From an uncultured Clostridia bacterium (lineage in GTDB: Bacteria; Bacillota; Clostridia; Christensenellales; Aristaeellaceae): a stretch of 64,000 nt of DNA. The stretch lies in contig CAMJUL010000007.1 of assembly GCA_946408995.1 (NCBI GenBank), forward strand, positions 17 to 64,016, read 5' to 3'. Within the stretch, counting starts at the first letter, position 1. Each line of letters begins with the position of its first letter. Below are positions 1 to 64,000 of this stretch, in pieces. Made by a program: the position numbers and the translations under genes. The notes beneath the pieces were generated by a model. The model did not search any database and was not told where the DNA came from. It saw nothing but the letters and a program-made list of their open reading frames with translations.

Positions 1-48
1 TTTTGAAATGAAGCAGCTGAAGAAGAAGGAAAAGAGGCGCGGACACTG

Positions 49-462
49 ATGCAAGGAAATACAGAACGGCAGTCCAAACTGAAACAAGCGGCATGTGTTT
101 GTATGCTTGCCGCAATGCTTTTCCTGCTGACCGGATGCAGGACAGGCAGTGTTTTTGACGGATCCAGGGTCTCTGACGCATCCGGGTTCCGGATGGAATA
201 CAGCATCCTGAATCGGGAGGAATCGGCTGGTCTGAACCTGACAGAGGGCGACCGTCTGCAGGTTTCTCTGTCGCATACAGAAGGAACTGTGGATGTGACC
301 GTGGGTATGAACGGGAAAGAGCCGATCTACCGGGGAAACGGGCAGCAGAACGCCGAATTTGTTCTGGAAATTCTGGAAAAAGGAAACTATCATATTTCCG
401 TTTCGGGACATCAGGCAAAAGGAAATATTGCTTTCATCAGGATTCCCGGAGGGCAGGAATGA
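49..462 (+). CDS. Putative secreted lipoprotein, function unknown
   Basis: 137-aa ORF. The N-terminal hydrophobic segment ends in a lipobox-like LLTGC. The stop overlaps the next start (ATGA at 459-462). Confidence 0.5.
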   Translation: MQGNTERQSKLKQAACVCMLAAMLFLLTGCRTGSVFDGSRVSDASGFRMEYSILNREESAGLNLTEGDRLQVSLSHTEGTVDVTVGMNGKEPIYRGNGQQNAEFVLEILEKGNYHISVSGHQAKGNIAFIRIPGGQE

Positions 463-1445
463 TGCAGGAGAAAAGAATAGAGGAACAGCTGATTGTCTGC
501 GGGAAATCCTATCGTATCCTCCGGCTGCTCGGTCACGGGAAGGGCGGGTATTCATACCTTGCGGAATCTGAGGGGCAGCCGGCGGTGATCAAGCAGATCC
601 ACCACGAACCCTGTGATTACTACGCCTTCGGCAATAAGATTGAGGCGGAGCAGAGGGATTATGAACGCCTGCGGGCGGCGGGCATCCGCATCCCGCGGAT
701 GCTGGCCATCGATATGGACGCGGAGCGCATTGTGAAGGAATACATCGAAGGTCCCACCGTTTTTGACCTGGTCAGGGACGGAGCGTCTGCCGAGCCTTAT
801 CTTGCCCAGGTGCGGGACATGGCGGACAAGGCGAAGGCCGCCGGGCTGAACGTCGACTGGTTCCCCACCAATTTCGTGGTACGGGACGGGCTGATCTGGT
901 ACGTGGATTACGAGTGCAACAATTATATGGATGAATGGAGCTTTGAAAACTGGGGCATCCGATACTGGAGCCGGACGCCGGAGTTTGAAGCATATCTAAG
1001 AGACCATAAACCCGCTGTCACGATCCGGGAAGAGCGGGTCACAGCGGAGGAATACATTGACTTCCTCAAACGGACAGACCTTGGCTCCCAGTACCCCAAA
1101 GAACGCTTCGAGGAGCGGATTAGCCGCTTGGTAAATACGGTTTCCATCAGTCTCACCGCTCGGAATGAACAGGGGCTGCTGGTGGGCGTGCTGTTCGGGT
1201 TGACGGATTACGCCTATTGGCTCTACGTCACCGATCTGGGGGTGGACAGGGATTATACCCGCCGGGGCATCGGCAAACGCCTGATAAAAGCCGCCCATCA
1301 GCTGGCCGGCGGTGAAAAGGACATCGCGGTCTATCTGATCGCCAACGAAAGCGCTGTGCCGTTTTACGAGAAATGCGGCATGAAGAGGGCCGACGATGTG
1401 ATGAAGTACAATCACATCGAATGGACGGAGTTCACAGTGACGTGA
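459..1445 (+). CDS. Two-domain protein: small protein-kinase-like N-terminal domain fused to a C-terminal GNAT acetyltransferase domain
   Basis: N-terminal half has a Gly-rich loop LLGHGKGGYSY, a VIKQ lysine, and FPTNFVV / VDYE motifs (kinase-like fold). C-terminal half has the GNAT-type acetyl-CoA loop RRGIGKRLI and ends in FYEKCGMKR. Confidence 0.7.
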   Translation: MMQEKRIEEQLIVCGKSYRILRLLGHGKGGYSYLAESEGQPAVIKQIHHEPCDYYAFGNKIEAEQRDYERLRAAGIRIPRMLAIDMDAERIVKEYIEGPTVFDLVRDGASAEPYLAQVRDMADKAKAAGLNVDWFPTNFVVRDGLIWYVDYECNNYMDEWSFENWGIRYWSRTPEFEAYLRDHKPAVTIREERVTAEEYIDFLKRTDLGSQYPKERFEERISRLVNTVSISLTARNEQGLLVGVLFGLTDYAYWLYVTDLGVDRDYTRRGIGKRLIKAAHQLAGGEKDIAVYLIANESAVPFYEKCGMKRADDVMKYNHIEWTEFTVT

Positions 1446-1559
1446 TTGCGCAAAAAAACTGTCAGTAAATAAACAGATATGTTATGGGAATAAGGCGAAA
1501 GGAAAAGTCTCCTTCGTCCAAATTCCCGGAGACCAGGAATGAAACAGGGAGAAAAAAGG

Positions 1560-2213
1560 ATGAATTACAAAATCATTGACAAAGAAACCTATTACCGCAA
1601 AGGCGTCTATCGCCACTTTACGCAGGACTGCAAGTGCTCCACCTCCATGACCGCCCGGACTGACGTAACGGCCCTGGCGGCGTACAGCAAACAAACGGAC
1701 ACCAGGTTTTATATCAACTTTCTATATGTCCTGTCAAAGGCGCTCAACTCCCGGGACGATTACCGGATGGCCTATCTGTGGCAGACGGATGAGCTGATCT
1801 GCTATGATGTGATTCATCCGACCCAGTATGTGTTCCACAAGGATACGGAAACCTGCACGCCGGTTTATACGGAATTCAGGGAAGAGTACGATGTGTTTTA
1901 CCGCCATGCTTCGGAGGATGTAGAGCGTGCAAAACAGACGCGGGAATACGGCCTGGACGCTGCAAACCATCCCAATTGGTTTGATGCGTCCTATATTTCC
2001 TGGCTTTCCTACGATGCCCTGAACATTGAACTGCCCGATGGATACCTGTACTTTCTTCCCATCATCAACTGGGGGAAATACCGTGAGGAAAACGGAAGGC
2101 TGCTCATGCCTGTCAGCGTCCGGATGAACCATGCTGTCGCCGACGGATACCTGATCGCCCATGTGTTCCGCCTTTTAGAAAAGGAAATGGCAGATTTCGT
2201 TGGGAGGACATAA
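1560..2213 (+). CDS. cat: Chloramphenicol O-acetyltransferase family protein (type A CAT-like)
   Basis: About 217 aa from the ATG at 1560 (AAAAGGA just upstream). CAT-like layout with FYINFLY, IHPTQYVFH...TETC and FLPIINWGKY, and the catalytic-His region NHAVADGY (canonical HHAVCDGY). Confidence 0.8.
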   Translation: MNYKIIDKETYYRKGVYRHFTQDCKCSTSMTARTDVTALAAYSKQTDTRFYINFLYVLSKALNSRDDYRMAYLWQTDELICYDVIHPTQYVFHKDTETCTPVYTEFREEYDVFYRHASEDVERAKQTREYGLDAANHPNWFDASYISWLSYDALNIELPDGYLYFLPIINWGKYREENGRLLMPVSVRMNHAVADGYLIAHVFRLLEKEMADFVGRT

Positions 2214-2215
2214 GC

Positions 2216-2500
2216 GTGAACGATTTCCTGAAGCCTGGAATCACGATTCAGGAAGAACGGGTCACGTCGGAGGAATACATTGACTTCCTCAAACGCACAG
2301 ACCTGGGCTCCCAGTATCCCAAAGAACGCTTTGTTACCGCCCCTGGAGTGGACAGGAATTACACCCGCCTGATGGAAAAAGCTCATCAGCTGGCCTGCGG
2401 TGAAAAGGAGATCGCGGTGTATCTGAACGCCAATGAAAACGCCGTACCCATCTACAAAAAGTACGGCATGAAAAGGGCTGGCGATGTGATGAGATCGTAA
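2216..2500 (+). pseudogene. Decayed duplicate of the GNAT domain of the 459-1445 gene (internal deletions remove core strands)
   Basis: The 94-aa ORF aligns to residues about 187-320 of the upstream fusion (ITIQEERVTSEEYIDFLKRTDLGSQYPKERF ... AHQLACGEKEIAVYL). It lacks about 45 residues of the GNAT core and the RGIGKRLI loop. Confidence 0.6.
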
Positions 2501-2770
2501 AACATGTTCCGCTCATTCGAAAAGGAAGCCACAGACGTGCAAGGGAGCGTTTCCACAAAAAACTGCACAGAGGAGGGCTTCCCGTAAACAGCATTATCCA
2601 GGCAAATGGGAAAAAACCAAGGGAGAAAGAGGAGAATCCGTCAGATAACGGGAGAAGAAATGCTGAATAAGACTGCTGGACGCAGAAGCGGACGGGATCA
2701 CGCTGGCTGGGAAACAGGACAGAAGATGTGAAGAAAACCGTACATAATGGAATCCTTAACAAGAATGAAG

Positions 2771-2800
2771 CGCCGGTTCATGAGAGCCGGCGGCTTTTCT
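2771..2800 (+). terminator. Possible rho-independent terminator for the + strand cat cluster, overlapping the stop of the convergent gene
   Basis: Stem CGCCGG / CCGGCG with a 10-nt loop, followed by GCTTTTCT. Confidence 0.35.
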
Positions 2801-4748
2801 GCGGGAAAAACGACGGTTCCTTTTGCAGCATGGGCATATATACCCCGCCCTGGACGCTGCGGCCAATGAAGGCCACGAATCGGGAGGTTTTGGTATCGTA
2901 CCAATCCGAGAAGGGAACCCGGGTGGCGGTGACGCGCAGATAATGCGCCAGCGGAGCAATCAGCTGACGGAAAACCTCCTCGTTCTGGGCCATGGAGGCG
3001 CTCCACATCATCCAATCGGACTTTGTGTAGTCCGCCCGGGAATCCAGGGGCAGGCCGAATGTATTCATCCGGGGCAGGTAGCTGCGGGTCTCTTCATCAT
3101 AGAACGATTTGGGCAGCAGGCCAAGATCCAGCACCAGGTCCCATACCAGATTGTATTTCATGCTCCATCCTTTTCCTTCAAAGGTGAGGGCGGTGCCTTC
3201 TTCCTTTTTCGCCCGGGTAAGCCAGCTGTCCGCCATTTCGCGGGCACGCTTTTCCCAAACGCCCGCTTCCGCTTCTATTCCTGATCTGCGCAAAATCCGG
3301 GCATAGCAGGCGATGCCTACGATGGCTTTGGCGGACAGGTTCACATTCCTTGCCAGGTGCCCCGCAAAATCGTCCGTGCACAGCTGTTCTCCGGGGTCCT
3401 CTCCGTAGGTATCCAGGTATTTTACCCACTTTTCCAGGATCGACGCATACTTGCGGATCAAATCATCCTTCGCCCCGAAGGATGCGGCGGCTTCCAGCAT
3501 GATCAGCATATTGCCGCATTCCTCCACCGGCATCTGATAGCGCGGATCGTACACGTCCGTCCCTGCGGGATACAGATAGAAGGGCAGGGGCGTTTGGCCG
3601 TTGGGAAGGGAGCGCTTGGCGGCGTACACCTGGCCGGTGGCGTAGGGATAGCGGCCCACGTCATGGGGCGCGAAATCCTCCTGCCATACGGGCAGGGAGG
3701 CAAAGCGCAGCACGGGGCGGCAAAGGGCATTTACCAGTTCAGGGCAGTATTTCAAGAATAACGGAACAGAAGGATAACTCACGTCCACCGTACCAATGCA
3801 GCCGTTGGAATCGTTTTCTTTGGAAAGAAGCGCCATTTCCCCTTCCGGCGTGGCGATCAGCTTGTGGGCAGCGAAGGTGTGCCGCCAGGCCGCCGCGGCG
3901 ATGAGGGCATAATCTGCACCGCCGATCTTTTCGGCTTCCGAAAGCACTTGCTCGTCCAGCTTGATACAGGCGTCAAAGAACTCGTCATGCCGCCGGTCAA
4001 ATTCTGCCAGCGCCTGGGGCATGGTTTTGCCGTCCCGCAGGCCCCAGGCCTTGCAGCAGGAGCCGAAATAGTTGATGGAGGCAATATCGTCATAGCCCAG
4101 CATCAGGAAGCCTTTTGCAGGCGCTTTTCCGATATGAACTTCCGAGGCAAACCGCAGGCCGCCGTTTTCCAGGGACACGTTGCCTTCCGACGCCATATAC
4201 AGATAGCCCCAATCCATGGTGATATGATCACCGGAGTGCCCCAGCACATGCTGCCGGGCCTGGCCGATCAGCGCCATATGAAGCCGATCCCAGGAAAACT
4301 GTTCCCCATGAAGGGGGGGTGCTGCACTGCCATCATAGCACAAAGCGGCGGAAGCAAAGAAGCGAATCGAAACCTCATGCTCCTTGTCGTCCGAAGACGC
4401 GAGGGAATAATCCATAAACGTGATGGGAACAGAAAGCGCGTCCAAATCATCCGGCAGAGCGGGGGACCAAAGAGTGACGGTCAGCTCCACGCCGGAAGCC
4501 TCCATCACGCTGATGGTTCGGGTAGGCGTAACCTGAAGCGCCGTGGTTTTCATTTCCGGACGGGCGCTTTTTCCAAGAAAAACATACTCATTCCCATCGA
4601 TGCGTATATGTCCGTCCAAATGCTTCGGCGCGCCTGACCAATGAACGGGGCCGGCAGAAGTAAGCGTATCTCCCGGGAGCCAGATGGAAAAATAAGGGTC
4701 GTTGGCAATCAACGGCAGCGCGGGCAAGCGATCCAGCCTTTGTTTCAT
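2778..4748 (-). CDS. Glutaminase-A-like multi-domain protein (DUF4964/DUF5127/DUF4965/DUF1793 type), probable glycoside hydrolase of unknown specificity
   Basis: 656 aa. The N-terminus LPLIANDPYFSIWLPGD and overall length and organisation match the fungal/bacterial glutaminase GtaA-like family as I remember it. It is the last gene of a sugar ABC operon. Confidence 0.65.
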   Translation of the reverse strand: MKQRLDRLPALPLIANDPYFSIWLPGDTLTSAGPVHWSGAPKHLDGHIRIDGNEYVFLGKSARPEMKTTALQVTPTRTISVMEASGVELTVTLWSPALPDDLDALSVPITFMDYSLASSDDKEHEVSIRFFASAALCYDGSAAPPLHGEQFSWDRLHMALIGQARQHVLGHSGDHITMDWGYLYMASEGNVSLENGGLRFASEVHIGKAPAKGFLMLGYDDIASINYFGSCCKAWGLRDGKTMPQALAEFDRRHDEFFDACIKLDEQVLSEAEKIGGADYALIAAAAWRHTFAAHKLIATPEGEMALLSKENDSNGCIGTVDVSYPSVPLFLKYCPELVNALCRPVLRFASLPVWQEDFAPHDVGRYPYATGQVYAAKRSLPNGQTPLPFYLYPAGTDVYDPRYQMPVEECGNMLIMLEAAASFGAKDDLIRKYASILEKWVKYLDTYGEDPGEQLCTDDFAGHLARNVNLSAKAIVGIACYARILRRSGIEAEAGVWEKRAREMADSWLTRAKKEEGTALTFEGKGWSMKYNLVWDLVLDLGLLPKSFYDEETRSYLPRMNTFGLPLDSRADYTKSDWMMWSASMAQNEEVFRQLIAPLAHYLRVTATRVPFSDWYDTKTSRFVAFIGRSVQGGVYMPMLQKEPSFFPQKSRRLS

Positions 4749-4844
4749 AAATCATTCCTCCATCAATCATCGGATAAAACAGTATATCACAGGGGTTCTT
4801 CGTCACAGCCCTTTGTTTTCTTCCCGTTTGTCTCCTGAACCCCA

Positions 4845-5753
4845 TTATCCTTTGATGGCTCCCACCATAACCCCTTTGACGAAATGCTTCTGTACAAAGG
4901 GATACAGGCAGATAACAGGCACGCTGGCAATGATGATGATGGCGTATTTCATGGTTTCCGCCGCCATCATTTTTTCATACAGGCCCGTTCCATCCCCCTG
5001 GGCCAGCTCCTGGTTCTGCAAAAGGATTTCGCGTAAGATCACCTGCAGAGGCATCCGGGAGCGATCTTTCAAATAGATCAGGGCATTGAAGTATTCGTTC
5101 CAATGGGCCACGGCGTAAAACAATACCATCACGGCGATGATGGACCCGGACAGGGGCAGCACCACGCGGAACAGGGTTTGCAAATCGGTGCAGCCGTCCA
5201 GATAGGCTGCTTCCTTCAGTTCGCCCGGAATGCTGGACTGGAAGAAGTTTTTCATTACCAGCATATTATATGTTGCGATCCCGGTGGGCAGCAGCATGGC
5301 CCAGATGGTGTTGTACATGCCTAATTGGCGCACCAGGAGATAGGTGGGGATCAGGCCCCCGGAAAACAGCATGGTAAAGGAGGCCACGAAAGTAAGCACA
5401 CCCCGAAAGGGCGTTTCTTTGCAGCTTAAGGGGTAGGCCATCATGATGGTGAGCACCAGGTTGACCACCGTACCCAGCACGGTATAAAGAATGGTGTTGC
5501 CATAACCCATCCAGATGCTGCTTTCCGCGATGACCATTTGATAGCTTTCCACAGAAAAGTTTTTGGGCCAGAACAGCACCCGGCCCAGCAGCACGTCCTC
5601 CGGCTTAGAGAAGGACGCGATCACGGTAAAATACAAGGGATACGCCACAATGAGAATCAAAAGGACGCTCAGAAACAGGATCACGCCTTGGAAGATCCGA
5701 TCTCCAACGGATTCCCGGATATGGGCGGGACGGTGCGCAGCGGATTTCATCAT
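4845..5753 (-). CDS. Carbohydrate ABC transporter permease (CUT1, LplC-like)
   Basis: Six hydrophobic segments and the EAA loop KEAAYLDGCTDLQTLFRVVLPL. Start moved to the ATG at 5753, preceded by GGTGAGGTG; the longer ORF would overlap the upstream permease. Confidence 0.85.
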   Translation of the reverse strand: MMKSAAHRPAHIRESVGDRIFQGVILFLSVLLILIVAYPLYFTVIASFSKPEDVLLGRVLFWPKNFSVESYQMVIAESSIWMGYGNTILYTVLGTVVNLVLTIMMAYPLSCKETPFRGVLTFVASFTMLFSGGLIPTYLLVRQLGMYNTIWAMLLPTGIATYNMLVMKNFFQSSIPGELKEAAYLDGCTDLQTLFRVVLPLSGSIIAVMVLFYAVAHWNEYFNALIYLKDRSRMPLQVILREILLQNQELAQGDGTGLYEKMMAAETMKYAIIIIASVPVICLYPFVQKHFVKGVMVGAIKG

Positions 5754-5763
5754 GCAGATCACC

Positions 5764-6708
5764 TCACCATAAGCTTTCATCCAGCGCGCGGCGGCACACG
5801 GTGTTGGCGGTCACGATCAGGATCAGATTGACCACGGAGTTCATCAGTCCTACCGCTGTGGCATAGCTGTAATCGCCCTTCTGAATGCCGTTTTTGTACA
5901 CCAGCGTGGATATGATTTCGCTGGCGCCGATGTTCAGATCGTTTTGCATCAGCAGGGCTTTTTCAAAACCGATGGTCATCAATTGGCCGATGCGCAGGAT
6001 AAACAGCGTAACGATGGTAGGCAGGATGCAGGGCAGGGATACGTGGATGATTTTCTGCCATCGGGAGGCGCCATCCACCGTGGCGGCTTCGTACAGGGCC
6101 GTGTCTACCCCCGCCAGGGCGGCAATATAAATGATGGCGTTCCAGCCCATGTTTTGCCATACGTTGCTGATCACGTACAAGGGCCGGAAATAGTTTTCAG
6201 ATTCCATCAGCGGGATCGGCTTCATGCCCAAAGCCTGAATGAACAGATTGATCACGCCATAGCGCTGATCGGTAAACAGCTTCAGCATGCTTACCACCAC
6301 CACGATGGAAAGAAAATATGGGATATAGGTGATGTTCTGCAGGATTTTGCGAAACCGGAGGCTGTTGATTTCATTCAGCATCAGCGCCAGAATAATAGGA
6401 GCGGGAAAACCAATCGCCAAACACCCCAGATTGATGGCCAGGGTATTCCAAATGGTGCTCCAGGCGTAATAAGAGGTAAAATACCGGGTAAAATGGCGCA
6501 GCAAAGGGGAGGCCCAGGGACTTTCCAGGATTCCCAGCCGCACCTTGTAATTCTTAAATGCCAGCTGCACCCCGAACATGGGTACATAGCAGAAAATGAT
6601 ATACCACGCCACCGGAATCACCAGCAGCGCCAGCAATTGCCAATGGGCCAACACCCGTTTTTTGAACCAGTGCGCCGCCCTGGGCTTGGCTATAGGATGC
6701 GCGGACAT
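5764..6708 (-). CDS. Carbohydrate ABC transporter permease (CUT1, LplB-like)
   Basis: Multi-pass membrane protein with the EAA loop YEAATVDGASRWQKIIHVSLP. Confidence 0.85.
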   Translation of the reverse strand: MSAHPIAKPRAAHWFKKRVLAHWQLLALLVIPVAWYIIFCYVPMFGVQLAFKNYKVRLGILESPWASPLLRHFTRYFTSYYAWSTIWNTLAINLGCLAIGFPAPIILALMLNEINSLRFRKILQNITYIPYFLSIVVVVSMLKLFTDQRYGVINLFIQALGMKPIPLMESENYFRPLYVISNVWQNMGWNAIIYIAALAGVDTALYEAATVDGASRWQKIIHVSLPCILPTIVTLFILRIGQLMTIGFEKALLMQNDLNIGASEIISTLVYKNGIQKGDYSYATAVGLMNSVVNLILIVTANTVCRRALDESLW

Positions 6709-6726
6709 ATTTTCCTTCCTTCCTTG

Positions 6727-6762
6727 GAAAAAACAAGAGGGAGAGGGTGCGTCCTCTCCCTC
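6727..6762 (-). terminator. Intra-operon hairpin/terminator between the binding-protein gene and the permease genes
   Basis: On the minus strand, a 10-bp stem GAGGGAGAGG / CCTCTCCCTC with a 6-nt loop, followed by TTGTTTTTT. Confidence 0.6.
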
Positions 6763-6786
6763 AGGGGTTCAGATTGGTTCTGCGGC

Positions 6787-8322
6787 TTATTGATAGGTGT
6801 CCAGCCGCTCCTGATAGATGCCCACCCATTCCTGCAGACCCATGTTTTCCAGGGTGCTGCAATAGGTGTCCCATTCATCGAAGCTCATTTCGCCCCGGAT
6901 AAACTTGGCGGCACAGGACTTCATGTAGGTGGAGATATCGGTGTCCAGGATCTGCAGCCGCTCGTTCACTTCCGCGTCAAACAGAGGCTCGGCATAGAGT
7001 ATATAGTCCATATAGGGGTCCAGGGCGGCCTGGGCGGCCTGGGTGGTGGGGGAGCAGACGGCGATGCAGTTGCGGTCGTTCAGGTACTGGGGAGAACCGC
7101 CGCCGGGCCAGATGCAGAACTGGGCGATGGTGGGGCCGGAGCCGTTGGGATTGTTCAGAATGCCGTCCACATAGACGGGATAGCCGTTTTCATCCCGGGT
7201 CCAGGTCTTGCCCTCGATGCCGTAGCGCATCAGGTAGCTGCCCTCTTCGCTGAACAGGTAATCGATCCAGCGCATGGCGGCTTCGGGATAATCGCAGTCA
7301 CAGGTGATGGCAAAGGTACCCAAATCGCGGGCAACGGGGCCGCTTTGCACGTACAGGTTATCGCTCATGCCAGCCATGGGGGCGATGCCGATATAGTTGG
7401 TGGAATCAAAGGCGTCGTCGGCCTGATTGAAGAAAATACCCATCATCTGGCCGCTCATCTTGGCGTTGAACTTGGAATACTCCTGGGTGAAGATGTCGGG
7501 ATCCATCAATCCCTCTTCGTACATCCTGTTGCTCCACTGCAGCAGGGCCTTGAACTGGTCGCTGGTCAGCCAGGAGGTCAGGGTCTTGCCGTCTTCGCTC
7601 AGATTCATTTCCTGACCGAACTGGTACTGCAGGCCGAACATACCCGCCATGGTGTCGAACCAGAAGTTCAGGTCTGCCGCGCCAATGGGAATTTCGTCCG
7701 CTTCGCCATTGCCGTTGGCATCGTATGCCTTGAAGGCCCGAAGCACGGCTTCCAATTCTTCAAAGGTGGTGGGAACGTTCAGGCCCACGGCGTCCAGCCA
7801 GGCTGTATTGCACCAGATTTTTTCCGTGCGTGCGGCGTTTACGGCGATGATGGCGGCCAGCGCGTAAATGTGGCCGTCAGGCGCGGTGATGCGGCCTTCC
7901 ACGTCCGGATATTGATCCATCAGGGCGGTGTAATTGGGGGCGTACTCCTTGAGCAGATCCTCAAGGGGCAGCAGAACGCCTTCGTCGCCGTACTTGATGA
8001 TCTCGGTACCGCTCAGGCCCGGGGCAACCAGCATATCGTCGTAAGTGTCGTTGGTCCACATCAGGGCCTTGGCTTCATCATAGCCCTGAGAAGGGGCCTG
8101 GTTGAATTCAAGCGTGATGCCGGTCATCTCCTGATATTTCTGGAAAAAGTCCATGGTGGCCCAATCCGCGTGAATAGCGCCCTGCTTGCCAAAGATAGAC
8201 AGGGTGATAGGCTCGGTGACAATGGGCAGCTCGCTTTCGGTATTCAACACGTCCTTGGTGTCTGCCAAGGCGAAAAGCGGCGTCATGCACAGCACGAGCA
8301 CAAGACATAACCATTTTTTCAT
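6787..8322 (-). CDS. Extracellular solute-binding protein of a sugar ABC transporter (large LplA-like type)
   Basis: Start set at ATG 8322 (AAGGAG upstream), giving the signal peptide MKKWLCLVLVLCMTPLFALA. About 510 aa, typical of oligosaccharide-binding family 1 proteins. Confidence 0.85.
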   Translation of the reverse strand: MKKWLCLVLVLCMTPLFALADTKDVLNTESELPIVTEPITLSIFGKQGAIHADWATMDFFQKYQEMTGITLEFNQAPSQGYDEAKALMWTNDTYDDMLVAPGLSGTEIIKYGDEGVLLPLEDLLKEYAPNYTALMDQYPDVEGRITAPDGHIYALAAIIAVNAARTEKIWCNTAWLDAVGLNVPTTFEELEAVLRAFKAYDANGNGEADEIPIGAADLNFWFDTMAGMFGLQYQFGQEMNLSEDGKTLTSWLTSDQFKALLQWSNRMYEEGLMDPDIFTQEYSKFNAKMSGQMMGIFFNQADDAFDSTNYIGIAPMAGMSDNLYVQSGPVARDLGTFAITCDCDYPEAAMRWIDYLFSEEGSYLMRYGIEGKTWTRDENGYPVYVDGILNNPNGSGPTIAQFCIWPGGGSPQYLNDRNCIAVCSPTTQAAQAALDPYMDYILYAEPLFDAEVNERLQILDTDISTYMKSCAAKFIRGEMSFDEWDTYCSTLENMGLQEWVGIYQERLDTYQ

Positions 8323-8382
8323 TCCGGGTTCAGCTCCTTTTCTTTTGGTTTGGAGGATAAAGCGATCCTCGTTGGTGAATCG

Positions 8383-8411
8383 ATTGTAACATGTACACAC
8401 GTGTTTGTCAA
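8383..8411 (-). promoter_or_regulatory. Near-consensus sigma-70-type promoter of the ABC/glutaminase-like operon, with the operator motif filling the spacer
   Basis: The minus strand reads TTGACA-AACACGTGTGTACATGT-TACAAT (17-nt spacer), about 60 nt upstream of ATG 8322. Confidence 0.6.
8392..8406. promoter_or_regulatory. Candidate operator, site 1 (TGTACACACGTGTTT)
   Basis: This 15-mer is identical to 16382-16396 and contains the palindrome ACACGTGT. It lies between the -35 and -10 hexamers of the promoter above. Confidence 0.55.
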
Positions 8412-8524
8412 TAGACCATTTGAAATATATTCTATTTTTCTTTGTTTTTACAACAAATATACACACTATGCTAATGAGTGTATATTCCTTGTGCCTGATG
8501 ATTTTCCGGCAAGCACGGCGGGCT

Positions 8525-9310
8525 TCACGCCAGCAACCGAACAGCATTGTACACGCAGAGGGCGAAAATGACGATCAGCAGGCTGATAAACAGCCGATCC
8601 GTAAGATGGACGGAAAGCTTTTTGTGCAGATGGGCGGAAAGCAGGCCGCCTGCCGCTCCGGCGAGCACCATGGCCGCCAAAATGCTCCAGGAAAAAGCGG
8701 GAACGGCTCCGGTGAGCAGGCTGAAAAGCAGGCTGGCTAATTGACTGAGCAAGATGATCAGGATAGAATTGACCGCCGCCTTTTTTGTATCCATGGAGAA
8801 AAAGAAATACAGCACCGCCAGATTCATGGGGCCGCCGCCGATGCCCAGGAAGGAGGAGCAAACGCCGAGCGCCAGTCCAATGAGCCCCGGCGCAGTGATT
8901 CCTTTTACATTTTTTGTGGGGATCCGGGTTTTGTTCAGCACATACAGCAGCGTTCCCAGGATAAGCAGCCCCAGCACCAGGGCCTGCACCGCGCCGACCG
9001 GCCGGTCAGCATTCAGGGTGGATTTCAGACTGGAAAAAATCTGCTTTCCAACAATGCCGCCTATCGCCGCGCCGATGCCCAGGGGAACGCTCCGGGCAGC
9101 ATCCATTTCGCCCCCTTTGCGGTTTTTCAGCACATTCAGGCAGGCCATGGCCAGCACCGTGAGACCGGATAAAAATGAAACCGTGGATACGGGCATGATG
9201 TCGATAGAATCCAGCAAGGGCTTGATGACCACGCCGCCGCCGATGCCGCAGATACCGCCGATGGAGCTTGCCGCAAAGCAAATCACAAATACGAGAGCAG
9301 TCTTCATCAT
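8525..9310 (-). CDS. TauE/SafE (DUF81) family anion exporter/permease
   Basis: Start set at ATG 9310. About 260 aa and very hydrophobic, with duplicated Gly-rich motifs GICGIGGGVVIKPLL and FLGIGGGPMNLAVL. It starts 15 nt after the LarA-like stop. Confidence 0.7.
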   Translation of the reverse strand: MMKTALVFVICFAASSIGGICGIGGGVVIKPLLDSIDIMPVSTVSFLSGLTVLAMACLNVLKNRKGGEMDAARSVPLGIGAAIGGIVGKQIFSSLKSTLNADRPVGAVQALVLGLLILGTLLYVLNKTRIPTKNVKGITAPGLIGLALGVCSSFLGIGGGPMNLAVLYFFFSMDTKKAAVNSILIILLSQLASLLFSLLTGAVPAFSWSILAAMVLAGAAGGLLSAHLHKKLSVHLTDRLFISLLIVIFALCVYNAVRLLA

Positions 9311-9324
9311 GGGCGGTTGTCCTT

Positions 9325-10821
9325 TCAGCCTCCGCAGGGATGGGCCGGCGCGTTGTCCCGGTAATGGCTGTTTTCCTCGGGATTCTTCATGCACAGGTGT
9401 ATGGCGGCGGTCGTGAAGGTTTTGGGCAGGGCCAGGATATTGGGGTTTTCGCCCACAAATTTCCGCTTGGCGTCCTCGATGGCTTCCTCAATGGTGGCCC
9501 GGGTTTTCAGCCCCATCCCCCTTGCGATGCCGGGCTCCCGGGCCCCGATGATATAGATGGCGCTGGTGTGCATTTCCGCAAGGTGGCCGCAGCTCATCAT
9601 GCTGAACCCATGGAAGGGATGGAAAGCATTGGCGTAGCGGTATTTGCGAATGTATTCCTCGTTGGTGGCGAAGTATTCGCCGTAACGGTTCATATCCGGC
9701 AGGGTCTGCATGGAATCATGCTGGAACATTTCGTAGAGTTCCTTTATATAGGGCCAGCGCTCGTCATGGAACCACCCATCGCAGATCGAGGGCACGATGA
9801 ACACGCAGTGATCGGAAAGCACCCGCTTGTGCCGGATCACCTGGGCGGACAGGGCCTGCATCATCTGGATGGGGTTGGTGCCCATGCCGTCGCCGTAGTG
9901 AAAACGGGTAGGCATCCCAAACACCACGATGTCGTATTTCTTATCCGCCCAGTGCACATAGGTGCGCTTATCCGCCATTTTCCATGACACGGGCTGCATT
10001 TCCTTGGCCCAGCCGGAATTGATTTCGATTTGCCGGGATTTCGTGTCCAGCACGGCGTCACAGCAGAAGAATTTTTTGCCCATTTTTTCTTCCATGTGCA
10101 TGCCCTGCTGATCGAATTTATCCCGCATGAGGCTGCCGGTGGAAACGGGTACAAAGTCCGGCCGGTGCATTACCTGGGGCACGTGATGGGCGGCGATGGA
10201 GCGCCAATGGCTGATACCGGTGGCACAGTGCTTATAGCCGCCGGAATAGCCGCCATAGGGGTTGCCCTGGGTGTGGCCGATGAGGATGGCCACATCGGCG
10301 TCGTACACATACCTGTTCATGATCACGTGGTCTCCCTGAGCGGTAAAGCCCAGGTCCACCAGGTGATCCCAATCCTCGCTGTCGTGGCTGGTGATTTGGG
10401 AGGAATACCAGAAATCGTTGAACAGTTCATCGCCCAAAATCTGCCGGGCTTCGTTCATAGGCGTGCGGGGGTGCAGGCCGTTGGAAAACAGCAGCAGGAT
10501 ATTTTCTTTTTGGATGCCCGCGCTGTACAGCTCATCCAGGCAGGCCTGGATGGCCACCTTTCGGTGACTGGTGGGCTGGCAGCCACCCTTGACGATATCC
10601 GGGATTACGAACACCACGGTCTTTTTGCCCTTGGCTATCTCTCGCAAGGGCTCCATGCCGATGGGATGGCGGAGGGAGTGCATGGTCGCCTGGTACAGGC
10701 TGTCCCAGTCCTGGGGGAGACAGGCAGGATCGGGCACCGTTTCGCCGGGGATGAACACGTCGGTGGTATCGGGCAGATTGGCGGTCATGAAGCCGTTGCC
10801 GTATTCAAATTGAAGCTGCAT
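9325..10821 (-). CDS. LarA-family (DUF2088) putative nickel-pincer-dependent racemase/epimerase
   Basis: 498 aa. VVFVIPDIVKGG, LIGHTQGNPYGGYSGGYKHCATG (candidate cofactor-tethering Lys) and several conserved-looking His residues. The resemblance to lactate racemase LarA is from memory. Confidence 0.65.
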   Translation of the reverse strand: MQLQFEYGNGFMTANLPDTTDVFIPGETVPDPACLPQDWDSLYQATMHSLRHPIGMEPLREIAKGKKTVVFVIPDIVKGGCQPTSHRKVAIQACLDELYSAGIQKENILLLFSNGLHPRTPMNEARQILGDELFNDFWYSSQITSHDSEDWDHLVDLGFTAQGDHVIMNRYVYDADVAILIGHTQGNPYGGYSGGYKHCATGISHWRSIAAHHVPQVMHRPDFVPVSTGSLMRDKFDQQGMHMEEKMGKKFFCCDAVLDTKSRQIEINSGWAKEMQPVSWKMADKRTYVHWADKKYDIVVFGMPTRFHYGDGMGTNPIQMMQALSAQVIRHKRVLSDHCVFIVPSICDGWFHDERWPYIKELYEMFQHDSMQTLPDMNRYGEYFATNEEYIRKYRYANAFHPFHGFSMMSCGHLAEMHTSAIYIIGAREPGIARGMGLKTRATIEEAIEDAKRKFVGENPNILALPKTFTTAAIHLCMKNPEENSHYRDNAPAHPCGG

Positions 10822-10833
10822 GGCTGATCCTCC

Positions 10834-11682
10834 TTACTGTACGCAGTTACGCATGTATATACGGATAATGTCCAGGTATTCCCCGGGATAGAAGCCGATT
10901 TCCCCCTGAAAGCGGGTCAGGGCGATGAGCCCCCCGTCGATTTCTGGAATGGAGGCCAGCATGGCTGCGTTTTCCTGCTTGAGCCCGCCGCCGTATACCA
11001 CATCCATGCCCTCGGTGGACGCCTTTACGAACCGGGCGATCTTTTCAATATACGGTTTGTCCGCCGGCGCTTTGCCGGGCCCGATGGACCAGATCGGCTC
11101 ATAGCCGATGACGATTTTGTTTTTGTCCGCCCCCAACAATCCCAGCTCCAGCTGCGTACCCAGTACGGCTTCCCATTGGGATTGTTCCTCGCTTTTTTCG
11201 CCGATGCAGTATAAAACGCTCAGGCCTGCTTTCTGGGCGCACAGGACTTCCCGGTTCAGGATGCGGTTCACCGCTTCGGCGGCTTTTTCCCCGGTGACTC
11301 CGGCTTCCGCCAGAACCCCCATTTTATCGTTTCTTTCTTCGCAATGGCCGATAAGCACGCTTTGGCAGCCTGCCTCCTTCATGGCGTTGGCCGTGCGATT
11401 GGCGGTAAACGCGCCGAAATTGCCGCCCACGGCGGTATCGGAACGGAACACCCCCTGACAGCCCACTTGCAGGGGGCTGTCCTCCGTCCTTGCGGCTGCG
11501 GCGGAAAGGATATGAGCCTCCGGGAAATACATTACGAATTCTGCGTCCGGGTAAGCTTTCAGCGCGTCCTGGGTGCTTTCCACGATGGTTTTTCCCCATG
11601 CCGCCATGGGGGCCAGGCGGTTCACACCGCCCTTTGCCGGGGAAATATCGAAGCGTTTTAAATTCAAATAAATGTGTTTCAT
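10834..11682 (-). CDS. Triose-phosphate-isomerase family protein (divergent paralogue)
   Basis: Start at ATG 11682. TIM catalytic motifs are retained: LNLKRF (Lys), IGHCEER (His), IGYEPIWSIGPG (Glu), VYGGGL (phosphate loop). Confidence 0.8.
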   Translation of the reverse strand: MKHIYLNLKRFDISPAKGGVNRLAPMAAWGKTIVESTQDALKAYPDAEFVMYFPEAHILSAAAARTEDSPLQVGCQGVFRSDTAVGGNFGAFTANRTANAMKEAGCQSVLIGHCEERNDKMGVLAEAGVTGEKAAEAVNRILNREVLCAQKAGLSVLYCIGEKSEEQSQWEAVLGTQLELGLLGADKNKIVIGYEPIWSIGPGKAPADKPYIEKIARFVKASTEGMDVVYGGGLKQENAAMLASIPEIDGGLIALTRFQGEIGFYPGEYLDIIRIYMRNCVQ

Positions 11683-11693
11683 GGTTTCTCCCT

Positions 11694-12842
11694 TCACACC
11701 CAATGGGGGATGGTCGGAAGCTGATCGCCGATCAGGGGACGGCACCAGCGCAGGAAGGCATCCGTCACGTTATAGGGAGCCAGGTATTCCGGAGGGAGCG
11801 GCCGCTCATGCAGGGCCAGTCCCTCCAACGGAACCAGGATTTTTTCGCAGTGATACGGTTCATCCGATACCCGGCGAAGCCCCGCCATCATGCCGCCGGT
11901 TCCGGCCAGCATCGTGCGGGTGGCCAGGGCGCCTAAGCTTTCTGCCTCTGTCCGGTCCACCGGGGATGCCATTTCCCCGCAGCACCGGCCCAGGATGCCC
12001 GGCGTTTCACACCTGGCCTTGATCCCCAGCTTTTCGATCACCAAGCGGCACAAGTATTGGGAAACCGCCCCGAAATATACCGCCCGGCCTGAGGCAAACA
12101 GGGGCGGGGCCACAGGCGTCCCGTCGGCATAGCGGATGCCTTCGCTGACGGCCACCACCACTCCGCGGCCCTGTTTCCATATCCGGGCCGCTTCATTGAG
12201 AAAATCCGCTTCGTTAAAAGGTACTTCGGGCAAAAGGAGCATATGGGGTGCGTCCCCGGCCTTTTCCCGTGCCAAGGCGGACGCTGCCGTGATCCACCCC
12301 GCGTTGCGGCCCATATATTCCACGATGCACACATGGATGGGCAGGGCGGCTACGTCCGCGGCGATTTCCCGCATGGACACCGCCGCGAACCGGGCGGCGC
12401 TGCCAAAACCCGGGGCGTGATCCGTCAGATCCAGATCATTATCGATGGTTTTGGGAATGCCGCCCACCAAAATGCCGTTTTTCCGGCACGCTTTCCACAG
12501 CTTGGCGCAGGTATCCATGGTGCCGTTTCCGCCTGTCAAAAGCACATAGCCGATTCCGTGCTTCTTAAGCACGCGGACCATATCGGCGTAATCCTTTTCT
12601 TCCAGAGGCGTGCGGGAGGTGCCAATGGCGGAGGCGGGTGACGCAGCCAGCGCCTGCAGCGCGGTTTCGTCCAGCCCGGTCAAATTGATAAAGCTTTCCT
12701 TTAAAATCCCTCTGGTGCCGTGGGACGCGCCCCAAATTCCATCCACCTTACCTGAATGCTGCGCCTCCCTGATCGCCCCGGCCAGGGAAGCGTTGATTAC
12801 CGCGGTGGGCGCCCCGCCGTGGGCAATGAGCAATTGAGCCAT
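11694..12842 (-). CDS. PfkA-family phosphofructokinase-like sugar-phosphate kinase
   Basis: HGGAPTAVINASL, LLTGGNGTMDT, GIPKTIDNDL and MGRNAGW motifs of the 6-phosphofructokinase family. Confidence 0.8.
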   Translation of the reverse strand: MAQLLIAHGGAPTAVINASLAGAIREAQHSGKVDGIWGASHGTRGILKESFINLTGLDETALQALAASPASAIGTSRTPLEEKDYADMVRVLKKHGIGYVLLTGGNGTMDTCAKLWKACRKNGILVGGIPKTIDNDLDLTDHAPGFGSAARFAAVSMREIAADVAALPIHVCIVEYMGRNAGWITAASALAREKAGDAPHMLLLPEVPFNEADFLNEAARIWKQGRGVVVAVSEGIRYADGTPVAPPLFASGRAVYFGAVSQYLCRLVIEKLGIKARCETPGILGRCCGEMASPVDRTEAESLGALATRTMLAGTGGMMAGLRRVSDEPYHCEKILVPLEGLALHERPLPPEYLAPYNVTDAFLRWCRPLIGDQLPTIPHWV

Positions 12843-12891
12843 ACAATGCTCCTTATAGAAAGAAGATATGGTTTTGCAGTATCGACACTCA

Positions 12892-14247
12892 TCAAAGCTC
12901 GATCACTGGAATATCCATCAGCGCGGCGGTTTGCTTGAGGGCGTCGTAAATATCGTCCCATACCAATACATAGTGGTGAGGGATCTGCTCCTGGATCAGA
13001 CGTTCCGCGGTCTCCCGCACTGGCGCTGCCATTTTCACCTGGATCATGCTGCCACGGGTCACCCGGTCCCGGTCCAGCGCTTCCCCCCGCGTGAGCACCA
13101 GCTTATACTTGCCATGGAAATTGTGCAGGCGGGCGATGGTCACTTGGCCTGGTTTGAGTGCCGTCCAGAAGGCAGAGCCCTGGCCCACCAGGGGATGGTT
13201 GCGAAGCTCCGGTTTGTATTTTTCATTGTGCAGGGAGGGGGCGGCATTGCCGCAATGCCAGAAATACAGGGTGTTTTCCTCTTCGTTCAGGTCGATCATG
13301 TCCGTGATGAAGGGCGCTTTTCCGGGAGAGAGAAGCATTTCCATCATCTGAGTGATGCCCGCGTCCACGTCCCCTTCGCAGCCGATGGATATCCCGTCAT
13401 CCAGCAGTCTGCCCAGCACCGCGCAGGGCTGGGTGTGGGCTGCGCCCATTTCCGGCCAGCATTTGATGATTCCGAAATCATACCCATCCAGTTTCATCCG
13501 CTTTTTCAGAGCCAGATACAGCCTGCAATGGTTCTCCAAATGCCCCTCAGGCAATAGAGAGGGATTCCACCTGGCGGAAACGGCAGCCATGTCCGCCTTT
13601 ACTTCCTCCTCCGGCAGGGCAGCCATATCGTCAAACACGGTTTTCAGCTCGGTGGCGTTCATGGCAAGCCCGAAGGTACGCCGGATGACGGCCTCGTCAA
13701 AGGTGCTGACATAATAGTTGGTGGGGCGGTAGCCGAACAGACCCAGCGTCATCTGGGACAGTGCCTTTTTCACTGCATAGCTCCGCAGCAGGTTTTTCAC
13801 CTTTTTCGCGGCCCGTTCATCCTCTTTGCCCCCGTACACCGTATGGCAGGGATAGCCCAGCCTGCCCAGGGCGGCGGCGTTCATGGTCATGGCGCACAGG
13901 GCGTTGGCCCACAGCCTTTCTTCCCGCACGTAAGGCGGCTCGTAGGGGGCCCACAGGATCAGCGGCACGCTCATCTTCTGCACGATGGCCGCGGCGATAT
14001 CGTCCCCCGTAAACGCGCCGTACACCATCACAACCGCGTCTACCTGGCTTTGCCGCATCATGGATATGGCGTCGTTCACTTCCTCCGGGGTGGTCAGCAC
14101 GTGGTCCGGCATTACCAGGTTCATATCCGTTAATTGCTCCCGGGCCCAGGCAGTGTATTCCCTGTGGCGCTCGATGGGGAGTTCCCTGGGCCAGCGACCG
14201 GACAGGGTCACGATCAAGCCTACGTTCAATGGATTTTTCATTTTCAT
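12892..14247 (-). CDS. L-fucose/L-arabinose isomerase family sugar isomerase
   Basis: 451 aa. Its organisation and motifs (GCEGDV, FWHCGNAAPS, C-terminal beta domain) resemble the FucI/AraA-like isomerase family. Assignment is by eye. Confidence 0.65.
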   Translation of the reverse strand: MKMKNPLNVGLIVTLSGRWPRELPIERHREYTAWAREQLTDMNLVMPDHVLTTPEEVNDAISMMRQSQVDAVVMVYGAFTGDDIAAAIVQKMSVPLILWAPYEPPYVREERLWANALCAMTMNAAALGRLGYPCHTVYGGKEDERAAKKVKNLLRSYAVKKALSQMTLGLFGYRPTNYYVSTFDEAVIRRTFGLAMNATELKTVFDDMAALPEEEVKADMAAVSARWNPSLLPEGHLENHCRLYLALKKRMKLDGYDFGIIKCWPEMGAAHTQPCAVLGRLLDDGISIGCEGDVDAGITQMMEMLLSPGKAPFITDMIDLNEEENTLYFWHCGNAAPSLHNEKYKPELRNHPLVGQGSAFWTALKPGQVTIARLHNFHGKYKLVLTRGEALDRDRVTRGSMIQVKMAAPVRETAERLIQEQIPHHYVLVWDDIYDALKQTAALMDIPVIEL

Positions 14248-14260
14248 TTAATCCTCCCTG

Positions 14261-15115
14261 TTACGCTTTTCCTTCGGAGCCGGAAAGGCAGATGATGCGC
14301 TTTACGTCTTCCTTCAGGGCGTTGCAGGCGTATTGGCTCACTTTCCAGCTGTGGCCCTGATGATCCATTTTGAGCCCTTCCTCCAGGTGCTCGATATATT
14401 TCCAGCGGATTTCCGTGCCGAAATTGATCTTGGCAATGCCAAGTTCTTTCACGGCCTTGCGGATGATGCTTTCATCCATCCCGGTGCAGCCGTGCAGCAC
14501 CAACGGGAGATCGCAGAAGGAGCGCACCTGCTCCAGGATTTCCAGATGAATATCTGGCTTTCCCTTGTAAAAGCCGTGGGCGTTACCAATGCCGATGGCC
14601 AAAGTATCCGGATGGCACAGGGTGAGGAACTCCTTCACCTGCAGAGGATCGGCCAGGTTTTTGTTTTCCAATACAGCGCCCGTGCTGTCCAGCCGTTGCA
14701 ATTCGCCGATCTCAGCCTCCACCGGCGCATGGAAGTATTTCGCCACCTGGACCACGCTTTCCGTCAGCGCTGCGTTTTCCCTGACGGGCAAGGTGGAGCC
14801 GTCGATCATCAGCGAAGTAAAGCCCAGCCGCAGCGCCTCCATACAGATGGCAAAATCCGCCCCGTGATCCAAATGGATGGATACCGGGACGGAAACCTTT
14901 TCGGCGCACCACTTGGCCACCTGATAAAACCAACCATGGCCGCTATACGCCCCGGTGCTCGCGTAATGGGCCAGGATCACGGGGGATTGAAGCTCCTCCG
15001 CTGCTTTGCACGCAGCCATGATGATGTCGTAGTTACCGCCCTGGGTATTGATGGCTGGAATAGCATAGCCCTCCCGCCTGGCACGCTGCATTTGCTCCAG
15101 GTTGTTACACAGCAC
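14261..15115 (-). CDS. Class II ketose-bisphosphate aldolase (FbaA/GatY/KbaY family)
   Basis: 284 aa. YAIPAINTQ, SIHLDHGADF (zinc ligands) and LVLHGCTG motifs. GTG start at 15115. Confidence 0.85.
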   Translation of the reverse strand: MLCNNLEQMQRARREGYAIPAINTQGGNYDIIMAACKAAEELQSPVILAHYASTGAYSGHGWFYQVAKWCAEKVSVPVSIHLDHGADFAICMEALRLGFTSLMIDGSTLPVRENAALTESVVQVAKYFHAPVEAEIGELQRLDSTGAVLENKNLADPLQVKEFLTLCHPDTLAIGIGNAHGFYKGKPDIHLEILEQVRSFCDLPLVLHGCTGMDESIIRKAVKELGIAKINFGTEIRWKYIEHLEEGLKMDHQGHSWKVSQYACNALKEDVKRIICLSGSEGKA

Positions 15116-15155
15116 AGCAGATCACCCTTCCTCCAATATATCGAACCGAATAATT

Positions 15156-15168
15156 ACACGTATGTACA
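15156..15168. promoter_or_regulatory. Candidate operator, site 2 (reverse complement TGTACATACGTGT)
   Basis: Matches 12 of 13 positions of the core of sites 1 and 3. It lies 41-53 nt upstream of the aldolase start, in the divergent LacI/aldolase intergenic region. Confidence 0.45.
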
Positions 15169-15321
15169 CTGAAAGTATAGCACAGACTTCGCTTTGGTGT
15201 CAATAATAACATCCGGTTTTTTTAAAGCTTTTTGCGGAACACAGGAGAAATCGCCGGATTGACTTCATATTTCCTTTGTGATACAATATACACATATCCA
15301 CAAATGAGAGGGGGCGGCCAA

Positions 15322-16335
15322 ATGCCGCGTAAGGGAAACACGCCCACGCGAAAGGATGTGGCGGATCTGGCCGGAGTATCGGAAACCATCGTGTCCTATG
15401 TGCTCAACGCCAACCGTTATGTATCGGCGGACAAGAAAAAACGGGTACTGGCTGCAGTGGAAAAGCTGCATTACCGGCCAAACTCCATTGCCCGGGCCTT
15501 GAAGGGCAAGGGCAACAGCCACATTTTGTTTATCGCCGATAACGTTGCCAACAATTATTTCGGTAGGCTTCTGCAGGAGTTGGACGACGTAGCCTACGAT
15601 AAAGGGTATCTGGTGTCTCTGATGAGCGCCAAGAATGACCGGGATTTTATCAACCGCATCCTGTCCCGTCAGGTGGACGCGGTGATTATTTCCTCCACCA
15701 GCCTGGCGGAAAGCTATGTACAGGAATTGGTGGATAACGGCTTGCCCGTGGTGCTGCTCATGACCCGGGACTATGCCACTGTTCACGGCCGGGTGGCCCG
15801 CATCTATACGGGCATCGAATCCGGCATCATGGCGGCGGTGCGCCTGCTGCATGAAAGCGGCTGCCGGAACTTGGTGCATGTGGACCGGGTGAGCCGCCAG
15901 GAGCATTTTTCCAACCGTCAGGATCTGCGTTTCCGGGGCTTTTGCAACCAAATGGAAACGTTGGGCCATCAATTGTCGGCGGATTCCTTTATTACCGGCT
16001 GCCACGATTACGACGAATTGTTTGAAGCTGTGTGCTGCCGAATCAAAAGCGGCGTGCCTGTGGACGGCTTTGTCTGCCGCAATGACGGCCTGGCCTGCAT
16101 GGTGCTGAACGCCGTGCTGGCCTGCGGAAAAAAGGTGCCGGAGGATATTTCCGTCATCGGCTTTGATAATTCCGACACCAGTCGCATCGTCCGTCCCGCT
16201 CTTTCCACCATCGCCACGGACCAGAAGGCCATTGCTGAAGCAGCCCTGGAATTGATCGAAGCCTTGATCAATGGGCAGACTCCCGGTGAAAAGCATTTGG
16301 TAACCCGCATGGTGATTCGGGACACTACCAAATAA
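15322..16335 (+). CDS. LacI family transcriptional regulator
   Basis: Start at ATG 15322 (GAGAGGGGG upstream). N-terminal HTH TRKDVADLAGVSETIVSYVLN, followed by a periplasmic-binding-protein-like sugar-binding fold. Confidence 0.85.
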   Translation: MPRKGNTPTRKDVADLAGVSETIVSYVLNANRYVSADKKKRVLAAVEKLHYRPNSIARALKGKGNSHILFIADNVANNYFGRLLQELDDVAYDKGYLVSLMSAKNDRDFINRILSRQVDAVIISSTSLAESYVQELVDNGLPVVLLMTRDYATVHGRVARIYTGIESGIMAAVRLLHESGCRNLVHVDRVSRQEHFSNRQDLRFRGFCNQMETLGHQLSADSFITGCHDYDELFEAVCCRIKSGVPVDGFVCRNDGLACMVLNAVLACGKKVPEDISVIGFDNSDTSRIVRPALSTIATDQKAIAEAALELIEALINGQTPGEKHLVTRMVIRDTTK

Positions 16336-16343
16336 GCGATCTT

Positions 16344-16367
16344 CCCCGTACCGAACGAGGTACGGGG
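16344..16367 (+). terminator. Hairpin after the LacI gene
   Basis: 9-bp stem CCCCGTACC / GGTACGGGG with a 6-nt loop. The T-tract is weak (ATTGTT). Confidence 0.45.
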
Positions 16368-16381
16368 ATTGTTCGACACCT

Positions 16382-16396
16382 TGTACACACGTGTTT
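16382..16396. promoter_or_regulatory. Candidate operator, site 3 (TGTACACACGTGTTT)
   Basis: Identical 15-mer to site 1. It sits between a -35-like TCGACA (16373-16378) and a weak -10-like TTGATT (16396-16401), 30 nt upstream of ATG 16426. Confidence 0.5.
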
Positions 16397-16425
16397 TGAT
16401 TCTGTAAAAGAAAGGAAGGCCGTCT

Positions 16426-17451
16426 ATGCTGGATGCAACGTACTTTGAGGGAATCCGCGGCGCGGTTTATTTCCCCTCCCGCGCTTACAACGCCTGGCAG
16501 ACCTGGAATGAGCTGAATCCGGAGGAGATCGACCGGGACTTTGGATATGCCCAGGACGCGGGCATAAACGCCCTGCGCATGTTCGTGAGCTTTGAATACT
16601 GGCAGGAGGAACCGGAGAAGTTTTTTGAACGCTTTGAGCAGGTGATCGCGCTGTCACAAAGGCACTGCATCCGAGTGATGCCCGTGCTGTTTGAAGACTG
16701 TGGGACGGATAACACGGAGGAAGCACGGAAAAACAAAAACCCCCATACCGCCATTTGCGTGTGCTCCCCCTGCCGGGCCATTCAGTCAGCCCCCGCCCGC
16801 TGGGTGGAGGTGCACGGGTTTGTGGATGCCTTCATGCGCCGCTATGGCAGTGATGAAAGACTGCTGGCCATCGAATGTATGAATGAGCCTCATTGGGAAT
16901 CGGGCAATGTTCCCTTTGCCCAGCATATTGTGGCGCTGTCGAAAGGCTATCGGGGCAGCGTTCCTCTGACCATCGGCTGCATCACGCTTTGGCACAACCT
17001 GTATTTCGGCGATGATCTGGATATTTACCAGTATCACGACAATTTCCCCCAGAGCGCGGAAAAACTTGGACGGGTGATCCGGGATGCGAAAACGGTGCAG
17101 CAATTGATACGCAAGCCCTGCTGGCTCACGGAATGGCAGCGGGTAAGGGAGGCCGGCCCTGGTTGGGATACCTCCGTGATCCCGCAGGAATACACCGTGC
17201 CCGCCCTGGCCTCGCTGGCCCCCACGATTTACGCGGAAGGGGTTGGCAGTTTCTTCTGGTCCCTGATGGTCAAGCCCGCGTATCTGATGGCACAGCGGCC
17301 CAACGGCACCTATAACGGCCTGTTCCATGAGGACGGCAGCGTGTACAGCCTGAAGGATTATCAGGCCATCGCCGGAAAAAATAAAATCCGCCCCGAAAAG
17401 GCGGATCTGCCGGCTTGGTACAAGGAAAGTCTGAAAAAATACGACCATTGA
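16426..17451 (+). CDS. Clan GH-A (TIM-barrel) glycoside hydrolase, GH5-like, no signal peptide
   Basis: 341 aa. Candidate acid/base in ECMNEPHW and nucleophile in CWLTEWQ, spaced as in GH5/cellulase-type enzymes. Confidence 0.55.
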   Translation: MLDATYFEGIRGAVYFPSRAYNAWQTWNELNPEEIDRDFGYAQDAGINALRMFVSFEYWQEEPEKFFERFEQVIALSQRHCIRVMPVLFEDCGTDNTEEARKNKNPHTAICVCSPCRAIQSAPARWVEVHGFVDAFMRRYGSDERLLAIECMNEPHWESGNVPFAQHIVALSKGYRGSVPLTIGCITLWHNLYFGDDLDIYQYHDNFPQSAEKLGRVIRDAKTVQQLIRKPCWLTEWQRVREAGPGWDTSVIPQEYTVPALASLAPTIYAEGVGSFFWSLMVKPAYLMAQRPNGTYNGLFHEDGSVYSLKDYQAIAGKNKIRPEKADLPAWYKESLKKYDH

Positions 17452-17460
17452 TCGATCAAA

Positions 17461-17507
17461 AACAGCCGTTCCGCTTTACATCAAGCACTGCAGAACGGCT
17501 GTTTTTT
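17461..17507. terminator. Bidirectional rho-independent terminator between convergent genes
   Basis: 11-bp stem AACAGCCGTTC / GAACGGCTGTT, followed by TTTTATGTTTTT on the + strand and TTT on the minus strand. Confidence 0.6.
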
Positions 17508-17563
17508 ATGTTTTTCCGGCACTGGCATAGCCGCCGGACGGCGGCCAATTGATGTGCCGGGTA

Positions 17564-19594
17564 TTACAGCACAACGATCTTTTCTCCAAGCGTTTCGCAA
17601 TCCAGGAGCTCCTTCGTCTTTTTGATCATGGTTTCTGCGTCGATCAGCGTATCTCCTGCCCACCAATAACGCCATTTTTTCGATAATCCTTTTTCCCGCT
17701 CATCCAAAATGCTTTGCAGTGCCATAGCGCCCTGCTGAACGGACAGGCGGAACAGGGCCGAATCCGCATCCGTCCGTCTGTATTGAGCGGCCTTGCACAG
17801 CGCGTTGACCCATTGATACAGGCCCAGGATCGTCTGAAGCTGCACAATCAGGTTGTTTTGAAAAAAGGCCCGGCGTTCCTTGGGAATCTGAGGAAGATAT
17901 GCCCGCGCCCGGGCGGATACTGCTTCAAAGTGCTCGATTCCTTTCGCTGTGACCTCCATATAGAAGGCTATAAAAGCCTCCGTTGTGGCAAAATCAAACA
18001 GCCGCTTGTTCTGGATATCGATTTTTATCAATTCTTCCCCCTGAATGATTTTCATCAGCATCAAAGCCACCCGCTTGCACATGCCGTCCATCAGCAGCAT
18101 TCGTCCCGATAGGCCGGTATCGTCCAGATGGGAATAAGCATCGAAATACGCCGTATACAATTCCGCCGCATCCTTACCGTCCGGCAGGTCCAGCACCTCC
18201 TGGCACCAGCTCTTTTCCGCTTCCTGAGGGGTCAGCCCCTGAAAAAGCCAGGTGCACTCCGCCACGGTGGAAATGCCCAGCACGTGCTCCCGAATGTTGG
18301 ACACGTTGAGAACGGAATAGGTTGTGTCGCCCAGGCGGAATGCGCGGTTGTAATTATACAGGATTTTTTCCGGCCGGTTCCCCTGCACCAGATGGGGGCC
18401 GCACCCCCAGAAGCACACGTGGTAATAAACGCCGTAGCTTACGTCCGCCCGGCGCGGCGTTTCAGCGTATTCGCTGCCCCACATCTGATCGGGGCCAAAA
18501 TCGGAAAGGACGATGATGGCGTTCTTTGGAAATTGCAGCGTGCCCGCCCGATACAGGGGCATTCCCTCCATCCACAGGGTCGAGGAGCAGAAGAAATCTT
18601 CCTGGCCCGTTTCCTCCGCAATGATGTGCCACTGATCCCGGATGGCTGCGGAAATCAATGCGCCGCGAGCCTCCGGCGTATCCGGGATCCGGTCGTTTTG
18701 ATACCAAACAGGCCGATCGCCCCGGCCCCGCAGGCCCAATTGCCAGATCACATTGGGGTACTTGGCCCATTTGCGAATAAAGTGCCGCCAAATCTGCCGG
18801 TATTTTTCAGGATGATCCATGTAATTCAGGTTTTCCGTATTGTCCCCCCTGCTTTTGAACCAACGGTCCAGCCGCTGCTGATTCACGCCAACAGGCTCCT
18901 GATGGTGCATGGAAATGAACAGGCCCCGGTCAGTCACAAGCTTTACCAGGGCTTCCTGGGCGGGATCGTCCATATCGATATGGGACGCGGGAATGAGCAG
19001 ATTCTGCTTCATCCGCAGGGCCGTTTCTACGATCATAGACAGCATGGGTGCGTAATCCTGATGAAAATCATATTCTTTTTCGGGCCGTCCCTGACGGCAA
19101 TACCCCATGATCAAATCTTCATCGTTGATGAACCAGCCCCGGAAACGATAGCTTTCCGGGCCGTCCACGACCTTTAGATCCTGGATCTCAATCGTTTCTT
19201 TGCGAATGGGAGCATGATCCGTAAAATGGTACATGGGATCAATCCCCAGAATCCGTCTGCTGCATTCGTAGAGAGCCCACATGGTGCCCCGTTCGTCGCT
19301 GCCGATCAGGTACAGGGTATTTTCGTTGCTTTCCAGCAAAAAATACTCCCATTTTCCTTCGATGCCGGAAGCATCCACCCCGTCCTGCTTCAGTTTTTTC
19401 CGCAGAAGAGGATTCGTCACCGTGCCGATAACCACCTGATCATCCGTTTTTTCCCCATTACGGATGATCTGCCCCGGCCGACCGCATACGGCCAACACAT
19501 CGTTTAAAAAATCCTGCGCCGCAAGGCCCACGCATTTCTTCTCGTGGGGGGCGATCCAAACCTTCACCGGATGAGTCCGATCAAACAGCATCAT
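17564..19594 (-). CDS. GH115-like glycoside hydrolase (alpha-glucuronidase-type family), intracellular
   Basis: 676 aa. LIGSDERGTMWALYECSRRILGIDPMYHFTD and YRFRGWFINDEDL resemble conserved N-terminal/catalytic-domain blocks of GH115 as I remember them. Confidence 0.5.
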   Translation of the reverse strand: MMLFDRTHPVKVWIAPHEKKCVGLAAQDFLNDVLAVCGRPGQIIRNGEKTDDQVVIGTVTNPLLRKKLKQDGVDASGIEGKWEYFLLESNENTLYLIGSDERGTMWALYECSRRILGIDPMYHFTDHAPIRKETIEIQDLKVVDGPESYRFRGWFINDEDLIMGYCRQGRPEKEYDFHQDYAPMLSMIVETALRMKQNLLIPASHIDMDDPAQEALVKLVTDRGLFISMHHQEPVGVNQQRLDRWFKSRGDNTENLNYMDHPEKYRQIWRHFIRKWAKYPNVIWQLGLRGRGDRPVWYQNDRIPDTPEARGALISAAIRDQWHIIAEETGQEDFFCSSTLWMEGMPLYRAGTLQFPKNAIIVLSDFGPDQMWGSEYAETPRRADVSYGVYYHVCFWGCGPHLVQGNRPEKILYNYNRAFRLGDTTYSVLNVSNIREHVLGISTVAECTWLFQGLTPQEAEKSWCQEVLDLPDGKDAAELYTAYFDAYSHLDDTGLSGRMLLMDGMCKRVALMLMKIIQGEELIKIDIQNKRLFDFATTEAFIAFYMEVTAKGIEHFEAVSARARAYLPQIPKERRAFFQNNLIVQLQTILGLYQWVNALCKAAQYRRTDADSALFRLSVQQGAMALQSILDEREKGLSKKWRYWWAGDTLIDAETMIKKTKELLDCETLGEKIVVL

Positions 19595-19615
19595 GGTTTT
19601 GCCCCTTTCTTATTG

Positions 19616-19646
19616 AAAGGCGGACAAGGGCTGTCCCTTGTCCGCC
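19616..19646 (-). terminator. Hairpin between the binding-protein gene and the GH115-like gene
   Basis: On the minus strand, a 12-bp stem GGCGGACAAGGG / CCCTTGTCCGCC with a 4-nt loop, followed by a short TTT. Confidence 0.5.
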
Positions 19647-19664
19647 TGTATATCGCTGAAAAGC

Positions 19665-21344
19665 TTATTTGGCAAAAGTACCGTCCATATAGTTCTGGTA
19701 GGCGTCGCGATAGATTTCGATATAGCGTTCGATGCCCAGATTCTTCAGTTCATTCTGATAGGCGTCAAATTCATCCAGGGAGCGGGCGCCGGTAATGAAC
19801 TTGGGGGTTTCCTGGGTGATGTAGTCTTCAATGGCCATCCGCAGGTCGGTCACTTCTTCTTCCTGTTCGGCGGTCAGATACACACTGGGCAGGCGGATGA
19901 AGGTGAGGTAATCCTCCATGGCGGCGGTCTGGCTCACACGCCAGCGGTGATCCCAGTTGTCGTTGAGGAAGATGGCTTCGGTGGTCACGGGAGCGTTTAC
20001 TTCGCGGCCGGTGATGGCGTCCTTGATCACCTTCACGGTGGTTTCATGCTCCACGCCGGCGTAGGTGTAGCGGTAGGGCTGATAGTTGTCGAACCGGCCC
20101 GCGATGTAGTAATAGGCGGTATTGCCGTTGGTCAGGGTGTAGGTGGGGTTGCTTTCGATCAAATCGTTTACTACAGCGCCGTCATCGTTGATCCACCAGG
20201 GATGGCTTCCTTCGATTTCGGCTTCCGGCGTACCCTTCATGGGGCCGCTCTGGTAGAGCATAGCGCCTTCTTCGCTGTAGAAGAAGTCTGTAATGGCAGC
20301 CACCAGCTCGGGATATTTGGTGGCAGCGGAGGCGTAGGAGCCAATGGAGTAGCCGAAATTGATGGAGGCCACGCGCAGATCATTCACGCTGCTGGAAAGA
20401 GGAGACAGGGCCCACCAGGCCTGCCAGTTGTTTTCGGCGGGCTGCAGGGTAGAATCGCCGAAAATGCCCACGCGCTGTTCCGCCACGATCCCCCGGTTGG
20501 CGGTCTGGTCCAGCGTGAAATAGTCGGGAGACACGAGCCCTTCATCGTACATGGCCTTCACGGTTTCCATGAACAGCTTTGCTTCAGAGGTAAAGGCGGG
20601 CAGCACCACTTCTTCATTTTTGATGGCGAAGGCCGTGCCGTACACTTCGGTGCCGGTGCAGCCATAGAAGCCCAGGGCATTCCAGATATAATCCTTGATT
20701 TTGTTCTGGTTGTCAATGATGGGGATCAGGTTTTCACCCACGCTGCCGGGGTCCTTTTCTTTGAAGGCCCGGGCCACAGCCAGGAACTCATCCAGCGTTT
20801 GAGGCATTTCCATGCCCACGGCCTTCAGCCAGTCCTGGTTGATGTTCACGCGGATGGAGGCGGAGAAAGCGCCGGTGTTATTGTCATATACAGCGCCGCG
20901 GATGTAAGGCAGGGTGTACAGTTTGCCGTCGGGGGCGGTGGAGGCCACAAAGGCATCGGGATAGGCTTCCCGGGCTTTGCAGGCGTTGGGCATGGTTTCT
21001 TCGTTCAGGTAAGGCGTCCAATCCAGCAGCTCCTCGGCGTCCACGCCGTAGCGCATGATATCACTGGTGCCGATGCCCACCCACATCAGGTCGAACACGT
21101 CGTCGGACAGGAGCAATTGGGTGGCACGCTCACCGGCGGTGCCGTTGTCCACCGCTTCCAGCTCAAACTTTACATTGAACTTATCCGCCAGATATTTGAA
21201 GATGTACAGATCTTCCACAGCGGCGGTCTGCTCGCTGTGCAGAATGGTGAGCACACGCAGCGTGGGCACATCGTCCGCCAGGGCGGAGGCGCCAAGGCTC
21301 AGCAGCATCACAGCGGCCAGAACCAGAGACAGGATACGTTTCAT
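19665..21344 (-). CDS. Extracellular solute-binding protein of a second sugar ABC transporter
   Basis: 559 aa with the signal peptide MKRILSLVLAAVMLLSLGASALA. Large family-1 oligosaccharide-binding type. Confidence 0.8.
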   Translation of the reverse strand: MKRILSLVLAAVMLLSLGASALADDVPTLRVLTILHSEQTAAVEDLYIFKYLADKFNVKFELEAVDNGTAGERATQLLLSDDVFDLMWVGIGTSDIMRYGVDAEELLDWTPYLNEETMPNACKAREAYPDAFVASTAPDGKLYTLPYIRGAVYDNNTGAFSASIRVNINQDWLKAVGMEMPQTLDEFLAVARAFKEKDPGSVGENLIPIIDNQNKIKDYIWNALGFYGCTGTEVYGTAFAIKNEEVVLPAFTSEAKLFMETVKAMYDEGLVSPDYFTLDQTANRGIVAEQRVGIFGDSTLQPAENNWQAWWALSPLSSSVNDLRVASINFGYSIGSYASAATKYPELVAAITDFFYSEEGAMLYQSGPMKGTPEAEIEGSHPWWINDDGAVVNDLIESNPTYTLTNGNTAYYYIAGRFDNYQPYRYTYAGVEHETTVKVIKDAITGREVNAPVTTEAIFLNDNWDHRWRVSQTAAMEDYLTFIRLPSVYLTAEQEEEVTDLRMAIEDYITQETPKFITGARSLDEFDAYQNELKNLGIERYIEIYRDAYQNYMDGTFAK

Positions 21345-21395
21345 GGGATATACCTCCTTTATATTTCATATGCGATTCCGCATATTGAATCAGGT

Positions 21396-22322
21396 TCATC
21401 CTTTTACGGACCCGATCATCATTCCTTTCACAAAATATTTTTGCACGAAAGGATAAGCGATCAGCATGGGCGCGCTGGAAATGAGCACCAGAGCGTATTT
21501 CATCACGACCGCCAGATTGGCGCGCCGGGCCATATCGGCAATGGTTTCCGGGTCCAGCATCCCCAGCTGATCTTCGCTCAGTGCGCTTTCATTCAGGATC
21601 AGAATGCGCCGCAGCACCAGGGACAGGGGATGGTAGGCCCGGTTGCTCAGGTACATCATGGCGTTCCAGTAGCTGTTCCAATGACCTACGGCGTAATACA
21701 GCGCCATCACCGCCAGAATGGGGCCGGACAGGGGCAGAGCGATGCGGAAAAACAGGCCGAATTCGCTGCTGCCGTCAATGCGCCCGGCTTCGTAAAGGCT
21801 GTCCGGGATACTGTTGGTAAAATAGGTGCGGGTGACGATCATGTTGTAGATGCTCAGGCCTCCCGTCACCACCATGACCAGCGGATTATTGATCAGGTTC
21901 AGATCTTTGTACAGCAGATAGGTGGCCGCCATGCCGCCGTGAAAATACATGGTGATCAGAAAATACCAGGAAATCACTTTGTGCCCGAACATTTTCTTTT
22001 TGCTCATCACATAGGCCGTGGGGATGGTGAGCAGCAGGTTGAACGCCGTGCCGAACACCGTATACAGAATGGTGTTCAGGTACCCGCGCCAGATTTCAGG
22101 GTTTTCAAATACTGCCTGGTAGGCCGTGGTTTGAAACCCGATGGGCCATAGGTTCACCTGACCCGTCGCCACAGGGACATAATCGGAAAAGGAGGCGATA
22201 ACGGTAAAAAAAAGTGGATAGAAGCAAATGAAGGTGAGAAGCAGCAGGAGCGCTATATTGACGAAATCAAACAGGCCCACTTTACGCGTTTTTTTCTTTT
22301 GCCGCTGGATGGCGGTATCCAT
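21396..22322 (-). CDS. Carbohydrate ABC transporter permease
   Basis: Membrane protein with the EAA loop YEAGRIDGSSEFGLFFRIALPL. Confidence 0.85.
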   Translation of the reverse strand: MDTAIQRQKKKTRKVGLFDFVNIALLLLLTFICFYPLFFTVIASFSDYVPVATGQVNLWPIGFQTTAYQAVFENPEIWRGYLNTILYTVFGTAFNLLLTIPTAYVMSKKKMFGHKVISWYFLITMYFHGGMAATYLLYKDLNLINNPLVMVVTGGLSIYNMIVTRTYFTNSIPDSLYEAGRIDGSSEFGLFFRIALPLSGPILAVMALYYAVGHWNSYWNAMMYLSNRAYHPLSLVLRRILILNESALSEDQLGMLDPETIADMARRANLAVVMKYALVLISSAPMLIAYPFVQKYFVKGMMIGSVKG

Positions 22323-22339
22323 GTCCTTTTCCTCCTTTC

Positions 22340-23296
22340 TCAGAACAGCCCTGTGTCCGTAACCTTCTTGACCACAAAGTTGGCCATCAGCAGGATCAGG
22401 ATATTGACCACGTTGTTGAACAGGCTGATGGCCGTGGCATAGCTGTACTGCCCGCTTTGGATGCCCACCCGGTACACATACGTGGAAATCACCTGAGAGG
22501 CGGACAGATTCAGGTCGTTTTGCAGCAGAAAGATTTTGGAGTATCCCACAGACAGAAGGCCGCCCATGCGCATGATGAAGGTAATGGCGATGGTAGGCAG
22601 AATGCCTGGAATGTTCACATGTCGAATGATTTGCATGCGGTTGGCCCCGTCAATGGTGGCCGCTTCGATTTGCTCCTGAGAAATAGATGCCAGGGCGGAA
22701 ATATACAGGATGGAATCCCAGCCAATATTCTGCCATAAGCCGCTCCACACATAAATGGAGGAGAAAGCGCCTGGTATTTCAATGAAAGGGATTCTATCCC
22801 CGCCGGAGGCCACGATCATATTGTTGATGGGGCCGTTGGCGCGGGCGAGCATCATCAGCACCAGGGAGCACACCACCACTTCGCTCAGAAAGTGGGGAGC
22901 GTAGGTGATCATTTGCACAGTTTTTTTCAGTTTCAGGTTCCGCACTTCGTTGAGCATCAGTGCAAAGAGGATAGGAAGCGGGAAAATGACCAGCGAATAC
23001 AGCGTAATGGACAGCGTATTTCGGATCATCTTCCAGAAATCGGGATAATTGACAAACCGGATGAAGTTTTTGAACAGCGGATCCAGCCATGGGCTCCCTG
23101 CGGCGCCCAACTTGGGTTTATAATTCTTAAAAGCGATTTGAACGCCGTACATCGGGCCGTAGTTAAAAATGGCCACGTAAACGATGGCCGGGATCAGCAG
23201 CACATACCATTGCCAGCTTTCCGTCAGCCGTTTGCGGACATGGGCCCATCCCATCCGCCGCTTGGGCAGCGTGCTGTTCATTTTTCTGGTCGTCAC
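22340..23296 (-). CDS. Carbohydrate ABC transporter permease
   Basis: Membrane protein with the EAA loop IEAATIDGANRMQIIRHVNIPG. Confidence 0.85.
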   Translation of the reverse strand: MTTRKMNSTLPKRRMGWAHVRKRLTESWQWYVLLIPAIVYVAIFNYGPMYGVQIAFKNYKPKLGAAGSPWLDPLFKNFIRFVNYPDFWKMIRNTLSITLYSLVIFPLPILFALMLNEVRNLKLKKTVQMITYAPHFLSEVVVCSLVLMMLARANGPINNMIVASGGDRIPFIEIPGAFSSIYVWSGLWQNIGWDSILYISALASISQEQIEAATIDGANRMQIIRHVNIPGILPTIAITFIMRMGGLLSVGYSKIFLLQNDLNLSASQVISTYVYRVGIQSGQYSYATAISLFNNVVNILILLMANFVVKKVTDTGLF

Positions 23297-23392
23297 GCCG
23301 GAACACCCCTTTCATGTTTGAGACGGGATCAGGGAGGAATTCTTCGCGCACAATGTAACATTCGGGAAAGAAAACGCTCAAGTCCCAAAACC

Positions 23393-23445
23393 CCAAAACA
23401 GAGCCCAGAATCCCTTGCATTCAGGATTTTGGGTTCTGTTTTTGG
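23393..23445 (-). terminator. Imperfect long hairpin after the AraC-type regulator gene
   Basis: About 21-nt imperfect inverted repeat (CCAAAACAGAGCCCAGAATCC / GGATTTTGGGTTCTGTTTTTGG) around a 10-nt loop. Confidence 0.4.
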
Positions 23446-23483
23446 ACTTTGGCGTAATTTCTCCCACTTGTGACATAAATCCT

Positions 23484-25577
23484 TTAGATTTGGGATGGAA
23501 GCGACCCCGTTAGTTCCTTGAACTTTTTGCTGAAATTGGAGGTTTTCCGGTACCCCACCTTCAACGCCACGTCATTTACAGAAAGACTTTTATTCTCGCT
23601 CAGCAGTCTTCTGGCTTCGCCGATCCGCAGCATGGTCACATATTCCTTGAAGGCGGAGCCGGTTTCCCGTTTGATCATGGCGCTGATGTAATCCGCGCTC
23701 AGGCCGAAGGTTTCAGACATGTCCTGCAAATTGATGTCCGGATCGAAGGCATTGGCAATCACATATTCCACGATCAGCCGGGCTGTATCGTCCGACGCCG
23801 GTTTGGACTGGCGATGGAGGCTTACGCTGTTTTTCAGAATCTTTTTCAAATCATCGATCACCATGTATGTATCAGGCAGGAGCACCAGCGCGTTGATGTT
23901 CGTTTTGTCGATCACCATGCTTCTATCCTCCGCTTTTCGCAGGGTGCTGCTGATAAGCTCATAAATGTGGTGCTTCGTCAGCGCGCCGTTGAGCGGTTCA
24001 TCGGATAAAAAGCCTGCTATGGCGGCGCAGGCCCGTTCTTCCGCTTTTTCATCGTCCGTTTCCAGGGCGGCCAGGAGCTTTTCCGCCAGGTCATCCGCCT
24101 GACCGGGCAGAAGCAGATGATTGGGGGGCTTTTTGTATTGCTTGGCTGTCAAAACCGACATAAAGGAGATGGGGAGCCGTTTGGGAGAATCCACCGGGGT
24201 GCCCCCGAACGCCTGAAGACTGTATTTTTCAAGCGTGGGCTGAAAATAGGCGAATAGATCATCCACGGTTAATCCGGTATTATAATTGGCGATGACGGCG
24301 CATTGTCCCGTTTCAGCGGTTTCCACGGTGTAAAAACAGGCGGAATCATCGGAAAGCGCTTCCAAATCCTTTCTTAGGGCTTCTTTTGCCGTCCGGTTCA
24401 GCTTTTCGCTTTCGATCAAAAAAACGCAGTAATTGGGACGCTTCAATGAAATATCCAATAAGGCCCATCTTTCCATCAGGCGTTCGCTGTATTCTCCCCG
24501 CAACAGAAGCAGCAGCAATTGATCCTTCAATTGCCGCCGCACGTCGCTGTGCTGCCGATCCAGATTTCCCAAAACGGCGTCTAACTGCCGAAATTCGTTT
24601 TTGATTTTGGTTTCCTCCGGCAGATATTTCCGGATCAGCTGATCCAGGGGCCACAGGCTGAATTTGGCCAGCAGCAATGCCAGACCAAGGGCAAGCAGGA
24701 CGCAGACGGAGGCGGTCAGGATCAATAAAGGATTGTTGGAAATCAATTCCTGCCAGCCTGTCAGCAATTGCTCCGCAAGGATGGAAAACCTTCCTTTGGC
24801 GGAGATTGCCGTGATCGTGTTCTTTTCGTTATGGGGAAAGTCTCCGGCTTCCGCCGTACTTAAAAACATGTCTGTTCCCATTGAAATGATATAATCCTCT
24901 GGGAGCCCTACGGTCATTTGACTTAAATAATCCTTGATTTGTCCCTCTGTCATCACAAAACATAGAGAAGCTGCCCGGGGATCATTGGGCCCATAGATCC
25001 GCAGCGGAAACACAACGAGAATCGTCTCTTCGAACCGGTCAAAATAGGCAAACCGTGCTTCACTGATTTGTTCCAGCGTTTCAGGGATCCGTTCCCCGGG
25101 AAGATGCAGCACCGCCGGCGCATAGTAATCAAAATAAGACGTATTGCCGGAAGAGGTATAGATTTTGCTGCTGAAATTGTATACAAGAAAGTACTGGCTG
25201 GCAAGCGGAGATGAAATGGACAGCTGTTTGAAGGTTTTCAGCAGCGCAATGTCATAAACCGGGCCGCTGTTTACCACGCTTGGTCTGTAATCTGGGTTTG
25301 CGGTGATCTGGGTGGCGATCCCTTCCAAAGCCAGGTATTGCTTCTCCAGTATATCCACGGACCGCTGCAGCACATTTTGGATATTTCGCTCCTCCAGGGT
25401 CACGATGCGCCGTGCGGAAAAACTGAGCGCCGTAAAGAGAATAATGCCGGACAGCAGGAATAAAACGATGAAATAAACCGCAGCGTACCGATAAAAGGTT
25501 TTTGTCTTTTGCCTTGTACCAAGCAACGTTTTCACCCCTTGCACGCATACCCGGAGCAGGCCGCCGAGAAAGCGCAT
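23484..25577 (-). CDS. Membrane-anchored one-component AraC-family regulator with an extracytoplasmic sensor domain
   Basis: Start at ATG 25577. TM1 is YAAVYFIVLFLLSGIILFTALSF, followed by an outside segment of about 270 aa and TM2 LLILTASVCVLLALGLALLL. The C-terminus carries an AraC double HTH (..GLSADYISAMIKRETG.. VALKVGYRKTSNFSKKFKELTG). Confidence 0.75.
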   Translation of the reverse strand: MRFLGGLLRVCVQGVKTLLGTRQKTKTFYRYAAVYFIVLFLLSGIILFTALSFSARRIVTLEERNIQNVLQRSVDILEKQYLALEGIATQITANPDYRPSVVNSGPVYDIALLKTFKQLSISSPLASQYFLVYNFSSKIYTSSGNTSYFDYYAPAVLHLPGERIPETLEQISEARFAYFDRFEETILVVFPLRIYGPNDPRAASLCFVMTEGQIKDYLSQMTVGLPEDYIISMGTDMFLSTAEAGDFPHNEKNTITAISAKGRFSILAEQLLTGWQELISNNPLLILTASVCVLLALGLALLLAKFSLWPLDQLIRKYLPEETKIKNEFRQLDAVLGNLDRQHSDVRRQLKDQLLLLLLRGEYSERLMERWALLDISLKRPNYCVFLIESEKLNRTAKEALRKDLEALSDDSACFYTVETAETGQCAVIANYNTGLTVDDLFAYFQPTLEKYSLQAFGGTPVDSPKRLPISFMSVLTAKQYKKPPNHLLLPGQADDLAEKLLAALETDDEKAEERACAAIAGFLSDEPLNGALTKHHIYELISSTLRKAEDRSMVIDKTNINALVLLPDTYMVIDDLKKILKNSVSLHRQSKPASDDTARLIVEYVIANAFDPDINLQDMSETFGLSADYISAMIKRETGSAFKEYVTMLRIGEARRLLSENKSLSVNDVALKVGYRKTSNFSKKFKELTGSLPSQI

Positions 25578-25588
25578 TTTTCTTTCTG

Positions 25589-26431
25589 TTATCCCTTGAC
25601 CGCCCCGGCCACCAGACCCTTGACCATGTATTTCTGGAAGAAGAAAAACACGAAGATCATGGGCAGCGCACCCAGGATGGAGGCGGAATTGATCAGCTGC
25701 CAATCGCTCACCTCGCCCATGTAAGTGAGCTTCAGGCCCTGGGACAGCGTCCACAGGCCGGGGGAGCGCACCAGGGTAACGGCGTGCAGGTAATCGTCCC
25801 AGGTCATGAGAAAGCTGTAAATGCCCACGGCCAGAATGCCCGGTACCACCAGGGGCATGATAATGCGCAGCAGCGTTTTCAGCCTGCCGCAGCCGTCTGT
25901 CCAGGCGGCTTCCTCCAGATCCCGGGGAATGCCGTCAAAGAAGGAGGCCATAAGCGATATGGAAAAGGGCACCTGGGTGGCACTGATGGCCAGCACCAGG
26001 CCCAAACGGCTGTCCGTCATGCCAAAACGGCGCAGGATGCCGTAAAGCGAAATCAGGCGGCTGATCACTGGCATCATCTGGGAAAAGGAAAACGCAGCCA
26101 GCAGCAGCACGTTCCACCGGAAGTGGAACCTGCTCAGGGCATAGCCCGCCATGATGGATAGGACGCAAATCAGCAGGGCCGCAAGGGCGGAAACGATCAG
26201 GTTATTTTGATAATAAATCAGGAATTTACCGTCCTGAAACAGGGTGCGATAGCCCTCCAGCGACAGGCTTTCCGGCCACAGAGAGGGGACGATGCGGTAG
26301 GATTCCACGTTGGTTTTCAGCGACGTGACCGCCATCCAGTACACAGGGAACAGCAGGAAGGAAAAAAGAAAAAGAACGGCGATATATTTGAAGGCTTTGG
26401 CTGCCGCGCGCATGCCTTTTGTGTTTTTCAT
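25589..26431 (-). CDS. Carbohydrate ABC transporter permease
   Basis: Start at ATG 26431 (280 aa). EAA loop EEAAWTDGCGRLKTLLRIIMPL. The 240-aa N-terminal extension in the ORF track overlaps the upstream permease gene and is Arg/Gly-rich. Confidence 0.85.
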   Translation of the reverse strand: MKNTKGMRAAAKAFKYIAVLFLFSFLLFPVYWMAVTSLKTNVESYRIVPSLWPESLSLEGYRTLFQDGKFLIYYQNNLIVSALAALLICVLSIMAGYALSRFHFRWNVLLLAAFSFSQMMPVISRLISLYGILRRFGMTDSRLGLVLAISATQVPFSISLMASFFDGIPRDLEEAAWTDGCGRLKTLLRIIMPLVVPGILAVGIYSFLMTWDDYLHAVTLVRSPGLWTLSQGLKLTYMGEVSDWQLINSASILGALPMIFVFFFFQKYMVKGLVAGAVKG

Positions 26432-26445
26432 GCTTCGCCCCTCCT

Positions 26446-27387
26446 TTACTGCTTTTCCCGTCGAAAGACCAGGTTGAACAGAAACACCACCACGATCATC
26501 GCCAGCAGCCACACGGTGGTCACCGCCGCGCCGGAGCCGTAATTGTTGTTTACAAAGGCTTCGTCGTAGGAAAGCACGGCGAGGGTGGTGGTGGCACCCA
26601 CGGGCCCGCCGTTGGTCAGGGTGGCAAACAGCGGGTACTGCTTGAAGTTTTCTATGATGCACATAGATATGGTCACCGCGATCACGCTGCGCATATAGGG
26701 GATCAGGATGTGGATCAGCCGGGTAAAGTAGCCTGCGCCGTCTATTTTCGCGGCCTCCAAAATATCTTCCGGCACGTTCTGCATACCGGCCAGCAGCAGC
26801 AGCGTCATCAGCGGCACCTGCTTCCACAGCCCCGCGATGATTACGCCCCACAGGGCCGTTCCCTTTCCGTTCAGCATCCCGAAATCCGTGATTTTGCCCC
26901 CGGAAAACAGGTTGACCAGATACTGCACAAGACCGTAGGGATTGGCGTAAATCCAGGCCCACAAAAGGCCCGTGATCACAGTGGGGATCACCCAGGGGAT
27001 CATCATCACGCTGCGCAGGAACCGCGCGCCCTTGGGCTCGGTATTCAGGATCAGGGCCAGCGTCATGCTGATCAGAAAGGTGAGCGCCACCGTCCAAAAC
27101 ACAAAACGCCCCGTGATCCCGATGGCGGCTTGCAGCTTTCCCGCCTTCCACAGCCGGGTGTAATTGGCAAAGTCATTCCATTCCCCAGGCCGGTTCTTGG
27201 TGAGGTTGGCGATTTTGTAAGTGGTAAAGCTCATGGCCACGGAATCCACAATGGGGATCAGGATGAACGCCGTGCACAAAACAAGGGCCGGAAGCAGCAG
27301 GCACAGGCAGAACAGCAGATCCTGACGTTTCCGGGAGCCCTTGCCCCTAAATAAACGGCGGCCAGGGCGGACAGAGGATGTGGTCAT
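26446..27387 (-). CDS. Carbohydrate ABC transporter permease
   Basis: Membrane protein with the EAA loop LEAAKIDGAGYFTRLIHILIPY. Confidence 0.85.
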   Translation of the reverse strand: MTTSSVRPGRRLFRGKGSRKRQDLLFCLCLLLPALVLCTAFILIPIVDSVAMSFTTYKIANLTKNRPGEWNDFANYTRLWKAGKLQAAIGITGRFVFWTVALTFLISMTLALILNTEPKGARFLRSVMMIPWVIPTVITGLLWAWIYANPYGLVQYLVNLFSGGKITDFGMLNGKGTALWGVIIAGLWKQVPLMTLLLLAGMQNVPEDILEAAKIDGAGYFTRLIHILIPYMRSVIAVTISMCIIENFKQYPLFATLTNGGPVGATTTLAVLSYDEAFVNNNYGSGAAVTTVWLLAMIVVVFLFNLVFRREKQ

Positions 27388-27404
27388 GGGGCTTGCCTCC
27401 TTTG

Positions 27405-27438
27405 AAGAAATGGGGGGTGGGCAAAATGCGCCACCCCC
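27405..27438 (-). terminator. Intra-operon hairpin after the binding-protein gene
   Basis: On the minus strand, an 8-bp stem GGGGGTGG / CCACCCCC with a 10-nt loop, followed by CATTTCTTC. Confidence 0.45.
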
Positions 27439-27460
27439 TTGGAAAGCTCAGCTCAAAGCA

Positions 27461-28744
27461 TTATTGGTCGATGTAGTATTCTGCTTCGGTGATGTAGCTG
27501 TTCACCGCATCTTCCAGGCTGGCGCCGTTCACAGTGTAATCCAGCACCATGGTGGCCAGCTGCTTCTGCACGCTCACCATGGGACCGATCTGGGTCTGCT
27601 TCACCACGTGGGAAACGCCCTGGGCCGCGCCCTCCAGGATGGGAGAGACCCGGCAGTCCTTCAGGCTCTCATGCGCCACAAAGGCCAGGCCGATATTGTT
27701 CAGATACCCTTCCAGGGTCTCTGTGCTGGTGCAATGCTGAATGAACAGACTGATGGCTTCCTTCTGCCCGTCGGTTAATCCGTCGCCGATCAGGAAGCAA
27801 TGGGATTCCACCAGGGAATTGCCCTTGCCGTTGGTGCCCATTGTGGTGGGAAGCGGCGCGGTCACGGTAAAATTGGCGGCATTGGCGTCCACTTCACCGA
27901 TCTGGGCATAGCCCCAGGAGGAGTCCACATAGGCAACCACGTTGCCCGCGCCGAAGGCGGCCCGGTAGTCCTTCAGTTTCAGGTTTTCCTGGGTGTAGCC
28001 ATTGCCGATCAGGTATTTGTAAAAGTCCAGCATTTCGGCCATGGCGGTGGCGTTGGGTTCAGCCTTCAGGTCCGCCAGCTGACCGTCATCGGTGAGCAAT
28101 TGGCCGCCGAAAGCGGTAAAAATGGCATTGATGTTGGAGCCGGTGGCAGGCACCTCTGCTGTGGTCAGGCCGAAAATGGTGGATACCTTGCTGCCGTCCT
28201 TATAGAAATCGGACAGCGTCTCGATCCAGGTTTTCAGGCCGTCCAGAGTGTCGGGGAAGGCCGCGGCGTCCATGCCGGCCGCCTCCACCAGATCCTTGTT
28301 GATGAACACCACGGAATTGGTGTAGTAATGGGGCACGGCGTACACGCCGTCCTTGTAGTACATCTGGTCCAGCACATAATCATAGTAGCCGGCATAGAAG
28401 TCCGGGGCGATCACGTCCTTGGGCTGCTGGATGAATTCGCCCTCCACCAGGGCGGGGATCCAGCTCACTTCGCCCAGGATCAAATCCACGCTCATGCCGG
28501 AGCCCAGGTCGTTGGTGAAGGTTTGGATCATGCTGTTGTAATCCACTGTAACGCTTTCCACCGTTACCCAGGGGGCCTTTTCTTCAAAGGATGCTACGGT
28601 AGCCTTCCACCAATCCGCCTTGGCCGTTTCGGACAGGGCGTAGTTGTAGAAACGGATGGTGACAGGTTCCTTTTCCTCTGCCAGCGCGGAGCAGCAGGAG
28701 AGTGCCAGGATCAAGGCGAGGACCAGTGCGAGCTGCTTTTTCAT
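27461..28744 (-). CDS. Extracellular solute-binding protein of a third sugar ABC transporter
   Basis: Start at ATG 28744, giving the signal peptide MKKQLALVLALILALSCCSALA. About 427 aa, family-1 sugar-binding type. Confidence 0.85.
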   Translation of the reverse strand: MKKQLALVLALILALSCCSALAEEKEPVTIRFYNYALSETAKADWWKATVASFEEKAPWVTVESVTVDYNSMIQTFTNDLGSGMSVDLILGEVSWIPALVEGEFIQQPKDVIAPDFYAGYYDYVLDQMYYKDGVYAVPHYYTNSVVFINKDLVEAAGMDAAAFPDTLDGLKTWIETLSDFYKDGSKVSTIFGLTTAEVPATGSNINAIFTAFGGQLLTDDGQLADLKAEPNATAMAEMLDFYKYLIGNGYTQENLKLKDYRAAFGAGNVVAYVDSSWGYAQIGEVDANAANFTVTAPLPTTMGTNGKGNSLVESHCFLIGDGLTDGQKEAISLFIQHCTSTETLEGYLNNIGLAFVAHESLKDCRVSPILEGAAQGVSHVVKQTQIGPMVSVQKQLATMVLDYTVNGASLEDAVNSYITEAEYYIDQ

Positions 28745-28832
28745 GGTTCTGTTTCCTCCTTTATTTGCTTTTTCCGTTTTTGCTTCCATTCCGGAAGTTG
28801 CGTGATGCCAAGGACGATATAAATTCGTGTGT

Positions 28833-28861
28833 ATATTATCACATTCATTGGCCTCTGTCAA
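28833..28861 (-). promoter_or_regulatory. Sigma-70-type promoter of the third ABC operon
   Basis: The minus strand reads TTGACA-N17-TAATAT. It is immediately followed by ACACACGAAT, which resembles one arm of the palindrome at 28940. Confidence 0.5.
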
Positions 28862-28939
28862 GATGATTTAACGATTTCTGGATCAAAAATAACGGATTCT
28901 TTTTCAGAAATTGAAAAAGAAGTGATTAGCGCATCTTTT

Positions 28940-28955
28940 TATACACATGTGTATA
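28940..28955. promoter_or_regulatory. Perfect 16-bp palindrome TATACACATGTGTATA, candidate regulator binding site
   Basis: It is its own reverse complement. It lies about 80 nt upstream of the -35 of the promoter above and matches 12 of 16 positions of the 8392/16382 motif. Confidence 0.5.
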
Positions 28956-29839
28956 CCGAATGGAAAGCAAAGAAAACAGTTTCCGGCCTGCCCTGAGAAA
29001 GGCGCTTCCGTGAGCGATTCTGCAAAGGTGTATCATGGGCTGGCTCCACAGGAAACGAATATGCTGAAGAAGCAAAGGATCACACGAACAGATTGATTCA
29101 AAAACAGCCGGGCGGGCTGAGATGAAGCACTTTATTGCGTTCATGGGCACGTTCCCATGGAGGACAATGGGGGAGTGCTGATGCGGGGCCTGCAGCCCTG
29201 TCTTGCAGTCCGGCAAGAAAGTTGACATTACGGTCACAATGTTCGTGAAATCTCGGGAATTGCAGGAGGGCGTAAATGAATTTGAGTAAGATACAACCCA
29301 AAGCAGGACCAGCAATCCTTGCAGGGACAGTATTTCTGTTTAAAATCTTTCTGATCATCCATTATTCTATGGGTAGATTCTTTGTCTGTCTTATCCTGCC
29401 GACAGGGTTTATCATGATGACGGCAGGTCTGAACAACGAATGCGAGGGGGACCGCAAAGCCGCCGCGAATTCCGGCTTTATCCCGGCGGCGGTGTACAGG
29501 ACGTTTATGACGCTTATCTATTTCACGCAGCTGACTACGGTAGATAACGAACAGCTGCATGAACAGGCGGCAAATCATGTGGAATTCGGAAAACTTGGGC
29601 GTATCTTCATCTACGATCTGCCCGGTTGAGGTGTAAGGACACTTTCTCCTTCCTTTGCGGGACGATCAATGATGCCGAAGAACAAAACGGATCAGTGGCT
29701 CAGAGCGCTGCTGATGATACCGGGAATGTTCTGTTTCTACTGCGCGTTTATGCCGATTACGGGAATGCTCACAAGGATGTCCTCTAACGTCGACGGAACC
29801 GGCGGTGGGGTCGACCATTCTCATCCAGGGCGGCGGCGA

Positions 29840-30040
29840 TATGGCATACGGACGAAAGGGGGAGCCACCCATCGGATGATGCCCTTTCCCCTGGACGTGA
29901 AAAGCACCTTTGACGCAGGCGATACCTTCAAGGCCGGATGTGTATATGGCTGCCGCAGGGCTTTCCGGATGGGGAACCGGTTCGCTTCGCCAGCGCCTGC
30001 TCCAAAGTGGCCATACCCCGTTTCCCCTGCCGCCGCATCC
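29840..30040 (+). pseudogene. Remnant of the C-terminus of a PfkB/ribokinase-family sugar kinase
   Basis: DVKSTFDAGDTFKAGCVYG resembles the PfkB signature (V-D-T-x-G-A-G-D-x-F). It continues in another frame as VRFASACSKVAIP. There is no intact N-terminal part. Confidence 0.35.
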
Positions 30041-30093
30041 GCAGAAGCTTGAAGAAGGACAAACGATCCACGGCGCTGTGGAAGGAGGATACG

Positions 30094-30814
30094 ATGCATA
30101 GAGAAAACGTTGAACAAGACAATCAGATGCTGATCAAGTTCTGGGATCAAACCTTCACTTTGTCCGAAGAACAGAAGGCGTATATTCAGAACCCAAAACA
30201 AGACTGGATGAAGCTGGCTCCATCGGAAAAGCTTTTTCTGGCAGCGCATTCTTTGGGTCAAAGGGGAATAATTGTTCGACTTTGGCTGCGGGACAGCGTG
30301 GGCTTCCATCATTGCCGCCAAAGGCGGATGCCCTGATATTACGGCCGAAGACGCGGCCACCGCCGCTGTACAGGCTGCACGCCTTTATGCTGCTCACTAT
30401 GGTGTTGCAAACCAAATTCGGTTTGAATATGCTGACGCAGTGTGGCTGAAAAACGTTCCTTCCGAAACGTATGACGGCATATTTTGCTCGAACGTGCTGG
30501 ATGTGATTCCTCCTGAGACAGCAAAAGAAATCATCCGGGAAACGGTGCGCATCCTGAAGCGGGATGGAAACCTGATCGTCGGCTTGAGTGATTACCTGTC
30601 TCCGGAAGCCGCTGCAGAAAGGGGAATGGAACTGACAGGCGGCATCCGGCTCTATATGGACGGCATTCTCAGGCTCATATCCCGGACAGATGAGGAGTGG
30701 GCGGAATGCTTCTCACCCTGGTATACTGTTGAAACTCTTACGCACTTTGCCTGGCCGGGTGGAAAAAAGGAAGCAAGACGCCTGTTCCGGTTGCGAAAAC
30801 GGGAGGGTGTTTGA
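30094..30814 (+). pseudogene. Class I SAM-dependent methyltransferase interrupted by one frameshift near 30262-30275
   Basis: ATG 30094 follows GGAAGGAGGA. The N-terminal 59 codons (MHRENVEQDNQMLIKFWDQ...) are in one frame. Motif I FDFGCGTAW and the rest (VLDVIPPE, RILKRDGNLIV) are in the next frame. Confidence 0.6.
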
Positions 30815-31425
30815 AGTGCTGATGGGTATTGTCGGAGAGAATTGCAGCGGGGGATTCACACCGGCAGCCTGTATCCGGATGATCATGATTCATGTTTTTC
30901 GGACCCAATCTCTGAAGGGCGCTGGTTCGAATGCAGTCGAACGTATGAATAATCCCCCGGAATCCTGCGAGGTTCCGGGAAATTGGATTGTTTTGGAATG
31001 AAAACAGAACGTGTGCGAGGTACATAAAGGACGTACATTACAAACTCCCGGTAACATATCCTTGCTGTTGGCAATAGGATCCCTGTACTTCTTGGGGAGA
31101 ATTACAGGCGCTGTGCCTTGAAACAGAATAGGATCCTCATCCATCTGCCGGCATAGGCCTTCCTTGCTTCAGCCGACAAACAAATCCATGCCGTTGGAGC
31201 GTTTGCAAGATCGGAACACGCAAGCAAAGCCCTCCCTGAAAGGGACAACGGCCGGGTTGAACATGCTGTTGGCCCGCTTATTGCCATAGTGTCCTGTAAC
31301 AGGATACCCGCTAAGAGGTCATACCGGATCGGAGGTATTTGTGGGCTGCTCCTCCCACAGGATGTTGGGACATGCATCTGAGATAATCGGCGGCTATATC
31401 CCTTTCTCTTTCGTTGCTCAAAGCA

Positions 31426-34400
31426 TTAGACTTTCACCCGCAGCGTGATGATCTCAAAGGGTCTGGCGTGCAGCCCGATGGTCCCGGCAGGCTGGAATGC
31501 CTGTTCAGGCTGCTCCAGCATGTCGCAGAGGACGACGGAAATCACCGGCATCGCCGCTGACAAGGTGAAGGCGGTATCGCACTTTTTGCTCTCGTACAGG
31601 CGCAGGATGATATCGCCGCTGCCATCTTCTGCGGGTTTGACGGTGTCAAGGATGATGTTGGGCGCATCCACGCGGAACAGGCAGCAGGTTGGTGCCGTGC
31701 CGGGCGCGGCGGCAACGGGGGCGTTCAGCCGCAGGCCATCCTGCACGACGGAAGCATCCTTGAAGGCGCCCTCCCAAGCCTCGAATGCATAGGTGAAATG
31801 GTGCATACCGTTGTCCGCCTGCATCTCCGGGGCGGCGGTTGCCCGCAGCAGCGTCAGGGAGATGGTGCTGCCTTCGGTGCTCACACCGTACTTGCTGTCG
31901 TTGAGCACCGCGCAGCCATGTCCCTGATCGGTCAGGGCCGTGTAGCGATGGTTGCAGACCTCGAAGCGATCCTTGTCGCAGGCGCGGCTGCGATGTGTGG
32001 GGCGTTCCACATAGCCAAACTGGATCTCGTGCAGGGCGTTCTCGGAAAACACTGTCGTGGGGAAGCTCACCTTCAGCAGGCGGTGCAGCTCATGCCAGTC
32101 CACCGTGGTGTCGAAGAACAGAGTGGTTTCATCGGCGTTCAGGCGGATGACCTGCTCAATGATGGAATTGCCGATTGCACGGCGGACACGCAGGGCAGCG
32201 CACAGGCCCTCCGCGCACTCGATGGACAGCGCAGCATCCCCCGTCAGCGGAATCTCCTGCGAGGCGTAGTTGCTGTCGATGTCCCATGCGTCGAAGAGGC
32301 GGGGAACATCCTTGTACAGGCGGAGCTGGTTCATGGGTGCGGCGGCCAGCTCACGGCCCTCCTTGGTGCGGTAGGAGAGGATGCGTCCTTGCTTGTCCAG
32401 GGTAATCTGCACGCGGGCGTTTTCCAGCAAGGCGCCACGCTGGGTGAGCGTGGCTTTTGCCGTCGGTGCAGCATGTGACGTGCCGGGCACGACGCTGACC
32501 CAGCCCATCGCCGGGACGGTCACGACGGCCTTGCGACCGCAAACCGGAACGGCAGCGCCTTCGCGGGTCTGTGCGCCGCCCTCCGGGAAGTCCTCGGGCA
32601 GGTCAATCACTTCTGTGCGGTCAAAGCCCAGGGAGTTGAACAGCGTGAAGCCTGCGCCGGGCTGCGTAAGCGTGCTGAGGAAGTCCGCCGCCAGCGCTTT
32701 GGCCTCCTGCTGGAGGGCTTCATGGGCGGCGTTGGCCTCCTGATACACCCGTGCGATGCTGGAGCCGGGCAGAATATCGTGAAACTGCAGCAGAAGCAGC
32801 TGCTTCCACAGGCGGTCTGCGTCGCCAAGGGGATAGCTCGCGCCGCGGAGCATTGCTGCCGTTCCCCAGACCTCCATATCATGCAGGGCGCATTCGCTGC
32901 GGCGATTGTTTTTCTTTACCGCCGCCTGGCTGGTGTAGGTGCCGCGGTGGGCATTGAAGTACAATTCGCCCGTCCAGGTGTTGCGGGGGCCGCCCTCTTC
33001 CGCCAGGCGGTCGAAGAAGTCCACCGGGGCCTCCATGCTGACCTTGGGCATGCCCTCCAGGTCACGGGCGCGCAGGGCGTATTCGATGTGATCCCGGCAG
33101 GGGCCGCCGCCGCCGTCGCCGTAGCCGAAGGGCACCAGGAAGTCATCCAGATGCCGGGCCTGCACGCGGCTGTTCCATGTCCGGCACAGCTCCTTGGGAT
33201 CGGTGCGGTAGGTGTAGCTGGTGGGCAGGAAGGAGGTCACGCTGCTGCCGTCCATGCCGATCCAGTTGAAATAATGGTAGGGGAAGCGGTCGCCGTCGTT
33301 GTAGCTCCAGAAGATCTTCTGGGTCACGAGGTAGTCCACATGGCATTTGCGCAGGATCTGCGGCAGGGCTGCCGTATAGCCGAAGGTGTCCGGCAGCCAC
33401 AGCACGCGGCTTTCCAGCCCGAAGGCATCCTTGTAGTACCGCTTGCCGTGAAGCACCTGGCGCACCAGCGCTTCACCGGAGGGCATGTTGGTGTCGGGCT
33501 CAACGTACATCGCGCCGTCGGCGATCCACTGGCCCTTGCTGATCGCTTCGCGGATGCGTTCGTACAGCTCCGGATAGCGCTTGCGGCACATTTCGTAGGC
33601 GGCGGGCTGACTCTGGATGTAGCGGTATTCGGGGTACTTCTCCAGCAGGCGCAGCTGTTGGGCGAAGGTGCGGGCGGTCTTGCGCTCGGTCTCCTGCATC
33701 GGCCAGAGCCAGGCCAGGTCCAGGTGGGAATTGCCGACTGCGCTTATGCGGGGCATGGTCGAGCCGTTTTGCGCCGCCAGCAGGGGAGATAGAGCCTTGC
33801 GTGCCTTGCGGTAATCCGCCAAACGAGCCTCGCGGGGCTGCTCGAAGTCCACCAGGAGGGTGTACTCTTCCAGAGCGTCGGCGATCTTCGCAGCCCGCAG
33901 GGACGTATCCGGCAGCTCATTCATCAGCAGGTGCAGCGTGGAGACATCCAGCCAAAGCTGGTAGGCGTCCTCCTGCCAAACGCCGAAGGTGCTGCTGCCC
34001 ATGACGGTGCGCTGGCCCTCGGTCTTGGGGTCAAGATAGCTGCCGGGCAGCACCGGGCCGGTAGCGCATCCGCCTGCATCGGGGAAATAATGCCCCGCGT
34101 ATACCTCAAAGAGCAGGTCGAAGCGCTTTCCGGGCACGGCATGCCCGGTCAGGATGTTGTCCACCTTGTAATGATGGGGCGTGTCCACCCAGTCTGCGCG
34201 GCGGGTGCCAAAGGCGCGCCCATTGACGAACAATGTGGCCTCACCGCCCAGGTTCAGATCCATGGTGACCATCTGCCCTTCGCATTCCGGCGGGATGACG
34301 ATGCTTGCCTGCACCCACATGTATTCCCAGGTGTGGCCCCATACGAAGCCTTCCGGGATGGGGCGGAAGTCGCCCTCTGCAGCCTGTTCGACGGTCAGCT

Positions 34401-34524
34401 GCTCCATGGTGAAAAAGCCCTCAAAATGGATGGGCTGCACAGGCATGTAGAAATCCTGCTGGATCGTCCGCTGCCAGTGCTCAAGGCGGTCACGGTATTC
34501 ATTGTTCAACAGCTGCATAAACAA
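31426..34524 (-). CDS. GH38 alpha-mannosidase
   Basis: 1032 aa. VGNSHLDLAWLWP, GGAMYVEPDTNMPSGE-like block (ADGAMYVEPDTNMPSGEALVRQ) and LWLPDTFGY, all typical of GH38. No signal peptide. Confidence 0.9.
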   Translation of the reverse strand: MFMQLLNNEYRDRLEHWQRTIQQDFYMPVQPIHFEGFFTMEQLTVEQAAEGDFRPIPEGFVWGHTWEYMWVQASIVIPPECEGQMVTMDLNLGGEATLFVNGRAFGTRRADWVDTPHHYKVDNILTGHAVPGKRFDLLFEVYAGHYFPDAGGCATGPVLPGSYLDPKTEGQRTVMGSSTFGVWQEDAYQLWLDVSTLHLLMNELPDTSLRAAKIADALEEYTLLVDFEQPREARLADYRKARKALSPLLAAQNGSTMPRISAVGNSHLDLAWLWPMQETERKTARTFAQQLRLLEKYPEYRYIQSQPAAYEMCRKRYPELYERIREAISKGQWIADGAMYVEPDTNMPSGEALVRQVLHGKRYYKDAFGLESRVLWLPDTFGYTAALPQILRKCHVDYLVTQKIFWSYNDGDRFPYHYFNWIGMDGSSVTSFLPTSYTYRTDPKELCRTWNSRVQARHLDDFLVPFGYGDGGGGPCRDHIEYALRARDLEGMPKVSMEAPVDFFDRLAEEGGPRNTWTGELYFNAHRGTYTSQAAVKKNNRRSECALHDMEVWGTAAMLRGASYPLGDADRLWKQLLLLQFHDILPGSSIARVYQEANAAHEALQQEAKALAADFLSTLTQPGAGFTLFNSLGFDRTEVIDLPEDFPEGGAQTREGAAVPVCGRKAVVTVPAMGWVSVVPGTSHAAPTAKATLTQRGALLENARVQITLDKQGRILSYRTKEGRELAAAPMNQLRLYKDVPRLFDAWDIDSNYASQEIPLTGDAALSIECAEGLCAALRVRRAIGNSIIEQVIRLNADETTLFFDTTVDWHELHRLLKVSFPTTVFSENALHEIQFGYVERPTHRSRACDKDRFEVCNHRYTALTDQGHGCAVLNDSKYGVSTEGSTISLTLLRATAAPEMQADNGMHHFTYAFEAWEGAFKDASVVQDGLRLNAPVAAAPGTAPTCCLFRVDAPNIILDTVKPAEDGSGDIILRLYESKKCDTAFTLSAAMPVISVVLCDMLEQPEQAFQPAGTIGLHARPFEIITLRVKV

Positions 34525-34578
34525 ACCTCCCTGTGTACAATGCGGTGTTCCCTTTGTTCGTTGATCCGGAGAATTACC

Positions 34579-35355
34579 TCAATGTTTGCCTTGGGGGTGC
34601 GATCCATATCCGGCAGGCCGTTGACTTCTGCAGCCCATGGCCTTGGTCAGTTCCACGTCTATGCGCAGCACGTTGTCCCTGAGGGTGGTCAGCAGACTGT
34701 CCGGCCAGCAGCCTTGATCCGGAAGCTGCCGCTGATAGAAAAGACGGTTGTACAAAAGCATCTTGCCGTTGACGGCCTCGACCGTGCGCATGCCAGAGCA
34801 AGTGTCCGCCTCCTCGCCGCCGCGAAAGTCCCGATGGTCAGGCCGTACAGCGCGGGATGGCCGGGACTCCCCATGTGGAAGCCCTCCAGGTGTTCGTTAT
34901 GCCGCAGGAAAAGCTCCGTCTGCATGCAGCGGTCAGAGAGGACCTTCACGTCGCTGACAGCCACCTCATCGCCCTTGAAGGAGGCGGTCAAGCGGATGGG
35001 CGCGTCCCTCGACAGCGAGTTGAGGTATTTCTCTGCCTTCACGCTGTCGGGTTCCAGACAAGAGGGCATGCGGAAGTCCAGGGGGGGGGGGTGTACTCGC
35101 CCAGACCCTCCAGCCAGAAGTTCTGTCAGATGCGGGTCGAAGGATGTACCAGCACTCGAAGGGCTTGGGGAGAAAGACTGCGTACCCGGGCTGATCGGAA
35201 TCGAAGCGATCGTCCGCGCGGACGTTCAGCGAGTACTCGCCGCCGGTCTCAGTCAGGCCGGTCTCCTCAAAGAGGAAGGGGGGCATATCCTTGCTGTAAT
35301 CAAGACAGGGAATGTGTACATTGATGAATGAAGACCATTTCTTCTCTGTAAACAC
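34579..35355 (-). pseudogene. Disrupted gene of unknown function upstream of the GH38 gene (at least three reading-frame changes)
   Basis: Coding-looking sequence passes through three or more frames (ORFs 34966-35355, 34689-35069, 34579-34791). One switch is at the poly-G tract 35081-35091 and one is near 35125-35135. Confidence 0.45.
35081..35091. repeat. Homopolymer G11 (C11 on the coding strand)
   Basis: Eleven consecutive G, counted in the sequence. A length of 9 or 12 would join ..LEGLGEYTPPP to LDFRMPSCLEPD.. in frame. Confidence 0.9.
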
Positions 35356-35829
35356 AGCCGTTCCGACAGGAACATCCGGTATCTCTCCTGAAAATCATCA
35401 GGAATGTACTCTAAGACCTTTCCGGCGATTTGATTGTTGTCCGTACCGCATTCCCCTCAAAAAGGGTGTACATCCGGCCAAAGAAATATCCCTGTGTAAG
35501 AACATCATTAAAAGGATTCTTTGATGATTTGTACGGCTTGCCATTGTGGTTGATTATATTTTGTCTTCACACGGTTCGTCCTCAAAAACAAGCGGCCGTC
35601 CTGACACCCAAACCACAGCCACAACCCGCTGTTATCCAAATCAATAACGCAACGCTGCCGCAAAAACATCCAAGAAGGCCATTTCAACCCTCCGACATCC
35701 AAACAGCCTGCACAACCCTTCGTTCGGAGCGGTTGATATGTTCTTACAGAGCGGTTTTCACGGGCATATCTCACTGCGGTTGACGGGAAGATGCCCGAAA
35801 ATCCAGAAAATACGGCACTCCTGACGGTC

Positions 35830-37179
35830 TTATGTGGCTTTCCGTGACAGCAATACTACTGTCTCGACATGGGAAGTCTGGCAGAACATGTCCACACTTT
35901 GCGTCTTGAGGGCATGATACCCCAGGGCGCAGAGGATGCCGATATCCCTGGCCTGAGTGGCCGGATCACATGCGACATAGACAACGCGTTCAGCGCCGGA
36001 GGCGGCGATGGCCTCAAGCACCGGACGTTCACATCCTTTGCGGGGGGGATCCAGCACACAGACATCCATGCGGAGCCCCTCTCCGGCCAATCGAGGCAGA
36101 ATCTCTTCGGCGTTTCCGGCAATAAAATCGGCATTGGAAACACCATTGCGAAGGGCATTCTCCCGGGCGTTTGCAACGGCGGCTTCCACCGCCTCGATGC
36201 CGATGACCCGTTTGGCCCTCCTGGCCAGCAGGAGCGAGATGGTGCCGGCACCGCAGTACAGGTCGCAGACGGTTTCCGTCCCCTTCAGGTCCGCGTAATC
36301 CAGGGCCAGACCATACAGCACTTCGGTTTGCTGTGGATTGACCTGAAAAAATGAAAGCGGGGATACCTGGAAGTCAAGCCCGCAAAGGGTGTCTGTCATG
36401 ACGCCGCTGCCAAAAAGAACACGCGTCTCCGAGCCGAGGATCACATTATCCCTTTTGGGATTGAGGTTGAGGCAAACAGAAACCAGGGAAGGCACGCCTT
36501 TGCGCAGAAGGGAAACCAACGCGTCCGTATGGGGAGGCACGGCTTTGGCGATCAGTACGGCCATCACGTCCCCCTTCCTGGAAACACGTACCATGACATG
36601 CCGGACCAGGCCCTGACCGGACATTTCGTCATAGGGCGGGATTCCCCACTCAGCCATCCACTGGCGGATGAGGGCAAGCACGCCATCGCTTTGCGGCATG
36701 GCGATGGGACAAGAGAGGACCGGAATAAGCCGATGGCTTCTTGGCTGGTAGTACCCGGTCTCAACACGTTCCTGAACCAGAGCGACCGGCATGGAGATCT
36801 TGTTCCGGTAATGCCAAGGGTTCTTCATGCCGATCACCGGAGGTACGTCCAGGTGAATGCCGCCAATGCGGTTCTGTACGTCCTGGACGTGCTGCCTTTT
36901 CATTTCAAGGCTGAGGGCATAGGACATATGCTGCGTCTGACAGCCGCCGCACCGTTCATAGACGGGACAGAGGGGTACGCAGCGGTCCGGGGATGGAGCC
37001 AGGACCCGCAGGGTCTTCAAAAAGGCGCAGTTTTTCTGCACCTTTTCCACCCGCGCGTCCACCGTTTCACCGGGGAGCGCGCCGCGTACAAATACGATTA
37101 GCCCCTCCACATGCGCGATTCCAAATTCACCGCCCAGTTTTTCGACCGTCAGACGGAGAACGTCATTTTTCCTGATCAT
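35830..37179 (-). CDS. rlmD: 23S rRNA (uracil-C5)-methyltransferase, RlmD/RumA family
   Basis: N-terminal TRAM-like domain, the Cys cluster CPVYERCGGCQTQH, and a C-terminal SAM-MTase with DLYCGAGT, DPPRKG and VYVACDP. Confidence 0.85.
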   Translation of the reverse strand: MIRKNDVLRLTVEKLGGEFGIAHVEGLIVFVRGALPGETVDARVEKVQKNCAFLKTLRVLAPSPDRCVPLCPVYERCGGCQTQHMSYALSLEMKRQHVQDVQNRIGGIHLDVPPVIGMKNPWHYRNKISMPVALVQERVETGYYQPRSHRLIPVLSCPIAMPQSDGVLALIRQWMAEWGIPPYDEMSGQGLVRHVMVRVSRKGDVMAVLIAKAVPPHTDALVSLLRKGVPSLVSVCLNLNPKRDNVILGSETRVLFGSGVMTDTLCGLDFQVSPLSFFQVNPQQTEVLYGLALDYADLKGTETVCDLYCGAGTISLLLARRAKRVIGIEAVEAAVANARENALRNGVSNADFIAGNAEEILPRLAGEGLRMDVCVLDPPRKGCERPVLEAIAASGAERVVYVACDPATQARDIGILCALGYHALKTQSVDMFCQTSHVETVVLLSRKAT

Positions 37180-37200
37180 ACGCTTGTCGATGTCCTTGGA

Positions 37201-38415
37201 TCACAGGATGATCTTGCATTCCATATAATACCGCTTTTCATGGGCTTCTCCCATGCTGAAAGTCTTTCGGGGGAGCGCGCCGCGTTTTGAGACCGCCTCA
37301 AACAAAAGCCCTTTGTCCATGGGGGGCACCAGAATGCCACTGCCCTTTCCCTGCATTACAAAAGCACGGACCGCATCGGAGCCGTGTACGTAATCAATGT
37401 CTTTGATCCCTTCCGCATCAAGGCATTTCTGCACGGTGCCCACAGGAAGCGGATGGAGGGGTTGCTGAAAACGCAGAGCTTGTTCCCCGTCGGCTGTAAC
37501 AAGGCGGATATCCGCGTCCTGCTCCGCGGGCACGGGACAGGCCTTCCGAAGGACATGGATGACCTCTTCTCCGCTGAGACCGGCGATCACCCGGTGGATG
37601 GGTTCAAAGACCAGCGCGGGTTCATAGATGTTGATCAGTTCCACCGTCGCAAAACGCGCAGGATGTTCAAGGGCTTGCGCTGGCGTCAGGCCGCGTTTGA
37701 TTTCTTCCCAGCAGCCCTTGGCCGTGGCCAGGGAATGGTTGCCGTCCCCGGCCGCGAACAGAATGCCGTCCCCGGTTTTTTCAGCCAGAAGATCCAGGGC
37801 GCGGAAGGCCTGTTCGGCCCATTGACCCGTTACTTTCCAGCCCCGCAGTCTGCCGCCGTTCGCCATCAGATCCACATCATAGAGGGGCTCAAGATGGTCC
37901 TTATCCCGGTAAAGGGGCTCGATGACGGTTTCTTCCCGGTCATCGCACAGGAGCAGGATGTGACTGCATTCCAGCATCGCTCCGCGGCGAACAGCCATCC
38001 GGGGAGGAAGCCGCTCCAGAACCGTGCCTTCGGTGGGACGGATGGGGGATCTGGAAGAGGGGGAATAATCATAGGCTTCCAGGTCCACGGTCATCACCAG
38101 GCCGATGCGATTGCCATGGACACAGGCCCTCTCGGTCAGGACCAGGCCATCCTCTACGGCCGCGGCAAGGATGTGGTCCTCAAGGTATTGCCGCATACAG
38201 CGGTGGATCTGCGGCACCCGGCGGTCCGCTTCGCCAAGGTAGACCTCGGGCAGGATCAGGCGCAGGGAAGAAGGGGCGTCGCCGACAGTCCGTTCCATCT
38301 CCTGCCATACTTCCGCCTGGGAAGTATACTGATCGCAGGCAACCACCCCCCAGTTGGGCAAATCCGCCTTCCTGGCGGGCAAGTAAAAACAACCGGTATG
38401 ATAAATACGGTCCAT
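37201..38415 (-). CDS. DUF1015 family protein
   Basis: Start at ATG 38415 (GGGAGGG upstream), about 404 aa. The N-terminal VVACDQYTS region and overall length are reminiscent of DUF1015. The longer ORF extension runs across a consensus promoter on the other strand. Confidence 0.6.
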   Translation of the reverse strand: MDRIYHTGCFYLPARKADLPNWGVVACDQYTSQAEVWQEMERTVGDAPSSLRLILPEVYLGEADRRVPQIHRCMRQYLEDHILAAAVEDGLVLTERACVHGNRIGLVMTVDLEAYDYSPSSRSPIRPTEGTVLERLPPRMAVRRGAMLECSHILLLCDDREETVIEPLYRDKDHLEPLYDVDLMANGGRLRGWKVTGQWAEQAFRALDLLAEKTGDGILFAAGDGNHSLATAKGCWEEIKRGLTPAQALEHPARFATVELINIYEPALVFEPIHRVIAGLSGEEVIHVLRKACPVPAEQDADIRLVTADGEQALRFQQPLHPLPVGTVQKCLDAEGIKDIDYVHGSDAVRAFVMQGKGSGILVPPMDKGLLFEAVSKRGALPRKTFSMGEAHEKRYYMECKIIL

Positions 38416-38571
38416 GTTGATTCCCTCCCGTACAGTGTTCAAACAACAAAAGCCAAAACGATCGAACCGGAACAGAGCGGCCGGATAAAACGAAAGCAGT
38501 CTCAGAGACATCATAGCCAAAACAAAGGGGTTTTGCAATCCTTTTTTGGGTAAGGCGGACCTCTTGCCGCA

Positions 38572-38600
38572 TTGACAGGGGGTGGGCGTGCACCTATAAT
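38572..38600 (+). promoter_or_regulatory. Consensus sigma-70 promoter (TTGACA-N17-TATAAT) for the hydrolase gene
   Basis: Both hexamers are perfect with a 17-nt spacer, read directly. The ATG at 38784 lies about 175 nt downstream of the predicted start site. Confidence 0.6.
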
Positions 38601-38783
38601 AAGGACAAGCAATCGCGTTGGGATACCCGACACGGAAAAAGCGGCACAAAGGAGAGGGCTTCGTCATTACGGGCCCGTTTGTTGCATGCATAAGGGACGC
38701 CGTGCGCCTGGATCCGTCTGACAGGAACTGCAATTGGAGCGCAGCAGTGCCCGGTGAAGCGCGAGGAAAGGAAAGAGCGAAAA

Positions 38784-39779
38784 ATGCCACAAGTCAACCA
38801 ATCCCTGAACGAGGACTATCTTGTTTTGTCCGAAGCGTATCAGCGCGTCATGGACGAATATGTTATTCCGGAGCTCAAAGGGATCCGAAGGGACACTTTT
38901 GTATTGGGAGCGCGAGGGGACAGGATATTCTGTTCCTGTTTTGACGTGCAGGATTCCCGTGGAACGGTGGTCATTCTTCACGGATTCACGGAAAGCGTGG
39001 AAAAATTTGACGAATTGATCTATTCCCTTGTGAAGCATCACTACAGCGTTTGTGCCTATGATCAGCGGGGACACGGACGTTCGGCACACGCCGAGGGGCT
39101 GCCGGATGATTCCGTGACCCATGTGGATGCGTTTGACGAATATGTACGCGACCTGGAGCAGGTGCTCGACCAGGTGGTTTCAAAAATGCCTGCTCCTTAT
39201 CTGCTGTTTTCCCATTCCATGGGCGGGGCGGTTTCAGCGCTGTATCTGGAGGGGCATGCGGAGCCATTTGAGAGGGCCGTGTTCTGCGCCCCCATGATCG
39301 CCTGTGACCGGGGGGGTCTCCCCATGCTGCTGGCCAAGGGGATCTGCCTGTTCCCTTGTGCCGTCGGCAGGGGAAAAGCGAGGAACTTTATTGCCAAGCC
39401 ATACGCGGGTCCGGAAGATTTCGAGACTTCCTGCGCTTCTTGCAAGGAACGGTTTGAACGGTACAACCGGTTCCGCGCGGAGCACAGGGAATTCCAAAAC
39501 AGCGGGCCCACCTACCGGTGGACGCTGGAAGCGCTCCGGGTAACAGCAAGGATTCTGGCTCCCGGAGCGGTGGAAAAGATCCGGATCCCGGTGCTTTTGT
39601 ATACGGCGGGAAAGGACAACATGGTGCTGCCCGAGCAGCAGCGGCTGTTCGTTGAGCGCCTTCCGAAGGGCAAACAGGTGCTTGTTCCGGGGGCCAAGCA
39701 TGAAATCTATTTTTCCGAGGATGATGTGCTGTTCCCCTGGTGGCGCCAGATCCTGGCGTTTTTTGCGGGCGAAAAGTGA
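38784..39779 (+). CDS. Alpha/beta hydrolase (lysophospholipase / monoacylglycerol-lipase-like)
   Basis: VVILHGFTES, DQRGHGRS and the nucleophile elbow FSHSMGG. The C-terminal KHEIY region is consistent with the catalytic His. Confidence 0.8.
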   Translation: MPQVNQSLNEDYLVLSEAYQRVMDEYVIPELKGIRRDTFVLGARGDRIFCSCFDVQDSRGTVVILHGFTESVEKFDELIYSLVKHHYSVCAYDQRGHGRSAHAEGLPDDSVTHVDAFDEYVRDLEQVLDQVVSKMPAPYLLFSHSMGGAVSALYLEGHAEPFERAVFCAPMIACDRGGLPMLLAKGICLFPCAVGRGKARNFIAKPYAGPEDFETSCASCKERFERYNRFRAEHREFQNSGPTYRWTLEALRVTARILAPGAVEKIRIPVLLYTAGKDNMVLPEQQRLFVERLPKGKQVLVPGAKHEIYFSEDDVLFPWWRQILAFFAGEK

Positions 39780-39803
39780 CGGGACGATAAGAGGGGCAGT
39801 TAG

Positions 39804-40283
39804 TTATTGTACGCGGCTGAAAGCGGGATCCGCGGCAAGGCGCTTCAGCAGGGCTCTGCAGCCCAGGTCCACGTCCCGCAGGGTCCTTTCAAAATCCCGG
39901 GTATACCAGGGGTCTGCGACCTCCTGCCCGGGAAGGCCGGCCCAATCCAGAAGGAGGCTGGCCTTTTTCATGGCGTTTTTTCCCAGGATCCGTTCCATGT
40001 CATATAAATTCTCCAGGTCCATGGCGATCAGATGATCATACCTTTCGGCATCGCTTTTTTCCAGAAGCCGCGCGGCATGGGGAGGGCAGGGGATCCCATG
40101 GGCCAGCAGCGTTTTTTTCATAGGCGGATATACATCGTTTCCGATTTCTTCCGTGGTAGCGGCTGCGGAAGCTGCGGTGATCCATCCCTCCATATGCATT
40201 TCCTTAACCAGGTGCTGGAGCACCTTTTCGGCGCAAACGCTGCGGCAAATGTTGCCGTGGCAGACAAATAATATCCTGATCAT
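39804..40283 (-). CDS. Low-molecular-weight protein-tyrosine phosphatase
   Basis: P-loop VCHGNICRS (C-X5-R-S) at the N-terminus and the DPWY aspartate loop. 159 aa. Confidence 0.85.
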   Translation of the reverse strand: MIRILFVCHGNICRSVCAEKVLQHLVKEMHMEGWITAASAAATTEEIGNDVYPPMKKTLLAHGIPCPPHAARLLEKSDAERYDHLIAMDLENLYDMERILGKNAMKKASLLLDWAGLPGQEVADPWYTRDFERTLRDVDLGCRALLKRLAADPAFSRVQ

Positions 40284-40412
40284 AGGGGTATTTCTCCTAA
40301 GAAGCGTACAATTGTGCGGCTTTGCAGCGCCATCAAGGAACGCATCCCCCGGTTTTCCGGAGGATGCGGGCGGATCAGGCGTTGCGCGGCAAATAGCCTT
40401 TCTTCTTGCGGC

Positions 40413-41189
40413 TCATTGGGAAAGGCGTTCCGTTTCCACCGGTTCCGCCCCTTTGCGCAGAATGCTGCTGATGAAGGCGCGCGTCCTTTCCTGCTTGGGA
40501 TTGGAAAAGAATTCCTGGGATGGGGCGGATTCCACAACGAGTCCCTTATCCATGAAAAGAACATGGTTTGAGACATTGCGTGCAAATTCCATTTCGTGGG
40601 TCACAACCACCATGGTCATCCCTTCTTCGGCGAGCCTGCGCATGACGTTGAGCACTTCCCCGATCAGCTCGGGATCCAGGGCACTGGTGGGTTCGTCAAA
40701 ATAGATGATCTCCGGCTTCGCGGCCAGACCGCGGGCAATGGCGACCCGCTGCTGCTGACCGCCTGAAAGTTCGATGGGATAAGCGTCCAGCTTATGACCC
40801 ATGCCGACCCGCTCCAGGGCTTCCAGAGCGGCTTTTTCCGCCTCGGCCCGTCCGATTCTGCGCCCGTGAATCAGGCCGAGGGTCACATTCTGAAGGACAG
40901 TTTTGTTCAGAAACAGGTTGTAGTTCTGAAAAACGAAGGCGGTTTTACGGCGAATGGCCGCGATGTCCCGCTTGCTTACTTTGTGCATGTCATAGACCGT
41001 TCCGTCAAAAACCATGGTGCCGCTGTCGGCGGTTTCAAGGAAATTCATACAGCGGAGCAGGGTGGTTTTCCCTGAGCCGGAAGGCCCGAGAATGGCGATC
41101 ACGTCGCCTTTATGGACGTTCAGACTGATGCCCTTCAGCACTTCGTTTCCGGGGGTAAACTGTTTCCGGACGTCTTGGATCTCAAGCAT
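40413..41189 (-). CDS. Amino-acid ABC transporter ATP-binding protein
   Basis: Walker A GPSGSGKTT, signature LSGGQQQRVAIARGL, Walker B IIYFDEPTSALD. Confidence 0.9.
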   Translation of the reverse strand: MLEIQDVRKQFTPGNEVLKGISLNVHKGDVIAILGPSGSGKTTLLRCMNFLETADSGTMVFDGTVYDMHKVSKRDIAAIRRKTAFVFQNYNLFLNKTVLQNVTLGLIHGRRIGRAEAEKAALEALERVGMGHKLDAYPIELSGGQQQRVAIARGLAAKPEIIYFDEPTSALDPELIGEVLNVMRRLAEEGMTMVVVTHEMEFARNVSNHVLFMDKGLVVESAPSQEFFSNPKQERTRAFISSILRKGAEPVETERLSQ

Positions 41190-41861
41190 TTAACGATTTC
41201 CTCCGTAAGCACTCAGCTTCTTTTCTCCCCAACGCTGGAGCAGGGTCAGCAAAGAGCAGAAAATCAAATAAATAAACGCAACTTCTGAATAAAGCGCAAG
41301 GGATTCGTACACTCTGCCGTTGATGACAATGGCCTGGCGGAACATCTCGGTGACCGTGATGACGGATGCCAGCGAAGTTCCCTTGACCATGGAAATCAGG
41401 GAATTGGACAGGGCGGGGAACGCGGTCCGGAACGCCTGAGGAAGAATCACGTGGCGCATGGTGCTCAGGTAACTCATGCTGACGCAATACCCCGCTTCCA
41501 GCTGACCGGAGGGAACGGATTCCAGGGCGCCGCGCATGGATTCGGCCATATACGCCCCTTCGTTAAAGCCAAAGACGAGCACTGCAGTGGGAAAGGCATC
41601 CAGAAGGATCCCTAAACTGGGAAGGCCATAGAATACCAGGTAAAGCTGCACCAGCAGCGGCGTACAGCGGATGATCCAGATATAGATCCTGCAGACCTGG
41701 CGAAGCACCTTGACCTGGGCATATTGTATCATTGCGACTGTGACCGCGATGATTAGGGCGATGGAGAAGGAGAGCGCGGTCAGGGGCAGCGTCATGGTAA
41801 AGAATTTCTCAATCAGCTGAGGAAAGGCGTCTTTCAGGATTTGGATAACTCTGTCGTTCAC
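41190..41861 (-). CDS. Amino-acid ABC transporter permease (His/Glu/Gln/Arg type)
   Basis: GTG start at 41861, preceded by GGAGG. It overlaps the M20 stop as GTGA. Polar amino-acid permease type with the loop LEAGYCVSMSYLSTMRHVILPQAF. Confidence 0.8.
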   Translation of the reverse strand: MNDRVIQILKDAFPQLIEKFFTMTLPLTALSFSIALIIAVTVAMIQYAQVKVLRQVCRIYIWIIRCTPLLVQLYLVFYGLPSLGILLDAFPTAVLVFGFNEGAYMAESMRGALESVPSGQLEAGYCVSMSYLSTMRHVILPQAFRTAFPALSNSLISMVKGTSLASVITVTEMFRQAIVINGRVYESLALYSEVAFIYLIFCSLLTLLQRWGEKKLSAYGGNR

Positions 41862-43270
41862 AGCAGGACCTCCGCTTTTACGCAAACTTGCTCGATCAGA
41901 CGTGTCAGCACACGGATTCCCTGGAGATATGCGCGGACCGAGATCCGCTCGTTGGTTCCGTGAATGCCTGTGGATGAAATGTCTTCTTCTTCAAGAAACG
42001 GGCCAAAACGAAAACAGCAGGGACTGACAGGCTCGTATTGACGGCAGTCGGTTGCGCCGCGGTTCTGGACCGGAATAAAGATCAGCGAATCAAAATAATG
42101 CTCCAGGACCTGCTTGAGGGCATCAAACGCCCCGGTATCCAGCCTGGAAGGGCGGGAAGCGGGGATCTGCTGTTCCCATTCCAAATCAATGTCACTGTCA
42201 AGCAGGGAACGGCAGGTGGTAAAGACGCTTTCCGGGGTATCCTGCGGGGCGAAACGGAAGTTGATCACTGCGGACATATCCTGAGGCATCACATTGGCGG
42301 CAGGCGCGCCCTCGCTGATCATGGTAGGAGCGATGGTTGTGGACACCTGATGATAAAGGCTTTCCTTGGACATGTACCAATGGACCAGTTCATCCTCATG
42401 CTTTTGCGTATCCTGAAGCCATCCTCTGACTGGGTCCTGCGTGATATAAGGGGCGAGCAGCTGCAGGGCAGAGCGAGTACAGTCGTTCAGACGTGGGGGC
42501 GGGGGATTCGAAAGGATCCGGGCGATGGCGCTTGCAAGGATCCCAAGAGACGTCCCATGAAACGGATTGGAGCTGTGCCCTCCTTTGCTTCGTACGGTCA
42601 AACGAAGATCCCCATACCCTTTCTCATAGGTGCCGATGGTGCAAACCTGTTTTCCAGGCGCGCCGTAATCCGCGGCGTCGGCGACATCACCGGAGCCTTC
42701 GTCCAGAACAAGGGCAAACCGGATCTGTCGTTCCATGAGGAGCGAACAGATAGCCATGGCGCCGGTACTGCGGGTTTCCTCGTCTTCCCCGAAGGCAAAA
42801 TACAGAGTCCGTTTCAGTTTCTTCCCTTTGGAAAGCAGGTATTCCGCCGCTTCAAGATGACCGATCAGCATTTCCTTGATATCCAGCGCGCCTCTGCCCC
42901 AAATATAGCCATCCGCCAGGTCCCCGCTGAAGGGGGCATGTGCCCAGTCCTTTTCCGTTCCGGATTTGACGGGAACCACATCCTGATGCGCCATCAGCAG
43001 AATGGGAAGCAGGGTGCTGTCGCTGCCGGGAAGAACGATCAGAAGGCTGTGTCCCACCGTCTCCCAGACAGCCTGAGAGGCAATGTGCGGATAGGACCGG
43101 TGCAAAAATGCGTGAAAACGCTTGAAGACAGCGTAGTCAGTCTGCGCAGTATCCAGGTGGCTGACGGTGGGAAAGCGAAGCGCTTCCTGCAAATGCGCAC
43201 ATGCGGCGTCACGGGGGAAGTCCGGGTAATCCGTCTCATGGATAAAATGGGCGGAATTGTTCATAAGCAT
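41858..43270 (-). CDS. M20-family metallopeptidase/amidohydrolase
   Basis: LLMAHQDVVP, GRGALDIK and FGEDEE motifs of the M20/M25/M40 family. 470 aa. Confidence 0.75.
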   Translation of the reverse strand: MLMNNSAHFIHETDYPDFPRDAACAHLQEALRFPTVSHLDTAQTDYAVFKRFHAFLHRSYPHIASQAVWETVGHSLLIVLPGSDSTLLPILLMAHQDVVPVKSGTEKDWAHAPFSGDLADGYIWGRGALDIKEMLIGHLEAAEYLLSKGKKLKRTLYFAFGEDEETRSTGAMAICSLLMERQIRFALVLDEGSGDVADAADYGAPGKQVCTIGTYEKGYGDLRLTVRSKGGHSSNPFHGTSLGILASAIARILSNPPPPRLNDCTRSALQLLAPYITQDPVRGWLQDTQKHEDELVHWYMSKESLYHQVSTTIAPTMISEGAPAANVMPQDMSAVINFRFAPQDTPESVFTTCRSLLDSDIDLEWEQQIPASRPSRLDTGAFDALKQVLEHYFDSLIFIPVQNRGATDCRQYEPVSPCCFRFGPFLEEEDISSTGIHGTNERISVRAYLQGIRVLTRLIEQVCVKAEVLL

Positions 43271-43294
43271 TCATTCCCTTAAATAAAACCAGGA

Positions 43295-43316
43295 GGGCAG
43301 CCTGAAAAGGCTGCCC
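43295..43316 (-). terminator. Hairpin between the binding-protein gene and the M20 gene
   Basis: 8-bp stem GGGCAGCC / GGCTGCCC with a 6-nt loop, followed on the minus strand by TCCTGGTTTTATTT. Confidence 0.45.
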
Positions 43317-43352
43317 TGTTTTGAGAAACAAGGAAAAGAGACGGGAAGAACC

Positions 43353-44159
43353 TTATTCAGCGTTTGGCGCGACGGTCAGGTCCAGTCCGTTAAAATAGCG
43401 GGTGGAAATCTCAGAGAGCCTTCCGCTTGAGCGCAGCGCCTCGATGGCCTCATTGACGGCCTGACGCAGCGCGGCGGAATCGTCCCCTTTCCGCATGGGG
43501 ATCGCTACCGGGTCCCCTTCCGTTTCGGCTACGATTTTCAGATGGACATCCGGATGCGCAAGGAGGTAGTCATTGATGGTGACTTCGGAGTTGATGGTGG
43601 CGTCAACACGCCCCTGGAGGAGCAGCGCAAAGGTATCCGCGAGGGTCTCCACCCCGACCACCGTGGCTCCGTAGGCTTCGGCGAGGGCTGCGTAGGTGCT
43701 GGAGGCCGTGTTGGCGGTGGTTTTGCCTTTCAGGTCTTCCAGGACCTTGATGGTTTCGTTATCGTCCCGGACCACAAGCACTTTATGGGTATAGACATAG
43801 GGGATGGAAAAGTCATATTTTTCCGCGCGGGTTTCCGTATATCCGACGCCATTGCATGCCAGGTCGAAGCGGCCGGAGTCGACTCCTGCCAGGATAGCGT
43901 CCCAGCTGGTTTCCTCAAATCGGGCTTCTACACCGAGATACTCCGCAATGGCCTTTCCAAGTTCGATGTCCAGCCCGACGAGTTCGTTCGCTTCATTGTG
44001 GAAAGTCCAGGGCTGCCAATCCCCTTCTGTGGCAATGACGATATATCCGCGCGCTTTGATGTCCTCCAACTGGTCCGCATGGGCGGATACGGAAAGACTC
44101 AGCACCATCAAAAGGGCAAGGAGCATTGCTGCAAGGCGCGAAATAAAGGAATGCTTCAT
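43353..44159 (-). CDS. Amino-acid ABC transporter substrate-binding protein
   Basis: Start at ATG 44159, giving the signal peptide MKHSFISRLAAMLLALLMVLSLSVSAHA. Family-3 solute-binding protein of about 268 aa. Confidence 0.85.
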   Translation of the reverse strand: MKHSFISRLAAMLLALLMVLSLSVSAHADQLEDIKARGYIVIATEGDWQPWTFHNEANELVGLDIELGKAIAEYLGVEARFEETSWDAILAGVDSGRFDLACNGVGYTETRAEKYDFSIPYVYTHKVLVVRDDNETIKVLEDLKGKTTANTASSTYAALAEAYGATVVGVETLADTFALLLQGRVDATINSEVTINDYLLAHPDVHLKIVAETEGDPVAIPMRKGDDSAALRQAVNEAIEALRSSGRLSEISTRYFNGLDLTVAPNAE

Positions 44160-44235
44160 AGGATTTACCGTCCTTTCTGACGTTTGTACGGAATAGGTGG
44201 AACGATGGAAGTATATCTCATTTGAACCCATTATG

Positions 44236-44290
44236 CAAATAAAGATTGTTTATGGCGGTCAAATAAGATTGTTTATGGCGGCCAAATAAG
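44236..44290. repeat. Tandem direct repeat, about 2.4 copies of a 22-23-nt unit (CAAATA(A)AGATTGTTTATGGCGG)
   Basis: Copies at 44236-44258 and 44260-44281 differ by one extra A. A partial third copy CCAAATAAG follows. Confidence 0.8.
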
Positions 44291-44297
44291 AAGGCCT

Positions 44298-44705
44298 TCA
44301 AAGCTTTTTTGTGAAGGACAGGATGTTTTGACCGTCCTCGTATCTGTAATGGATCTCATCCATGCTTTTTTTGACCATATAGATCCCAAGACCGCCAATC
44401 TGCCGTTCTTCGGCGCTCAAGGTCACGTCCGGATCAGGCCTGGCCAGCGGATTGAAGGGGATCCCATGATCCCGGAATTCAATGCGGACGGAAGGAGGTT
44501 CCGAAACCGTTTCGATCCGGATCTGCGCTTCCCCTGTGCGTGGAGCATAGGCATACGTTGCGATGTTGACATAGATTTCTTCCACGGCCACGTCGATCTG
44601 CATCTGCGTTTTCATTGGGCAGGCAAGCGCTTCGAGATGGGCGTCGACAAAAGCCAATACCTTCTCAAGGGATTCCACACTGGCTTGCAGCGTCATTTCA
44701 TGCAT
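44298..44705 (-). CDS. Anti-sigma-factor-type serine kinase (RsbW/SpoIIAB-like HATPase domain)
   Basis: 135 aa. AVEEIYVNI (N-box region), RDHGIPFNPL (G1) and IGGLGIYMVKK (G2/ATP lid). Confidence 0.7.
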   Translation of the reverse strand: MHEMTLQASVESLEKVLAFVDAHLEALACPMKTQMQIDVAVEEIYVNIATYAYAPRTGEAQIRIETVSEPPSVRIEFRDHGIPFNPLARPDPDVTLSAEERQIGGLGIYMVKKSMDEIHYRYEDGQNILSFTKKL

Positions 44706-44841
44706 GTTGTTTTTCCTCCGTTCCCATATAACGCAGACCAGGCATTGCAGCGCCTTTCCATAAAGTTGAGAAATAAAGCGCAGGAAGCTTTGCAGAAAGG
44801 GGCCCCGTCCTTTTTCCCGCTTGGAAAGGATATCCCCCTTT

Positions 44842-46617
44842 TTATAATACTACCCGCATTACGTTGAATCCTTCATAATTCCGGTAGGTGAATGATTTGG
44901 CCGTTTTTTTGACCATCAGGACGCCAACAGAATCAAGAAACTCTTCTTCCCTCCCCTTTTGGAGCTTGCCCATATTCATCATCAAGGGATTGAAGCGGGG
45001 GGCGCTGTTGCGGATGCAAAGGGTGCAGTCTCCGCTTTCTTCAAGGGCGAGGGTGATCTGGATGTATTCATCATTCTTCCCGCTGAACGCCCGTTCCATG
45101 GTAACAAGACACAGCTCTTCAACGGCAAGCTGGATCTGCATTGCTTTTTTCAAAGGGATCTCCTGTGCGCGGCAGAACGCGTCAAGACGGACCAGCACCT
45201 GATGAAGTTCATGATCGGCATTGTTCAAGACGGCGCTGAAAAGAGGAAGCCTGCGCTGTACGTTTCCCCGTTCAAAGAGAAAACGGATCGCCAGAAAAGC
45301 CAGCAGGGAAGCGGCTTCCGTGGCGGGGAACAGCAGCCAGAAGGACTTTGGAAAAAGCAGACCGAAAAGAACCGTAAAGGGAAGCAGGAAGACAGCGCTC
45401 CTCAGGAGGGTGATCAGGCTGCTCAGCTTTGCGCAGCCGGAGGACTGATAATACGCGATGAGGATAAAAAGGGCCCCCGCTATGGGCGTACTCAGGCAGA
45501 ACCACCGAATGGCCGGAACAGATATCAGGACGGAAGCGGAATCCCGGAGGCCAAAGACACCGGAAATGGGGACGGCAAGCAGCGCGAGAACAGCGGAAAG
45601 GAAGGCCCCCAGGCCCACCCCCCAAAACAGGGCCAGACGGAGGGCGTATTTGAGACTGGATTCGTCATGCTCCTCGCTGAAGGTGGAAGCCAAAGGCTGC
45701 ATGGTTTCCGCTGAAGCCCGGTAGATGGAATAGGCCACATGGGAGACGTTCATGACAACGTCAAAGACGGCCACGTACAGGGACCCGTCAATGATTCCGC
45801 GGTCTCCGGCGGCAAGCAGTAGGCGGTTTGCAATGAAAAGGAACAGGAACTGGAACACATAGCGCACAGAGGTGGAAAAACCGATCCCCAGGGATTCAAG
45901 GCAGAGGGAGAGGACCTGGGCGGGCTCCCCCCGGGCACGGAGGATGGATTTCAAATGAAGGACACCGCTGTGATCAAACAAATGGACGGAAAGCACGGCT
46001 GCGCATACGATCTGCGCGGTAACGGTCGCCCAAACAGACCCAGCGACCCCTTTTCCAAGGATCAGCACGAAGAAAATATTCAGGCCCAGGTCAACAGCGC
46101 TGCCAAGGGTCAGCCCGAGGGTGGCCAGGCCGGGTTCGTCATCACATCGGGTAAAGTCGTAAAGAAGAAAATTGAGCATGAACAAGGGTGCGGCACCGAC
46201 CAGCGGCCGGGCATAGCTTTCACACAGGGAGAGGAGCTCCTTCCGGGTGTCGTTAACGCCAAGAAGCGCAAGGAGGGGGCGCATGAACACATTGCCGAGA
46301 ACTGCAAAAAGCAACGCTCCCAAAAGCGCCTTCCACGCCAGAGAGCGAAAAACGCACAAAGCGGTTTCGTTCTTGCCGCCGGCCGTCAGCTTCCCGTGGG
46401 TGACACAGCCGCCCCGGGCAATCCCATAACCGAACAGGTTGTAGATCATATAGATCGGGGTAACGATGCCGATCGCGGCCAGTCCCTGTTCCCCGACCCG
46501 CTGTCCGACGACCAACGCGTCCGCGATATCCGCAAAGGATAAAGCCAGGGCGGAAATCGAGGCTGGCCAAAGCACCCGATAGAACATTTTGCGCGGAAAC
46601 CAACGATTCGGGTTCAT
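44842..46617 (-). CDS. MATE-family transporter fused to a C-terminal RsbW-like HATPase domain
   Basis: Start at ATG 46617. The first 455 aa or so are polytopic MATE-like. The last 135 aa or so align with the neighbouring 135-aa kinase (AVEELCLV, FNPL, MVKK), but G1/G2 are degenerate (NSAPRFNPL, LDSVGVLMVKK). Confidence 0.7.
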   Translation of the reverse strand: MNPNRWFPRKMFYRVLWPASISALALSFADIADALVVGQRVGEQGLAAIGIVTPIYMIYNLFGYGIARGGCVTHGKLTAGGKNETALCVFRSLAWKALLGALLFAVLGNVFMRPLLALLGVNDTRKELLSLCESYARPLVGAAPLFMLNFLLYDFTRCDDEPGLATLGLTLGSAVDLGLNIFFVLILGKGVAGSVWATVTAQIVCAAVLSVHLFDHSGVLHLKSILRARGEPAQVLSLCLESLGIGFSTSVRYVFQFLFLFIANRLLLAAGDRGIIDGSLYVAVFDVVMNVSHVAYSIYRASAETMQPLASTFSEEHDESSLKYALRLALFWGVGLGAFLSAVLALLAVPISGVFGLRDSASVLISVPAIRWFCLSTPIAGALFILIAYYQSSGCAKLSSLITLLRSAVFLLPFTVLFGLLFPKSFWLLFPATEAASLLAFLAIRFLFERGNVQRRLPLFSAVLNNADHELHQVLVRLDAFCRAQEIPLKKAMQIQLAVEELCLVTMERAFSGKNDEYIQITLALEESGDCTLCIRNSAPRFNPLMMNMGKLQKGREEEFLDSVGVLMVKKTAKSFTYRNYEGFNVMRVVL

Positions 46618-47058
46618 AAATACGCCTCGTAAATAAACAAGCGATTTTGGAAAAAGCATTGTGTCTTTGCCGTCTGCTGCAGTCCGGGCTCTTTCAGGCT
46701 GAACGGCGGACACGGGAGGGCAACATCGCCAGGCTGGATCCCGGAACGGAAAAGCGTCAGCACGCTTCAGGAAGGAAGGGCTGTATCAAGGGCAGGGGAG
46801 CCCCTTTTTGGCAGACGATAAAGCGGGGAGCAAAGAGGAGAAAAAAGAAGATCCCTTTTCTGCGTATCGTAGAGCCATCTGCGGATCTTGCCGGCGTCCC
46901 CGCAGGGAAAGAAACAGGCGTTGAACAGACGGCTGCGGTCCATCAGGTGTAGGCCAAGAGATCAGCAAAGGAAAGGAAGTGCGGAAGGGGGAGCAAAAGA
47001 GGAGTCCTTGAGCCGTGAGGCCTGACAAAGAGCACGGTTTCCATTGGGTGAAAAGGGA

Positions 47059-47358
47059 TCATGGCTCAATACTGAGAATGTCCACAATACCCGTTGCTTC
47101 AAAGATTTCCATGATTTCAAGGGGAACAATCCGGATGACCTGCTGCCCAGACAGTTCATGGCCTTCTGGGCGGAAAGCAGCACCTGAAGGCCGGCAGAAG
47201 AAAGATAGACCAAGCTTTTCGGGTCAAAAACCGGATTTTACGATGCGGGATAGAGATGCGCGAAGCGCTTCCTCAAGCTGTGGGGCCGTGCTGGTGTCAA
47301 GCCTTCCTTCCGGTTCAATGACAAGAGCGTTCTCTTCCTGCTTTTTCTTGCTCTCCAT
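47059..47358 (-). pseudogene. STAS-domain anti-sigma-factor antagonist (SpoIIAA/RsbV-like) with two frameshifts
   Basis: My own translation gives three segments in three frames. They are MESKKKQEENALVIEPEGRLDTSTAPQLEEALRASLSRIVKSG, then FDPKSLVYLSSAGLQVLLSAQKAM, then ELSGQQVIRIVPLEIMEIFEATGIVDILSIEP. The switches are near 47226-47230 and 47155-47165. Confidence 0.55.
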
Positions 47359-47584
47359 GATTGTATCCCTGCAGTTTTAATTTGCTGCTTTAGCGGGATC
47401 CATCGGGCGGGACAGCCCGGTCCGCCGGGAAATGCCGTTCATGAGAGTTCCCTGTGTATTCAATACGCGGGGATTATACCACAGGACCTGTATATATACA
47501 AGCGGGTATATGATGCACCGGATAGGGCAGCGCGGGATTGCGTGCGGAAATCCTCCTTGCCTCAAAGAACCGCAAACTGAAGGA

Positions 47585-47614
47585 ATGGTAAGAAATGTAA
47601 TGGTAAGAAATGTA
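47585..47614. repeat. Perfect tandem duplication of a 15-nt unit (ATGGTAAGAAATGTA x2)
   Basis: Read directly. It is followed by the inverted repeat ATTGTTA-N8-TAACAAT at 47614-47635. Confidence 0.85.
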
Positions 47615-47658
47615 ATTGTTACGTTATTATAACAATGCTTTCGGAAAAGAATAGATTC

Positions 47659-47687
47659 TTGAAAAAAATGCCGGAATGGATTATAAT
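47659..47687 (+). promoter_or_regulatory. Sigma-70-type promoter for the polysaccharide locus
   Basis: TTGAAA-N17-TATAAT in an AT-rich region, about 180 nt upstream of ATG 47868. Confidence 0.5.
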
Positions 47688-47867
47688 AAATTGATTGTAT
47701 GGTAAGGTGGATTAGACTTCCTGTACAATGTATTTTTATCCTTTTTAATGTATGGCTCATACGGGCATTTGTTCGGGATACACACGGGGTCCGCGAAGGG
47801 GGATCACAGAGATCGATCCGACTGTGAACGCTTTTCGCCGGTTCCACGGATGGAGGATGCATCGCGA

Positions 47868-49283
47868 ATGAAAAAAAGCATTGATCTTGGCAAGCTGATG
47901 CTTTTTATTCTGAAAAACAGCTGGCTCGTTATTCTTTGCGCAGCCATCTGCTTTGGTGTCATGTACTGGCGCACTGCCAGCAGGCAGGTGGATACCTATA
48001 CGGCTTCCGGCACCATGTATGTATACAACGGCAACCCGAATCTGGTCAATTATCAGTATACAAGTACTTCCGATCTGAACAGCGCCATTCAGCTTCTGGA
48101 CACCTATTCGGTGGTCGTCAGGAGCAACAAGGTCCTGGATGCCGTGGCCGAGCGGCTCAGTGCGGATTATCCGGGAATTACCCCTGAATTTATCAACTCC
48201 ACCCTTTCCATGGGTTCTGTATCGGATACCGGCGTGATGCGGATCAGCTGCACGTCCACCGCGGCCCAGCTTTCTGCGGACATCTGCAACGCCGTTTTGG
48301 ACGTGGCGCCCGCGGAGATCATCCGTGTGGTCAATGCCGGCGGAATCGAAATTATCGATTACGCCGCAGTTCCGGAATCGCCCAACAGTCGGAACCCGAT
48401 GATGAAGGGAGCTATCGGAGGCCTTGCCGGTGCGGTGCTGGCGGCTGGGGTGCTCAGCGTTTTGTTTCTTGTGAACCAAAGGGTCGGCTCCGCCAAGGAA
48501 CTGACGGACAGCTATACCCCGCCGGTGCTGGCGGAGGTTTGCCTGGACAAACGGAAAAACGATCAGAACGGGCATTTTTTGCTGACGGCCCAAAGCCCCA
48601 TGGAGATCACGGAAAGCTACGCAAAGCTTCGCATGAACCTTTCCTACACCCTGGTCGGGAAGAACAGCCGTGCTGTCATGATCACCAGCTCCATTTCCGG
48701 GGAGGGGAAATCCACCATCGCGGCCAACCTGGCCATTTCCTGCGCCCTGAGCGGGCGAAAAGTGCTTCTGGTGGACGCGGATATGCGCCGGGCCTGTCAA
48801 AAGGACCTGTTCATGCTGGAGGACGGGCTTCCGGGACTGTCTGATGTGCTTGCAGGCAGCTTCAGATGGCAGGATGTCATCCTGCCTCAGGCGGAACGGG
48901 GGATCGACCTGCTTCCTGCCGGGCATATCCCTCCCAACCCCGCGGAACTTCTGGAATCCGGGGAGATGGAACGGCTGCTGGGCGAGCTGGCCGGGGCGTA
49001 TGATCTGATCCTGGTGGATTCCCCTCCGATCAACATCGTATCGGACCCGGTGGCACTGGCAAACAAGGTTGCCGGCGCGTTGTTTGTGGTGCGGCAGGGG
49101 GTTTCCGAACACCGGGAGATACGCCAGGCGCTCAATACGGCCGAGCTGGTCAACCTGAACCTGCTGGGCTTTATCTTCTATGCAAACAATCCCCGCAAAG
49201 GCTCCTATTACAGCAAAAAATACTACAAGTATTATCACCAGTACGACAAAAGAGGCCAGGACCAACAGAAAGGAAACGTTTGA
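47868..49283 (+). CDS. Fused chain-length-regulator (Wzz/CpsC-like) and BY-tyrosine-kinase (CpsD/Wzc-like) protein
   Basis: Start at ATG 47868 (GGAGG upstream). N-terminal TM, Wzz-like domain and second TM, then Walker A SGEGKST, Walker A' VLLVDADMRR, Walker B LILVDSPP, and the C-terminal Tyr cluster SYYSKKYYKYYHQY. Confidence 0.85.
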   Translation: MKKSIDLGKLMLFILKNSWLVILCAAICFGVMYWRTASRQVDTYTASGTMYVYNGNPNLVNYQYTSTSDLNSAIQLLDTYSVVVRSNKVLDAVAERLSADYPGITPEFINSTLSMGSVSDTGVMRISCTSTAAQLSADICNAVLDVAPAEIIRVVNAGGIEIIDYAAVPESPNSRNPMMKGAIGGLAGAVLAAGVLSVLFLVNQRVGSAKELTDSYTPPVLAEVCLDKRKNDQNGHFLLTAQSPMEITESYAKLRMNLSYTLVGKNSRAVMITSSISGEGKSTIAANLAISCALSGRKVLLVDADMRRACQKDLFMLEDGLPGLSDVLAGSFRWQDVILPQAERGIDLLPAGHIPPNPAELLESGEMERLLGELAGAYDLILVDSPPINIVSDPVALANKVAGALFVVRQGVSEHREIRQALNTAELVNLNLLGFIFYANNPRKGSYYSKKYYKYYHQYDKRGQDQQKGNV

Positions 49284-49297
49284 AGGAGTCTGTAAAC

Positions 49298-52200
49298 ATG
49301 AGGGAAAAAGCGGGAAAATGGATTTTGCTCCTTCTGCTGACGCTGTGTCTGTCCAGCTGCTTTGTTTGGTCGGCTTTGGCCGAAAACGTTTTCGCCCTTA
49401 CTCTGCCCACAGTTACCGAAACGGACTGCGTTTGGGACGGGGAAGGGAACCTGATCAGCGAGACGGCGCATGACCTTTCCGGCGCGCCGGCGCTGAATCA
49501 GAGGGGCTTCTTCAGAGGCGAGTATACCTGGGACGCTCACGGAGATCTTCTCTCGGAGCGGTACTACGGGCTGAACGGAGAGCCTGTCGTGACGGACGCC
49601 GGCTATGCCTGGGCGGAATATACCTATTATATTGATTCCGATGATGTCGCCCATGTGCTGACGGTGGACCGGTACGCCGCGGACGGATCCCGGGCGGAGG
49701 TGCCGGGCAGCTACAGCTACCGCAGAGACGCCTACCAGGACGATATGCTTTTGTACAGCGAATACTTTGATGCTGCGGGACAGTATACCCGGCCCACCGG
49801 CGGATATGCCCGTATCCTAGTGGATCATCAAAACGTCGGGAGCGTGCTCCGGCTGACTTTCCGGTACCTGGACGCGGACGGAAGTCCGCTGATCGGGCCG
49901 GACGGCGGGGCCGTGATGGTTTCGGAATATACCTACTGCTATATGACAGAAGACGGGGAAAAGGTGTTTCTGGACCCGAGAACAGCGGATCCGGAGGACC
50001 CGCTCTGGGGGCTGGAGCTGGATACGGAAAAACGGCTGGGCGTCAAGAAGCACTGGCTGCTCCTCTCCCGGGAGATCTTTGGGAAGGACGGTTCCCCTAC
50101 CCTGGGCACCCACCATTTCCACCGCCAGAAAAACACCTATGACGCGCATTACAATCTCGTCCGTACGGACTATTTCGGGGTGGAGGAAGAGCCTGTGATG
50201 GCGACCACCGGGTATGCCTCCATCGTGAATACCTACGACTCCATCGACCGGCTGATCCAGGTGGATTATCTGGACCGGCAAGGGGCTTTGGTTAAGATGG
50301 TCAACGGCTACGCCAGGATCAAATATGCGTATTATGGAAGTACCGATGTCCTTCACTACGAATGGTATTTTGGCGCGGACGGCATGCGCACCATGCGTAC
50401 GGAAGGTTATTCCATGGCGGAGCACGAATACAATGGCCCGGACTATGATTACCGCATTACCTATTACGACATCATCGACGAATACACCATGATGGATCAG
50501 GGCTTTGCCCGGATCGAATACAAGTTTTACGGGCAGCGGGGCTACAGGGAGAACAGCGGCACCTGGATTCTCCGTCTGGCGGATATCCTGTGGGAAAAGT
50601 ATTATGGCGTGGATATGCGCCTGATCCAGACCAAGGCCCATTACGCGGGGTACCTCAATGATTACAACGGGAACGGGCAGGTCATCAGGACCACCTATAT
50701 GGACGAAAACTGGGTCCCTGTCCGCAATGATGAAAAGCAGTTCGCGATCATCGAATATCAGTACAAGGGCACCCGGAAGGACGACCCACCTGTATACGAA
50801 GCGTATTTTGATGAAATGCATGTTCCCTGCGAGGGGATCACAGGGGCCTACGCCCGTTCCATGGTCTATGGCGGGCCCAAGGAAAACCTGCTGTTTGAGG
50901 AATGCTTCTTTGACGCCAATGGGGGGAAAACCGTAAGCATTGAGAACAATGCCCATCGGGTGACGTATTATTACAGCGGCAACCTGTCCGGGGGCGAGCT
51001 GGTACAGACCCGCGTATGCTATTACGACGTGGACGGCAGTCCCATCGGCAACCATGTCGGGGTCGCCGCCATGTACAGGGAGTACAGGCATGACGGCGGG
51101 CTTCTGTGGGAAATGGCTTTCGACAAGGACGGGAAGCTGACCGTATCCGGCAGCCATGCCGCTGCCCAGCTGCACACATATGATTACGCCGGCCAGGCGA
51201 ACTGGGATGTGTTCTTTGGGACGGACGGCCTGCCGGTGACCCACAAGGCGGGGTATTCCGCCGTGGCCTATCGGCACGATTTGGACGGAAATATCACGGA
51301 AACGACCTATTACAACGCCGAAGGGGATCCTGCGGCTGTTTCCGGCAGGGCAAGGATCGTCAGGACCTATGACGACAGCCACCGCGTTGTCTATGAGGCC
51401 TATTATGGGACGGATCTGAAGCCTGTGCGGGTGGATACAGGGTATGCTGCAAGGCGCATTGAACGGGACAGCCGGACAGGACTCCTTACCCGTGAGGCCT
51501 TTTATGACGAAAACGACAAGCCCGTCCAGCTTTCCAGCGGCTATTCGTCCTATATCGTTGAATATGACCTGAACAGGGTCCGGACCAAAGTCGCGTACTA
51601 TGATGTGAACGGGAATCCGGTCGCGCCTCCGTCTGTCCGCTACGCCTGGTATGAGCGGCAAACGGACGAACACGGAAACATCCTGGAGGAAGCCTATTAC
51701 AACCCGGACGGCAGCCTGATCGTCAACCGGGACGGCTATTCCGTGACGGTGATGACCTATGACGTCAACGATTATCGGACCAGCGTTACCTATCTGGATA
51801 CCGCCCGGAAACCGGTGCTTACTGCCTTGGGCTATGCCCGGGTGGAAGAGACCTACGACGCCCACGGGAACCAGCTCAGCGCGGCGTATTTTGACGCTGC
51901 CCTGAAGCCGATGGTTCTTCAGGAGGGATGGCATCGGGTCCTCTATGCGTGGGATCCCGAGAACCGCAAGCTGTCCGAGGCCTATTTCGATGCGCAGGGG
52001 ATGCCCGTTGAATGTCCCTTTGGGTATGCCTCCTTCGCGAGGGAATATGATACAAACGGCAATCTGATCCGTGAGGTGTATTACGGGACCGATGGCCGCG
52101 TCACCAATGTGACGGCCGGCGCTGCCCTGATGGAGCGGGAGTATGATACCCGGAACCGTCTTCTGAGCGAAAGGTATTATGACGAAACAGGCCTCCCCTT

Positions 52201-55192
52201 GATGCTCAGGGGGGATTACGCGGCGGTCGAGTATGCCTATGACGGGTTTGACAACGTCATCCGTGAAGCGTACTTTGACGCCGACGGGAACGGCGTCGTT
52301 TCTTCCAAGGGGTTTGCCCTGATGGAACGCGTCTATGACGCGTCCGAGAACCTGCTTTCGGAGCAGTATACAGACGCCCAGGGTCATTTGCTGGTGCAGA
52401 AATCAGGATACGCGAAGCTTGTTCAGACCTGGGACACCCACGGAAACCTGACCACCCAGGCCTGGTACGGTTCAGATGGAATGCCTCTTTTGCAGGATGG
52501 CGGCTACGCGTATATCGAATATCGGTATGACGCCCACGGGAACTGCCTCAGCCAGCGCTGGTATGAGCGTGAAGGGAAAGCGGCGACCCTCGCCGGCGGG
52601 TATGACCGCAAGGATTACTCCTATGACGCGTCCAACAACAGGATCCTGGAGGTTTATTACCTTGAGGGTCAGATTGTCACGATCGATGAGGGGTACGCGG
52701 CCAGGCGGTTTGACTATGACAGCATGAACCGGGTCGTCAAGGAGTCCCTCCTGGGCAGACAGCTGGGCCGGGTGATGGGAAAAAGAGGCTATTCGGCGAT
52801 CCAGTATATTTATGACTATGCAGGGCACACCCTTCAGGTCCGGTATCTGGACAGCCTGGATCATCTGGTGCGGCTTCCGGAGGGCTTCAGCGTATGGCAG
52901 CGGGAATATGATCAGTACGGACATGTTATCCTGGAGCAGTACCTGGACGAAAAGGAGCGGATCGCGTCCCTTACCAACCGCTCTCCTGTGATCCGCAGGA
53001 CATATGACGGCCGCGGGAATCTTCTCCGCCAGGAATACCTGACCGCGGCGCTCCAGCCTTGGGAACTGCATTTTGGATACGCAACCCTTGTATATACCTA
53101 TGACGACCAGGACAGACAGACCAGCGTGACCTATCTGGATGCCAAGGACCTGCCGGTGCTGATGTCTGAGGGGTATGCGGCCATCCGGTATGAATATGGC
53201 ACGCAGGGGAAGGCCTGGCGGGTAACGTATCTGGACACCGCCGAGCAGCCCACCCTGAACAAGGACGGTTATGCCGTCGCCGTGTATACCTACGACGAAA
53301 ACCTGTACCTGACCTATATCGAATACCAGGATGACTCCTATCAGCGCACTTATCTGTATGACGGATATTCCGCCATCCGGCGGACCGTGGATAAAAACGG
53401 GGACATCCTGACAGAGACGTATCTGGACAATGACGATCTTCCCGTTCCCCGCGCCCAGGGCTATGCCATGATCCGTAATACCTGGGACGACAGACAGCGG
53501 AGGATCCGGCTGGAATATCTGGATACGGAAGGCCTTCCGGTCATGATGGAGGGCAGCTACTGCGCCATCGGATACGCTTATGACAACAGTGACAACCTGA
53601 TCCGCCGGTCTTATTACGGCAAGAACGGGCAGCTGACCTGGGGACGCTTTGGCTACAGTGAGATCGTTTATACCTTCAATGCCAGGAATTTCTGCGTAGC
53701 GGAGCAGCTTTTGAACATTCAGGGTCAGCACGCCATCCATTCAAGTTACTATTATTCCTCCCTTCAGCGGGACGTGGATCCGGATGGCAAGATCCTCTCG
53801 GTCCGCTATTATGACGCGGGCGGAAATCCGGTGCTGTATCAGAACGATTATTATGAGGTGCGGTATACCTACGACCTGGCCGCAAGGGAAACGGCCGTTA
53901 GTTACTATGACCGCAGCGGCGTTCTCAGCAAGGGGACCCGCGGCTTTGCCACCCGGACAAGGGAATACAACGACCTGGGCCTTGTTACTCGCGAGGCGTA
54001 TTTTGACGGGAATGGAAACCTTTGCAACACCGTCGACGGCTACGCGCTTACAGTGTACACCTATGACGAACTTGGGAATATGACCTCTGAGCGCCACTAC
54101 GATACCCTGTTCCTGGGGGTGACGCCTACAGGCTCGCTTTACGCGTATGTCAAAAAAGCCTACGATGAGGAGGGCCGCGTTGTCAGCGAGGAATATCTTG
54201 ACGATTTCGACCGCTATGTCCTGAACGAAGACGGATACGCCGCCCATTTTATCAGCTACAATGAAAATGGTCGGATCGCGGAGGAGTATTATCTGGACAA
54301 TTACCATCAACCGGTCAACGTGGGCGGGTTCAGCCGCAGGACCCTGGTCCGCGAAAATGAGGCGGACAGGACCTATACCATGCGGGAGGAGCTTTTGGAT
54401 CCCCTTGAGGGTGAAGTGGTCTCCATTACCGAACAAACCTATAACCATTACGACCGTGCGGTGGAGACCCGTTATCTGGACAAAAACGGGCAGATGACCA
54501 CCGGGGCCGAAGGCTGCGGCATCGTGCGGAGAGAGTATACCGGCAGGGGAGCGGTTTCCCTGGAACTGTACCTGAATGAAAAGGAAGAACCGGTCGCCGT
54601 GAATGGGGTCTATGGCGTCCGGAGGGATTACAACGCTTACGGAAATCTGGCGCTTGAAACCTGGCTGGACCGGGACGGCAACGCCGCAACGACCCTGAAC
54701 GGATACGCTGCCATCCGGTACGACTATGATCTGAGCAATTCCGAACGGGTCGAGAAATACTTTCAATACTATCTAGACACGGCGGGAAACCGCTGCGCCG
54801 CAAAGAACGGCGCGTGGGGGGTCAGTACCCTGTATTATCCCGTGACCTTGGTGCGGGTCATCACCTTCATCGATCGGGACGACAATCCCATCACCACAAC
54901 CGACGGATACGCCATTATGGAATATGAAGAGGATCAAAACGGCAATCACGTCTGGGAAGGCTATTATGACGCACGCCATGCACAGGTCAATTGCAGCGAA
55001 GGCTATTCCAGCGTGGAACGCTCCTTTGACAGCCGGGGACGGGTCATCAGCGAACGGTATCTGGACCGTTACAACAAACTGACAAATAACGCCGATGGGG
55101 TGGCCGGGTGGACCGGGTACTATAATGACGACGGAACCCTTGTGATCACCAGCCGGTATGACAAGGACCGCAGGCAGCTGCCCAAGGAATAA
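49298..55192 (+). CDS. Giant secreted protein (1964 aa) made almost entirely of 32-residue tandem repeats (YD-like motif), function unknown
   Basis: ATG 49298 lies 9 nt after GAAGGAG. Signal peptide/lipobox MREKAGKWILLLLLTLCLSSCFVWSALA. The repeating unit is G-Y-A-x5-Y-D-x2-G-N-x4-E-x-Y-x-D-x2-G-x-P-V, with a strict 32-aa period over long runs. Confidence 0.85.
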   Translation: MREKAGKWILLLLLTLCLSSCFVWSALAENVFALTLPTVTETDCVWDGEGNLISETAHDLSGAPALNQRGFFRGEYTWDAHGDLLSERYYGLNGEPVVTDAGYAWAEYTYYIDSDDVAHVLTVDRYAADGSRAEVPGSYSYRRDAYQDDMLLYSEYFDAAGQYTRPTGGYARILVDHQNVGSVLRLTFRYLDADGSPLIGPDGGAVMVSEYTYCYMTEDGEKVFLDPRTADPEDPLWGLELDTEKRLGVKKHWLLLSREIFGKDGSPTLGTHHFHRQKNTYDAHYNLVRTDYFGVEEEPVMATTGYASIVNTYDSIDRLIQVDYLDRQGALVKMVNGYARIKYAYYGSTDVLHYEWYFGADGMRTMRTEGYSMAEHEYNGPDYDYRITYYDIIDEYTMMDQGFARIEYKFYGQRGYRENSGTWILRLADILWEKYYGVDMRLIQTKAHYAGYLNDYNGNGQVIRTTYMDENWVPVRNDEKQFAIIEYQYKGTRKDDPPVYEAYFDEMHVPCEGITGAYARSMVYGGPKENLLFEECFFDANGGKTVSIENNAHRVTYYYSGNLSGGELVQTRVCYYDVDGSPIGNHVGVAAMYREYRHDGGLLWEMAFDKDGKLTVSGSHAAAQLHTYDYAGQANWDVFFGTDGLPVTHKAGYSAVAYRHDLDGNITETTYYNAEGDPAAVSGRARIVRTYDDSHRVVYEAYYGTDLKPVRVDTGYAARRIERDSRTGLLTREAFYDENDKPVQLSSGYSSYIVEYDLNRVRTKVAYYDVNGNPVAPPSVRYAWYERQTDEHGNILEEAYYNPDGSLIVNRDGYSVTVMTYDVNDYRTSVTYLDTARKPVLTALGYARVEETYDAHGNQLSAAYFDAALKPMVLQEGWHRVLYAWDPENRKLSEAYFDAQGMPVECPFGYASFAREYDTNGNLIREVYYGTDGRVTNVTAGAALMEREYDTRNRLLSERYYDETGLPLMLRGDYAAVEYAYDGFDNVIREAYFDADGNGVVSSKGFALMERVYDASENLLSEQYTDAQGHLLVQKSGYAKLVQTWDTHGNLTTQAWYGSDGMPLLQDGGYAYIEYRYDAHGNCLSQRWYEREGKAATLAGGYDRKDYSYDASNNRILEVYYLEGQIVTIDEGYAARRFDYDSMNRVVKESLLGRQLGRVMGKRGYSAIQYIYDYAGHTLQVRYLDSLDHLVRLPEGFSVWQREYDQYGHVILEQYLDEKERIASLTNRSPVIRRTYDGRGNLLRQEYLTAALQPWELHFGYATLVYTYDDQDRQTSVTYLDAKDLPVLMSEGYAAIRYEYGTQGKAWRVTYLDTAEQPTLNKDGYAVAVYTYDENLYLTYIEYQDDSYQRTYLYDGYSAIRRTVDKNGDILTETYLDNDDLPVPRAQGYAMIRNTWDDRQRRIRLEYLDTEGLPVMMEGSYCAIGYAYDNSDNLIRRSYYGKNGQLTWGRFGYSEIVYTFNARNFCVAEQLLNIQGQHAIHSSYYYSSLQRDVDPDGKILSVRYYDAGGNPVLYQNDYYEVRYTYDLAARETAVSYYDRSGVLSKGTRGFATRTREYNDLGLVTREAYFDGNGNLCNTVDGYALTVYTYDELGNMTSERHYDTLFLGVTPTGSLYAYVKKAYDEEGRVVSEEYLDDFDRYVLNEDGYAAHFISYNENGRIAEEYYLDNYHQPVNVGGFSRRTLVRENEADRTYTMREELLDPLEGEVVSITEQTYNHYDRAVETRYLDKNGQMTTGAEGCGIVRREYTGRGAVSLELYLNEKEEPVAVNGVYGVRRDYNAYGNLALETWLDRDGNAATTLNGYAAIRYDYDLSNSERVEKYFQYYLDTAGNRCAAKNGAWGVSTLYYPVTLVRVITFIDRDDNPITTTDGYAIMEYEEDQNGNHVWEGYYDARHAQVNCSEGYSSVERSFDSRGRVISERYLDRYNKLTNNADGVAGWTGYYNDDGTLVITSRYDKDRRQLPKE

Positions 55193-55209
55193 AAGGAAAG
55201 GACGCGAAC

Positions 55210-56286
55210 ATGAACAAAATCAGAACGCATGGGTTTGGCAAAGCTTCTCTGCGGCGCTTGGCGGCGATGCTCCTCTTTGTATGCCTGGTATGCTCCGCCG
55301 CCCTGGGAGAAGGCAGGGACCGTTCCAACGCCGATTGGGTCAACTTTCTCCTGCTGTGCAACGAAGGAATGAACAACGACAAAGGGAACGCCGGCAACAC
55401 CATGATGGTTGTGGCCATGCATCCGACCACCGGACGCATACGTCTAATGATGTTCTGTTGGGACACCTTTATCGATTATGAGGGGTATGACCTGCCGCAG
55501 ACGCTTGATATGCCGTACCGCAACAATGGGCCGGCCGAAACCATGAAGGTCTTCGACGAGAACTTTGGCATGCATATCCATCTTTTTATGTCCATCAACT
55601 TCCTTAATCTGGCTTCCCTGATCGATTATTACGGGGGGGTCACCGTGGATGTGACCCGGGCGGAACGGAACGCCCTGAACGGCATGGTCTCCTCCAAAAA
55701 GGAACAGCTCAAAGCCCAGGCTGCCACCGGCCTTCTCAGCCAGATCTTGCTGGATTCACTGGCAACGGAATACTATATCAGCGATTTCGGTCCGGAAACC
55801 CATCTGAACGGGCTGCAGGCGGTGGGTTTCGGCTGGCTTCAGTATGATTCCGTTTACAATTGCTGCGAACGGTCCGTGGAAGTGATTGCCAGCCTCTTTT
55901 CCAGCGTTGCAAAGCATATCAATGAACAGGTCATCCTGTATACGGACGAAACCGGCTATCCGGACGACACCTACGGCAAACGTCCCGTCAACCTGGACCA
56001 GGTGACGGAGGAAGACATGGATTTCCTGCACGAGGCCATCGGCCCGATTTTCCAGAAATCCTTCCACGACCTGAAGGAGGACGAAATCGACTCCATCACC
56101 CTGACACTGGCCCGGGTGGCCTATCAGGCGTCCCGGCAGGGGTTCGATCTATTCAGCGCGCTGGACCACACGGTCCTTCCCCTGGAAGCCAATGATGAAT
56201 ATGTGATCATTGCCGGGGCGAAGGGGCATGTGATCGATAAGCAGGCCAATATCAAGGCGATCAGGGAATTCCTTTACAAGGATTGA
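55210..56286 (+). CDS. LytR-CpsA-Psr (LCP) family glycopolymer ligase
   Basis: N-terminal TM, then the LCP core NFLLLCNEG...NTMMVVAMHP...FMSINFLNLASLIDYYGGVTVDV. Confidence 0.85.
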   Translation: MNKIRTHGFGKASLRRLAAMLLFVCLVCSAALGEGRDRSNADWVNFLLLCNEGMNNDKGNAGNTMMVVAMHPTTGRIRLMMFCWDTFIDYEGYDLPQTLDMPYRNNGPAETMKVFDENFGMHIHLFMSINFLNLASLIDYYGGVTVDVTRAERNALNGMVSSKKEQLKAQAATGLLSQILLDSLATEYYISDFGPETHLNGLQAVGFGWLQYDSVYNCCERSVEVIASLFSSVAKHINEQVILYTDETGYPDDTYGKRPVNLDQVTEEDMDFLHEAIGPIFQKSFHDLKEDEIDSITLTLARVAYQASRQGFDLFSALDHTVLPLEANDEYVIIAGAKGHVIDKQANIKAIREFLYKD

Positions 56287-56367
56287 ACAAAGTCAATAAA
56301 ACATCTGCGCCCGGCAGCAGCGGCAAAGTGCGGAGGGACGGGTACAAAAGAGGGATGGTGATGTGCT

Positions 56368-58329
56368 TTGGATGAGAACACGAACAGAACCCCTGTCAGG
56401 TTGCGGGGCATGCTCCTGGCTTACGATTTGGGGATCTACCTGGTTTTGGGTATCCTGATCGTCGGCTTTTACCCCTCCTATGTTGAAAAACTTGGCTTCT
56501 GGGATGTGGTCACCAATATCCTCGTGGGGTTGTTGTGTATCTTCCTTCCCAGACTTGCGATCGGGATCTACAACTATATCTGGCGTTACGCGGGGGCGGA
56601 GGAGTTCATCAACCTGATCTTCGCGGATATCATCGGCCTGGTCCTTTTCCTGGCCGTTGGAAGGATCATTCCGCAGCCGCTGACCTTTATCCATACGGTG
56701 TCGCTGGTTGCCTTCAACCTGTTGATCAATATTTCTCTGCGCCTTGTCTACGTATACATTTACAGACAGCGCAGCAGCAACGCCTTTGCGGAGCAGTGGG
56801 CCCTGCAGCTCCTCCGGCTCTTTACGGGGGTCAATTTTCATATGGAAACGCCCACCAACGCGGACAGGCGCATCAAGATCGCCATTGTGGGCGCGGGAAG
56901 CATCGGCGCCATGCTGGCGGAAGAACTGCAGGGCAATCCCAAGGCCCCTTATCAGGTGGTCTGCTTTGTTGATGTCAATCAGGAAAAAACAGGGCGGAAT
57001 ATTCTGGGCATCCGTGTGCTCGGGGAAGGGGTCAACCTGCATTCTCAAATGGAAGCCCTGGGCGTGCAGGAAGTAGTCATCGCGCTTCCCAATGCCTCTC
57101 CGGAGACCAAGCAGCAGATGTACGACCTGTACAGGGGGTATGGATACCGGGTCAAGGCCTACGATTATCCCACCATCGAAAACGGCGCCAACTCCAGGCC
57201 TCAGATGCGTGAATTCAACATTGAGGAACTGCTATTCCGCAGGGAAGAAACCTTTGTGGAAGAAAAAACGAAGGCGTGGTATCGCGGCAGACGGGTATTG
57301 ATCACGGGGGGCGGCGGCAGCATCGGCAGCGAGCTGGCCCGGCAGGTAGCCCACATGGAGCCGGAACTGCTGGTTTTGCTGGACATCTACGAAAATGGGG
57401 TTTATGATATCCAGCAGGAGCTCAAGTTCAAATATGGCGATAAGCTGAAGCTGCAGGTGGAGATTGCCAATGTCTGTGACCGCTCCGCTATGGAAGCGAT
57501 TTTTGCGACCTACCGGCCTGACATCGTTCTGCACGCGGCGGCCCACAAGCATGTGCCGCTGATGGAGCATAACTGCTGCGAAGCGGTGCGAAACAATGTG
57601 TTTGGGACCCTGACCACCGTGGAGACCAGCGAAAAATACGGGGTCAAACGGTTCATCATGATCAGCACGGACAAGGCGGTCAACCCCACCAATGTGATGG
57701 GAGCCACCAAGCGGGTATGTGAGATGATCGTGCAGAGCCGTACCGGAAGCGGGACCTCCTTCAGCGCCACACGCTTTGGCAATGTGCTGGGCAGCAACGG
57801 GTCTGTGATCCCCCTGTTTCGCCGGATGATCGAGAATGGCGGTCCTGTGACCATCACGGACAAGCGCATCATCCGGTATTTTATGACCATTCCGGAAGCC
57901 AGCCAGCTGGTGCTCACCTCCGGCGCCATGGCCAGCAACGGGGAGCTGTATGTGCTGGATATGGGCAAGCCGGTCAAGATCATTGAACTGGCGGAACGCA
58001 TGATCCGCATGGCCGGCCGGGAGCCCTACAAGGACATTGATATTGTGGAAATCGGGCTGCGTCCCGGGGAAAAACTGTATGAAGAGCTTTTGATCCGCGG
58101 GGAAAACATCGGCAATACCGACAACAAAATGATCTTCATCGAACGGGATAAACCCCTCTCCAGGGAAGAAATGGACGGCCGCATCGAAATCCTGAGGGAG
58201 GCGCTGGTAAGCGGCAGCGATGACGAGCTTCGCCAGGCACTCAAACGGGTTTTGCCCACGTACCGTTCTCCGGAGGAGGTCAACCGCAATGCGGAGCATG
58301 CGGAGGAAATGAAGACCCTCGCCCAATAA
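56368..58329 (+). CDS. Membrane-bound NDP-sugar 4,6-dehydratase (CapD/PglF/WbpM family)
   Basis: TTG start. Four N-terminal TM segments, two Rossmann motifs (VGAGSIGAML and ITGGGGSIGSEL), and the short-chain dehydrogenase core HAAAHKHVP. Confidence 0.85.
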   Translation: MDENTNRTPVRLRGMLLAYDLGIYLVLGILIVGFYPSYVEKLGFWDVVTNILVGLLCIFLPRLAIGIYNYIWRYAGAEEFINLIFADIIGLVLFLAVGRIIPQPLTFIHTVSLVAFNLLINISLRLVYVYIYRQRSSNAFAEQWALQLLRLFTGVNFHMETPTNADRRIKIAIVGAGSIGAMLAEELQGNPKAPYQVVCFVDVNQEKTGRNILGIRVLGEGVNLHSQMEALGVQEVVIALPNASPETKQQMYDLYRGYGYRVKAYDYPTIENGANSRPQMREFNIEELLFRREETFVEEKTKAWYRGRRVLITGGGGSIGSELARQVAHMEPELLVLLDIYENGVYDIQQELKFKYGDKLKLQVEIANVCDRSAMEAIFATYRPDIVLHAAAHKHVPLMEHNCCEAVRNNVFGTLTTVETSEKYGVKRFIMISTDKAVNPTNVMGATKRVCEMIVQSRTGSGTSFSATRFGNVLGSNGSVIPLFRRMIENGGPVTITDKRIIRYFMTIPEASQLVLTSGAMASNGELYVLDMGKPVKIIELAERMIRMAGREPYKDIDIVEIGLRPGEKLYEELLIRGENIGNTDNKMIFIERDKPLSREEMDGRIEILREALVSGSDDELRQALKRVLPTYRSPEEVNRNAEHAEEMKTLAQ

Positions 58330-58368
58330 GTGCTGCGAATGAATTACGAATTGAAAAGAGGAATACGC

Positions 58369-59676
58369 ATGGATTTCAGGCAGGATCCCCGTTTCTCGGA
58401 GTTTGTCCCCTTTGAAAGCAAGCTATGGCTCAGTTCCCCCACCATGCACGGACAGGAGCAGCATTGGGTGGATGACGCCATCCGGACCAACTGGGTCTCC
58501 ACGGTGGGGGCCAACATCAACGAGATCGAAAAGGAAGTGGCCCGCTATGTGGGCTGCGGGTATGCTGTGGCGCTTACCTGCGGAACCGCGGCCCTGCACC
58601 TGGCCACCAAACTGGCCGGGGAGCGGCTGTATGGACAGGCCAGGCCGGACAGGGGCACCCTGGCCGGGAAAAGGGTCTTCTGCTCGGACGTGACCTTTGA
58701 CGCTTCCATCAATCCGGTGGCCTATGAGGACGGAGAGGCCGTTTTTATCGATACGGAACGGGATACTTGGAACATGGACCCGGCCGCGCTGGAAAAGGCC
58801 TTTGAGCTCTATCCCGATACCCGTCTGATCGTGCTGGCGCATCTGTACGGAACGCCTGCCAAAATGGCGGAGATCCGGAGGATCGCCGATGCCCACGGCG
58901 CCCTGATTGTAGAGGATGCGGCGGAAAGCCTGGGGGCCAAATACCGCTTGAACGGCAAGTGGGTCGAAACCGGGGCCCTGGGGGACTTCAACTGCATCTC
59001 CTTTAACGGGAACAAGATCATTACCGGCTCCTCAGGCGGCATGTTCCTGACCGATTCCCGGGAGGATGCCGAAAAGGTGCGCAAATGGTCGACCCAGAGC
59101 CGGGAAAACGCCCCCTGGTACCAGCATGAGGAGATCGGGTATAATTACCGCATCAGCAACATTGTGGCCGGGGTCGTCCGCGGTCAGCTGCCCTGGCTGG
59201 ATCAGCACATCGCCCAGAAAAAGGCCATCTACGAGCGTTACCTGGAAGGCTTCAAGGGACTGCCGGTCACCATGAATCCCTATGACGCCGAAAGCAGTGA
59301 ACCCAATTACTGGCTCAGCTGTCTTCTGATCGACCGGGAAGCCATGGCTCCCCATGTCCGCGGGGAACGGGATGCCCTTTATAAGCACGAGCACGGTAAA
59401 AGCAGCCCTACGGAGATCCTGGACGCCCTGCAGGCCTTCAACGCGGAAGGGCGCCCCATCTGGAAGCCGATGCACATGCAGCCCATTTACCGCTCTAACG
59501 CCTTCGTGACCGCGGAGGGAACGGGCAGGGGCAGGAGCAACGCTTATATCCAGGGGGAAGGATTGGACGTAGGCGCGGATCTGTTTGCCAGAGGGCTTTG
59601 CCTGCCGAGTGATAACAAGATGACCGCGGAGCAGCAGGATGTGGTGATCAAGATCGTATCTGCGTGCTTTGACTAA
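58369..59676 (+). CDS. DegT/DnrJ/EryC1/StrS-family PLP-dependent sugar aminotransferase (PglE/EpsN-like)
   Basis: Start at ATG 58369. LTCGTAALHLA, EDAAESLGA and SFNGNKIIT (PLP lysine) motifs. Confidence 0.85.
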   Translation: MDFRQDPRFSEFVPFESKLWLSSPTMHGQEQHWVDDAIRTNWVSTVGANINEIEKEVARYVGCGYAVALTCGTAALHLATKLAGERLYGQARPDRGTLAGKRVFCSDVTFDASINPVAYEDGEAVFIDTERDTWNMDPAALEKAFELYPDTRLIVLAHLYGTPAKMAEIRRIADAHGALIVEDAAESLGAKYRLNGKWVETGALGDFNCISFNGNKIITGSSGGMFLTDSREDAEKVRKWSTQSRENAPWYQHEEIGYNYRISNIVAGVVRGQLPWLDQHIAQKKAIYERYLEGFKGLPVTMNPYDAESSEPNYWLSCLLIDREAMAPHVRGERDALYKHEHGKSSPTEILDALQAFNAEGRPIWKPMHMQPIYRSNAFVTAEGTGRGRSNAYIQGEGLDVGADLFARGLCLPSDNKMTAEQQDVVIKIVSACFD

Positions 59677-59738
59677 GCTGCACATCCTTTTTTTGAATGG
59701 TGCGAAGGATTGTAATTTGAATTTGACGGAGGAATTCC

Positions 59739-60704
59739 ATGAATATCCTGATCCTTAGTGTGGGAACACGCAATAAGATCGTCCAGTATTTTAAAAAAAG
59801 CATCACCGGAAAAGTCGTTGTGACAGATATGTCTCCAATTGCGCCTGCAATTTTTGAGGCGGACAGCTATTATATTGTTCCGGCGATTACAGCACCTAAT
59901 TACATAGACATGATTCTGGATATTTGTATAAAGGAAAAAATCAATGCAGTAATGTCTTTGATCGATCCGGAATTGTCATTGCTTGCCCAAAACATCGACA
60001 GGTTTTCCGGCGTTGGCGTGATGGTGATCGGCTCGTCTTACGAATTATGCGAAATGTCGCTGGACAAAATGAAAATGTTTGCTTTTTGCAGGCAGAACGG
60101 GTTCAATTGTGCAGAAAGCTATGAATCGATCGCGCAGTTTGAATCGGCCCTCCGTCAAGACAGGATTTCTTTTCCGGTTTTTGTAAAGCCAATCAGGGGC
60201 AGCGCTTCCATCAATATCTCCAAAATCGACAACATGGAACTGCTCAATGTGGTTTTCAAGCAAAGCGATCAATTGATGATCCAGCAGTATCTTCGTGGTC
60301 AGGAAATTGGCGCGGATGTTTACATTGATATGGTTTCGGGGGAAATTGTTTCTATTTTCACAAAAAAGAAGATCCTTATGCGAGCGGGCGAGACGGATAA
60401 AGCAGTAAGCTTTAAGGAAGACAGATTGTTCGAATATATAGAGCGTTTTGTGAAGGTTGCCGGATTCCGCGGGCAGATCGATATCGATCTTTTTGACATC
60501 GATGGCGAATACTACATTTCGGAAGTGAATCCACGCTTCGGCGGCGGATACCCCCACGCGTACGAATGCGGGTGCGATCATATGAAACTGATCGAAAACA
60601 ATGTGAACGGGATTGCCAATACAAGACAGATCGGCAATTATCAATCCGGCATTTACATGATGAAATACAACGAAATCAAGATTTGCCAGGATATCCGGTC
60701 CTGA
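59739..60704 (+). CDS. ATP-grasp enzyme (carboxylate-amine ligase type)
   Basis: 321 aa. FPVFVKPIRGSAS, MIQQYLRGQEIGADVY and ISEVNPRFGGGYP, typical of the ATP-grasp fold. This is the first gene of the low-GC block. Confidence 0.75.
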   Translation: MNILILSVGTRNKIVQYFKKSITGKVVVTDMSPIAPAIFEADSYYIVPAITAPNYIDMILDICIKEKINAVMSLIDPELSLLAQNIDRFSGVGVMVIGSSYELCEMSLDKMKMFAFCRQNGFNCAESYESIAQFESALRQDRISFPVFVKPIRGSASINISKIDNMELLNVVFKQSDQLMIQQYLRGQEIGADVYIDMVSGEIVSIFTKKKILMRAGETDKAVSFKEDRLFEYIERFVKVAGFRGQIDIDLFDIDGEYYISEVNPRFGGGYPHAYECGCDHMKLIENNVNGIANTRQIGNYQSGIYMMKYNEIKICQDIRS

Positions 60705-60737
60705 TCGTCTGGAACAAATGCGACATATAGTTTTTTC

Positions 60738-61412
60738 ATGCTGGGAGGGATAACATTGTACCGGACCTATATTAAGCGTTTGCTGGATTTTGTTCTATCC
60801 TTGTGTGCCATTATCGTCCTCTCTCCAATTATGCTTGTGCTGACGATTGCGGGCTTCTTCGCAATGAAAGGGAACCCATTCTTTTTTCAGGAACGGCCGG
60901 GATTGCATGAAAAGATTTTTACGCTTATCAAATTCAGGACAATGACCAATGAAAAAGACGCGGACGGAAAATTGCTGCACGATGAAGACCGTCTGACTTC
61001 CTATGGCAAGTTTTTAAGGTCGACCTCTCTGGACGAGCTTCCGGAGCTCTTTAATATCCTGAAGGGGGACCTTTCTATTGTAGGGCCCCGCCCATTGCTG
61101 GTGAGGTATCTGCCTTTTTATACTGAAGAAGAACATCACAGGCATGACATCCGTCCGGGTCTGACAGGATATGCGCAAGTCCATGGCAGGAATTATGTCA
61201 AGTGGGAAGAAAAATTTAAAATGGATCTTTGGTACGTTAAGCATGTTTCCTTTAAAACGGACCTTCGTATCCTGTTGGACACGGTCATCGTTGTTTTAAA
61301 GAGGGAGAATATCGAGACCGCCAGTATTATCGTCCATGATGGTGTGACTTATCAGCCCTTTGATGTTGAACGGAAGGCCCAATGGGAAAGGGAGGGGCAT
61401 CATGAACAATAA
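60738..61412 (+). CDS. Small monotopic phosphoglycosyl transferase (PglC/WbaP C-terminal type bacterial sugar transferase)
   Basis: One N-terminal hydrophobic helix, then KFRTM, SLDELPQL-like SLDELPELFNILKGDLSIVGPRP and PGLTGYAQV. Confidence 0.85.
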   Translation: MLGGITLYRTYIKRLLDFVLSLCAIIVLSPIMLVLTIAGFFAMKGNPFFFQERPGLHEKIFTLIKFRTMTNEKDADGKLLHDEDRLTSYGKFLRSTSLDELPELFNILKGDLSIVGPRPLLVRYLPFYTEEEHHRHDIRPGLTGYAQVHGRNYVKWEEKFKMDLWYVKHVSFKTDLRILLDTVIVVLKRENIETASIIVHDGVTYQPFDVERKAQWEREGHHEQ

Positions 61413-62718
61413 TAAAAAGAATGTATTGGTATTTCCAAGCCCTGTATATCCGGCTTTGCAGGTGATCGATTGCCTGAAACACTGTTTGCAGGTCCATGTA
61501 ATTGCGGGGGCAAGCTATTCAAACCATGCCGAATACATTTGCGATGACACAATCTGTGATATGCCCTATATCACTTCGGAGGGGTTCCTGGACTATTTGA
61601 TTGGACTGGTCCATGACAGAGCCATTGATTTGATTATCCCTACAGATGATACGGCGGCATTGTTCCTGTCCGAACATGCAGAGGAAATCCCCGCCAAAGT
61701 CGTGTGTTCCCCGTATGAAACGGCGAAGATCTGCCGCTATAAAAGCCTGACCTATGAGGTTTTAAAGGGCAAATCTTATATCCCCAAAGCATACTCCGTG
61801 GATGAAATAGATCAGATTGAAGATTATCCGGTTTTTATCAAACCGGATATCGGAGCCGGGTCCAGGGGGGCCACGAAGATTTATTCTGCGGAACAGTTGA
61901 AGAATGTAAAAGAACTTGAAAACTATGTGATTTGTGAGTATCTGCCCGGGGAAGAATATACCATCGACTGTTTTACTAACAAGGACAGATCCCTGCTGTT
62001 TTGCAATCCCCGGGTCCGGTCCCGATTGATCAACGGGAAAACAGGCAGGGGCCACAATGTTGCTTTGACGGATGAGATGCGGGCGATCATTGAATCGCTG
62101 AATGAATCCATCGTTTTCCGCGGGTATTGGTTTGCACAGTTAAAAAGAGATGCACAAGGCAAATTAAAGCTGCTGGAGATTTGCACAAGGTTTTCCGGTT
62201 CATTCGTTTTCAGCAAAAGCAGGGGGGTTAATCTTCCGCTTCTTGCAGTTTGTGATTTTTCGGGGATCCCTGCGGATGTTGTCGTGAATGATTATGAGGT
62301 GGAATGCGATAAATCCTATATCGACAGGATCCGTATCAGCTACCCGTATAATCATCTGTACATTGATTTTGACGATACGATCACCTCTGAGGGTGGGAAG
62401 AACGTTAATCCTTATGTGATGGCCTATCTGTATCAATGCAGGGCAAAAAATATTAAAATCTCTTTGATATCACGGCATGCTGTTTCTAAAAAAGAAAGTT
62501 TGGAAGACGCCTTCAGCAGACTATGTATTTCGAAAGATCTGTTTGATGAAATTATCGAACTGGATTGGGATGAACTGAAATCGAATAAAATCGAGGATGT
62601 ATCCAAAAGCATTTTTCTGGACAACAGTTTTAAGGAACGGAAAGAAGTGCACGACAAACTTGGGATTCCGGTTTTTGATCTTTGCAATCTGGATGCTTTA
62701 TTTGATTGGAGAGCGTAA
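61402..62718 (+). CDS. Fusion of an ATP-grasp domain with a C-terminal HAD-like phosphatase domain
   Basis: Start at ATG 61402 (GGGAGGGG upstream, overlapping the previous gene by 11 nt). ATP-grasp blocks YPVFIKPDIGAGSRG and ICEYLPGEEYTIDCF. The C-terminal part has the HAD motif I YIDFDDTIT. Confidence 0.7.
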   Translation: MNNNKKNVLVFPSPVYPALQVIDCLKHCLQVHVIAGASYSNHAEYICDDTICDMPYITSEGFLDYLIGLVHDRAIDLIIPTDDTAALFLSEHAEEIPAKVVCSPYETAKICRYKSLTYEVLKGKSYIPKAYSVDEIDQIEDYPVFIKPDIGAGSRGATKIYSAEQLKNVKELENYVICEYLPGEEYTIDCFTNKDRSLLFCNPRVRSRLINGKTGRGHNVALTDEMRAIIESLNESIVFRGYWFAQLKRDAQGKLKLLEICTRFSGSFVFSKSRGVNLPLLAVCDFSGIPADVVVNDYEVECDKSYIDRIRISYPYNHLYIDFDDTITSEGGKNVNPYVMAYLYQCRAKNIKISLISRHAVSKKESLEDAFSRLCISKDLFDEIIELDWDELKSNKIEDVSKSIFLDNSFKERKEVHDKLGIPVFDLCNLDALFDWRA

Positions 62719-62720
62719 TC

Positions 62721-63737
62721 ATGCAAAATGAAAACAATTTGATCAGCGTTGTCGTGCCGGCATACAATGTTGAAAAATACATTGAAAAATGCGTAGACAG
62801 TCTTCTTCAGCAAGAACTAGACTGCAAATATGAAATCATTCTCGTAGATGATGGATCCACAGATGGAACAAGCAGTTTGATTGATTCTTTTGCTGAGAAC
62901 AATAAAAACATTTATGCCTATCATAAAAGCAATGGCGGATTGTCCAGCGCAAGAAACTATGGAATTCTGCATTCCAGCGGGAATTTGATTACTTTTGTTG
63001 ATTCTGATGATTACGTCTCCAGGACTTACCTGAAGGACATGCTGTATCTTTTGCAAAAATATGATGCAGATATGTCAATTACGAAAGTGGTACTCAGGAC
63101 GCCAGGGCAAGAACTTAGAAGTGTTTTTTCAGATTTTCTTGTAGACCGTAAAGAAGCACTTTATGAAGTGTATTGTAATGATCGTATCAGCTGGCTTGCC
63201 GTTGGAAAACTATATAAGCGAGAGGTTTTCGCGGATGTACTTTTCCCTGATGGATATTATGAAGATCAAGCCAGCTCATATAAGTTTATTGATAAATGCG
63301 ATAAGGTTTCGATTGGTGATTACAGGAATAATTACTATTACATTCAACGCGATGGAAGCATTTCATTTTCCAAGTTTAATCCCAAGCACTTAAGAGCATT
63401 TGAAATATGTGAGGAATTTTCGGATTATGTAAAGAAGACTTATCCGGACATGTTTTATATTGTGATTATGACCTGCCAAAAGTCGGTTCAGCTTCTTTTA
63501 AACAGATTGGTCACGACAAGAGAAGAATTTAATCGGATTTATTATAAATACCGCGGCATGTTCAGAAGCAATGCTGGCAGTATACTTAAAAACAGCAGGA
63601 TTCCAACTCGGTCCAAGATTTATTACATTGTGATGTGTTCTACGCCATTCATTTATAAGCTGTTCTCAGGAAGTATTCAAATGCTTGGAACGCTCAAACG
63701 AAAGCTTATGAGCTATCGCCAAAGACAAGACGGATAA
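62721..63737 (+). CDS. Family 2 glycosyltransferase
   Basis: ISVVVPAYNVEKYIEKCVDSLLQQ, ILVDDGSTDGT and FVDSDD (DXD) motifs. Confidence 0.85.
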   Translation: MQNENNLISVVVPAYNVEKYIEKCVDSLLQQELDCKYEIILVDDGSTDGTSSLIDSFAENNKNIYAYHKSNGGLSSARNYGILHSSGNLITFVDSDDYVSRTYLKDMLYLLQKYDADMSITKVVLRTPGQELRSVFSDFLVDRKEALYEVYCNDRISWLAVGKLYKREVFADVLFPDGYYEDQASSYKFIDKCDKVSIGDYRNNYYYIQRDGSISFSKFNPKHLRAFEICEEFSDYVKKTYPDMFYIVIMTCQKSVQLLLNRLVTTREEFNRIYYKYRGMFRSNAGSILKNSRIPTRSKIYYIVMCSTPFIYKLFSGSIQMLGTLKRKLMSYRQRQDG

Positions 63738-63904
63738 ATCTCATCTGAGAGTTCTTTCATTTTGTTGTTTGAATTTGCATTGCAATATTGCTAAAAGCAT
63801 AGCCTCGTGTTTCAAAAAATGTCTATTCAAATCATTGTTCATTCGCTTAAACTACTCCAACGGATTTAGAAACGTTTAGACCGATTGAGAGGTGTAGAAC
63901 GGAT

Positions 63905-64000
63905 ATGCTTAATCTGATTGTGTTTGGATTGTCAGACGATATAGGCGGCGTAGAAAACTATCTTCTTCATATGCAGCATGAACTTGAAACCAGGGTTTGC
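63905..64000 (+). CDS. 5' end of a further gene, possibly a GT4-type glycosyltransferase (truncated by the window edge)
   Basis: MLNLIVFGLSDDIGGVENYLLHMQHELETRVC. The G-G-x-E motif near the N-terminus is common in GT4 enzymes. Only 32 codons are visible. Confidence 0.35.
   Translation, partial: MLNLIVFGLSDDIGGVENYLLHMQHELETRVC

Follow-up and report, generated by a model that had tools for sequence, protein, structure and literature searches.

The locus examined here raises the question of why a set of glycolysis-like genes should be packed together with a LarA-like nickel-pincer protein and a TauE/SafE permease, and of which sugar such a set might serve. Within the window, which is the whole 64,000-nucleotide stretch of uncultured Clostridia DNA that was analyzed, six close-packed genes run on the minus strand from 15115 to 8525, and Pfam and NCBIfam profile searches recovered all six that an earlier note on this DNA had named. 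These are a class II aldolase (14261..15115; PF01116, 246 bits; 284 aa, with the motif IHLDHG), a FucI-like isomerase (12892..14247; Fucose_iso_C), a PfkA-family kinase (11694..12842; PF00365, 174 bits; TGGNGT and IPKTIDNDL), a triose isomerase (TIM) paralogue (10834..11682; PF00121, 116 bits; 282 aa; LNLKRF, IGHCEER and YEPIWSIGPGK), a LarA-like protein (9325..10821; Lar_N, 119 bits; GGYSGGYKH) and, as the operon's last gene, a TauE/SafE (TSUP) permease (8525..9310; PF01925, 110 bits; 261 aa). The intergenic gaps measure 13, 49, 11, 12, and 14 nt, in agreement with the packing of about 11–50 nt described before, and every gene is preceded by a Shine-Dalgarno-like motif. A promoter-like site (15174..15203, minus strand; TTGACA, an 18 nt spacer and TATACT, with TG upstream) has the aldolase start 59 nt downstream and is, as a consensus match only, the top-scoring sigma-70-like site in 2500–17600 (11/12). 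The top two promoter-like sites in these 15 kb lie directly upstream of the aldolase gene and of the solute-binding protein (SBP) gene of a neighboring importer (8411..8383).

The surroundings are also as described previously, with a divergent LacI gene and flanks made up of an importer and glycosidase-like genes. The LacI-family regulator (15232..16335, plus strand; LacI HTH and Peripla_BP_3) probably has its true start at 15304 or 15322, with a promoter-like site at 15259–15287, and is kept beside the cassette in three related loci (L060, L091, and L092). It is followed by a clan GH-A (GH5-like) glycosidase candidate (16426..17451, plus strand; 341 aa), which shows a weak Pfam Cellulase match and NEP and TEW motifs, has no evident signal peptide and is read as cytoplasmic; the same gene (343 aa) adjoins LacI in L091 and L092. 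The CUT1-type sugar ABC importer (4845..8322, minus strand; SBP_bac_1 and BPD_transp_1) consists of the SBP (6787–8322) and two permeases (5764–6708 and 4845–5780), with its own promoter-like site and a terminator-like site at 6762..6737. The synteny of this region with L009, at 89% nucleotide identity, ends at 4846, and homologous SBP and permease genes accompany LarA in L006 and L060. The putative glycosidase encoded at 2778..4748 (minus strand) matches GtaA_6_Hairpin/DUF5127/DUF4964 in Pfam, a family of suggested glycosidases with weak beta-galactosidase activity; a PDB search found no relative of it, and the gene, at the periphery, is not kept together with the cassette.

Because the kinase, aldolase and TIM-like proteins all score far below the NCBIfam equivalog cut-offs of the housekeeping families, the operon is not housekeeping glycolysis, and the earlier proposal of a dedicated, regulated parallel pathway, distinct from the housekeeping EMP trunk, is supported at the sequence level. 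The isomerase appears to be an aldose-ketose isomerase of the FucI/AraA superfamily, with the sulfoquinovose isomerase SftI/SqvD as the nearest characterized family: its best NCBIfam family is SftI (NF048012; 223.5 bits over the full length, cut-off 700), the next best, L-arabinose isomerase, reaching only 37 bits, and homologues with 57–70% identity sit in loci that also hold LarA/TIM, a sulfatase or both. The kinase passes NF010675 (PRK14072 subfamily; 378 bits, cut-off 273) and is a putative PfkA-family 1-phosphotransferase in an SqiK-like role. In the numbering of E. coli PfkA, Asn stands for Asp103 and Lys for Gly124, whereas Gly104, Arg171, Glu222, Arg243, and Arg252 are retained; the earlier note's residue-level remarks on the kinase thus hold. 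Arg162 of E. coli PfkA is a ligand of the 6-phosphate, and this position is His in 35 of 37 kinase orthologues. The aldolase is predicted to be a class II (metal-dependent) ketose-bisphosphate-type enzyme of the short FBA/GatY/AgaY type, with near-equal NCBIfam scores for FBA (223 bits) and GatY (217 bits), all under the cut-offs, and PDB matches to FBA (143 bits), AgaY (140 bits) and SqiA (132 bits); it is 71% identical to its counterpart in a sulfatase-containing locus (L089).

The TIM paralogue falls far under every NCBIfam TIM equivalog cut-off (for example, 80.5 against 255) and carries family-invariant catalytic motifs (LNLKRF, IGHCEER, YEPxWSIGPGK, and YGGGLK). The Asn/Lys/His/Glu set is retained, as is the loop-6 lid, a likeness to TIM and to methylglyoxal synthase (MGS) chemistry, but the protein differs from TIM in being about 30 residues longer and in its loop-8 phosphate-binding motif, where GGAS has become ALTR. 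The enediolate can lose an anion by beta-elimination, a known side reaction of TIM and also the reaction of methylglyoxal synthase. The residue changes in the TIM paralogue and the kinase may, however, be features of their clades without relation to sulfate.

The LarA-like protein, with PDB matches to 9Q3J (821 bits) and 9Q2U/9Q3K (796 bits), is an orthologue of LarA_Bw/LarA_Sp, the single-histidine (Asn187) nickel-pincer-nucleotide (NPN) subfamily to which these structures belong (Gatreddi et al., Protein Sci 2025; PMC12611868). Asp75, Lys78, His117, Asn187, Lys197, His213, and Arg434 are identical and, together with His308, Tyr309, His401, and His404, match the residue set described there, so that NPN-binding and catalytic residues are intact and the protein itself shows no difference from its orthologues. 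Since one of the two catalytic histidines is missing from this subfamily, which did not racemize lactate (PMC12611868), the 2-hydroxyacid racemase/epimerase step assigned to the protein in the earlier note is unlikely in its plain form.

Conservation around LarA was followed in a census of 84 LarA-orthologue loci, 48 of them large, and in a second census of 64 TIM-seeded loci. The TIM paralogue is present in 67 of the 84, and LarA is co-located in all 64 TIM-seeded loci and adjacent in 57. The two genes thus form a near-obligate pair, and as the TIM paralogue, unlike TIM itself, is never found without LarA, it is an obligate partner of the LarA-like gene and not a spare TIM; coupling this strict suggests a C3 substrate. 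Around the constant pair the feeder genes vary (NagA/NagB, PGI, SftI-like isomerase, transaldolase, transketolase, dehydrogenases). Strains that carry the operon include Blautia wexlerae, Bengtsoniella intestinalis, Intestinimonas massiliensis, and Owariibacterium komagatae. Eight of the large loci have no TIM paralogue, and these are all without an FBA-type aldolase or transaldolase as well; seven have SsuABC-type importers with GlpA-like/YihU-like dehydrogenases or transketolase, and the eighth (L069) has no scored neighbors. Sulfur-linked genes are strongly enriched around LarA, occurring in 35 of the 48 large loci. Those that recur are TauE (29 of the 84 loci, mostly immediately downstream of LarA), SsuABC-type importers, sulfatases, which are the most frequent family among rare operon members, an anaerobic sulfatase maturase in some loci, and DUF4838, a Pfam family that includes the GH185 6-sulfo-GlcNAcase. 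A cytoplasmic DUF4838 protein, putatively a GH185 member, adjoins NagA/NagB in a related locus.

The reading favored here, held at roughly even confidence, is that the operon, under LacI control, serves an imported sugar with a sulfur oxyanion at C6 in place of phosphate, most favorably a beta-linked hexose with a 6-O-sulfate group, for example galactose-6-sulfate, derived from host or dietary glycans. Such a hexose is more likely than sulfoquinovose because no GH31 was found and related loci contain glycosidases of beta type along with sulfatases and an Aga-like gene set. By homology to sulfo-EMP2 and the Aga/tagatose pathway, the ABC system would import the glycoside and the cytoplasmic GH-A-type glycosidase would release a 6-sulfo-aldose, from which the SftI-like isomerase would make the 6-sulfo-ketose; the kinase would then phosphorylate C1, with no C6 kinase required, and the aldolase would give DHAP and a 3-sulfo-triose aldehyde (glyceraldehyde-3-sulfate or sulfolactaldehyde). 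The later steps are suggested by gene linkage and chemistry. An ordinary TIM would not be expected to accept a monoanionic triose, and the paralogue, with its intact catalytic set and remodeled anion loop, may take the sulfo-triose to an enediol or ketone. The LarA homologue would shuttle a hydride internally and so finish the conversion redox-neutrally and independently of NAD, the favored route being an MGS-like elimination of sulfate or sulfite followed by conversion of the methylglyoxal-type species to lactate, and the sulfur anion, or a sulfonated final product, would leave the cell through TauE. We infer that the TIM/LarA pair would need no NAD(H) to process the sulfo-triose; against this, we know of no LarA enzyme in which an NAD-independent elimination is followed by an internal redox step.

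The Aga/tagatose-6-phosphate pathway (AgaA, AgaS, a PfkA-type kinase, and the AgaY/KbaY/GatY class II aldolase) resembles the operon in its short aldolase, which scores about equally with GatY/AgaY and FBA models. Related locus L173, in which PFK, TIM, LarA and a NagA-like gene have as neighbors a homologous isomerase, an ABC importer, a sulfatase and the 284-aa aldolase, also has an AgaS-like SIS protein and an EIID-AGA gene. The differences are the proposed C6 sulfate in place of phosphate, an aldose isomerase in the window in place of deacetylase and deaminase, and the added TIM/LarA/TauE genes. Other LarA loci recall sulfo-TAL and sulfo-TK, with an FSA/TalC-like transaldolase or split transketolase replacing kinase and aldolase, or C3-sulfonate use and HpsG-type DHPS desulfonation, with an SsuA-type importer, a dehydrogenase and TauE. 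The corresponding proteins all score under equivalog cut-offs, the sulfo-TAL, sulfo-TK and HpsG-type DHPS pathways themselves have no TIM-like or LarA-like enzymes, and there is no glycyl-radical enzyme.

Sulfoquinovose itself, used by a variant of sulfo-EMP2 in which the TIM paralogue and LarA, not an NAD(H)-dependent reductase/dehydrogenase, handle sulfolactaldehyde (by isomerization to sulfoacetol, desulfonation or dismutation, with TauE exporting sulfite or a C3 sulfonate), is considered an unlikely but conceivable substrate. Published sulfo-EMP2 (SqvD/SftI isomerase, SqiK kinase, SqiA aldolase; Bacillus urumqiensis and Megamonas rupellensis) shares with the operon the same three enzyme families (FucI-like, PF00365 and PF01116) in a like logical order, a Firmicutes host, an anion exporter, and no need for C6 phosphorylation. 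SftI is the family nearest to the isomerase, TauE-type exporters and importers of the SsuA family belong to the classic sulfonate genes, and LarA loci with a GlpA-like or YihU-like dehydrogenase, the latter with sulfolactaldehyde 3-reductase as its best NCBIfam match, fit DHPS use. However, at 223 of 700 equivalog bits the isomerase is a distant paralogue, and GH31 YihQ, DUF4867 SqvB and sulfolactaldehyde reductase were found neither in the window nor among annotated neighbors; the window also has no sulfolactaldehyde dehydrogenase or sulfatase. The glycosidases that accompany the cassettes are of beta type (GH-A, GH3, DUF4838), but sulfoquinovose has an alpha linkage. The presence of sulfatases and of the maturase points to sulfate esters, and where sulfo-EMP2 has its own enzymes for sulfolactaldehyde the operon has the TIM paralogue and LarA homologue. 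The sulfo-EMP route once offered as speculation is the best-supported direction, given the SftI affinity, the shared families and the sulfur-gene enrichment, but with sulfoquinovose as its less likely substrate.

An ordinary phospho- or amino-sugar, with LarA as a sugar-phosphate epimerase/isomerase feeding a private EMP branch and the sulfur-type genes incidental, is thought rather improbable. This role for LarA was suggested from the structures, where elongated ligand density, which speaks for something bigger than a triose as substrate, was proposed to be a phosphorylated sugar and modeled as a phosphorylated aldose, and where glycolysis-like neighbors of the same kind as here were noted and sulfur was not mentioned (PMC12611868). 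It also agrees with a related-locus NagA above the GlcNAc-6-P deacetylase cut-off and with the 13 of 48 large loci that have no sulfur marker. Against it, the cassettes have neither a C6 sugar kinase nor a complete PTS, in some LarA operons the only other genes are those of an SsuABC-type importer, sometimes joined by a dehydrogenase and TauE, so that sugar enzymes are lacking there, the C3 substrate indicated by the TIM coupling does not fit, and TauE, SsuABC-type importers, sulfatases and maturase are enriched far beyond chance adjacency.

A uronate-type sugar with a C6 carboxylate, cleaved to DHAP and tartronate semialdehyde, with the TIM paralogue yielding hydroxypyruvate and LarA acting on glycerate, tartronate or another 2-hydroxy acid, is very improbable. 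LarA enzymes are by precedent 2-hydroxy-acid enzymes and there is a GH115 alpha-glucuronidase at a distance of 2.5 kb, but in a separate, oppositely organized neighboring cluster; no uronate genes recur with LarA in the 84 loci, and in this subfamily the carboxylate-binding Arg is Lys, mainly serving the cofactor, and the substrate pocket is different (PMC12611868). That the operon is the organism's housekeeping glycolysis deserves hardly any credence, since PFK, class II aldolase and TIM families do stand side by side but score as given above, under LacI regulation and with their own importer. The module is distributed sporadically, combines with different feeder genes from locus to locus, and occurs in Blautia and Streptococcus species, which have canonical glycolysis genes.

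What is new here relative to the structural work (PMC12611868) is the census of obligate TIM-paralogue pairing and the sulfur-linked context. The operon, from a gut Clostridia bacterium, thereby suggests a testable substrate class for a LarA subfamily whose structure has been solved and whose function was still unassigned in 2025.

The six genes of the operon lie on the minus strand and are read from 15115 to 8525, and ORF coordinates and Pfam assignments bear out the six-gene cassette described in an earlier note on this DNA. In reading order, they encode a class II aldolase (14261-15115; PF01116, 246 bits), a FucI/AraA-superfamily isomerase (12892-14247; assigned by profile), a PfkA-family kinase (11694-12842; PF00365, 174 bits), a 282-aa TIM paralogue (10834-11682; PF00121, 116 bits), a LarA-like protein (9325-10821; Lar_N, 119 bits) and a 261-aa TauE/SafE (TSUP) permease (8525-9310) with a full-length match to PF01925 (residues 8-249, 109.5 bits). 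The intergenic gaps are 13, 49, 11, 12 and 14 nt, each gene is preceded by a Shine-Dalgarno-like motif, and the top sigma-70-like match in 15 kb (TTGACA, 18 nt, TATACT) is found 59 nt 5' of the aldolase gene. In the downstream ABC importer, the SBP gene has a second promoter-like site of equal score on its 5' side and a strong terminator-like hairpin on its 3' side. The LacI regulator gene (15232-16335) is divergent from the operon; no inverted repeat that could serve as its operator was found in 15100-15330, and an Rfam search of the window returned no RNA element. Antisense ORFs of up to 788 aa are common in this window of ~55% G+C (5944-8310, 12868-13557 and 9268-9987, all on the plus strand, among others), the long ones having negative codon-usage scores.

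Further glycan-utilisation clusters adjoin the cassette (16426-28861 and 31426-34524), forming a carbohydrate-foraging island with a GH115 alpha-glucuronidase-like gene (17564-19594), an SBP without a Pfam match (19665-21344) plus permeases, an AraC/HTH_18 hybrid regulator (23484-25754), a second CUT1 importer (25589-28861) and a GH38 alpha-mannosidase (31426-34524). The gene after LacI encodes a protein of 341 aa that matches GH5 weakly, lacks a signal peptide and contains NEP and TEW motifs; it looks like a candidate cytoplasmic clan GH-A retaining glycosidase. No PDB relatives were found for this protein or for the GtaA-like hydrolase, just past which (459-2213, plus strand) lie a GNAT acetyltransferase-domain protein and a chloramphenicol acetyltransferase family gene (PF00302, 149 bits). 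In the distal part of the window, a 623-aa ORF (44842-46713, minus strand) with MatE (efflux) repeats and a C-terminal, anti-sigma-factor-kinase-like HATPase_c_2 domain is an unusual fusion, unless ORF calling has run two genes together. A locus of exopolysaccharide or capsule type occupies 47748-64000 (Wzz/CbiA-like, LytR, Polysacc_synt_2, DegT aminotransferase, two ATP-grasp and GT2 genes), and between its Wzz/tyrosine-kinase-like gene and LytR_cpsA_psr gene is a 1970-aa ORF (49280-55192, plus strand) with a signal-peptide-like N-terminus and Tyr/Gly/Asp-rich repeats, YD/RHS-like by eye. This ORF had no Pfam match at E <= 1e-3; its codon-usage score is strongly positive, whilst three long antisense ORFs score negative. 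The G+C content drops from ~0.55 to 0.39-0.45 across the last 4 kb of the window, suggesting that the low-G+C end of the capsule-type locus is a horizontally acquired or variable segment.

The only strong NCBIfam match of the isomerase is sulfoquinovose isomerase SftI/SqvD (NF048012), and the match spans the whole protein at 223.5 bits (cut-off 700; 37 bits for the family ranked next); the enzyme is a paralogue with SftI as its nearest family. The published sulfo-EMP2 pathway consists of a FucI-like SqvD/SftI, a PF00365 kinase (SqiK) and a PF01116 aldolase (SqiA), and the same three protein families are present in the window. The two systems differ, however, in the remaining enzymes. Neither a GH31 sulfoquinovosidase (YihQ) nor DUF4867 SqvB was found in Pfam scans of the main predicted genes of the window (all but the two ABC permease ORFs of the same-strand upstream cluster, 21396-22322 and 22340-23296) or among the scanned neighbours of LarA orthologues, the large rare neighbours in related loci likewise held no GH31, and sulfolactaldehyde reductase (YihU) and dehydrogenase (SlaB) are absent from the operon and its flanks. 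The sulfo-EMP-type fit raised as speculative in the earlier note stands in the isomerase family and the three matching families, but not in the GH31 and reductase or dehydrogenase functions, as that note had itself seen. A characterised locus for sulfoquinovose, tagatose or galactitol with orthology across the whole cluster, raised there as the contrary case, was looked for and not found; the likeness is at family level only, and the cassette is not an orthologous sulfoquinovose locus. Its front half would be a new form of EMP-type sulfoglycolysis, and we hold the chances of the sulfo-sugar reading of the cassette to be evenly balanced.

The substrate is, we infer, a beta-linked 6-O-sulfated hexose, with galactose-6-sulfate as the best fit, because the glycosidases are of beta type, GatY/AgaY and FBA models score nearly alike against the aldolase, and a C6 kinase is absent. 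Sulfoquinovose is possible as the sugar, with SftI as the nearest isomerase family speaking for it and the missing GH31 sulfoquinovosidase against it. Among related loci, four (L009, L060, L091 and L092) have isomerase homologues within an identical six-gene arrangement; L009 shares 89% nucleotide identity with the window over 10.7 kb, and L091 and L092 carry a GH5-like gene beside LacI. A sulfatase-bearing locus (L089) also has an isomerase homologue, together with an aldolase 71% identical to that of the window. One Lachnospiraceae locus (L173/L174) resembles an Aga/tagatose-type gene set plus sulfur genes, with PFK, TIM, LarA, NagA-like, EIID-AGA, isomerase, LacI, sulfatase, ABC importer, 284-aa aldolase and AgaS-like SIS genes. 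DUF4838 proteins of ~620 aa without an N-terminal signal peptide adjoin NagB/NagA, TIM, PFK and LarA genes in related loci, though not in the window, and the cytoplasmic DUF4838 clade includes GH185, a 6-sulfo-beta-GlcNAcase. The GH185 member Sp_0475 was not among the 120 closest homologues of these neighbours, a list filled by close relatives.

The EMP-like proteins were compared with housekeeping enzymes through NCBIfam equivalog profiles and their curated cut-offs. The TIM paralogue scored 80.5 bits against a cut-off of 255 and 64.4 against 130.6 for the best TIM equivalogs, the aldolase 223 bits against 343, and the kinase 70 bits against 371 for the ATP-PFK model TIGR02482, the sole subfamily model passed being that of PRK14072 PFK (NF010675; 378 bits, cut-off 273). 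On an approximate E. coli residue numbering, the kinase has GGNGT and Lys at 124 where ATP-dependent PfkA has GGDGS and Gly124, so that the earlier motif-level description of this protein holds. All orthologues have Asn at position 103 (Asp in E. coli); position 104, Gly in the window, is Asp in 13 of 35 orthologues (PPi-dependent PFK combines Asp104 with Lys124), and His replaces Arg162, a 6-phosphate ligand of E. coli PfkA, in 35 of 37. The catalytic set of the TIM paralogue is invariant across the family, namely Asn/Lys (LNLKRF), His/Glu (IGHCEER) and Glu with the loop-6 lid (YEPxWSIGPGK), whereas the phosphate-binding GGAS of loop 8 has become ALTR in 60 of 66 members. Against the PDB, the aldolase scored 132 bits with proteobacterial SqiA (8Q57/8Q58), the published signature of which is the replacement of Arg280 by Ala, and 143 bits with a generic FBA. 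The equivalog scores, the regulation and the modular distribution of the genes make a plain glycolysis operon very unlikely.

In a PDB sequence search, the LarA-like protein matched 9Q3J at 821 bits and 9Q2U/9Q3K at 796 bits. These solved relatives are LarA_Bw of Blautia wexlerae and LarA_Sp of Streptococcus plurextorum, from an octameric subfamily with one catalytic histidine, the second being an invariant Asn (Gatreddi et al., Protein Science, November 2025; PMC12611868). LarA_Sp binds the nickel-pincer nucleotide via a Lys thioamide and showed no lactate racemase activity; its authors describe the function as uncharacterised, note glycolysis-like neighbours, and speculate on a role in carbohydrate metabolism and a phosphorylated aldose ligand (PMC12611868). 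Our literature search found no substrate assignment for this subfamily, and an exact-sequence look-up of the window protein returned no record. Its residues (Asp75, Lys78, His117, Asn187, Lys197, His213, His308, Tyr309, His401, His404 and Arg434) agree with the published numbering and place it in the single-histidine subfamily, with Asn187 for His174 (L. plantarum numbering) and with the His117 base, the Lys197 thioamide anchor, Asp75, Lys78 and the Ni-binding His kept. A plain 2-hydroxyacid racemase/epimerase role, the family activity cited in the earlier note, is unlikely for this protein, since canonical lactate racemase residues are missing (Asn187 for the second His, Lys78 for the carboxylate-binding Arg), the score against NF033504 is 108 bits with a cut-off of 460, and LarA_Sp did not racemise lactate. 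The cofactor genes larB, larC and larE were not found in the 64-kb window; a LarC gene (Ni_insertion) adjoins the LarA orthologue in three related loci (L003-L005). In related loci, a 626-aa antisense ORF overlies the LarA gene, and outcompetes it by length in ~35 of them.

When genomes were scanned with an alignment of the window LarA clade, at least 564 at species level proved to hold relatives. The 80 best loci and eight others, in which genes were called by codon usage and clustered before a tblastn census, gave 84 non-redundant loci, in which the LarA neighbourhood shows near-obligate pairing with TIM and recurring sulfur-linked genes, making good the conservation check put forward earlier. 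The TIM paralogue was present in 67 of the 84, nearly always directly upstream of LarA, followed by class II aldolase (45), PFK (37), SsuABC-type importer and NagB-like (31 each), TauE and NagA (29 each), PGI-like (17), DUF4838 (12), FSA/TalC-like transaldolase (7), split transketolase (5), anaerobic sulfatase maturase (4), sulfatase (3) and YihU-like genes (2), the last with sulfolactaldehyde 3-reductase as best NCBIfam match. Sulfatase/SGSH_C was the commonest Pfam family among 90 rare operon members, in five distinct clusters. Amongst the 48 loci of at least 15 kb, the TIM paralogue was present in 40, and one or more sulfur-linked markers in 35; none of the eight large loci that lack the paralogue had an aldolase or transaldolase, and seven of these combined an SsuABC-type importer with a GlpA-like or YihU-like dehydrogenase or a transketolase. 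Reciprocally, metagenomic loci seeded with the TIM paralogue contained LarA in all 64 cases with enough downstream sequence, directly downstream on the same strand in 57, and this co-location makes the two genes a near-obligate module. The upstream feeder genes are interchangeable whilst the pair stays.

In a frequent variant (for example L019, L027, L028, L038 and L067), the genes are an SsuABC-type importer, a two-component system, in some cases PGI, NagB-like, NagA, aldolase, TIM, LarA and TauE; the class II aldolase is long (~386 aa) and no PFK gene is in view, so the kinase gene lies elsewhere, unless this form of aldolase cleaves a ketose without a C1 phosphate. At about 900-13200 of L003-L005, a LarA operon without sugar enzymes stands beside an integrase and comprises LacI, an SsuA-type ABC importer, GlpA-like FAD dehydrogenase, Pyr_redox, DUF1667, LarA, two TauE and LarC. 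By its gene content, this looks like a mobile module for the utilisation of a C3-sulfonate or C3-sulfate (DHPS-like), and is perhaps the simplest system for finding the LarA substrate.

What the sequences show directly is which genes are present, that the catalytic residues are intact and how the genes are linked statistically; from this, a route can be proposed. By homology, import and hydrolysis would lead through the isomerase, a 1-kinase and the class II aldolase to DHAP and a 3-sulfo-triose aldehyde, which in sulfoglycolysis would be glyceraldehyde-3-sulfate or sulfolactaldehyde. Canonical TIM, which binds the dianionic phosphate, would be expected to reject a monoanionic analogue bearing sulfate or sulfonate; linkage and chemistry suggest that the paralogue, with its changed anion loop, may take over the sulfo-triose from it. 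Where a GlpA-like dehydrogenase would make the ketone directly, there is no TIM paralogue, which suggests that LarA receives a ketone/enediol or an elimination product, and a single-base nickel-pincer enzyme would suit the removal of a hydride and its return elsewhere. On the same grounds, we favour an MGS-like step in which sulfate or sulfite would be lost, after which a methylglyoxal-type species would be converted to lactate; the net reaction of sulfo-triose and water to lactate and sulfate or sulfite would be redox-neutral, with TauE as the predicted exporter of the anion. That the pair is such an NAD-independent desulfation or desulfonation module, turning a sulfo-triose into lactate or a related C3 compound and sulfate or sulfite, is in our estimate improbable.

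Instead of this step, exportable sulfonates might arise by a hydride-shuttle isomerisation or by dismutation, or LarA might act as an epimerase at the hexose level. The LarA_Sp structure holds an elongated ligand (PMC12611868), which argues for a larger substrate and is counted against the desulfurising step. The adduct of 316.5 Da on LarA_Sp (PMC12611868) is, by our arithmetic, close to nicotinamide mononucleotide minus water (334.2 - 18.0 = 316.2), and may be a pyridinium-nucleotide species and not a substrate; if so, the case for a large sugar-phosphate ligand is weaker. LarA as a sulfolactaldehyde dismutase (aldehyde and ketone to acid and alcohol) was ranked below elimination with internal redox, because it would bring no benefit in the importer-plus-dehydrogenase loci.

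No characterised system corresponds to the back half of the cassette, in which the TIM paralogue is joined by the nickel-pincer enzyme, and a pathway of this kind did not turn up in our literature search. Published work already covers the LarA subfamily and the glycolysis-like genes around it, but not its obligate pairing with TIM or its sulfur-linked surroundings. For a subfamily with solved structures, a working holo-enzyme expression system and a presence in at least 564 species-level genomes, the census narrows the search for a substrate to sulfo-trioses or close relatives made beside a dedicated TIM paralogue. Even with the sulfur reading mistaken, the obligate TIM-like/LarA pair still points to a reaction of sugar catabolism that is as yet uncharacterised; if the desulfurising proposal is true, the single-histidine LarA subfamily would gain its first physiological role and its first chemistry other than racemisation. 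Sulfatases are thought to be necessary before released 6-sulfo sugars such as GlcNAc-6S can be used. Were the proposal true, gut Clostridia could ferment 6-sulfated mucin and keratan sugars (Gal-6S, GlcNAc-6S and GalNAc-6S) without a prior sulfatase step, sulfate being a free stand-in for the C6 phosphate. Such a sulfatase-independent route in abundant butyrate-producing, mucin-associated Clostridia would alter models of sulfated-glycan foraging, and also of sulfate and sulfite cross-feeding to sulfidogenic bacteria, and hence of colonic H2S production.

Follow-up and report, generated by a model that had tools for sequence, protein, structure and literature searches.

Partner switching is the textbook mode of sigma factor control, and to our knowledge only a few outputs other than sigma factors are known for it. 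A locus in a 64,000-nt stretch of Clostridia DNA (hereafter the window, meaning the whole stretch analyzed) raises the question of whether a membrane transporter may be another such output. The original prediction, made from the window alone, had placed here a STAS-domain antagonist, a MATE transporter fused to an RsbW/SpoIIAB-like domain, and a stand-alone kinase on the same strand, and had proposed that the transporter itself is what the switch controls. The three features were found where predicted, all on the minus strand, and the locus can be described as follows:

44298–44705, minus strand: stand-alone Ser kinase of the RsbW/SpoIIAB type, intact, 135 aa, Pfam HATPase_c_2
44740–44841, minus strand: deletion scar at the site of a SpoIIE phosphatase gene, 102 nt against 1655 nt in the orthologous locus L083
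44842–46617, minus strand: ORF of the MATE-pseudokinase fusion, 591 aa, starting with ATG (MNPNRW)
44842–45267, minus strand: SpoIIAB/RsbW-like putative pseudokinase tail of the fusion, residues 451–591 plus the stop codon
45268–46617, minus strand: MATE/MOP transporter domain of the fusion, residues 1–450, 12 predicted TM helices
46857–46943, minus strand: relic of an LPG_synthase_C/DUF2156-like transferase gene, peptide NACFFPCGDAGKIRRWLYDTQK
47059–47358, minus strand: STAS (anti-sigma-antagonist-like) gene, disrupted, in three frame segments

The fusion protein was matched in two stretches by Pfam MatE (PF01554; 64.9 bits, cut-off 24.9) and over residues 470–588 by HATPase_c_2 (36.5 bits, cut-off 27.4). 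Because it did not reach the cut-offs of the NCBIfam MATE models (88.4 against 147.4 bits for TIGR00797 matE, and 104.9 against 445 bits for PRK09575), its transporter domain represents a divergent branch of the MATE family. The AF2 model of this domain (pLDDT 84.5) has helices over residues 9–449, and its Foldseek matches were PfMATE, VcmN, and DinF-BH at TM 0.82–0.84 and an E-value of about 1e−13; matches to MurJ/Wzx-type flippases were weaker (1e−8 to 1e−6), and this identity was rejected for the TM domain. Many invariant polar residues are kept (D33, D159, D176, N180, D286, and E316), as expected for a working transporter, and the window's protein departs from the highly conserved columns at one column only. 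Furthermore, the full-length architecture occurs in more than 120 protein clusters and in 80 genome loci, and the tail was matched by 228 representative clusters, in which it is C-terminal in proteins of roughly 580 aa. Since the architecture recurs to this extent, with the domain junction open throughout these clusters and loci, the fusion is real and an assembly artefact at the junction was rejected. Thus, the predicted fusion of a MATE transporter to a kinase-like domain is borne out by domain matches over the Pfam cut-offs, by structure prediction, which recovered both folds, and by its recurrence. An exact-sequence contig look-up of the window's fusion and kinase returned no record, and a full-text literature search turned up nothing published on proteins that combine MATE with HATPase_c_2, or on the cassette. 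PADLOC gave no match for any of the cassette proteins, and a known defence system was ruled out on this result.

The tail takes a Bergerat-type fold, as a HATPase-like extension should: the best fold matches of its model were SpoIIAB (1tid/1til/1l0o), UsfX, and RsbW at TM 0.75–0.78, and SiaB was also among the matches. PDB sequence searches with the tail, either as a single sequence or as a profile, returned chance matches only. Its homology to the free kinase, predicted from the common AVEE, FNPL, and MVKK blocks, was recovered by BLASTP (31% identity over 118 aa, E-value 1e−14) in an alignment that covers all three blocks. The tail reads RNSAPRFNPL and DSVGVLMVKK where the free kinase reads RDHGIPFNPL and GGLGIYMVKK, so that the G1 and G2 boxes of the fused copy are indeed degenerate; Val stands for the N-box Asn, Ala for the G1 Gly, and Asp-Ser for the G2 Gly-Gly. 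A residue census of 81 tails extends this to the family. The N-box Asn and the G1 Gly were found in none of the 81, and the first G2 Gly was kept in one, with D or N at that position in 78, whereas the N-box Asn, the G1 Gly, and the G2 Gly were retained in all 64 of the neighbouring kinase domains. Because residues for ATP binding and catalysis are missing in this way, the tail is best described as a conserved, family-wide pseudokinase, next to kinase domains that appear catalytically complete. Both Glu residues are retained in 81/81 tails and the G1 Asp in 62/81, and owing to the latter, residual nucleotide binding is possible in some tails.

The free kinase agrees with its original description as a stand-alone RsbW/SpoIIAB-like protein, with 86 bits against HATPase_c_2 and complete N, G1 (DxG), and G2 (GGxG) boxes. 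It remained under the NCBIfam RsbW and SpoIIAB equivalog cut-offs (30.6 against 145 and 25.3 against 135 bits). A GGAGG motif lies 5′ of its ATG.

The downstream neighbour of the locus is an SBP_bac_3 gene and its upstream neighbour a Wzz/P-loop gene, and the prediction that neither a PP2C phosphatase nor a sigma factor is adjacent was therefore correct. However, the closest orthologous locus, L083, shares both flanks by blastn synteny and has the order STAS, DUF2156-like transferase, fusion, HAMP-SpoIIE phosphatase, and kinase, the last of these being 70% identical to the window's kinase. The phosphatase is encoded in L083 by the stretch that corresponds to the 102-nt scar; no SpoIIE/PP2C relic was detected in this gap, and a home-made PP2C profile had no match in the whole 64-kb window. 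Because an orthologous locus with identical flanks carries the gene, the absence of PP2C is most readily read as a secondary loss by deletion and not as a design feature, which contradicts the notion of a working module built without a phosphatase. Meanwhile, the transferase region between STAS and the fusion measures 465 nt in the window and 865 nt in L083, and within it tblastn of LPGC proteins from five loci (E-values 0.02–0.07) matched the relic, of which roughly 22 residues are left, corresponding to positions 60–81 of the LPGC profile. A promoter and terminator scan of positions 44100–47800 gave counts at or below shuffle expectation.

The STAS gene is also not intact. The frame that begins at ATG 47358 stops at a TGA (47226–47224) after 44 codons, the segment with YLSSAGL (about 47235–47141) lies in a different frame, and the C-terminal part (47140–47059) returns to the first frame. 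In a DNA alignment with four orthologues, the gene has one base too many at about 47235–47239 and lacks one between 47141 and 47140. After repair, the translation scored 36.1 bits with Pfam STAS and was 59% identical to the STAS protein of L083. The predicted STAS antagonist is therefore recognizable as such, but there is no open gene for it, and the protein originally described had been spliced from three frames. Since the four orthologous genes flanking the locus are undamaged and the window contains uninterrupted ORFs as long as 1970 aa, the indels are a local feature; they could be assembly errors. Taken together, the locus seems, from these alignments, to represent a cassette that is conserved among Clostridia and has here partly decayed, with the loss of its phosphatase, its transferase, and an intact STAS gene.

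The cassette was surveyed in relatives with our own ORF calls and home-made HMMs, and it was commonly found in Clostridia of the gut and rumen. When intact, this operon-like cassette has the order STAS, a DUF2156/LPG_synthase_C-like and/or an Fmt-like transferase, the fusion, a membrane HAMP-PP2C phosphatase, and an RsbW-type kinase. Besides L083, examples of intact cassettes are those of Oscillibacter sp. MSJ-31, O. valericigenes An907, Clostridium sp. 1001271st1_H5, and Butyrivibrio sp. FCS014. The next gene downstream of the fusion was PP2C in 62/63 loci, the kinase was present in 50 of these 63 loci (fused to PP2C in 32), and a small STAS gene lay within 5 kb in 39, so that both the architecture and its co-occurrence with STAS genes recur; PP2C, kinase, and small STAS were found together in 35/63. 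As PP2C is the commonest partner, ahead of the kinase and STAS, the substrate of the cassette phosphatase might be something other than the STAS protein. The phosphatase of the relatives has its own TM and HAMP input module. The motif Y-[ILV]-S-S-A-G-L is invariant in 50/50 STAS proteins and aligns to S58 of SpoIIAA and S56 of RsbV. Additional proteins of the STAS-APH and HD_4-STAS-APH types are encoded in several loci. In 57/61 loci the fusion has a DUF2156-like or formyltransferase-like gene next to it, with the LPG_synthase_C/DUF2156 type (280 aa, 68 bits against a cut-off of 27.5) beside it in 38/61; the STAS, LPGC, and fusion ORFs of L083 overlap by 4 nt, and apparent fusions of the formyltransferase-like and LPGC proteins occur in two loci. 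Of the 136 Pfam families matched by 105 neighbouring ORFs from 18 loci, the 25 most frequent included no sigma family.

These observations suggest the following scheme. The true kinase would phosphorylate the conserved Ser of the STAS protein, and the sensor phosphatase would strip the phosphate upon a membrane or extracellular cue. Unphosphorylated STAS would then dock on the ATP-blind tail of the transporter, which may be the product of a kinase duplication that retained only the partner-binding role, and docking would turn the MATE domain on or off. In this way, whatever the co-encoded transferases produce would be exported or flipped under post-translational control. In the genome studied here, with its phosphatase and transferase genes deleted and its STAS gene twice frameshifted, the switch is presumably broken, and the intact fusion and kinase may be either recently orphaned or unregulated. 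To this explanation as a whole, a decayed cassette together with a transporter switch, we assign a probability of about 0.55. The direction of the signal was inferred solely from the absence of another output domain; since no sigma family recurs among the sampled neighbours, the transporter is the most economical output, and for the family it is a plausible one. The original proposal of the transporter as output is thus plausible for the related cassettes, which contain STAS, phosphatase, kinase, and fusion, but not for this locus, where the circuit cannot run as described because the frameshifted STAS gene leaves it without its central switch protein. An efflux role in the sense of drug export is also doubtful, because in nearly all relatives the transporter comes with a DUF2156/LPG_synthase_C-like or formyltransferase-like enzyme, pointing to a dedicated cargo.

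Signals could also run in the opposite direction, with the MATE domain acting as a sensor or transceptor and the tail either recruiting or inhibiting the true kinase as a heterodimer or sequestering STAS, so that transporter occupancy sets STAS phosphorylation and the target is encoded elsewhere. The proteins closest in fold to the tail, SpoIIAB and RsbW, work as dimers. In most cases the kinase forms one protein with a membrane PP2C and would thus be at the membrane together with the fusion, and the STAS-APH and HD_4-STAS-APH proteins could be downstream elements. We nevertheless consider this unlikely, since the PP2C comes with an input module (TM and HAMP) of its own, the 105 neighbours contained no recurrent gene for an output such as a sigma factor, a diguanylate cyclase, or a DNA-binding protein, and the tight transferase-transporter coupling suggests that the transporter moves the transferase product. 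Still less probable, and in our estimate very unlikely, is that the tail serves as a membrane-tethered anti-sigma factor from which STAS releases a distantly encoded sigma factor, as in RsbW/RsbV, with the MATE domain as an anchor or co-sensor. Its best structural matches (1l0o, 8jzt, and 1tid) are indeed anti-sigma factors in complex with sigma F or antagonists, but the window has no adjacent sigma factor gene, the 25 most frequent Pfam families of the 105 neighbouring ORFs include none, the RsbW/SpoIIAB equivalog models (scored on the free kinase only) are far under their cut-offs, and the invariant polar residues of the MATE domain fit a working transporter.

The decay at this locus has an alternative of its own, in which errors of assembly or sequencing account for the STAS frameshifts and an intact minimal module of STAS, fusion, and kinase works without a dedicated phosphatase. 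An AAAA run lies beside one indel, the two indels compensate each other, the out-of-frame segment still gives a well-conserved STAS core, and one relative (L058) likewise has STAS and the fusion without PP2C within 7 kb. However, two indels fall within 100 nt while 3.6 kb of neighbouring orthologous genes and ORFs as long as 1970 aa are unbroken, and the large LPGC and SpoIIE deletions at the same locus fit decay and cannot be base-calling errors; we regard this alternative as quite unlikely, and the decayed cassette with a transporter switch remains our preferred explanation.

Among characterized systems, the Bacillus modules SpoIIAA/SpoIIAB/SpoIIE and RsbV/RsbW/RsbU resemble the cassette of the family in having a STAS protein with a conserved Ser, a GHKL-type Ser kinase, and a SpoIIE-type PP2C, and SpoIIAB/RsbW share their fold with the tail. 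They differ in that no sigma partner was found for the cassette, that an ATP-blind paralogue is fused to a 12-TM transporter, that the cassette kinase and STAS proteins score far under the equivalog cut-offs, and that PP2C is deleted and STAS disrupted in the window. Partner-switch-like phospho-modules with a non-sigma output include SiaABCD of Pseudomonas aeruginosa, SypE/SypA of Vibrio fischeri, HsbR/HsbA, and HenR/All4160 of Anabaena (bioRxiv 10.64898/2026.04.08.717354). The best NCBIfam match of the cassette phosphatase was SiaA (52 bits, far under the 700-bit cut-off), and the joining of PP2C to kinase is reminiscent of the bifunctional SypE and Rv1364c (3ke6), but the proteins of these modules have no orthology to those of the cassette, and what they control is a diguanylate cyclase or a biosynthetic enzyme, whereas the candidate output here is a transporter with a pseudokinase receptor. 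A STAS component is physically coupled to a transporter in SLC26/SulP (C-terminal STAS) and in MlaFEDB with MlaB (PMC8256260); in these, STAS is the attached part, whereas the cassette has its kinase-like partner fused to the transporter and a free STAS protein that can presumably be phosphorylated. The canonical MATE proteins PfMATE, VcmN, DinF-BH, and NorM share the 12-TM fold at about 20% identity, but the fusion adds a cytoplasmic pseudokinase domain and, unlike stand-alone MATE drug pumps, is encoded beside transferases. DUF2156 enzymes aminoacylate lipids (PMC7334510, PMC11630815), and MprF, an aminoacyl-phosphatidylglycerol synthase joined to a flippase, likewise represents a pairing of such an enzyme with a translocator; the relatives pair and translationally couple a DUF2156/LPG_synthase_C-type enzyme with theirs, although their translocator is MATE-type, the enzyme is a separate protein, and the window retains only a relic of its gene. 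A more specific and tentative possibility, which we hold to be rather doubtful, is a new type of post-translational transporter control in which one copy of a duplicated kinase remains a kinase and the other, as an ATP-blind receptor sensitive to phospho-STAS, gates a MATE/MOP exporter. The DUF2156-like and Fmt-like transferases of the cassette would supply its substrate, an aminoacylated or formylated envelope lipid or metabolite, and the whole would be a signal-gated split analogue of MprF in gut and rumen Clostridia.

The cassette seems, by its gene content, to be an undescribed form of non-sigma partner switching in which a transporter is under a phosphorylation switch. If this is true, partner-switch logic would extend to the direct gating of membrane transport, and the two kinase paralogues would be a clear case of subfunctionalisation, one having kept the kinase activity and the other the binding of partners. 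That aminoacyl-tRNA-transferase-like and formyltransferase-like enzymes accompany the transporter may point to a novel envelope modification or exported metabolite. Finally, the decayed copy may serve as a natural experiment, in which the phosphatase, transferase, and STAS would have been lost first while the fusion and kinase persist.

The cassette features in the window (the STAS gene, the fusion, and the kinase) all lie on the minus strand, with the fusion and the kinase placed as follows.

44842–46713, minus strand: the fusion, longest ORF, GTG start codon
44298–44705, minus strand: stand-alone kinase, 135 aa (Pfam HATPase_c_2, 86 bits)

The ATG at 46617 (MNPNRW...) is the start used in homologues and gives a fusion of 591 aa. 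Pfam matches to MatE (64.9 bits; cut-off, 24.9) and, over residues 470–588, to HATPase_c_2 (36.5 bits; cut-off, 27.4) were above threshold, and the AF2 model of the whole protein (pLDDT, 84.5; pTM, 0.83) has helices over residues 9–449 followed by a C-terminal domain of the order beta-alpha-alpha-beta-beta-(disordered lid)-alpha-beta-beta. The originally predicted fusion of a MATE transporter with an anti-sigma-kinase domain was thus borne out. In the fold search, the whole model matched PfMATE, VcmN, and DinF-BH (TM, 0.82–0.84; E ~1e−13), with MurJ and WzxE as weaker matches. The tail modelled alone (pLDDT, 81) best matched SpoIIAB (1tid, 1til, 1l0o, and 1th8; TM, 0.75–0.78), followed by UsfX, RsbW, and SiaB; because of this fold and its Pfam score, the tail does qualify as a HATPase-like domain. 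SLC26/SulP proteins are known transporters with fused STAS domains, whereas here a kinase-like tail is fused to the transporter.

A word-indexed protein search matched the fusion to more than 120 clusters at 45–66% identity, all full length and nearly all with both Pfam domains, and a scan of one genome per species found 80 Clostridia loci covering residues 1–591. The hosts, mostly from gut and rumen, include Oscillospiraceae, Lachnospiraceae, Christensenellales, Butyrivibrio, Oscillibacter, and Flavonifractor. The database survey suggested with the original prediction therefore shows the MATE plus HATPase_c_2 architecture to be recurrent, and an artefactual fusion was rejected in favor of a conserved family. 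A tail profile retrieved 228 clusters (E ≤1e−10) from 1.84 billion representative proteins, with the tail C-terminal in full-length members (about 575–590 aa). In NCBI, fusion members go by just two names, "ATP-binding protein" and [quoted passage not shown] NCBIfam has no model dedicated to the architecture, and full-text literature searches retrieved no paper describing either a MATE-HATPase_c_2 protein or the cassette.

The free kinase lies downstream of the fusion, after a 136-nt gap, with a GGAGG motif before its ATG. It retains all catalytic residues and aligns with the tail over 118 residues (31% identity, E 1e−14), an alignment that includes the AVEE, FNPL, and MVKK blocks noted originally. 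Residues were compared in an alignment of 64 true kinase domains with 81 tails from the fetched loci.

Residues at kinase positions in true kinase domains and in fusion tails
N-box Asn: kinase domains 64/64; tails 0/81 (A, V, S, T, or I)
G1 Asp: kinase domains 64/64; tails 62 D, 18 N, 1 Y of 81
G1 Gly: kinase domains 64/64; tails 0/81 (Ala in 78)
First G2 Gly: kinase domains 64/64; tails 1/81 (D or N in 78)
Glu pair of the AVEE block: kinase domains, second Glu 64/64, first position D 39, E 25; tails, both 81/81

The degeneracy of the ATP-binding boxes is therefore family-wide, whereas the remaining tail sequence shows strong conservation (EYIQ, RNSAP.FNP, DS.GV, and YRNYQGFN). On the basis of these residues, tails across the family are pseudokinases, and the pattern indicates selection for a non-catalytic role.

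For the partner census, ORFs called across all of the fetched loci were screened by phmmer and by profiles made from the matches; 63 loci had sufficient flank. In 62 of the 63, the next same-strand match after the fusion was a SpoIIE-type PP2C gene; a true kinase domain was present in 50, fused to the PP2C in 32 of those, and a small STAS gene in 39. All three occurred together in 35 loci. The motif Y-[ILV]-S-S-A-G-L was found in all 50 cassette STAS proteins, and its second Ser presumably corresponds to S58 of Bacillus SpoIIAA and S56 of RsbV, an alignment that serves as a lead and not as a test. In a follow-up census of 61 loci, 57 had a DUF2156-like gene, a formyltransferase-like gene, or both next to the fusion (23 DUF2156-like only, 19 formyltransferase-like only, and 15 both). 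The nearest models of the latter protein are Fmt, ArnA, and PRK06988, with scores far below cut-offs. In loci L068 and L074 (at ~5.3–7.0 kb in each), the two transferases are apparently one ORF (558 or 572 aa), a Rosetta-stone type fusion that links them functionally.

Several cassettes carry further parts. A STAS-APH (phosphotransferase) fusion of ~390 aa occurs in many related loci (L022:6046–7227; also L020, L023, L042, L045, L046, L066, L069, and L078), and in one locus an HD_4-STAS-APH protein of 576 aa is encoded at L051:9316–11046; such joining of STAS to another type of kinase may add a further layer to the switch. Several cassettes also have, after the PP2C-kinase fusion, an additional and shorter gene for a SpoIIE-type PP2C (460–493 aa), at these positions.

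L021:10052–11488
L062:11555–13036
L077:11055–12497
L051:11257–12639
L064:7415–8857

The closest relative (66% identity) is locus L083, which encodes, in order, a STAS protein (99 aa), an LPG_synthase_C/DUF2156-like protein (282 aa), the fusion (591 aa), a HAMP-SpoIIE phosphatase (560 aa), and a kinase (136 aa), and then four genes with window counterparts in the same order.

43353–44231: SBP_bac_3
41858–43270: Peptidase_M20
41190–41885: permease
40413–41189: ABC ATPase

Since the upstream flank also matches (window 48029–47878 to L083 1–152), the two loci are orthologous. Comparison with L083 shows two deletions in the window, in the transferase region (465 versus 865 nt), where the relic NACFFPCGDAGKIRRWLYDTQK persists at ~46937–46872, and in the phosphatase region (102 versus 1655 nt). 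The original observation that no PP2C gene is adjacent is thus correct for the window but reflects secondary loss rather than the original state.

The window STAS gene also appears broken. The frame from ATG 47358 ends after 44 codons (TGA 47226–47224), the YLSSAGL stretch lies in a second frame, and the 3' end (GQQVIRIV...SIEP; stop 47061–47059) is again in the first. Compared with four orthologous genes, there is one extra base at ~47235–47239, beside an AAAA run, and one missing between 47141 and 47140. Once repaired, the translation gives a STAS match (36 bits; nearest orthologue, 59% identical), so the predicted antagonist is recognizable but frameshifted. Orthologous genes over the neighbouring 3.6 kb and window ORFs as long as 1970 aa run without interruption, so two indels within 100 nt are local and do not reflect a general error rate. 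Sequencing or assembly error could instead account for the frameshifts. Given the disrupted STAS gene and the loss of the genes for phosphatase and transferase, the circuit as first described cannot operate in this genome, unless trans-acting copies exist elsewhere in it. Of the columns ≥93% conserved across 32 family members, the fusion differs at just 1 (others, 0–17), and by this measure has no sign of decay. Because it is undecayed and the kinase catalytic residues are intact, either the losses are recent or both genes are kept for another use.

A capsule or EPS locus adjoins the window cassette. The cassette region is flanked by a low-molecular-weight phosphotyrosine phosphatase (39804–40283, minus) and a Wzz chain-length determinant fused to a P-loop (BY-kinase-like) domain (47748–49283, plus). 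Between the latter and a LytR_cpsA_psr gene, within the polysaccharide locus, lies a 1970-aa ORF (49280–55192, plus) with many short Tyr/Asp/Gly-rich repeats (...GYA..EY.YD..GN...) and no Pfam match at E ≤1e−4; CapD-like and DegT genes lie downstream (56368–59676). In the polysaccharide gene region at 60001–64000, GC falls from ~0.55 to 0.39–0.45 at the window end, which may be horizontally acquired DNA. The ~370 nt (47377–47747) that separate the STAS pseudogene from the divergently oriented Wzz gene contain TTACATTTCTTACCA twice in tandem, near 47590–47620, and their best promoter-like match is TTGAAA-17-TATAAT (plus strand, 47659–47687).

Non-sigma partner switches are already known (SiaABCD, SypE/SypA, HsbR/HsbA, and Anabaena HenR/All4160). 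The intact cassette has all regulatory partner-switch parts and a membrane sensor phosphatase, without a sigma factor, together with one or two transferases and a transporter bearing an ATP-blind copy of the switch kinase. The tail might instead be a tethered anti-sigma factor; 105 other neighbouring ORFs (18 loci) matched 136 Pfam families, of which the 25 commonest included no sigma factor family, and Formyl_trans_N was the only recurrent family. Signal flow might also be reversed, with the transporter as sensor.

The domains, folds, residues, and gene neighbourhoods are computed results; from them we infer phosphorylation, STAS–tail binding, a direction of signalling, and a cargo, and the most economical model runs from kinase and phosphatase through STAS and tail to a gated transporter. 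The kinase and phosphatase would set the phosphorylation state of STAS, and the tail would bind the unphosphorylated form. SpoIIAB with ADP bound forms a stable complex with SpoIIAA; likewise, the tail would be a stable STAS receptor because it cannot phosphorylate STAS. Their binding would then gate the export or flipping of whatever the transferases make.

Follow-up and report, generated by a model that had tools for sequence, protein, structure and literature searches.

A large exported array of 32-residue YD-type repeats encoded in capsule-type polysaccharide operons of ruminant-gut Clostridia

We found that a conserved, previously undescribed gene of capsule-type operons in ruminant-gut Clostridia encodes an array protein of ~222 kDa. 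The gene lies in a 64,000-nucleotide stretch of DNA from an uncultured Clostridia bacterium (contig CAMJUL010000007.1), here called the window; all coordinates are those of the window. In our preferred reading, to which we give a probability of roughly 0.45, the protein is a non-toxin YD-type accessory of a Wzz/BY-kinase and LytR-CpsA-Psr (LCP) polysaccharide operon, and it would bind or organise the polymer.

Assembly of Gram-positive capsules and exopolysaccharides is viewed as the work of a small conserved CpsA-D module plus serotype-specific enzymes. A 2000-residue protein that is conserved within a CpsA-D-type module and recurs independently in other loci would be a component that current models leave out when they explain how the polymer layer is made, retained or measured. 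The YD/Rhs fold, known almost solely as a toxin container or teneurin shell, also has a large toxin-free branch with another period and ~10,000 cluster representatives. Its arrays are extracellular and belong mostly to signalling proteins.

The gene and export of its product

The open reading frame at 49298-55192 (forward strand) runs from an ATG to a stop codon and encodes 1964 amino acids. A TTG located 18 nt upstream of the ATG is an alternative start. The exact protein sequence beginning at the ATG was absent from a collection of 15 billion proteins. The mature form (1936 aa, 222 kDa) is acidic, with a net charge of approximately -106, and contains 10.7% tyrosine.

49298..55192, forward strand: repeat gene, YD-type 32-residue beta-hairpin units, n = ~57 (open reading frame, periodicity, unit HMM, models, Foldseek)
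49298..49381, forward strand: Sec/SPase-I signal peptide, residues 1-28, ...SALA/EN (sole hydrophobic segment; AxA-type site common to orthologues)

The protein is predicted from its sequence to be exported. A preliminary description of this DNA had taken LCLSSC to be a lipobox. The window protein does contain LSSC, but the cysteine is missing from five orthologue sequences (L005, L009, L010, L015 and L003). What the orthologues conserve is an n-region, an h-region and an AxA-type site, followed by the mature start ...LSxPVFTETxCEWD. We therefore assign a Sec/SPase-I signal peptide, and the lipoprotein reading was dropped.

Scanning the full-length sequence revealed no LPXTG motif and no second hydrophobic segment, and Pfam and NCBIfam contained no toxin family that matched the protein. 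Motif, hydrophobicity and family scans thus agree with the earlier statement that an LPXTG motif, a C-terminal transmembrane (TM) helix and a toxin domain are absent. There was also no sequence match in Pfam or NCBIfam to CW_binding_1, CROPs, SLH, MORN_2 or a carbohydrate-binding module. Of the three repeat models named in the preliminary description, RHS_repeat (below) and MORN_2 gave no match, and WG_beta_rep was sub-threshold (E 0.26, 11.8 bits vs a cut-off of 25.6).

The 32-residue repeat

We found that the protein has a pronounced period of 32 residues. Residue identity at a lag of 32 was 0.182, compared to 0.066 +/- 0.006 in 2000 shuffles (z = 20.3; top shuffle 0.086), and the signal echoed at lags of 64, 96 and 128. 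An iterated unit HMM, with the consensus GYARIEYTYDANGNLLSEAYYDADGKPVMLRG, detected 46 units at a domain E <= 0.05 and 50 units at E <= 1. Each unit is laid out as a hairpin, a second (Y/F)-D-x-x-G-x-P turn and an extended linker. A strict period had been claimed for almost the entire protein. The period itself was borne out, but strict register is limited to approximately residues 650-1480; longer hairpins and insertions occur in the first 650 and the last 480 residues.

51251..53746, forward strand: strict-period core, residues 652-1483; 26 units of 32 residues, except that one of the 26 has 31 and another 33 (unit HMM coordinates)

Mean identity between units was 24% in protein and 41% in DNA, and Tandem Repeats Finder reported no array inside the gene. 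Because the units are diverged and Tandem Repeats Finder found nothing, assembly collapse is excluded, as had been argued earlier. No functional face stood out when conservation at each phase of the unit was compared among repeats and among orthologues.

Predicted structure

Two AlphaFold models cover parts of the protein, the longer one 1200 of its 1964 residues. Model 1 (residues 652-1291, 640 residues; pLDDT 95.9, pTM 0.75) has one hairpin per unit, with strands of 6 and 7 residues, plus an extended linker. Model 2 (residues 28-1227, 1200 residues; pLDDT 83.4, pTM 0.53) contains ~35 hairpins, including those in degenerate stretches, and they start at the mature N-terminus. Extrapolated to the 1936-residue mature protein, this gives ~57-60 hairpins. 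The earlier estimate of 50-60 repeats agrees well with the number of modelled hairpins. Two stretches of model 2 had pLDDT < 50.

49973..50032, forward strand: insertion in an elongated N-terminal hairpin, ~residues 226-245 (model residues 199-218)
50774..50998, forward strand: ~75-residue insertion, ~residues 493-567, without confident structure (model residues 466-540)

The first of these falls in the block of lowest orthologue conservation (0.35). Based on the models, the protein is predicted to be beta-rich and to have a YD-type fold. Together with the conserved export signal, this upholds the earlier view of a beta-rich, secreted protein.

Kinship with YD/RHS repeats

Neither PF05593 (RHS_repeat) nor TIGR01643 (YD_repeat_2x) matched the window protein, and PF03527 ('RHS') gave a sub-threshold match at residues 1879-1892 (E 0.014, 15.7 bits vs a cut-off of 27.9). 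Homologues with the 32-residue unit do pass these models: PF05593 with 106.7 (P0004), 52.5 (P0007) and 39.1 bits (the L020 protein; cut-off 22), and TIGR01643 with 69.8 (P0008) and 50.1 bits (P0007; cut-off 15.8). Since it is the relatives and not the window protein that pass, the membership of the window protein in the YD/RHS family is by transitive homology. A profile of the repeat, compared to the PDB, gave 18 weak matches (E >= 0.003), of which 17 were Rhs proteins, teneurins or Tse5. In Foldseek searches, each of the top 44 matches of the 640-residue model (E 1e-24 to 1e-8) was a Rhs, teneurin, TLP, SGS1 or Tc protein, and the 1200-residue model matched Rhs, teneurin and Tc proteins with E down to 1e-31.

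The window protein does not have the ~20-21-residue YD period. Its period is 32, and the spacing was 32 (or 33) in all 35 homologues measured. We conclude that the unit represents a diverged, 32-residue form of the YD/RHS repeat, with true remote homology and a common fold. The preliminary description was right about the likeness of Y-D-x2-G-N to YD/RHS repeats; that this is resemblance only is contradicted by the relatives, the PDB profile and Foldseek. Nor is the repeat an orphan or rare: it is a YD/RHS variant carried by 9,988 cluster representatives. A candidate domain, PF27244 ('GtfB_M'), was set aside; it recurred in precomputed lists, but only with faint matches, and was absent from a local Pfam scan of the same proteins.

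Rhs T6SS effectors and Tc BC shells rank highest in Foldseek and, along with the sub-threshold 'RHS' match, would favor a classical Rhs/Tc-type cocoon that encloses and delivers a toxin. We consider this possibility close to refuted. The 640-residue model aligned to Rhs-type matches with TMq of 0.11-0.27 and rmsd of 22-40 A, and TM was 0.12-0.23 when the 1200-residue model was compared to Rhs cores of ~1000 residues. For these partial models, the low TM and falling pTM point away from the Rhs cocoon, and the closed, shell-like structure suggested earlier is unsupported. The period is 32 and not ~21. The regular expression DP.G[LWMIV] had zero matches anywhere in the protein, so that neither the DPxGL nor the PxxxxDPxGL autoproteolysis motif is present. 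No non-repeat domain follows the array; its hairpins, and a conserved tail that resembles the repeats, extend to the C-terminus. No PAAR, VgrG, T6SS, TcA, T7SS or immunity gene was found near the repeat gene or in the orthologous loci, and the next gene encodes an LCP protein. With no DPxGL motif and no toxin domain, the Rhs toxin-shell reading was dropped. The repeat thus matches a characterised family in its fold, but the toxin-encapsulation function of that family does not transfer.

The operon and its conservation

The repeat gene is flanked by genes for polysaccharide assembly.

47659..47687, forward strand: sigma-70-like promoter, TTGAAA-17-TATAAT, 11/12 matches, ~60 nt 5' of the kinase gene (consensus scan only; candidate operon promoter)
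47748..49283, forward strand: fusion of Wzz (chain-length determinant) and P-loop BY-kinase, CpsC/CpsD-like, 511 aa (Pfam Wzz, residues 44-135; AAA_31/CbiA/ParA, 309-476)
55210..56286, forward strand: LCP protein, 358 aa (Pfam PF03816, 46.6 bits)
56368..63737, forward strand: sugar-precursor and transferase genes encoding CapD-like Polysacc_synt_2, DegT aminotransferase, PylC-like ATP-grasp, Bac_transf priming transferase, a second ATP-grasp and GT2 (Pfam)

The gaps are 14 nt between the kinase and repeat genes and 17 nt between the repeat and LCP genes. Each has a Shine-Dalgarno-like site, and no terminator was found at the gene junctions. GC content is uniform over the operon block and drops to 0.37-0.45 past ~60 kb. 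An AT-rich region is visible at the candidate promoter. Rfam had no match in the whole window. The repeat gene most likely shares a transcript with the kinase and LCP genes, and its translation may be coupled to theirs.

We found orthologues in metagenome-assembled genomes (MAGs) of 13 GTDB species, all ruminant-gut Clostridia, and in metagenome contigs. They are collinear proteins of 1946-1969 aa that share 46-56% identity, and their alignments contain only 22-92 gapped columns. Neither the number nor the order of units varies between species.

55001..55189, forward strand: most conserved segment, C-terminal ~63 residues, ...ERYLDRYNKLTNNADGVAGWxGYYxxDGxLVITSRYDxDR... (orthologue identity 0.74, last block; apart from this, the sub-threshold WG_beta_rep match is the sole signal)

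Each of the 16 Clostridia loci for which flanking sequence exists has a Wzz-kinase gene (products 46-64% identical) directly upstream, and an LCP gene was directly downstream in 8 of the 9 orthologous loci that reach that far, L015 being the exception. The kinase-array(-LCP) order is kept in more than 13 Clostridia species. These neighbours, the short gaps and the synteny support the first description, in which the gene belongs to the polysaccharide operon. That capsule loci normally lack such a protein holds for textbook loci and fails for Clostridia-type metagenomic loci, in which the protein recurs. A radical-SAM/PqqD/ScmC neighbourhood at L001 and L002, which reappears in L027, was judged incidental; it is absent from the window and from the other orthologous loci.

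LCP-dependent protein glycosylation occurs in Actinomyces (LcpA/GspA), and the adjacent LCP gene might indicate that the array is the protein core of a proteoglycan-like capsule. LCP would then ligate polymer to repeated acceptor sites along the array, either in place of peptidoglycan or in addition to it. This seems improbable to us. The unit consensus shows no obvious conserved Ser/Thr-rich acceptor motif, no LCP gene adjoins the array gene in L015, other array genes (P0171, P0021 and P0009, below) have no LCP gene nearby, and the proposal is inference throughout.

The array could also be an adhesin or surface coat directed at an external target (plant fibre, host mucus, microbes, or phage as a decoy), co-regulated with the capsule but not bound to it. 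This is a very large, repetitive extracellular protein, acidic overall and rich in tyrosine, and its carriers are ruminant-gut Clostridia. Teneurin YD-repeat ectodomains mediate adhesion (PDB titles of Foldseek matches), and an adhesive role has been suggested for RHS stalks (PMC3482391). However, the protein has no anchor of its own, so an adhesin would have to be kept on the cell by something else, most simply the polymer. The gene sits inside the kinase/LCP core and not at the edge of the locus, its position is kept in more than 13 species, and the arrangement recurs independently. The orthologues are collinear and fixed in unit number, in contrast to typical adhesin arrays, which evolve fast. 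On balance we think an adhesin unlikely.

Other members of the repeat family

We found that most of the closest members of the family are signalling proteins. Approximately 125 of the 179 top members place the array outside the membrane and join it through one TM helix to a Hanks kinase, a TIR domain or an nSTAND1 NTPase, often with a PDZ domain. The secreted, array-only architecture is a minority class. Both P0009 and P0021 have a multi-TM N-terminal domain, which had no match in Pfam (E <= 10) or by profile comparison to the PDB and to which we give no Wzy or ligase identity.

The signalling domains on most family members point to sensing rather than scaffolding. By this argument, the window protein would be an extracellular sensor or regulator of the BY-kinase, its array serving as sensory ectodomain, so that two polypeptides would together match a kinase-TM-array protein. 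On binding a cue (nascent polymer, wall state or a foreign surface), the array would act on the Wzz ectodomain and tune oligomerisation or phosphorylation of the kinase, and with it the synthesis of the polymer or the length of its chains. Throughout the window clade, the gene straight before the array gene encodes the membrane kinase, with the 14-nt gap in the window. The same gene pair is found again in L025, where a GGDEF/HD response regulator separates two array genes. However, the BY-kinase is no relation of Hanks kinases, P0171, P0021 and P0009 have glycan genes but no adjacent kinase, and a fixed array of ~57 units seems excessive when sensor-type arrays have 13-38. We regard a sensor as a possible but rather doubtful alternative.

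Array-only genes recur in other glycan loci. Among four unrelated array-only proteins picked blind, three were in or beside capsule-type loci, and one (P0145) had no glycan neighbours. The P0056 array gene is preceded by CpsD-LCP-CpsB, placing the LCP gene two genes upstream, a second instance of the proximity on which the proteoglycan-like proposal draws. The P0171 gene follows CapD in a Wzx/pyruvyl-transferase locus, and that of P0021 lies within a GT2/Wzm-Wzt/Bac_transf locus. P0009 is encoded beside phosphonate genes and P0003 near CapD and acyltransferases; P0029 and P0068 are envelope-associated only. Lipoprotein relatives in Myxococcota adjoin CapD-like genes in 3/3 loci, with no extension to a full polysaccharide cluster, and carry (A/G)C lipoboxes, unlike the window clade. 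A control, the TIR-TM-array protein P0005, was outside any glycan locus.

Proposed role

Gene neighbourhood alone cannot tell binding from regulation or from a glycosylation substrate. We favor a role in binding or organising the polysaccharide because synteny is kept in more than 13 species and the association recurs independently in other lineages. The polysaccharide-binding role proposed in the preliminary description thus stays the best reading, as an inferred one. Carbohydrate binding has been proposed for RHS repeats (PMC3482391). The exported, acidic, Tyr-rich beta-ribbon would bind the operon's polymer product, or the wall where LCP attaches that polymer, with binding spread along the repeated surface of the ribbon. 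Such binding could keep the protein in the polysaccharide layer without a covalent anchor, and the bound ribbon, enclosing no toxin, would scaffold or organise the layer.

A broader and more speculative notion, which we think has little better than an outside chance, is that arrays of 32-residue YD-type units are a general module for recognising glycan or envelope outside the cytoplasm, used in thousands of bacteria as the outer sensor of TM kinase, TIR and STAND proteins. In Clostridia such an array would have been freed as a ~220-kDa ribbon and become an integral, overlooked structural part of the capsule machinery, either as a ruler or scaffold acting with the Wzz-kinase or as an LCP-ligated protein core, a bacterial 'proteoglycan'.

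Comparison with known systems

Outside the orthologue clade, the nearest relatives are 'YD repeat-containing' TM kinase/TIR/nSTAND1 proteins (e.g., in Chthoniobacterales MAGs; P0004-P0035), with 22-31% identity over hundreds of residues and E to 1e-139. Like the window protein, they have the 32-residue unit and spacing and an extracytoplasmic array. They are single-pass proteins with a cytoplasmic signalling head, often a C-terminal PDZ domain, and 13-38 units. In contrast, the window protein is secreted as a free-standing array of ~57 units and is encoded in a polysaccharide operon; the sole TM relative examined was outside a glycan locus. We found no experimental study of these YD-type TM proteins in the literature searched.

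The best structural matches (probability 1.0) are Rhs effectors (RhsA 7q97, Tse5 8cp6, RhsP 8h8a) and Tc BC complexes (TcdB2-TccC3 4o9x, YenB/C 4igl), which share with the window protein a YD-type sheet of beta-hairpins and the Y-D-x-x-G turn. The window protein differs from these shells in having a 32- and not a ~21-residue unit and in not superposing on the cocoon (TM <= 0.27). It also lacks the DPxGL aspartyl autoprotease motif, toxin, plug and delivery genes, and it uses Sec export and is encoded in a capsule-type operon.

WapA of Bacillus subtilis is likewise a Sec-exported, wall-associated, YD-repeat-rich protein of a Gram-positive bacterium. WapA has a terminal tRNase toxin, an immunity gene (wapI) and N-terminal wall-binding repeats. 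All three are missing from the window protein, which is encoded in a polysaccharide operon.

Teneurins and bacterial teneurin-like proteins (6fb3, 9ifo; PMC13018210) also have extracellular YD-repeat beta structure (Foldseek E 1e-15 to 1e-25). The closed YD shell, FN-plug, NHL propeller and C-terminal toxin-like domain of teneurins are all missing from the window protein, and the period differs.

Clostridial toxin CROPs, choline-binding (CW_binding_1) repeats and the glucan-binding repeats of glucansucrases, which hold glycan or wall non-covalently through tandem hairpin-plus-loop units of 20-31 residues, may offer an analogy for how the array works, and an analogy only. TcdA and TcsL were weak structural matches to the window protein (E ~1e-8, TM 0.13), far below Rhs, with no sequence match.

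The genes that flank the repeat gene correspond to the CpsA-D/Wzz-BY-kinase-LCP module of Gram-positive Wzy-dependent capsule loci. Modules of this type as described so far (e.g., in the reviews PMC12220298 and PMC10937973) do not include a large repeat protein. With the array, the Wzz/BY-kinase-LCP module gains one further member that had not been described.

The repeat gene and its operon

The preliminary description reported a protein of 32-residue repeats encoded between a BY-kinase gene and an LCP (LytR-CpsA-Psr family) gene, and its translation, periodicity and neighbours confirm this. The ORF encodes 1964 uninterrupted residues. Identity between residues 32 apart was 0.182, compared with 0.066 +/- 0.006 in 2000 shuffles (z = 20.3), with harmonics at lags 64, 96 and 128. 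An iterated unit HMM recovered 46-50 units with the consensus GYARIEYTYDANGNLLSEAYYDADGKPVMLRG; the register is strict over approximately residues 650-1480 and looser toward both termini. Mean identity among units is 24% (protein) and 41% (DNA), and Tandem Repeats Finder detected no array in the gene, which excludes an assembly artefact as the source of the repeats. The locus contains:

47659-47687, sigma-70-like promoter (11/12 match), ~60 nt upstream of the kinase gene, in an AT-rich stretch
47748-49283, Wzz and P-loop BY-kinase fusion, upstream neighbour of the repeat gene
49298-55192 (+), repeat gene
55210-56286, LCP protein, downstream neighbour of the repeat gene
beyond the LCP gene, CapD-like enzyme, DegT aminotransferase, two ATP-grasp enzymes, Bac_transf priming transferase, GT2

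The junctions of the repeat gene are 14 nt (kinase side) and 17 nt (LCP side); both have Shine-Dalgarno-like sequences and neither contains a terminator-like site. GC content is even across the kinase-repeat-LCP block. Most likely, the repeat gene shares a transcript with the chain-length/kinase and ligase genes of a polysaccharide system. The two ATP-grasp enzymes alongside CapD and DegT point to an amino sugar decorated with an amino acid.

The ~1 kb before the operon (46714-47747) lacks both a long ORF and any Rfam family and may contain regulatory elements of the polysaccharide locus. GC content falls from ~0.56 to 0.37-0.45 at 59739-63737, where the Bac_transf, second ATP-grasp and GT2 genes lie; the region has the look of a variable, serotype-like part of the locus that is exchanged horizontally. 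On the minus strand, a MatE transporter fused to a C-terminal HATPase_c_2 (anti-sigma-kinase-like) domain (44842-46713) adjoins a stand-alone HATPase_c_2 gene (44298-44705). A HATPase_c_2 homologue (54% identity) lies just upstream of the kinase gene in the homologous locus L010.

The single hydrophobic segment of the protein is residues 4-28. A lipobox had been proposed here, but its Cys is missing in five orthologues; all share a basic n-region, then a hydrophobic core and an AxA-type site, before the conserved mature start ...LSxPVFTETxCEWD. The N-terminus is a Sec/SPase-I signal peptide, and the lipobox claim is dropped. The mature protein (1936 residues, 222 kDa) contains 10.7% Tyr and 300 acidic versus 194 basic residues. 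We found no LPXTG motif and no TM segment beyond residues 4-28. The window protein is exported, acidic and Tyr-rich, and consists of ~57 YD-type hairpins and no other domain.

The unit is a variant of the YD/RHS repeat

Neither Pfam nor NCBIfam gave an above-threshold match for the window protein. Searching 5.8 billion proteins with it identified 2 close and 33 distant relatives. All 35 have 32- or 33-residue spacing, and several exceed the Pfam RHS_repeat or NCBIfam YD_repeat_2x thresholds. Matches of a four-unit-block profile to the PDB were weak; 17 of 18 were Rhs proteins, teneurins or Tse5. We modelled residues 652-1291 with AlphaFold2 (model 1; 38 aligned sequences; mean pLDDT 95.9, pTM 0.75). 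Each unit is a beta-hairpin, with 6- and 7-residue strands around a Y-D-x-x-G-N turn, followed by a (Y/F)-D-x-x-G-x-P turn and an extended linker containing one bridge residue. The top 44 Foldseek matches in the PDB (E 1e-24 to 1e-8, probability 1.0) were all from Rhs T6SS effectors, teneurins, a bacterial teneurin-like protein, mosquito SGS1 and Tc BC shells; the repeat regions (CROPs) of clostridial toxins and the OspA single-layer sheet scored far below this group. Because relatives that share the spacing pass YD/RHS models, and the PDB profile and Foldseek both point to Rhs, teneurins and Tc, we conclude that the unit is a 32-residue variant within the YD/RHS superfamily. The earlier claim that it belongs to no characterised family is therefore withdrawn; an orphan fold and a MORN or WG identity are rejected.

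Several family members carry a faint precomputed match to PF27244 (Pfam 'GtfB_M'; the gene tables of homologous loci L023 and L028 are among the sources), which a local Pfam scan of the same members did not return.

A shell-like structure had also been suggested. Model 2 (residues 28-1227, equal in length to a whole Rhs core; pLDDT 83.4, pTM 0.53) shows hairpins beginning at the mature N-terminus and continuing from there, and no region forms a separate globular domain; only two insertions (approximately residues 226-245 and 493-567) are poorly modelled. TM-scores to Rhs, teneurin and Tc shells were 0.12-0.23 even for this 1200-residue model, although E reached 1e-31 (Foldseek). The drop in pTM with modelled length (0.75 to 0.53) is as expected of an open array. 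The suggestion of a shell is thus not upheld. The DPxGL/PxxxxDPxGL autoproteolysis motif is missing, as is a non-repeat domain at the C-terminus, and no delivery or immunity genes lie near the repeat gene in the window. We therefore reject an Rhs toxin container, which we regard as extremely improbable.

The repeat type is widespread and the secreted form is conserved

A four-unit profile HMM, searched exhaustively against 1.84 billion cluster representatives, found 9,988 proteins of this repeat type at E <= 1e-3 (2,983 at E <= 1e-30). Literature searches returned no description of it; the repeat type is common but unstudied. We surveyed the architectures of the best 143 new matches, 35 earlier homologues and the window protein. 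Approximately 125 cross the membrane once and carry a cytoplasmic nSTAND1 NTPase, TIR or Hanks kinase, in many cases together with a PDZ at the C-terminus; because the array comes after the TM helix, it is extracytoplasmic. Nine have an 8-10-TM domain before the array, ~27 carry other N-termini, and 13, including the window protein, consist of a signal peptide and array alone. Across this wider family, unit number is 9-56.

Homologues P0004-P0035 and P0036-P0178 include members with the array as the outside part of single-pass signalling proteins (e.g., L028:6861-12731). These have the appearance of outside-in sensors of an unstudied class, with a possible link to conflict or immunity. The 8-10-TM fusions (L004:7117-11979, P0009; L021:10001-13960, P0021; also P0093, P0100, P0104, P0137, P0144, P0176 and P0178) occur in glycan or phosphonate loci. 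Their TM domain (~450-700 residues) has no Pfam or PDB match; R, G, H and E positions are conserved in it, and it could be a glycan-handling enzyme.

Scanning one genome per GTDB species, we found orthologues of the window gene in 13 MAGs; three metagenome contigs add more. All 13 MAGs come from the gut of sheep, goats or cattle, and their labels are Clostridia, Clostridiales, Lachnospiraceae or 'Blautia sp.'. Ten full-length orthologues (1946-1969 residues, 50-56% identical) are collinear with only 22-92 gapped columns, so the units are individually conserved and their number is fixed. The Wzz/BY-kinase gene is directly upstream in every orthologous locus with flanking sequence, and LCP is directly downstream in 8/9. 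The secreted array form is conserved in Clostridial capsule-type operons, of which it is a previously undescribed member. Alternatively, the array might be a protein core that LCP glycosylates, which we consider improbable.

Another secreted subfamily, with ...LSTNL... at the mature N-terminus, shares ~25% identity with the window protein. Its members (940-1870 residues; L024:2723-7024, L025:8001-12875, L027:8001-11756, L002:10001-15601, L022:2625-6566) include several in capsule-type loci; L025 has both secreted subfamilies, with a GGDEF/HD response regulator in between. We checked the neighbourhoods of four members chosen on architecture alone. The P0056 gene comes directly after genes for a CpsD-type kinase, LCP and CpsB; that of P0171 lies after CapD, and its locus also encodes UDP-glucose dehydrogenase, pyruvyl transferase and a Wzx-type flippase; P0065 is 2.7 kb from paired orthologues of the kinase and repeat genes in the window; and P0145 has no glycan neighbours. 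Among other homologues, CapD and two acyltransferases are near P0003, the multi-TM fusion P0021 is inside a GT2/Wzm-Wzt/Bac_transf/pyruvyl-transferase locus, P0009 is beside phosphonate-biosynthesis genes, and other envelope genes adjoin P0029 (PGA_cap) and P0068 (a PG_binding_1 protein). A CapD-like gene adjoins Myxococcota lipoprotein relatives in 3/3 loci, always on the opposite strand, although no full cluster could be demonstrated there. The locus of a signalling-type control, P0005, is not a glycan locus. The link between arrays and glycan loci is guilt by association in a small sample; it is consistent and arose more than once.

In the Myxococcota relatives (~1330 residues; L018:974-4966, L019:4133-8116, L020:9476-13477), the signal sequences end in true (A/G)C lipoboxes, and the C-terminal tail is Cys-rich and conserved (...CYPGAYCGH...DCxKxECF). 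Radical-SAM/PqqD/ScmC peptide-maturation clusters with small ORFs are near array genes in three loci (L001:5546-8072; L002:4915-8381 and 19552-25404; L027:17086-19685). This proximity is probably coincidental in RiPP-rich Clostridia, since the clusters are absent from the window and the remaining orthologous loci.

A possible role in the polysaccharide layer

The earlier functional guess, polysaccharide binding or organisation, survives as the best hypothesis, with added support from conserved synteny and recurrence in glycan loci. Tentatively (probability roughly 0.45), the repeated surface of the ribbon would bind, along its length, the polymer made by the operon or the wall to which LCP links that polymer. 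Such binding would hold the otherwise anchorless protein in the polysaccharide layer, which the retained ribbon might then scaffold or organise. However, the family's dominant architecture (kinase/TIR/nSTAND1-TM-array) suggests the main alternative, that the array acts as a sensor outside the cell, one half of a split kinase-TM-array system, and regulates the Wzz/BY-kinase; we consider this unlikely, though less so than the other alternatives.

Carbohydrate binding by RHS repeats has been proposed (PMC3482391). The window protein represents a toxin-free, 32-residue-period branch of the YD/Rhs superfamily. It shares local architecture with Rhs, teneurin and Tc shells, whereas their closed cocoon is not reproduced in our models. 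CROPs and choline-binding repeats are hairpin-repeat arrays that bind in the polymer- or wall-retaining manner proposed for the ribbon. An outward-facing adhesin seems rather doubtful: unlike fast-evolving adhesin arrays, the window clade has individually conserved units and a fixed unit number, the latter also setting it apart from the wider repeat family.
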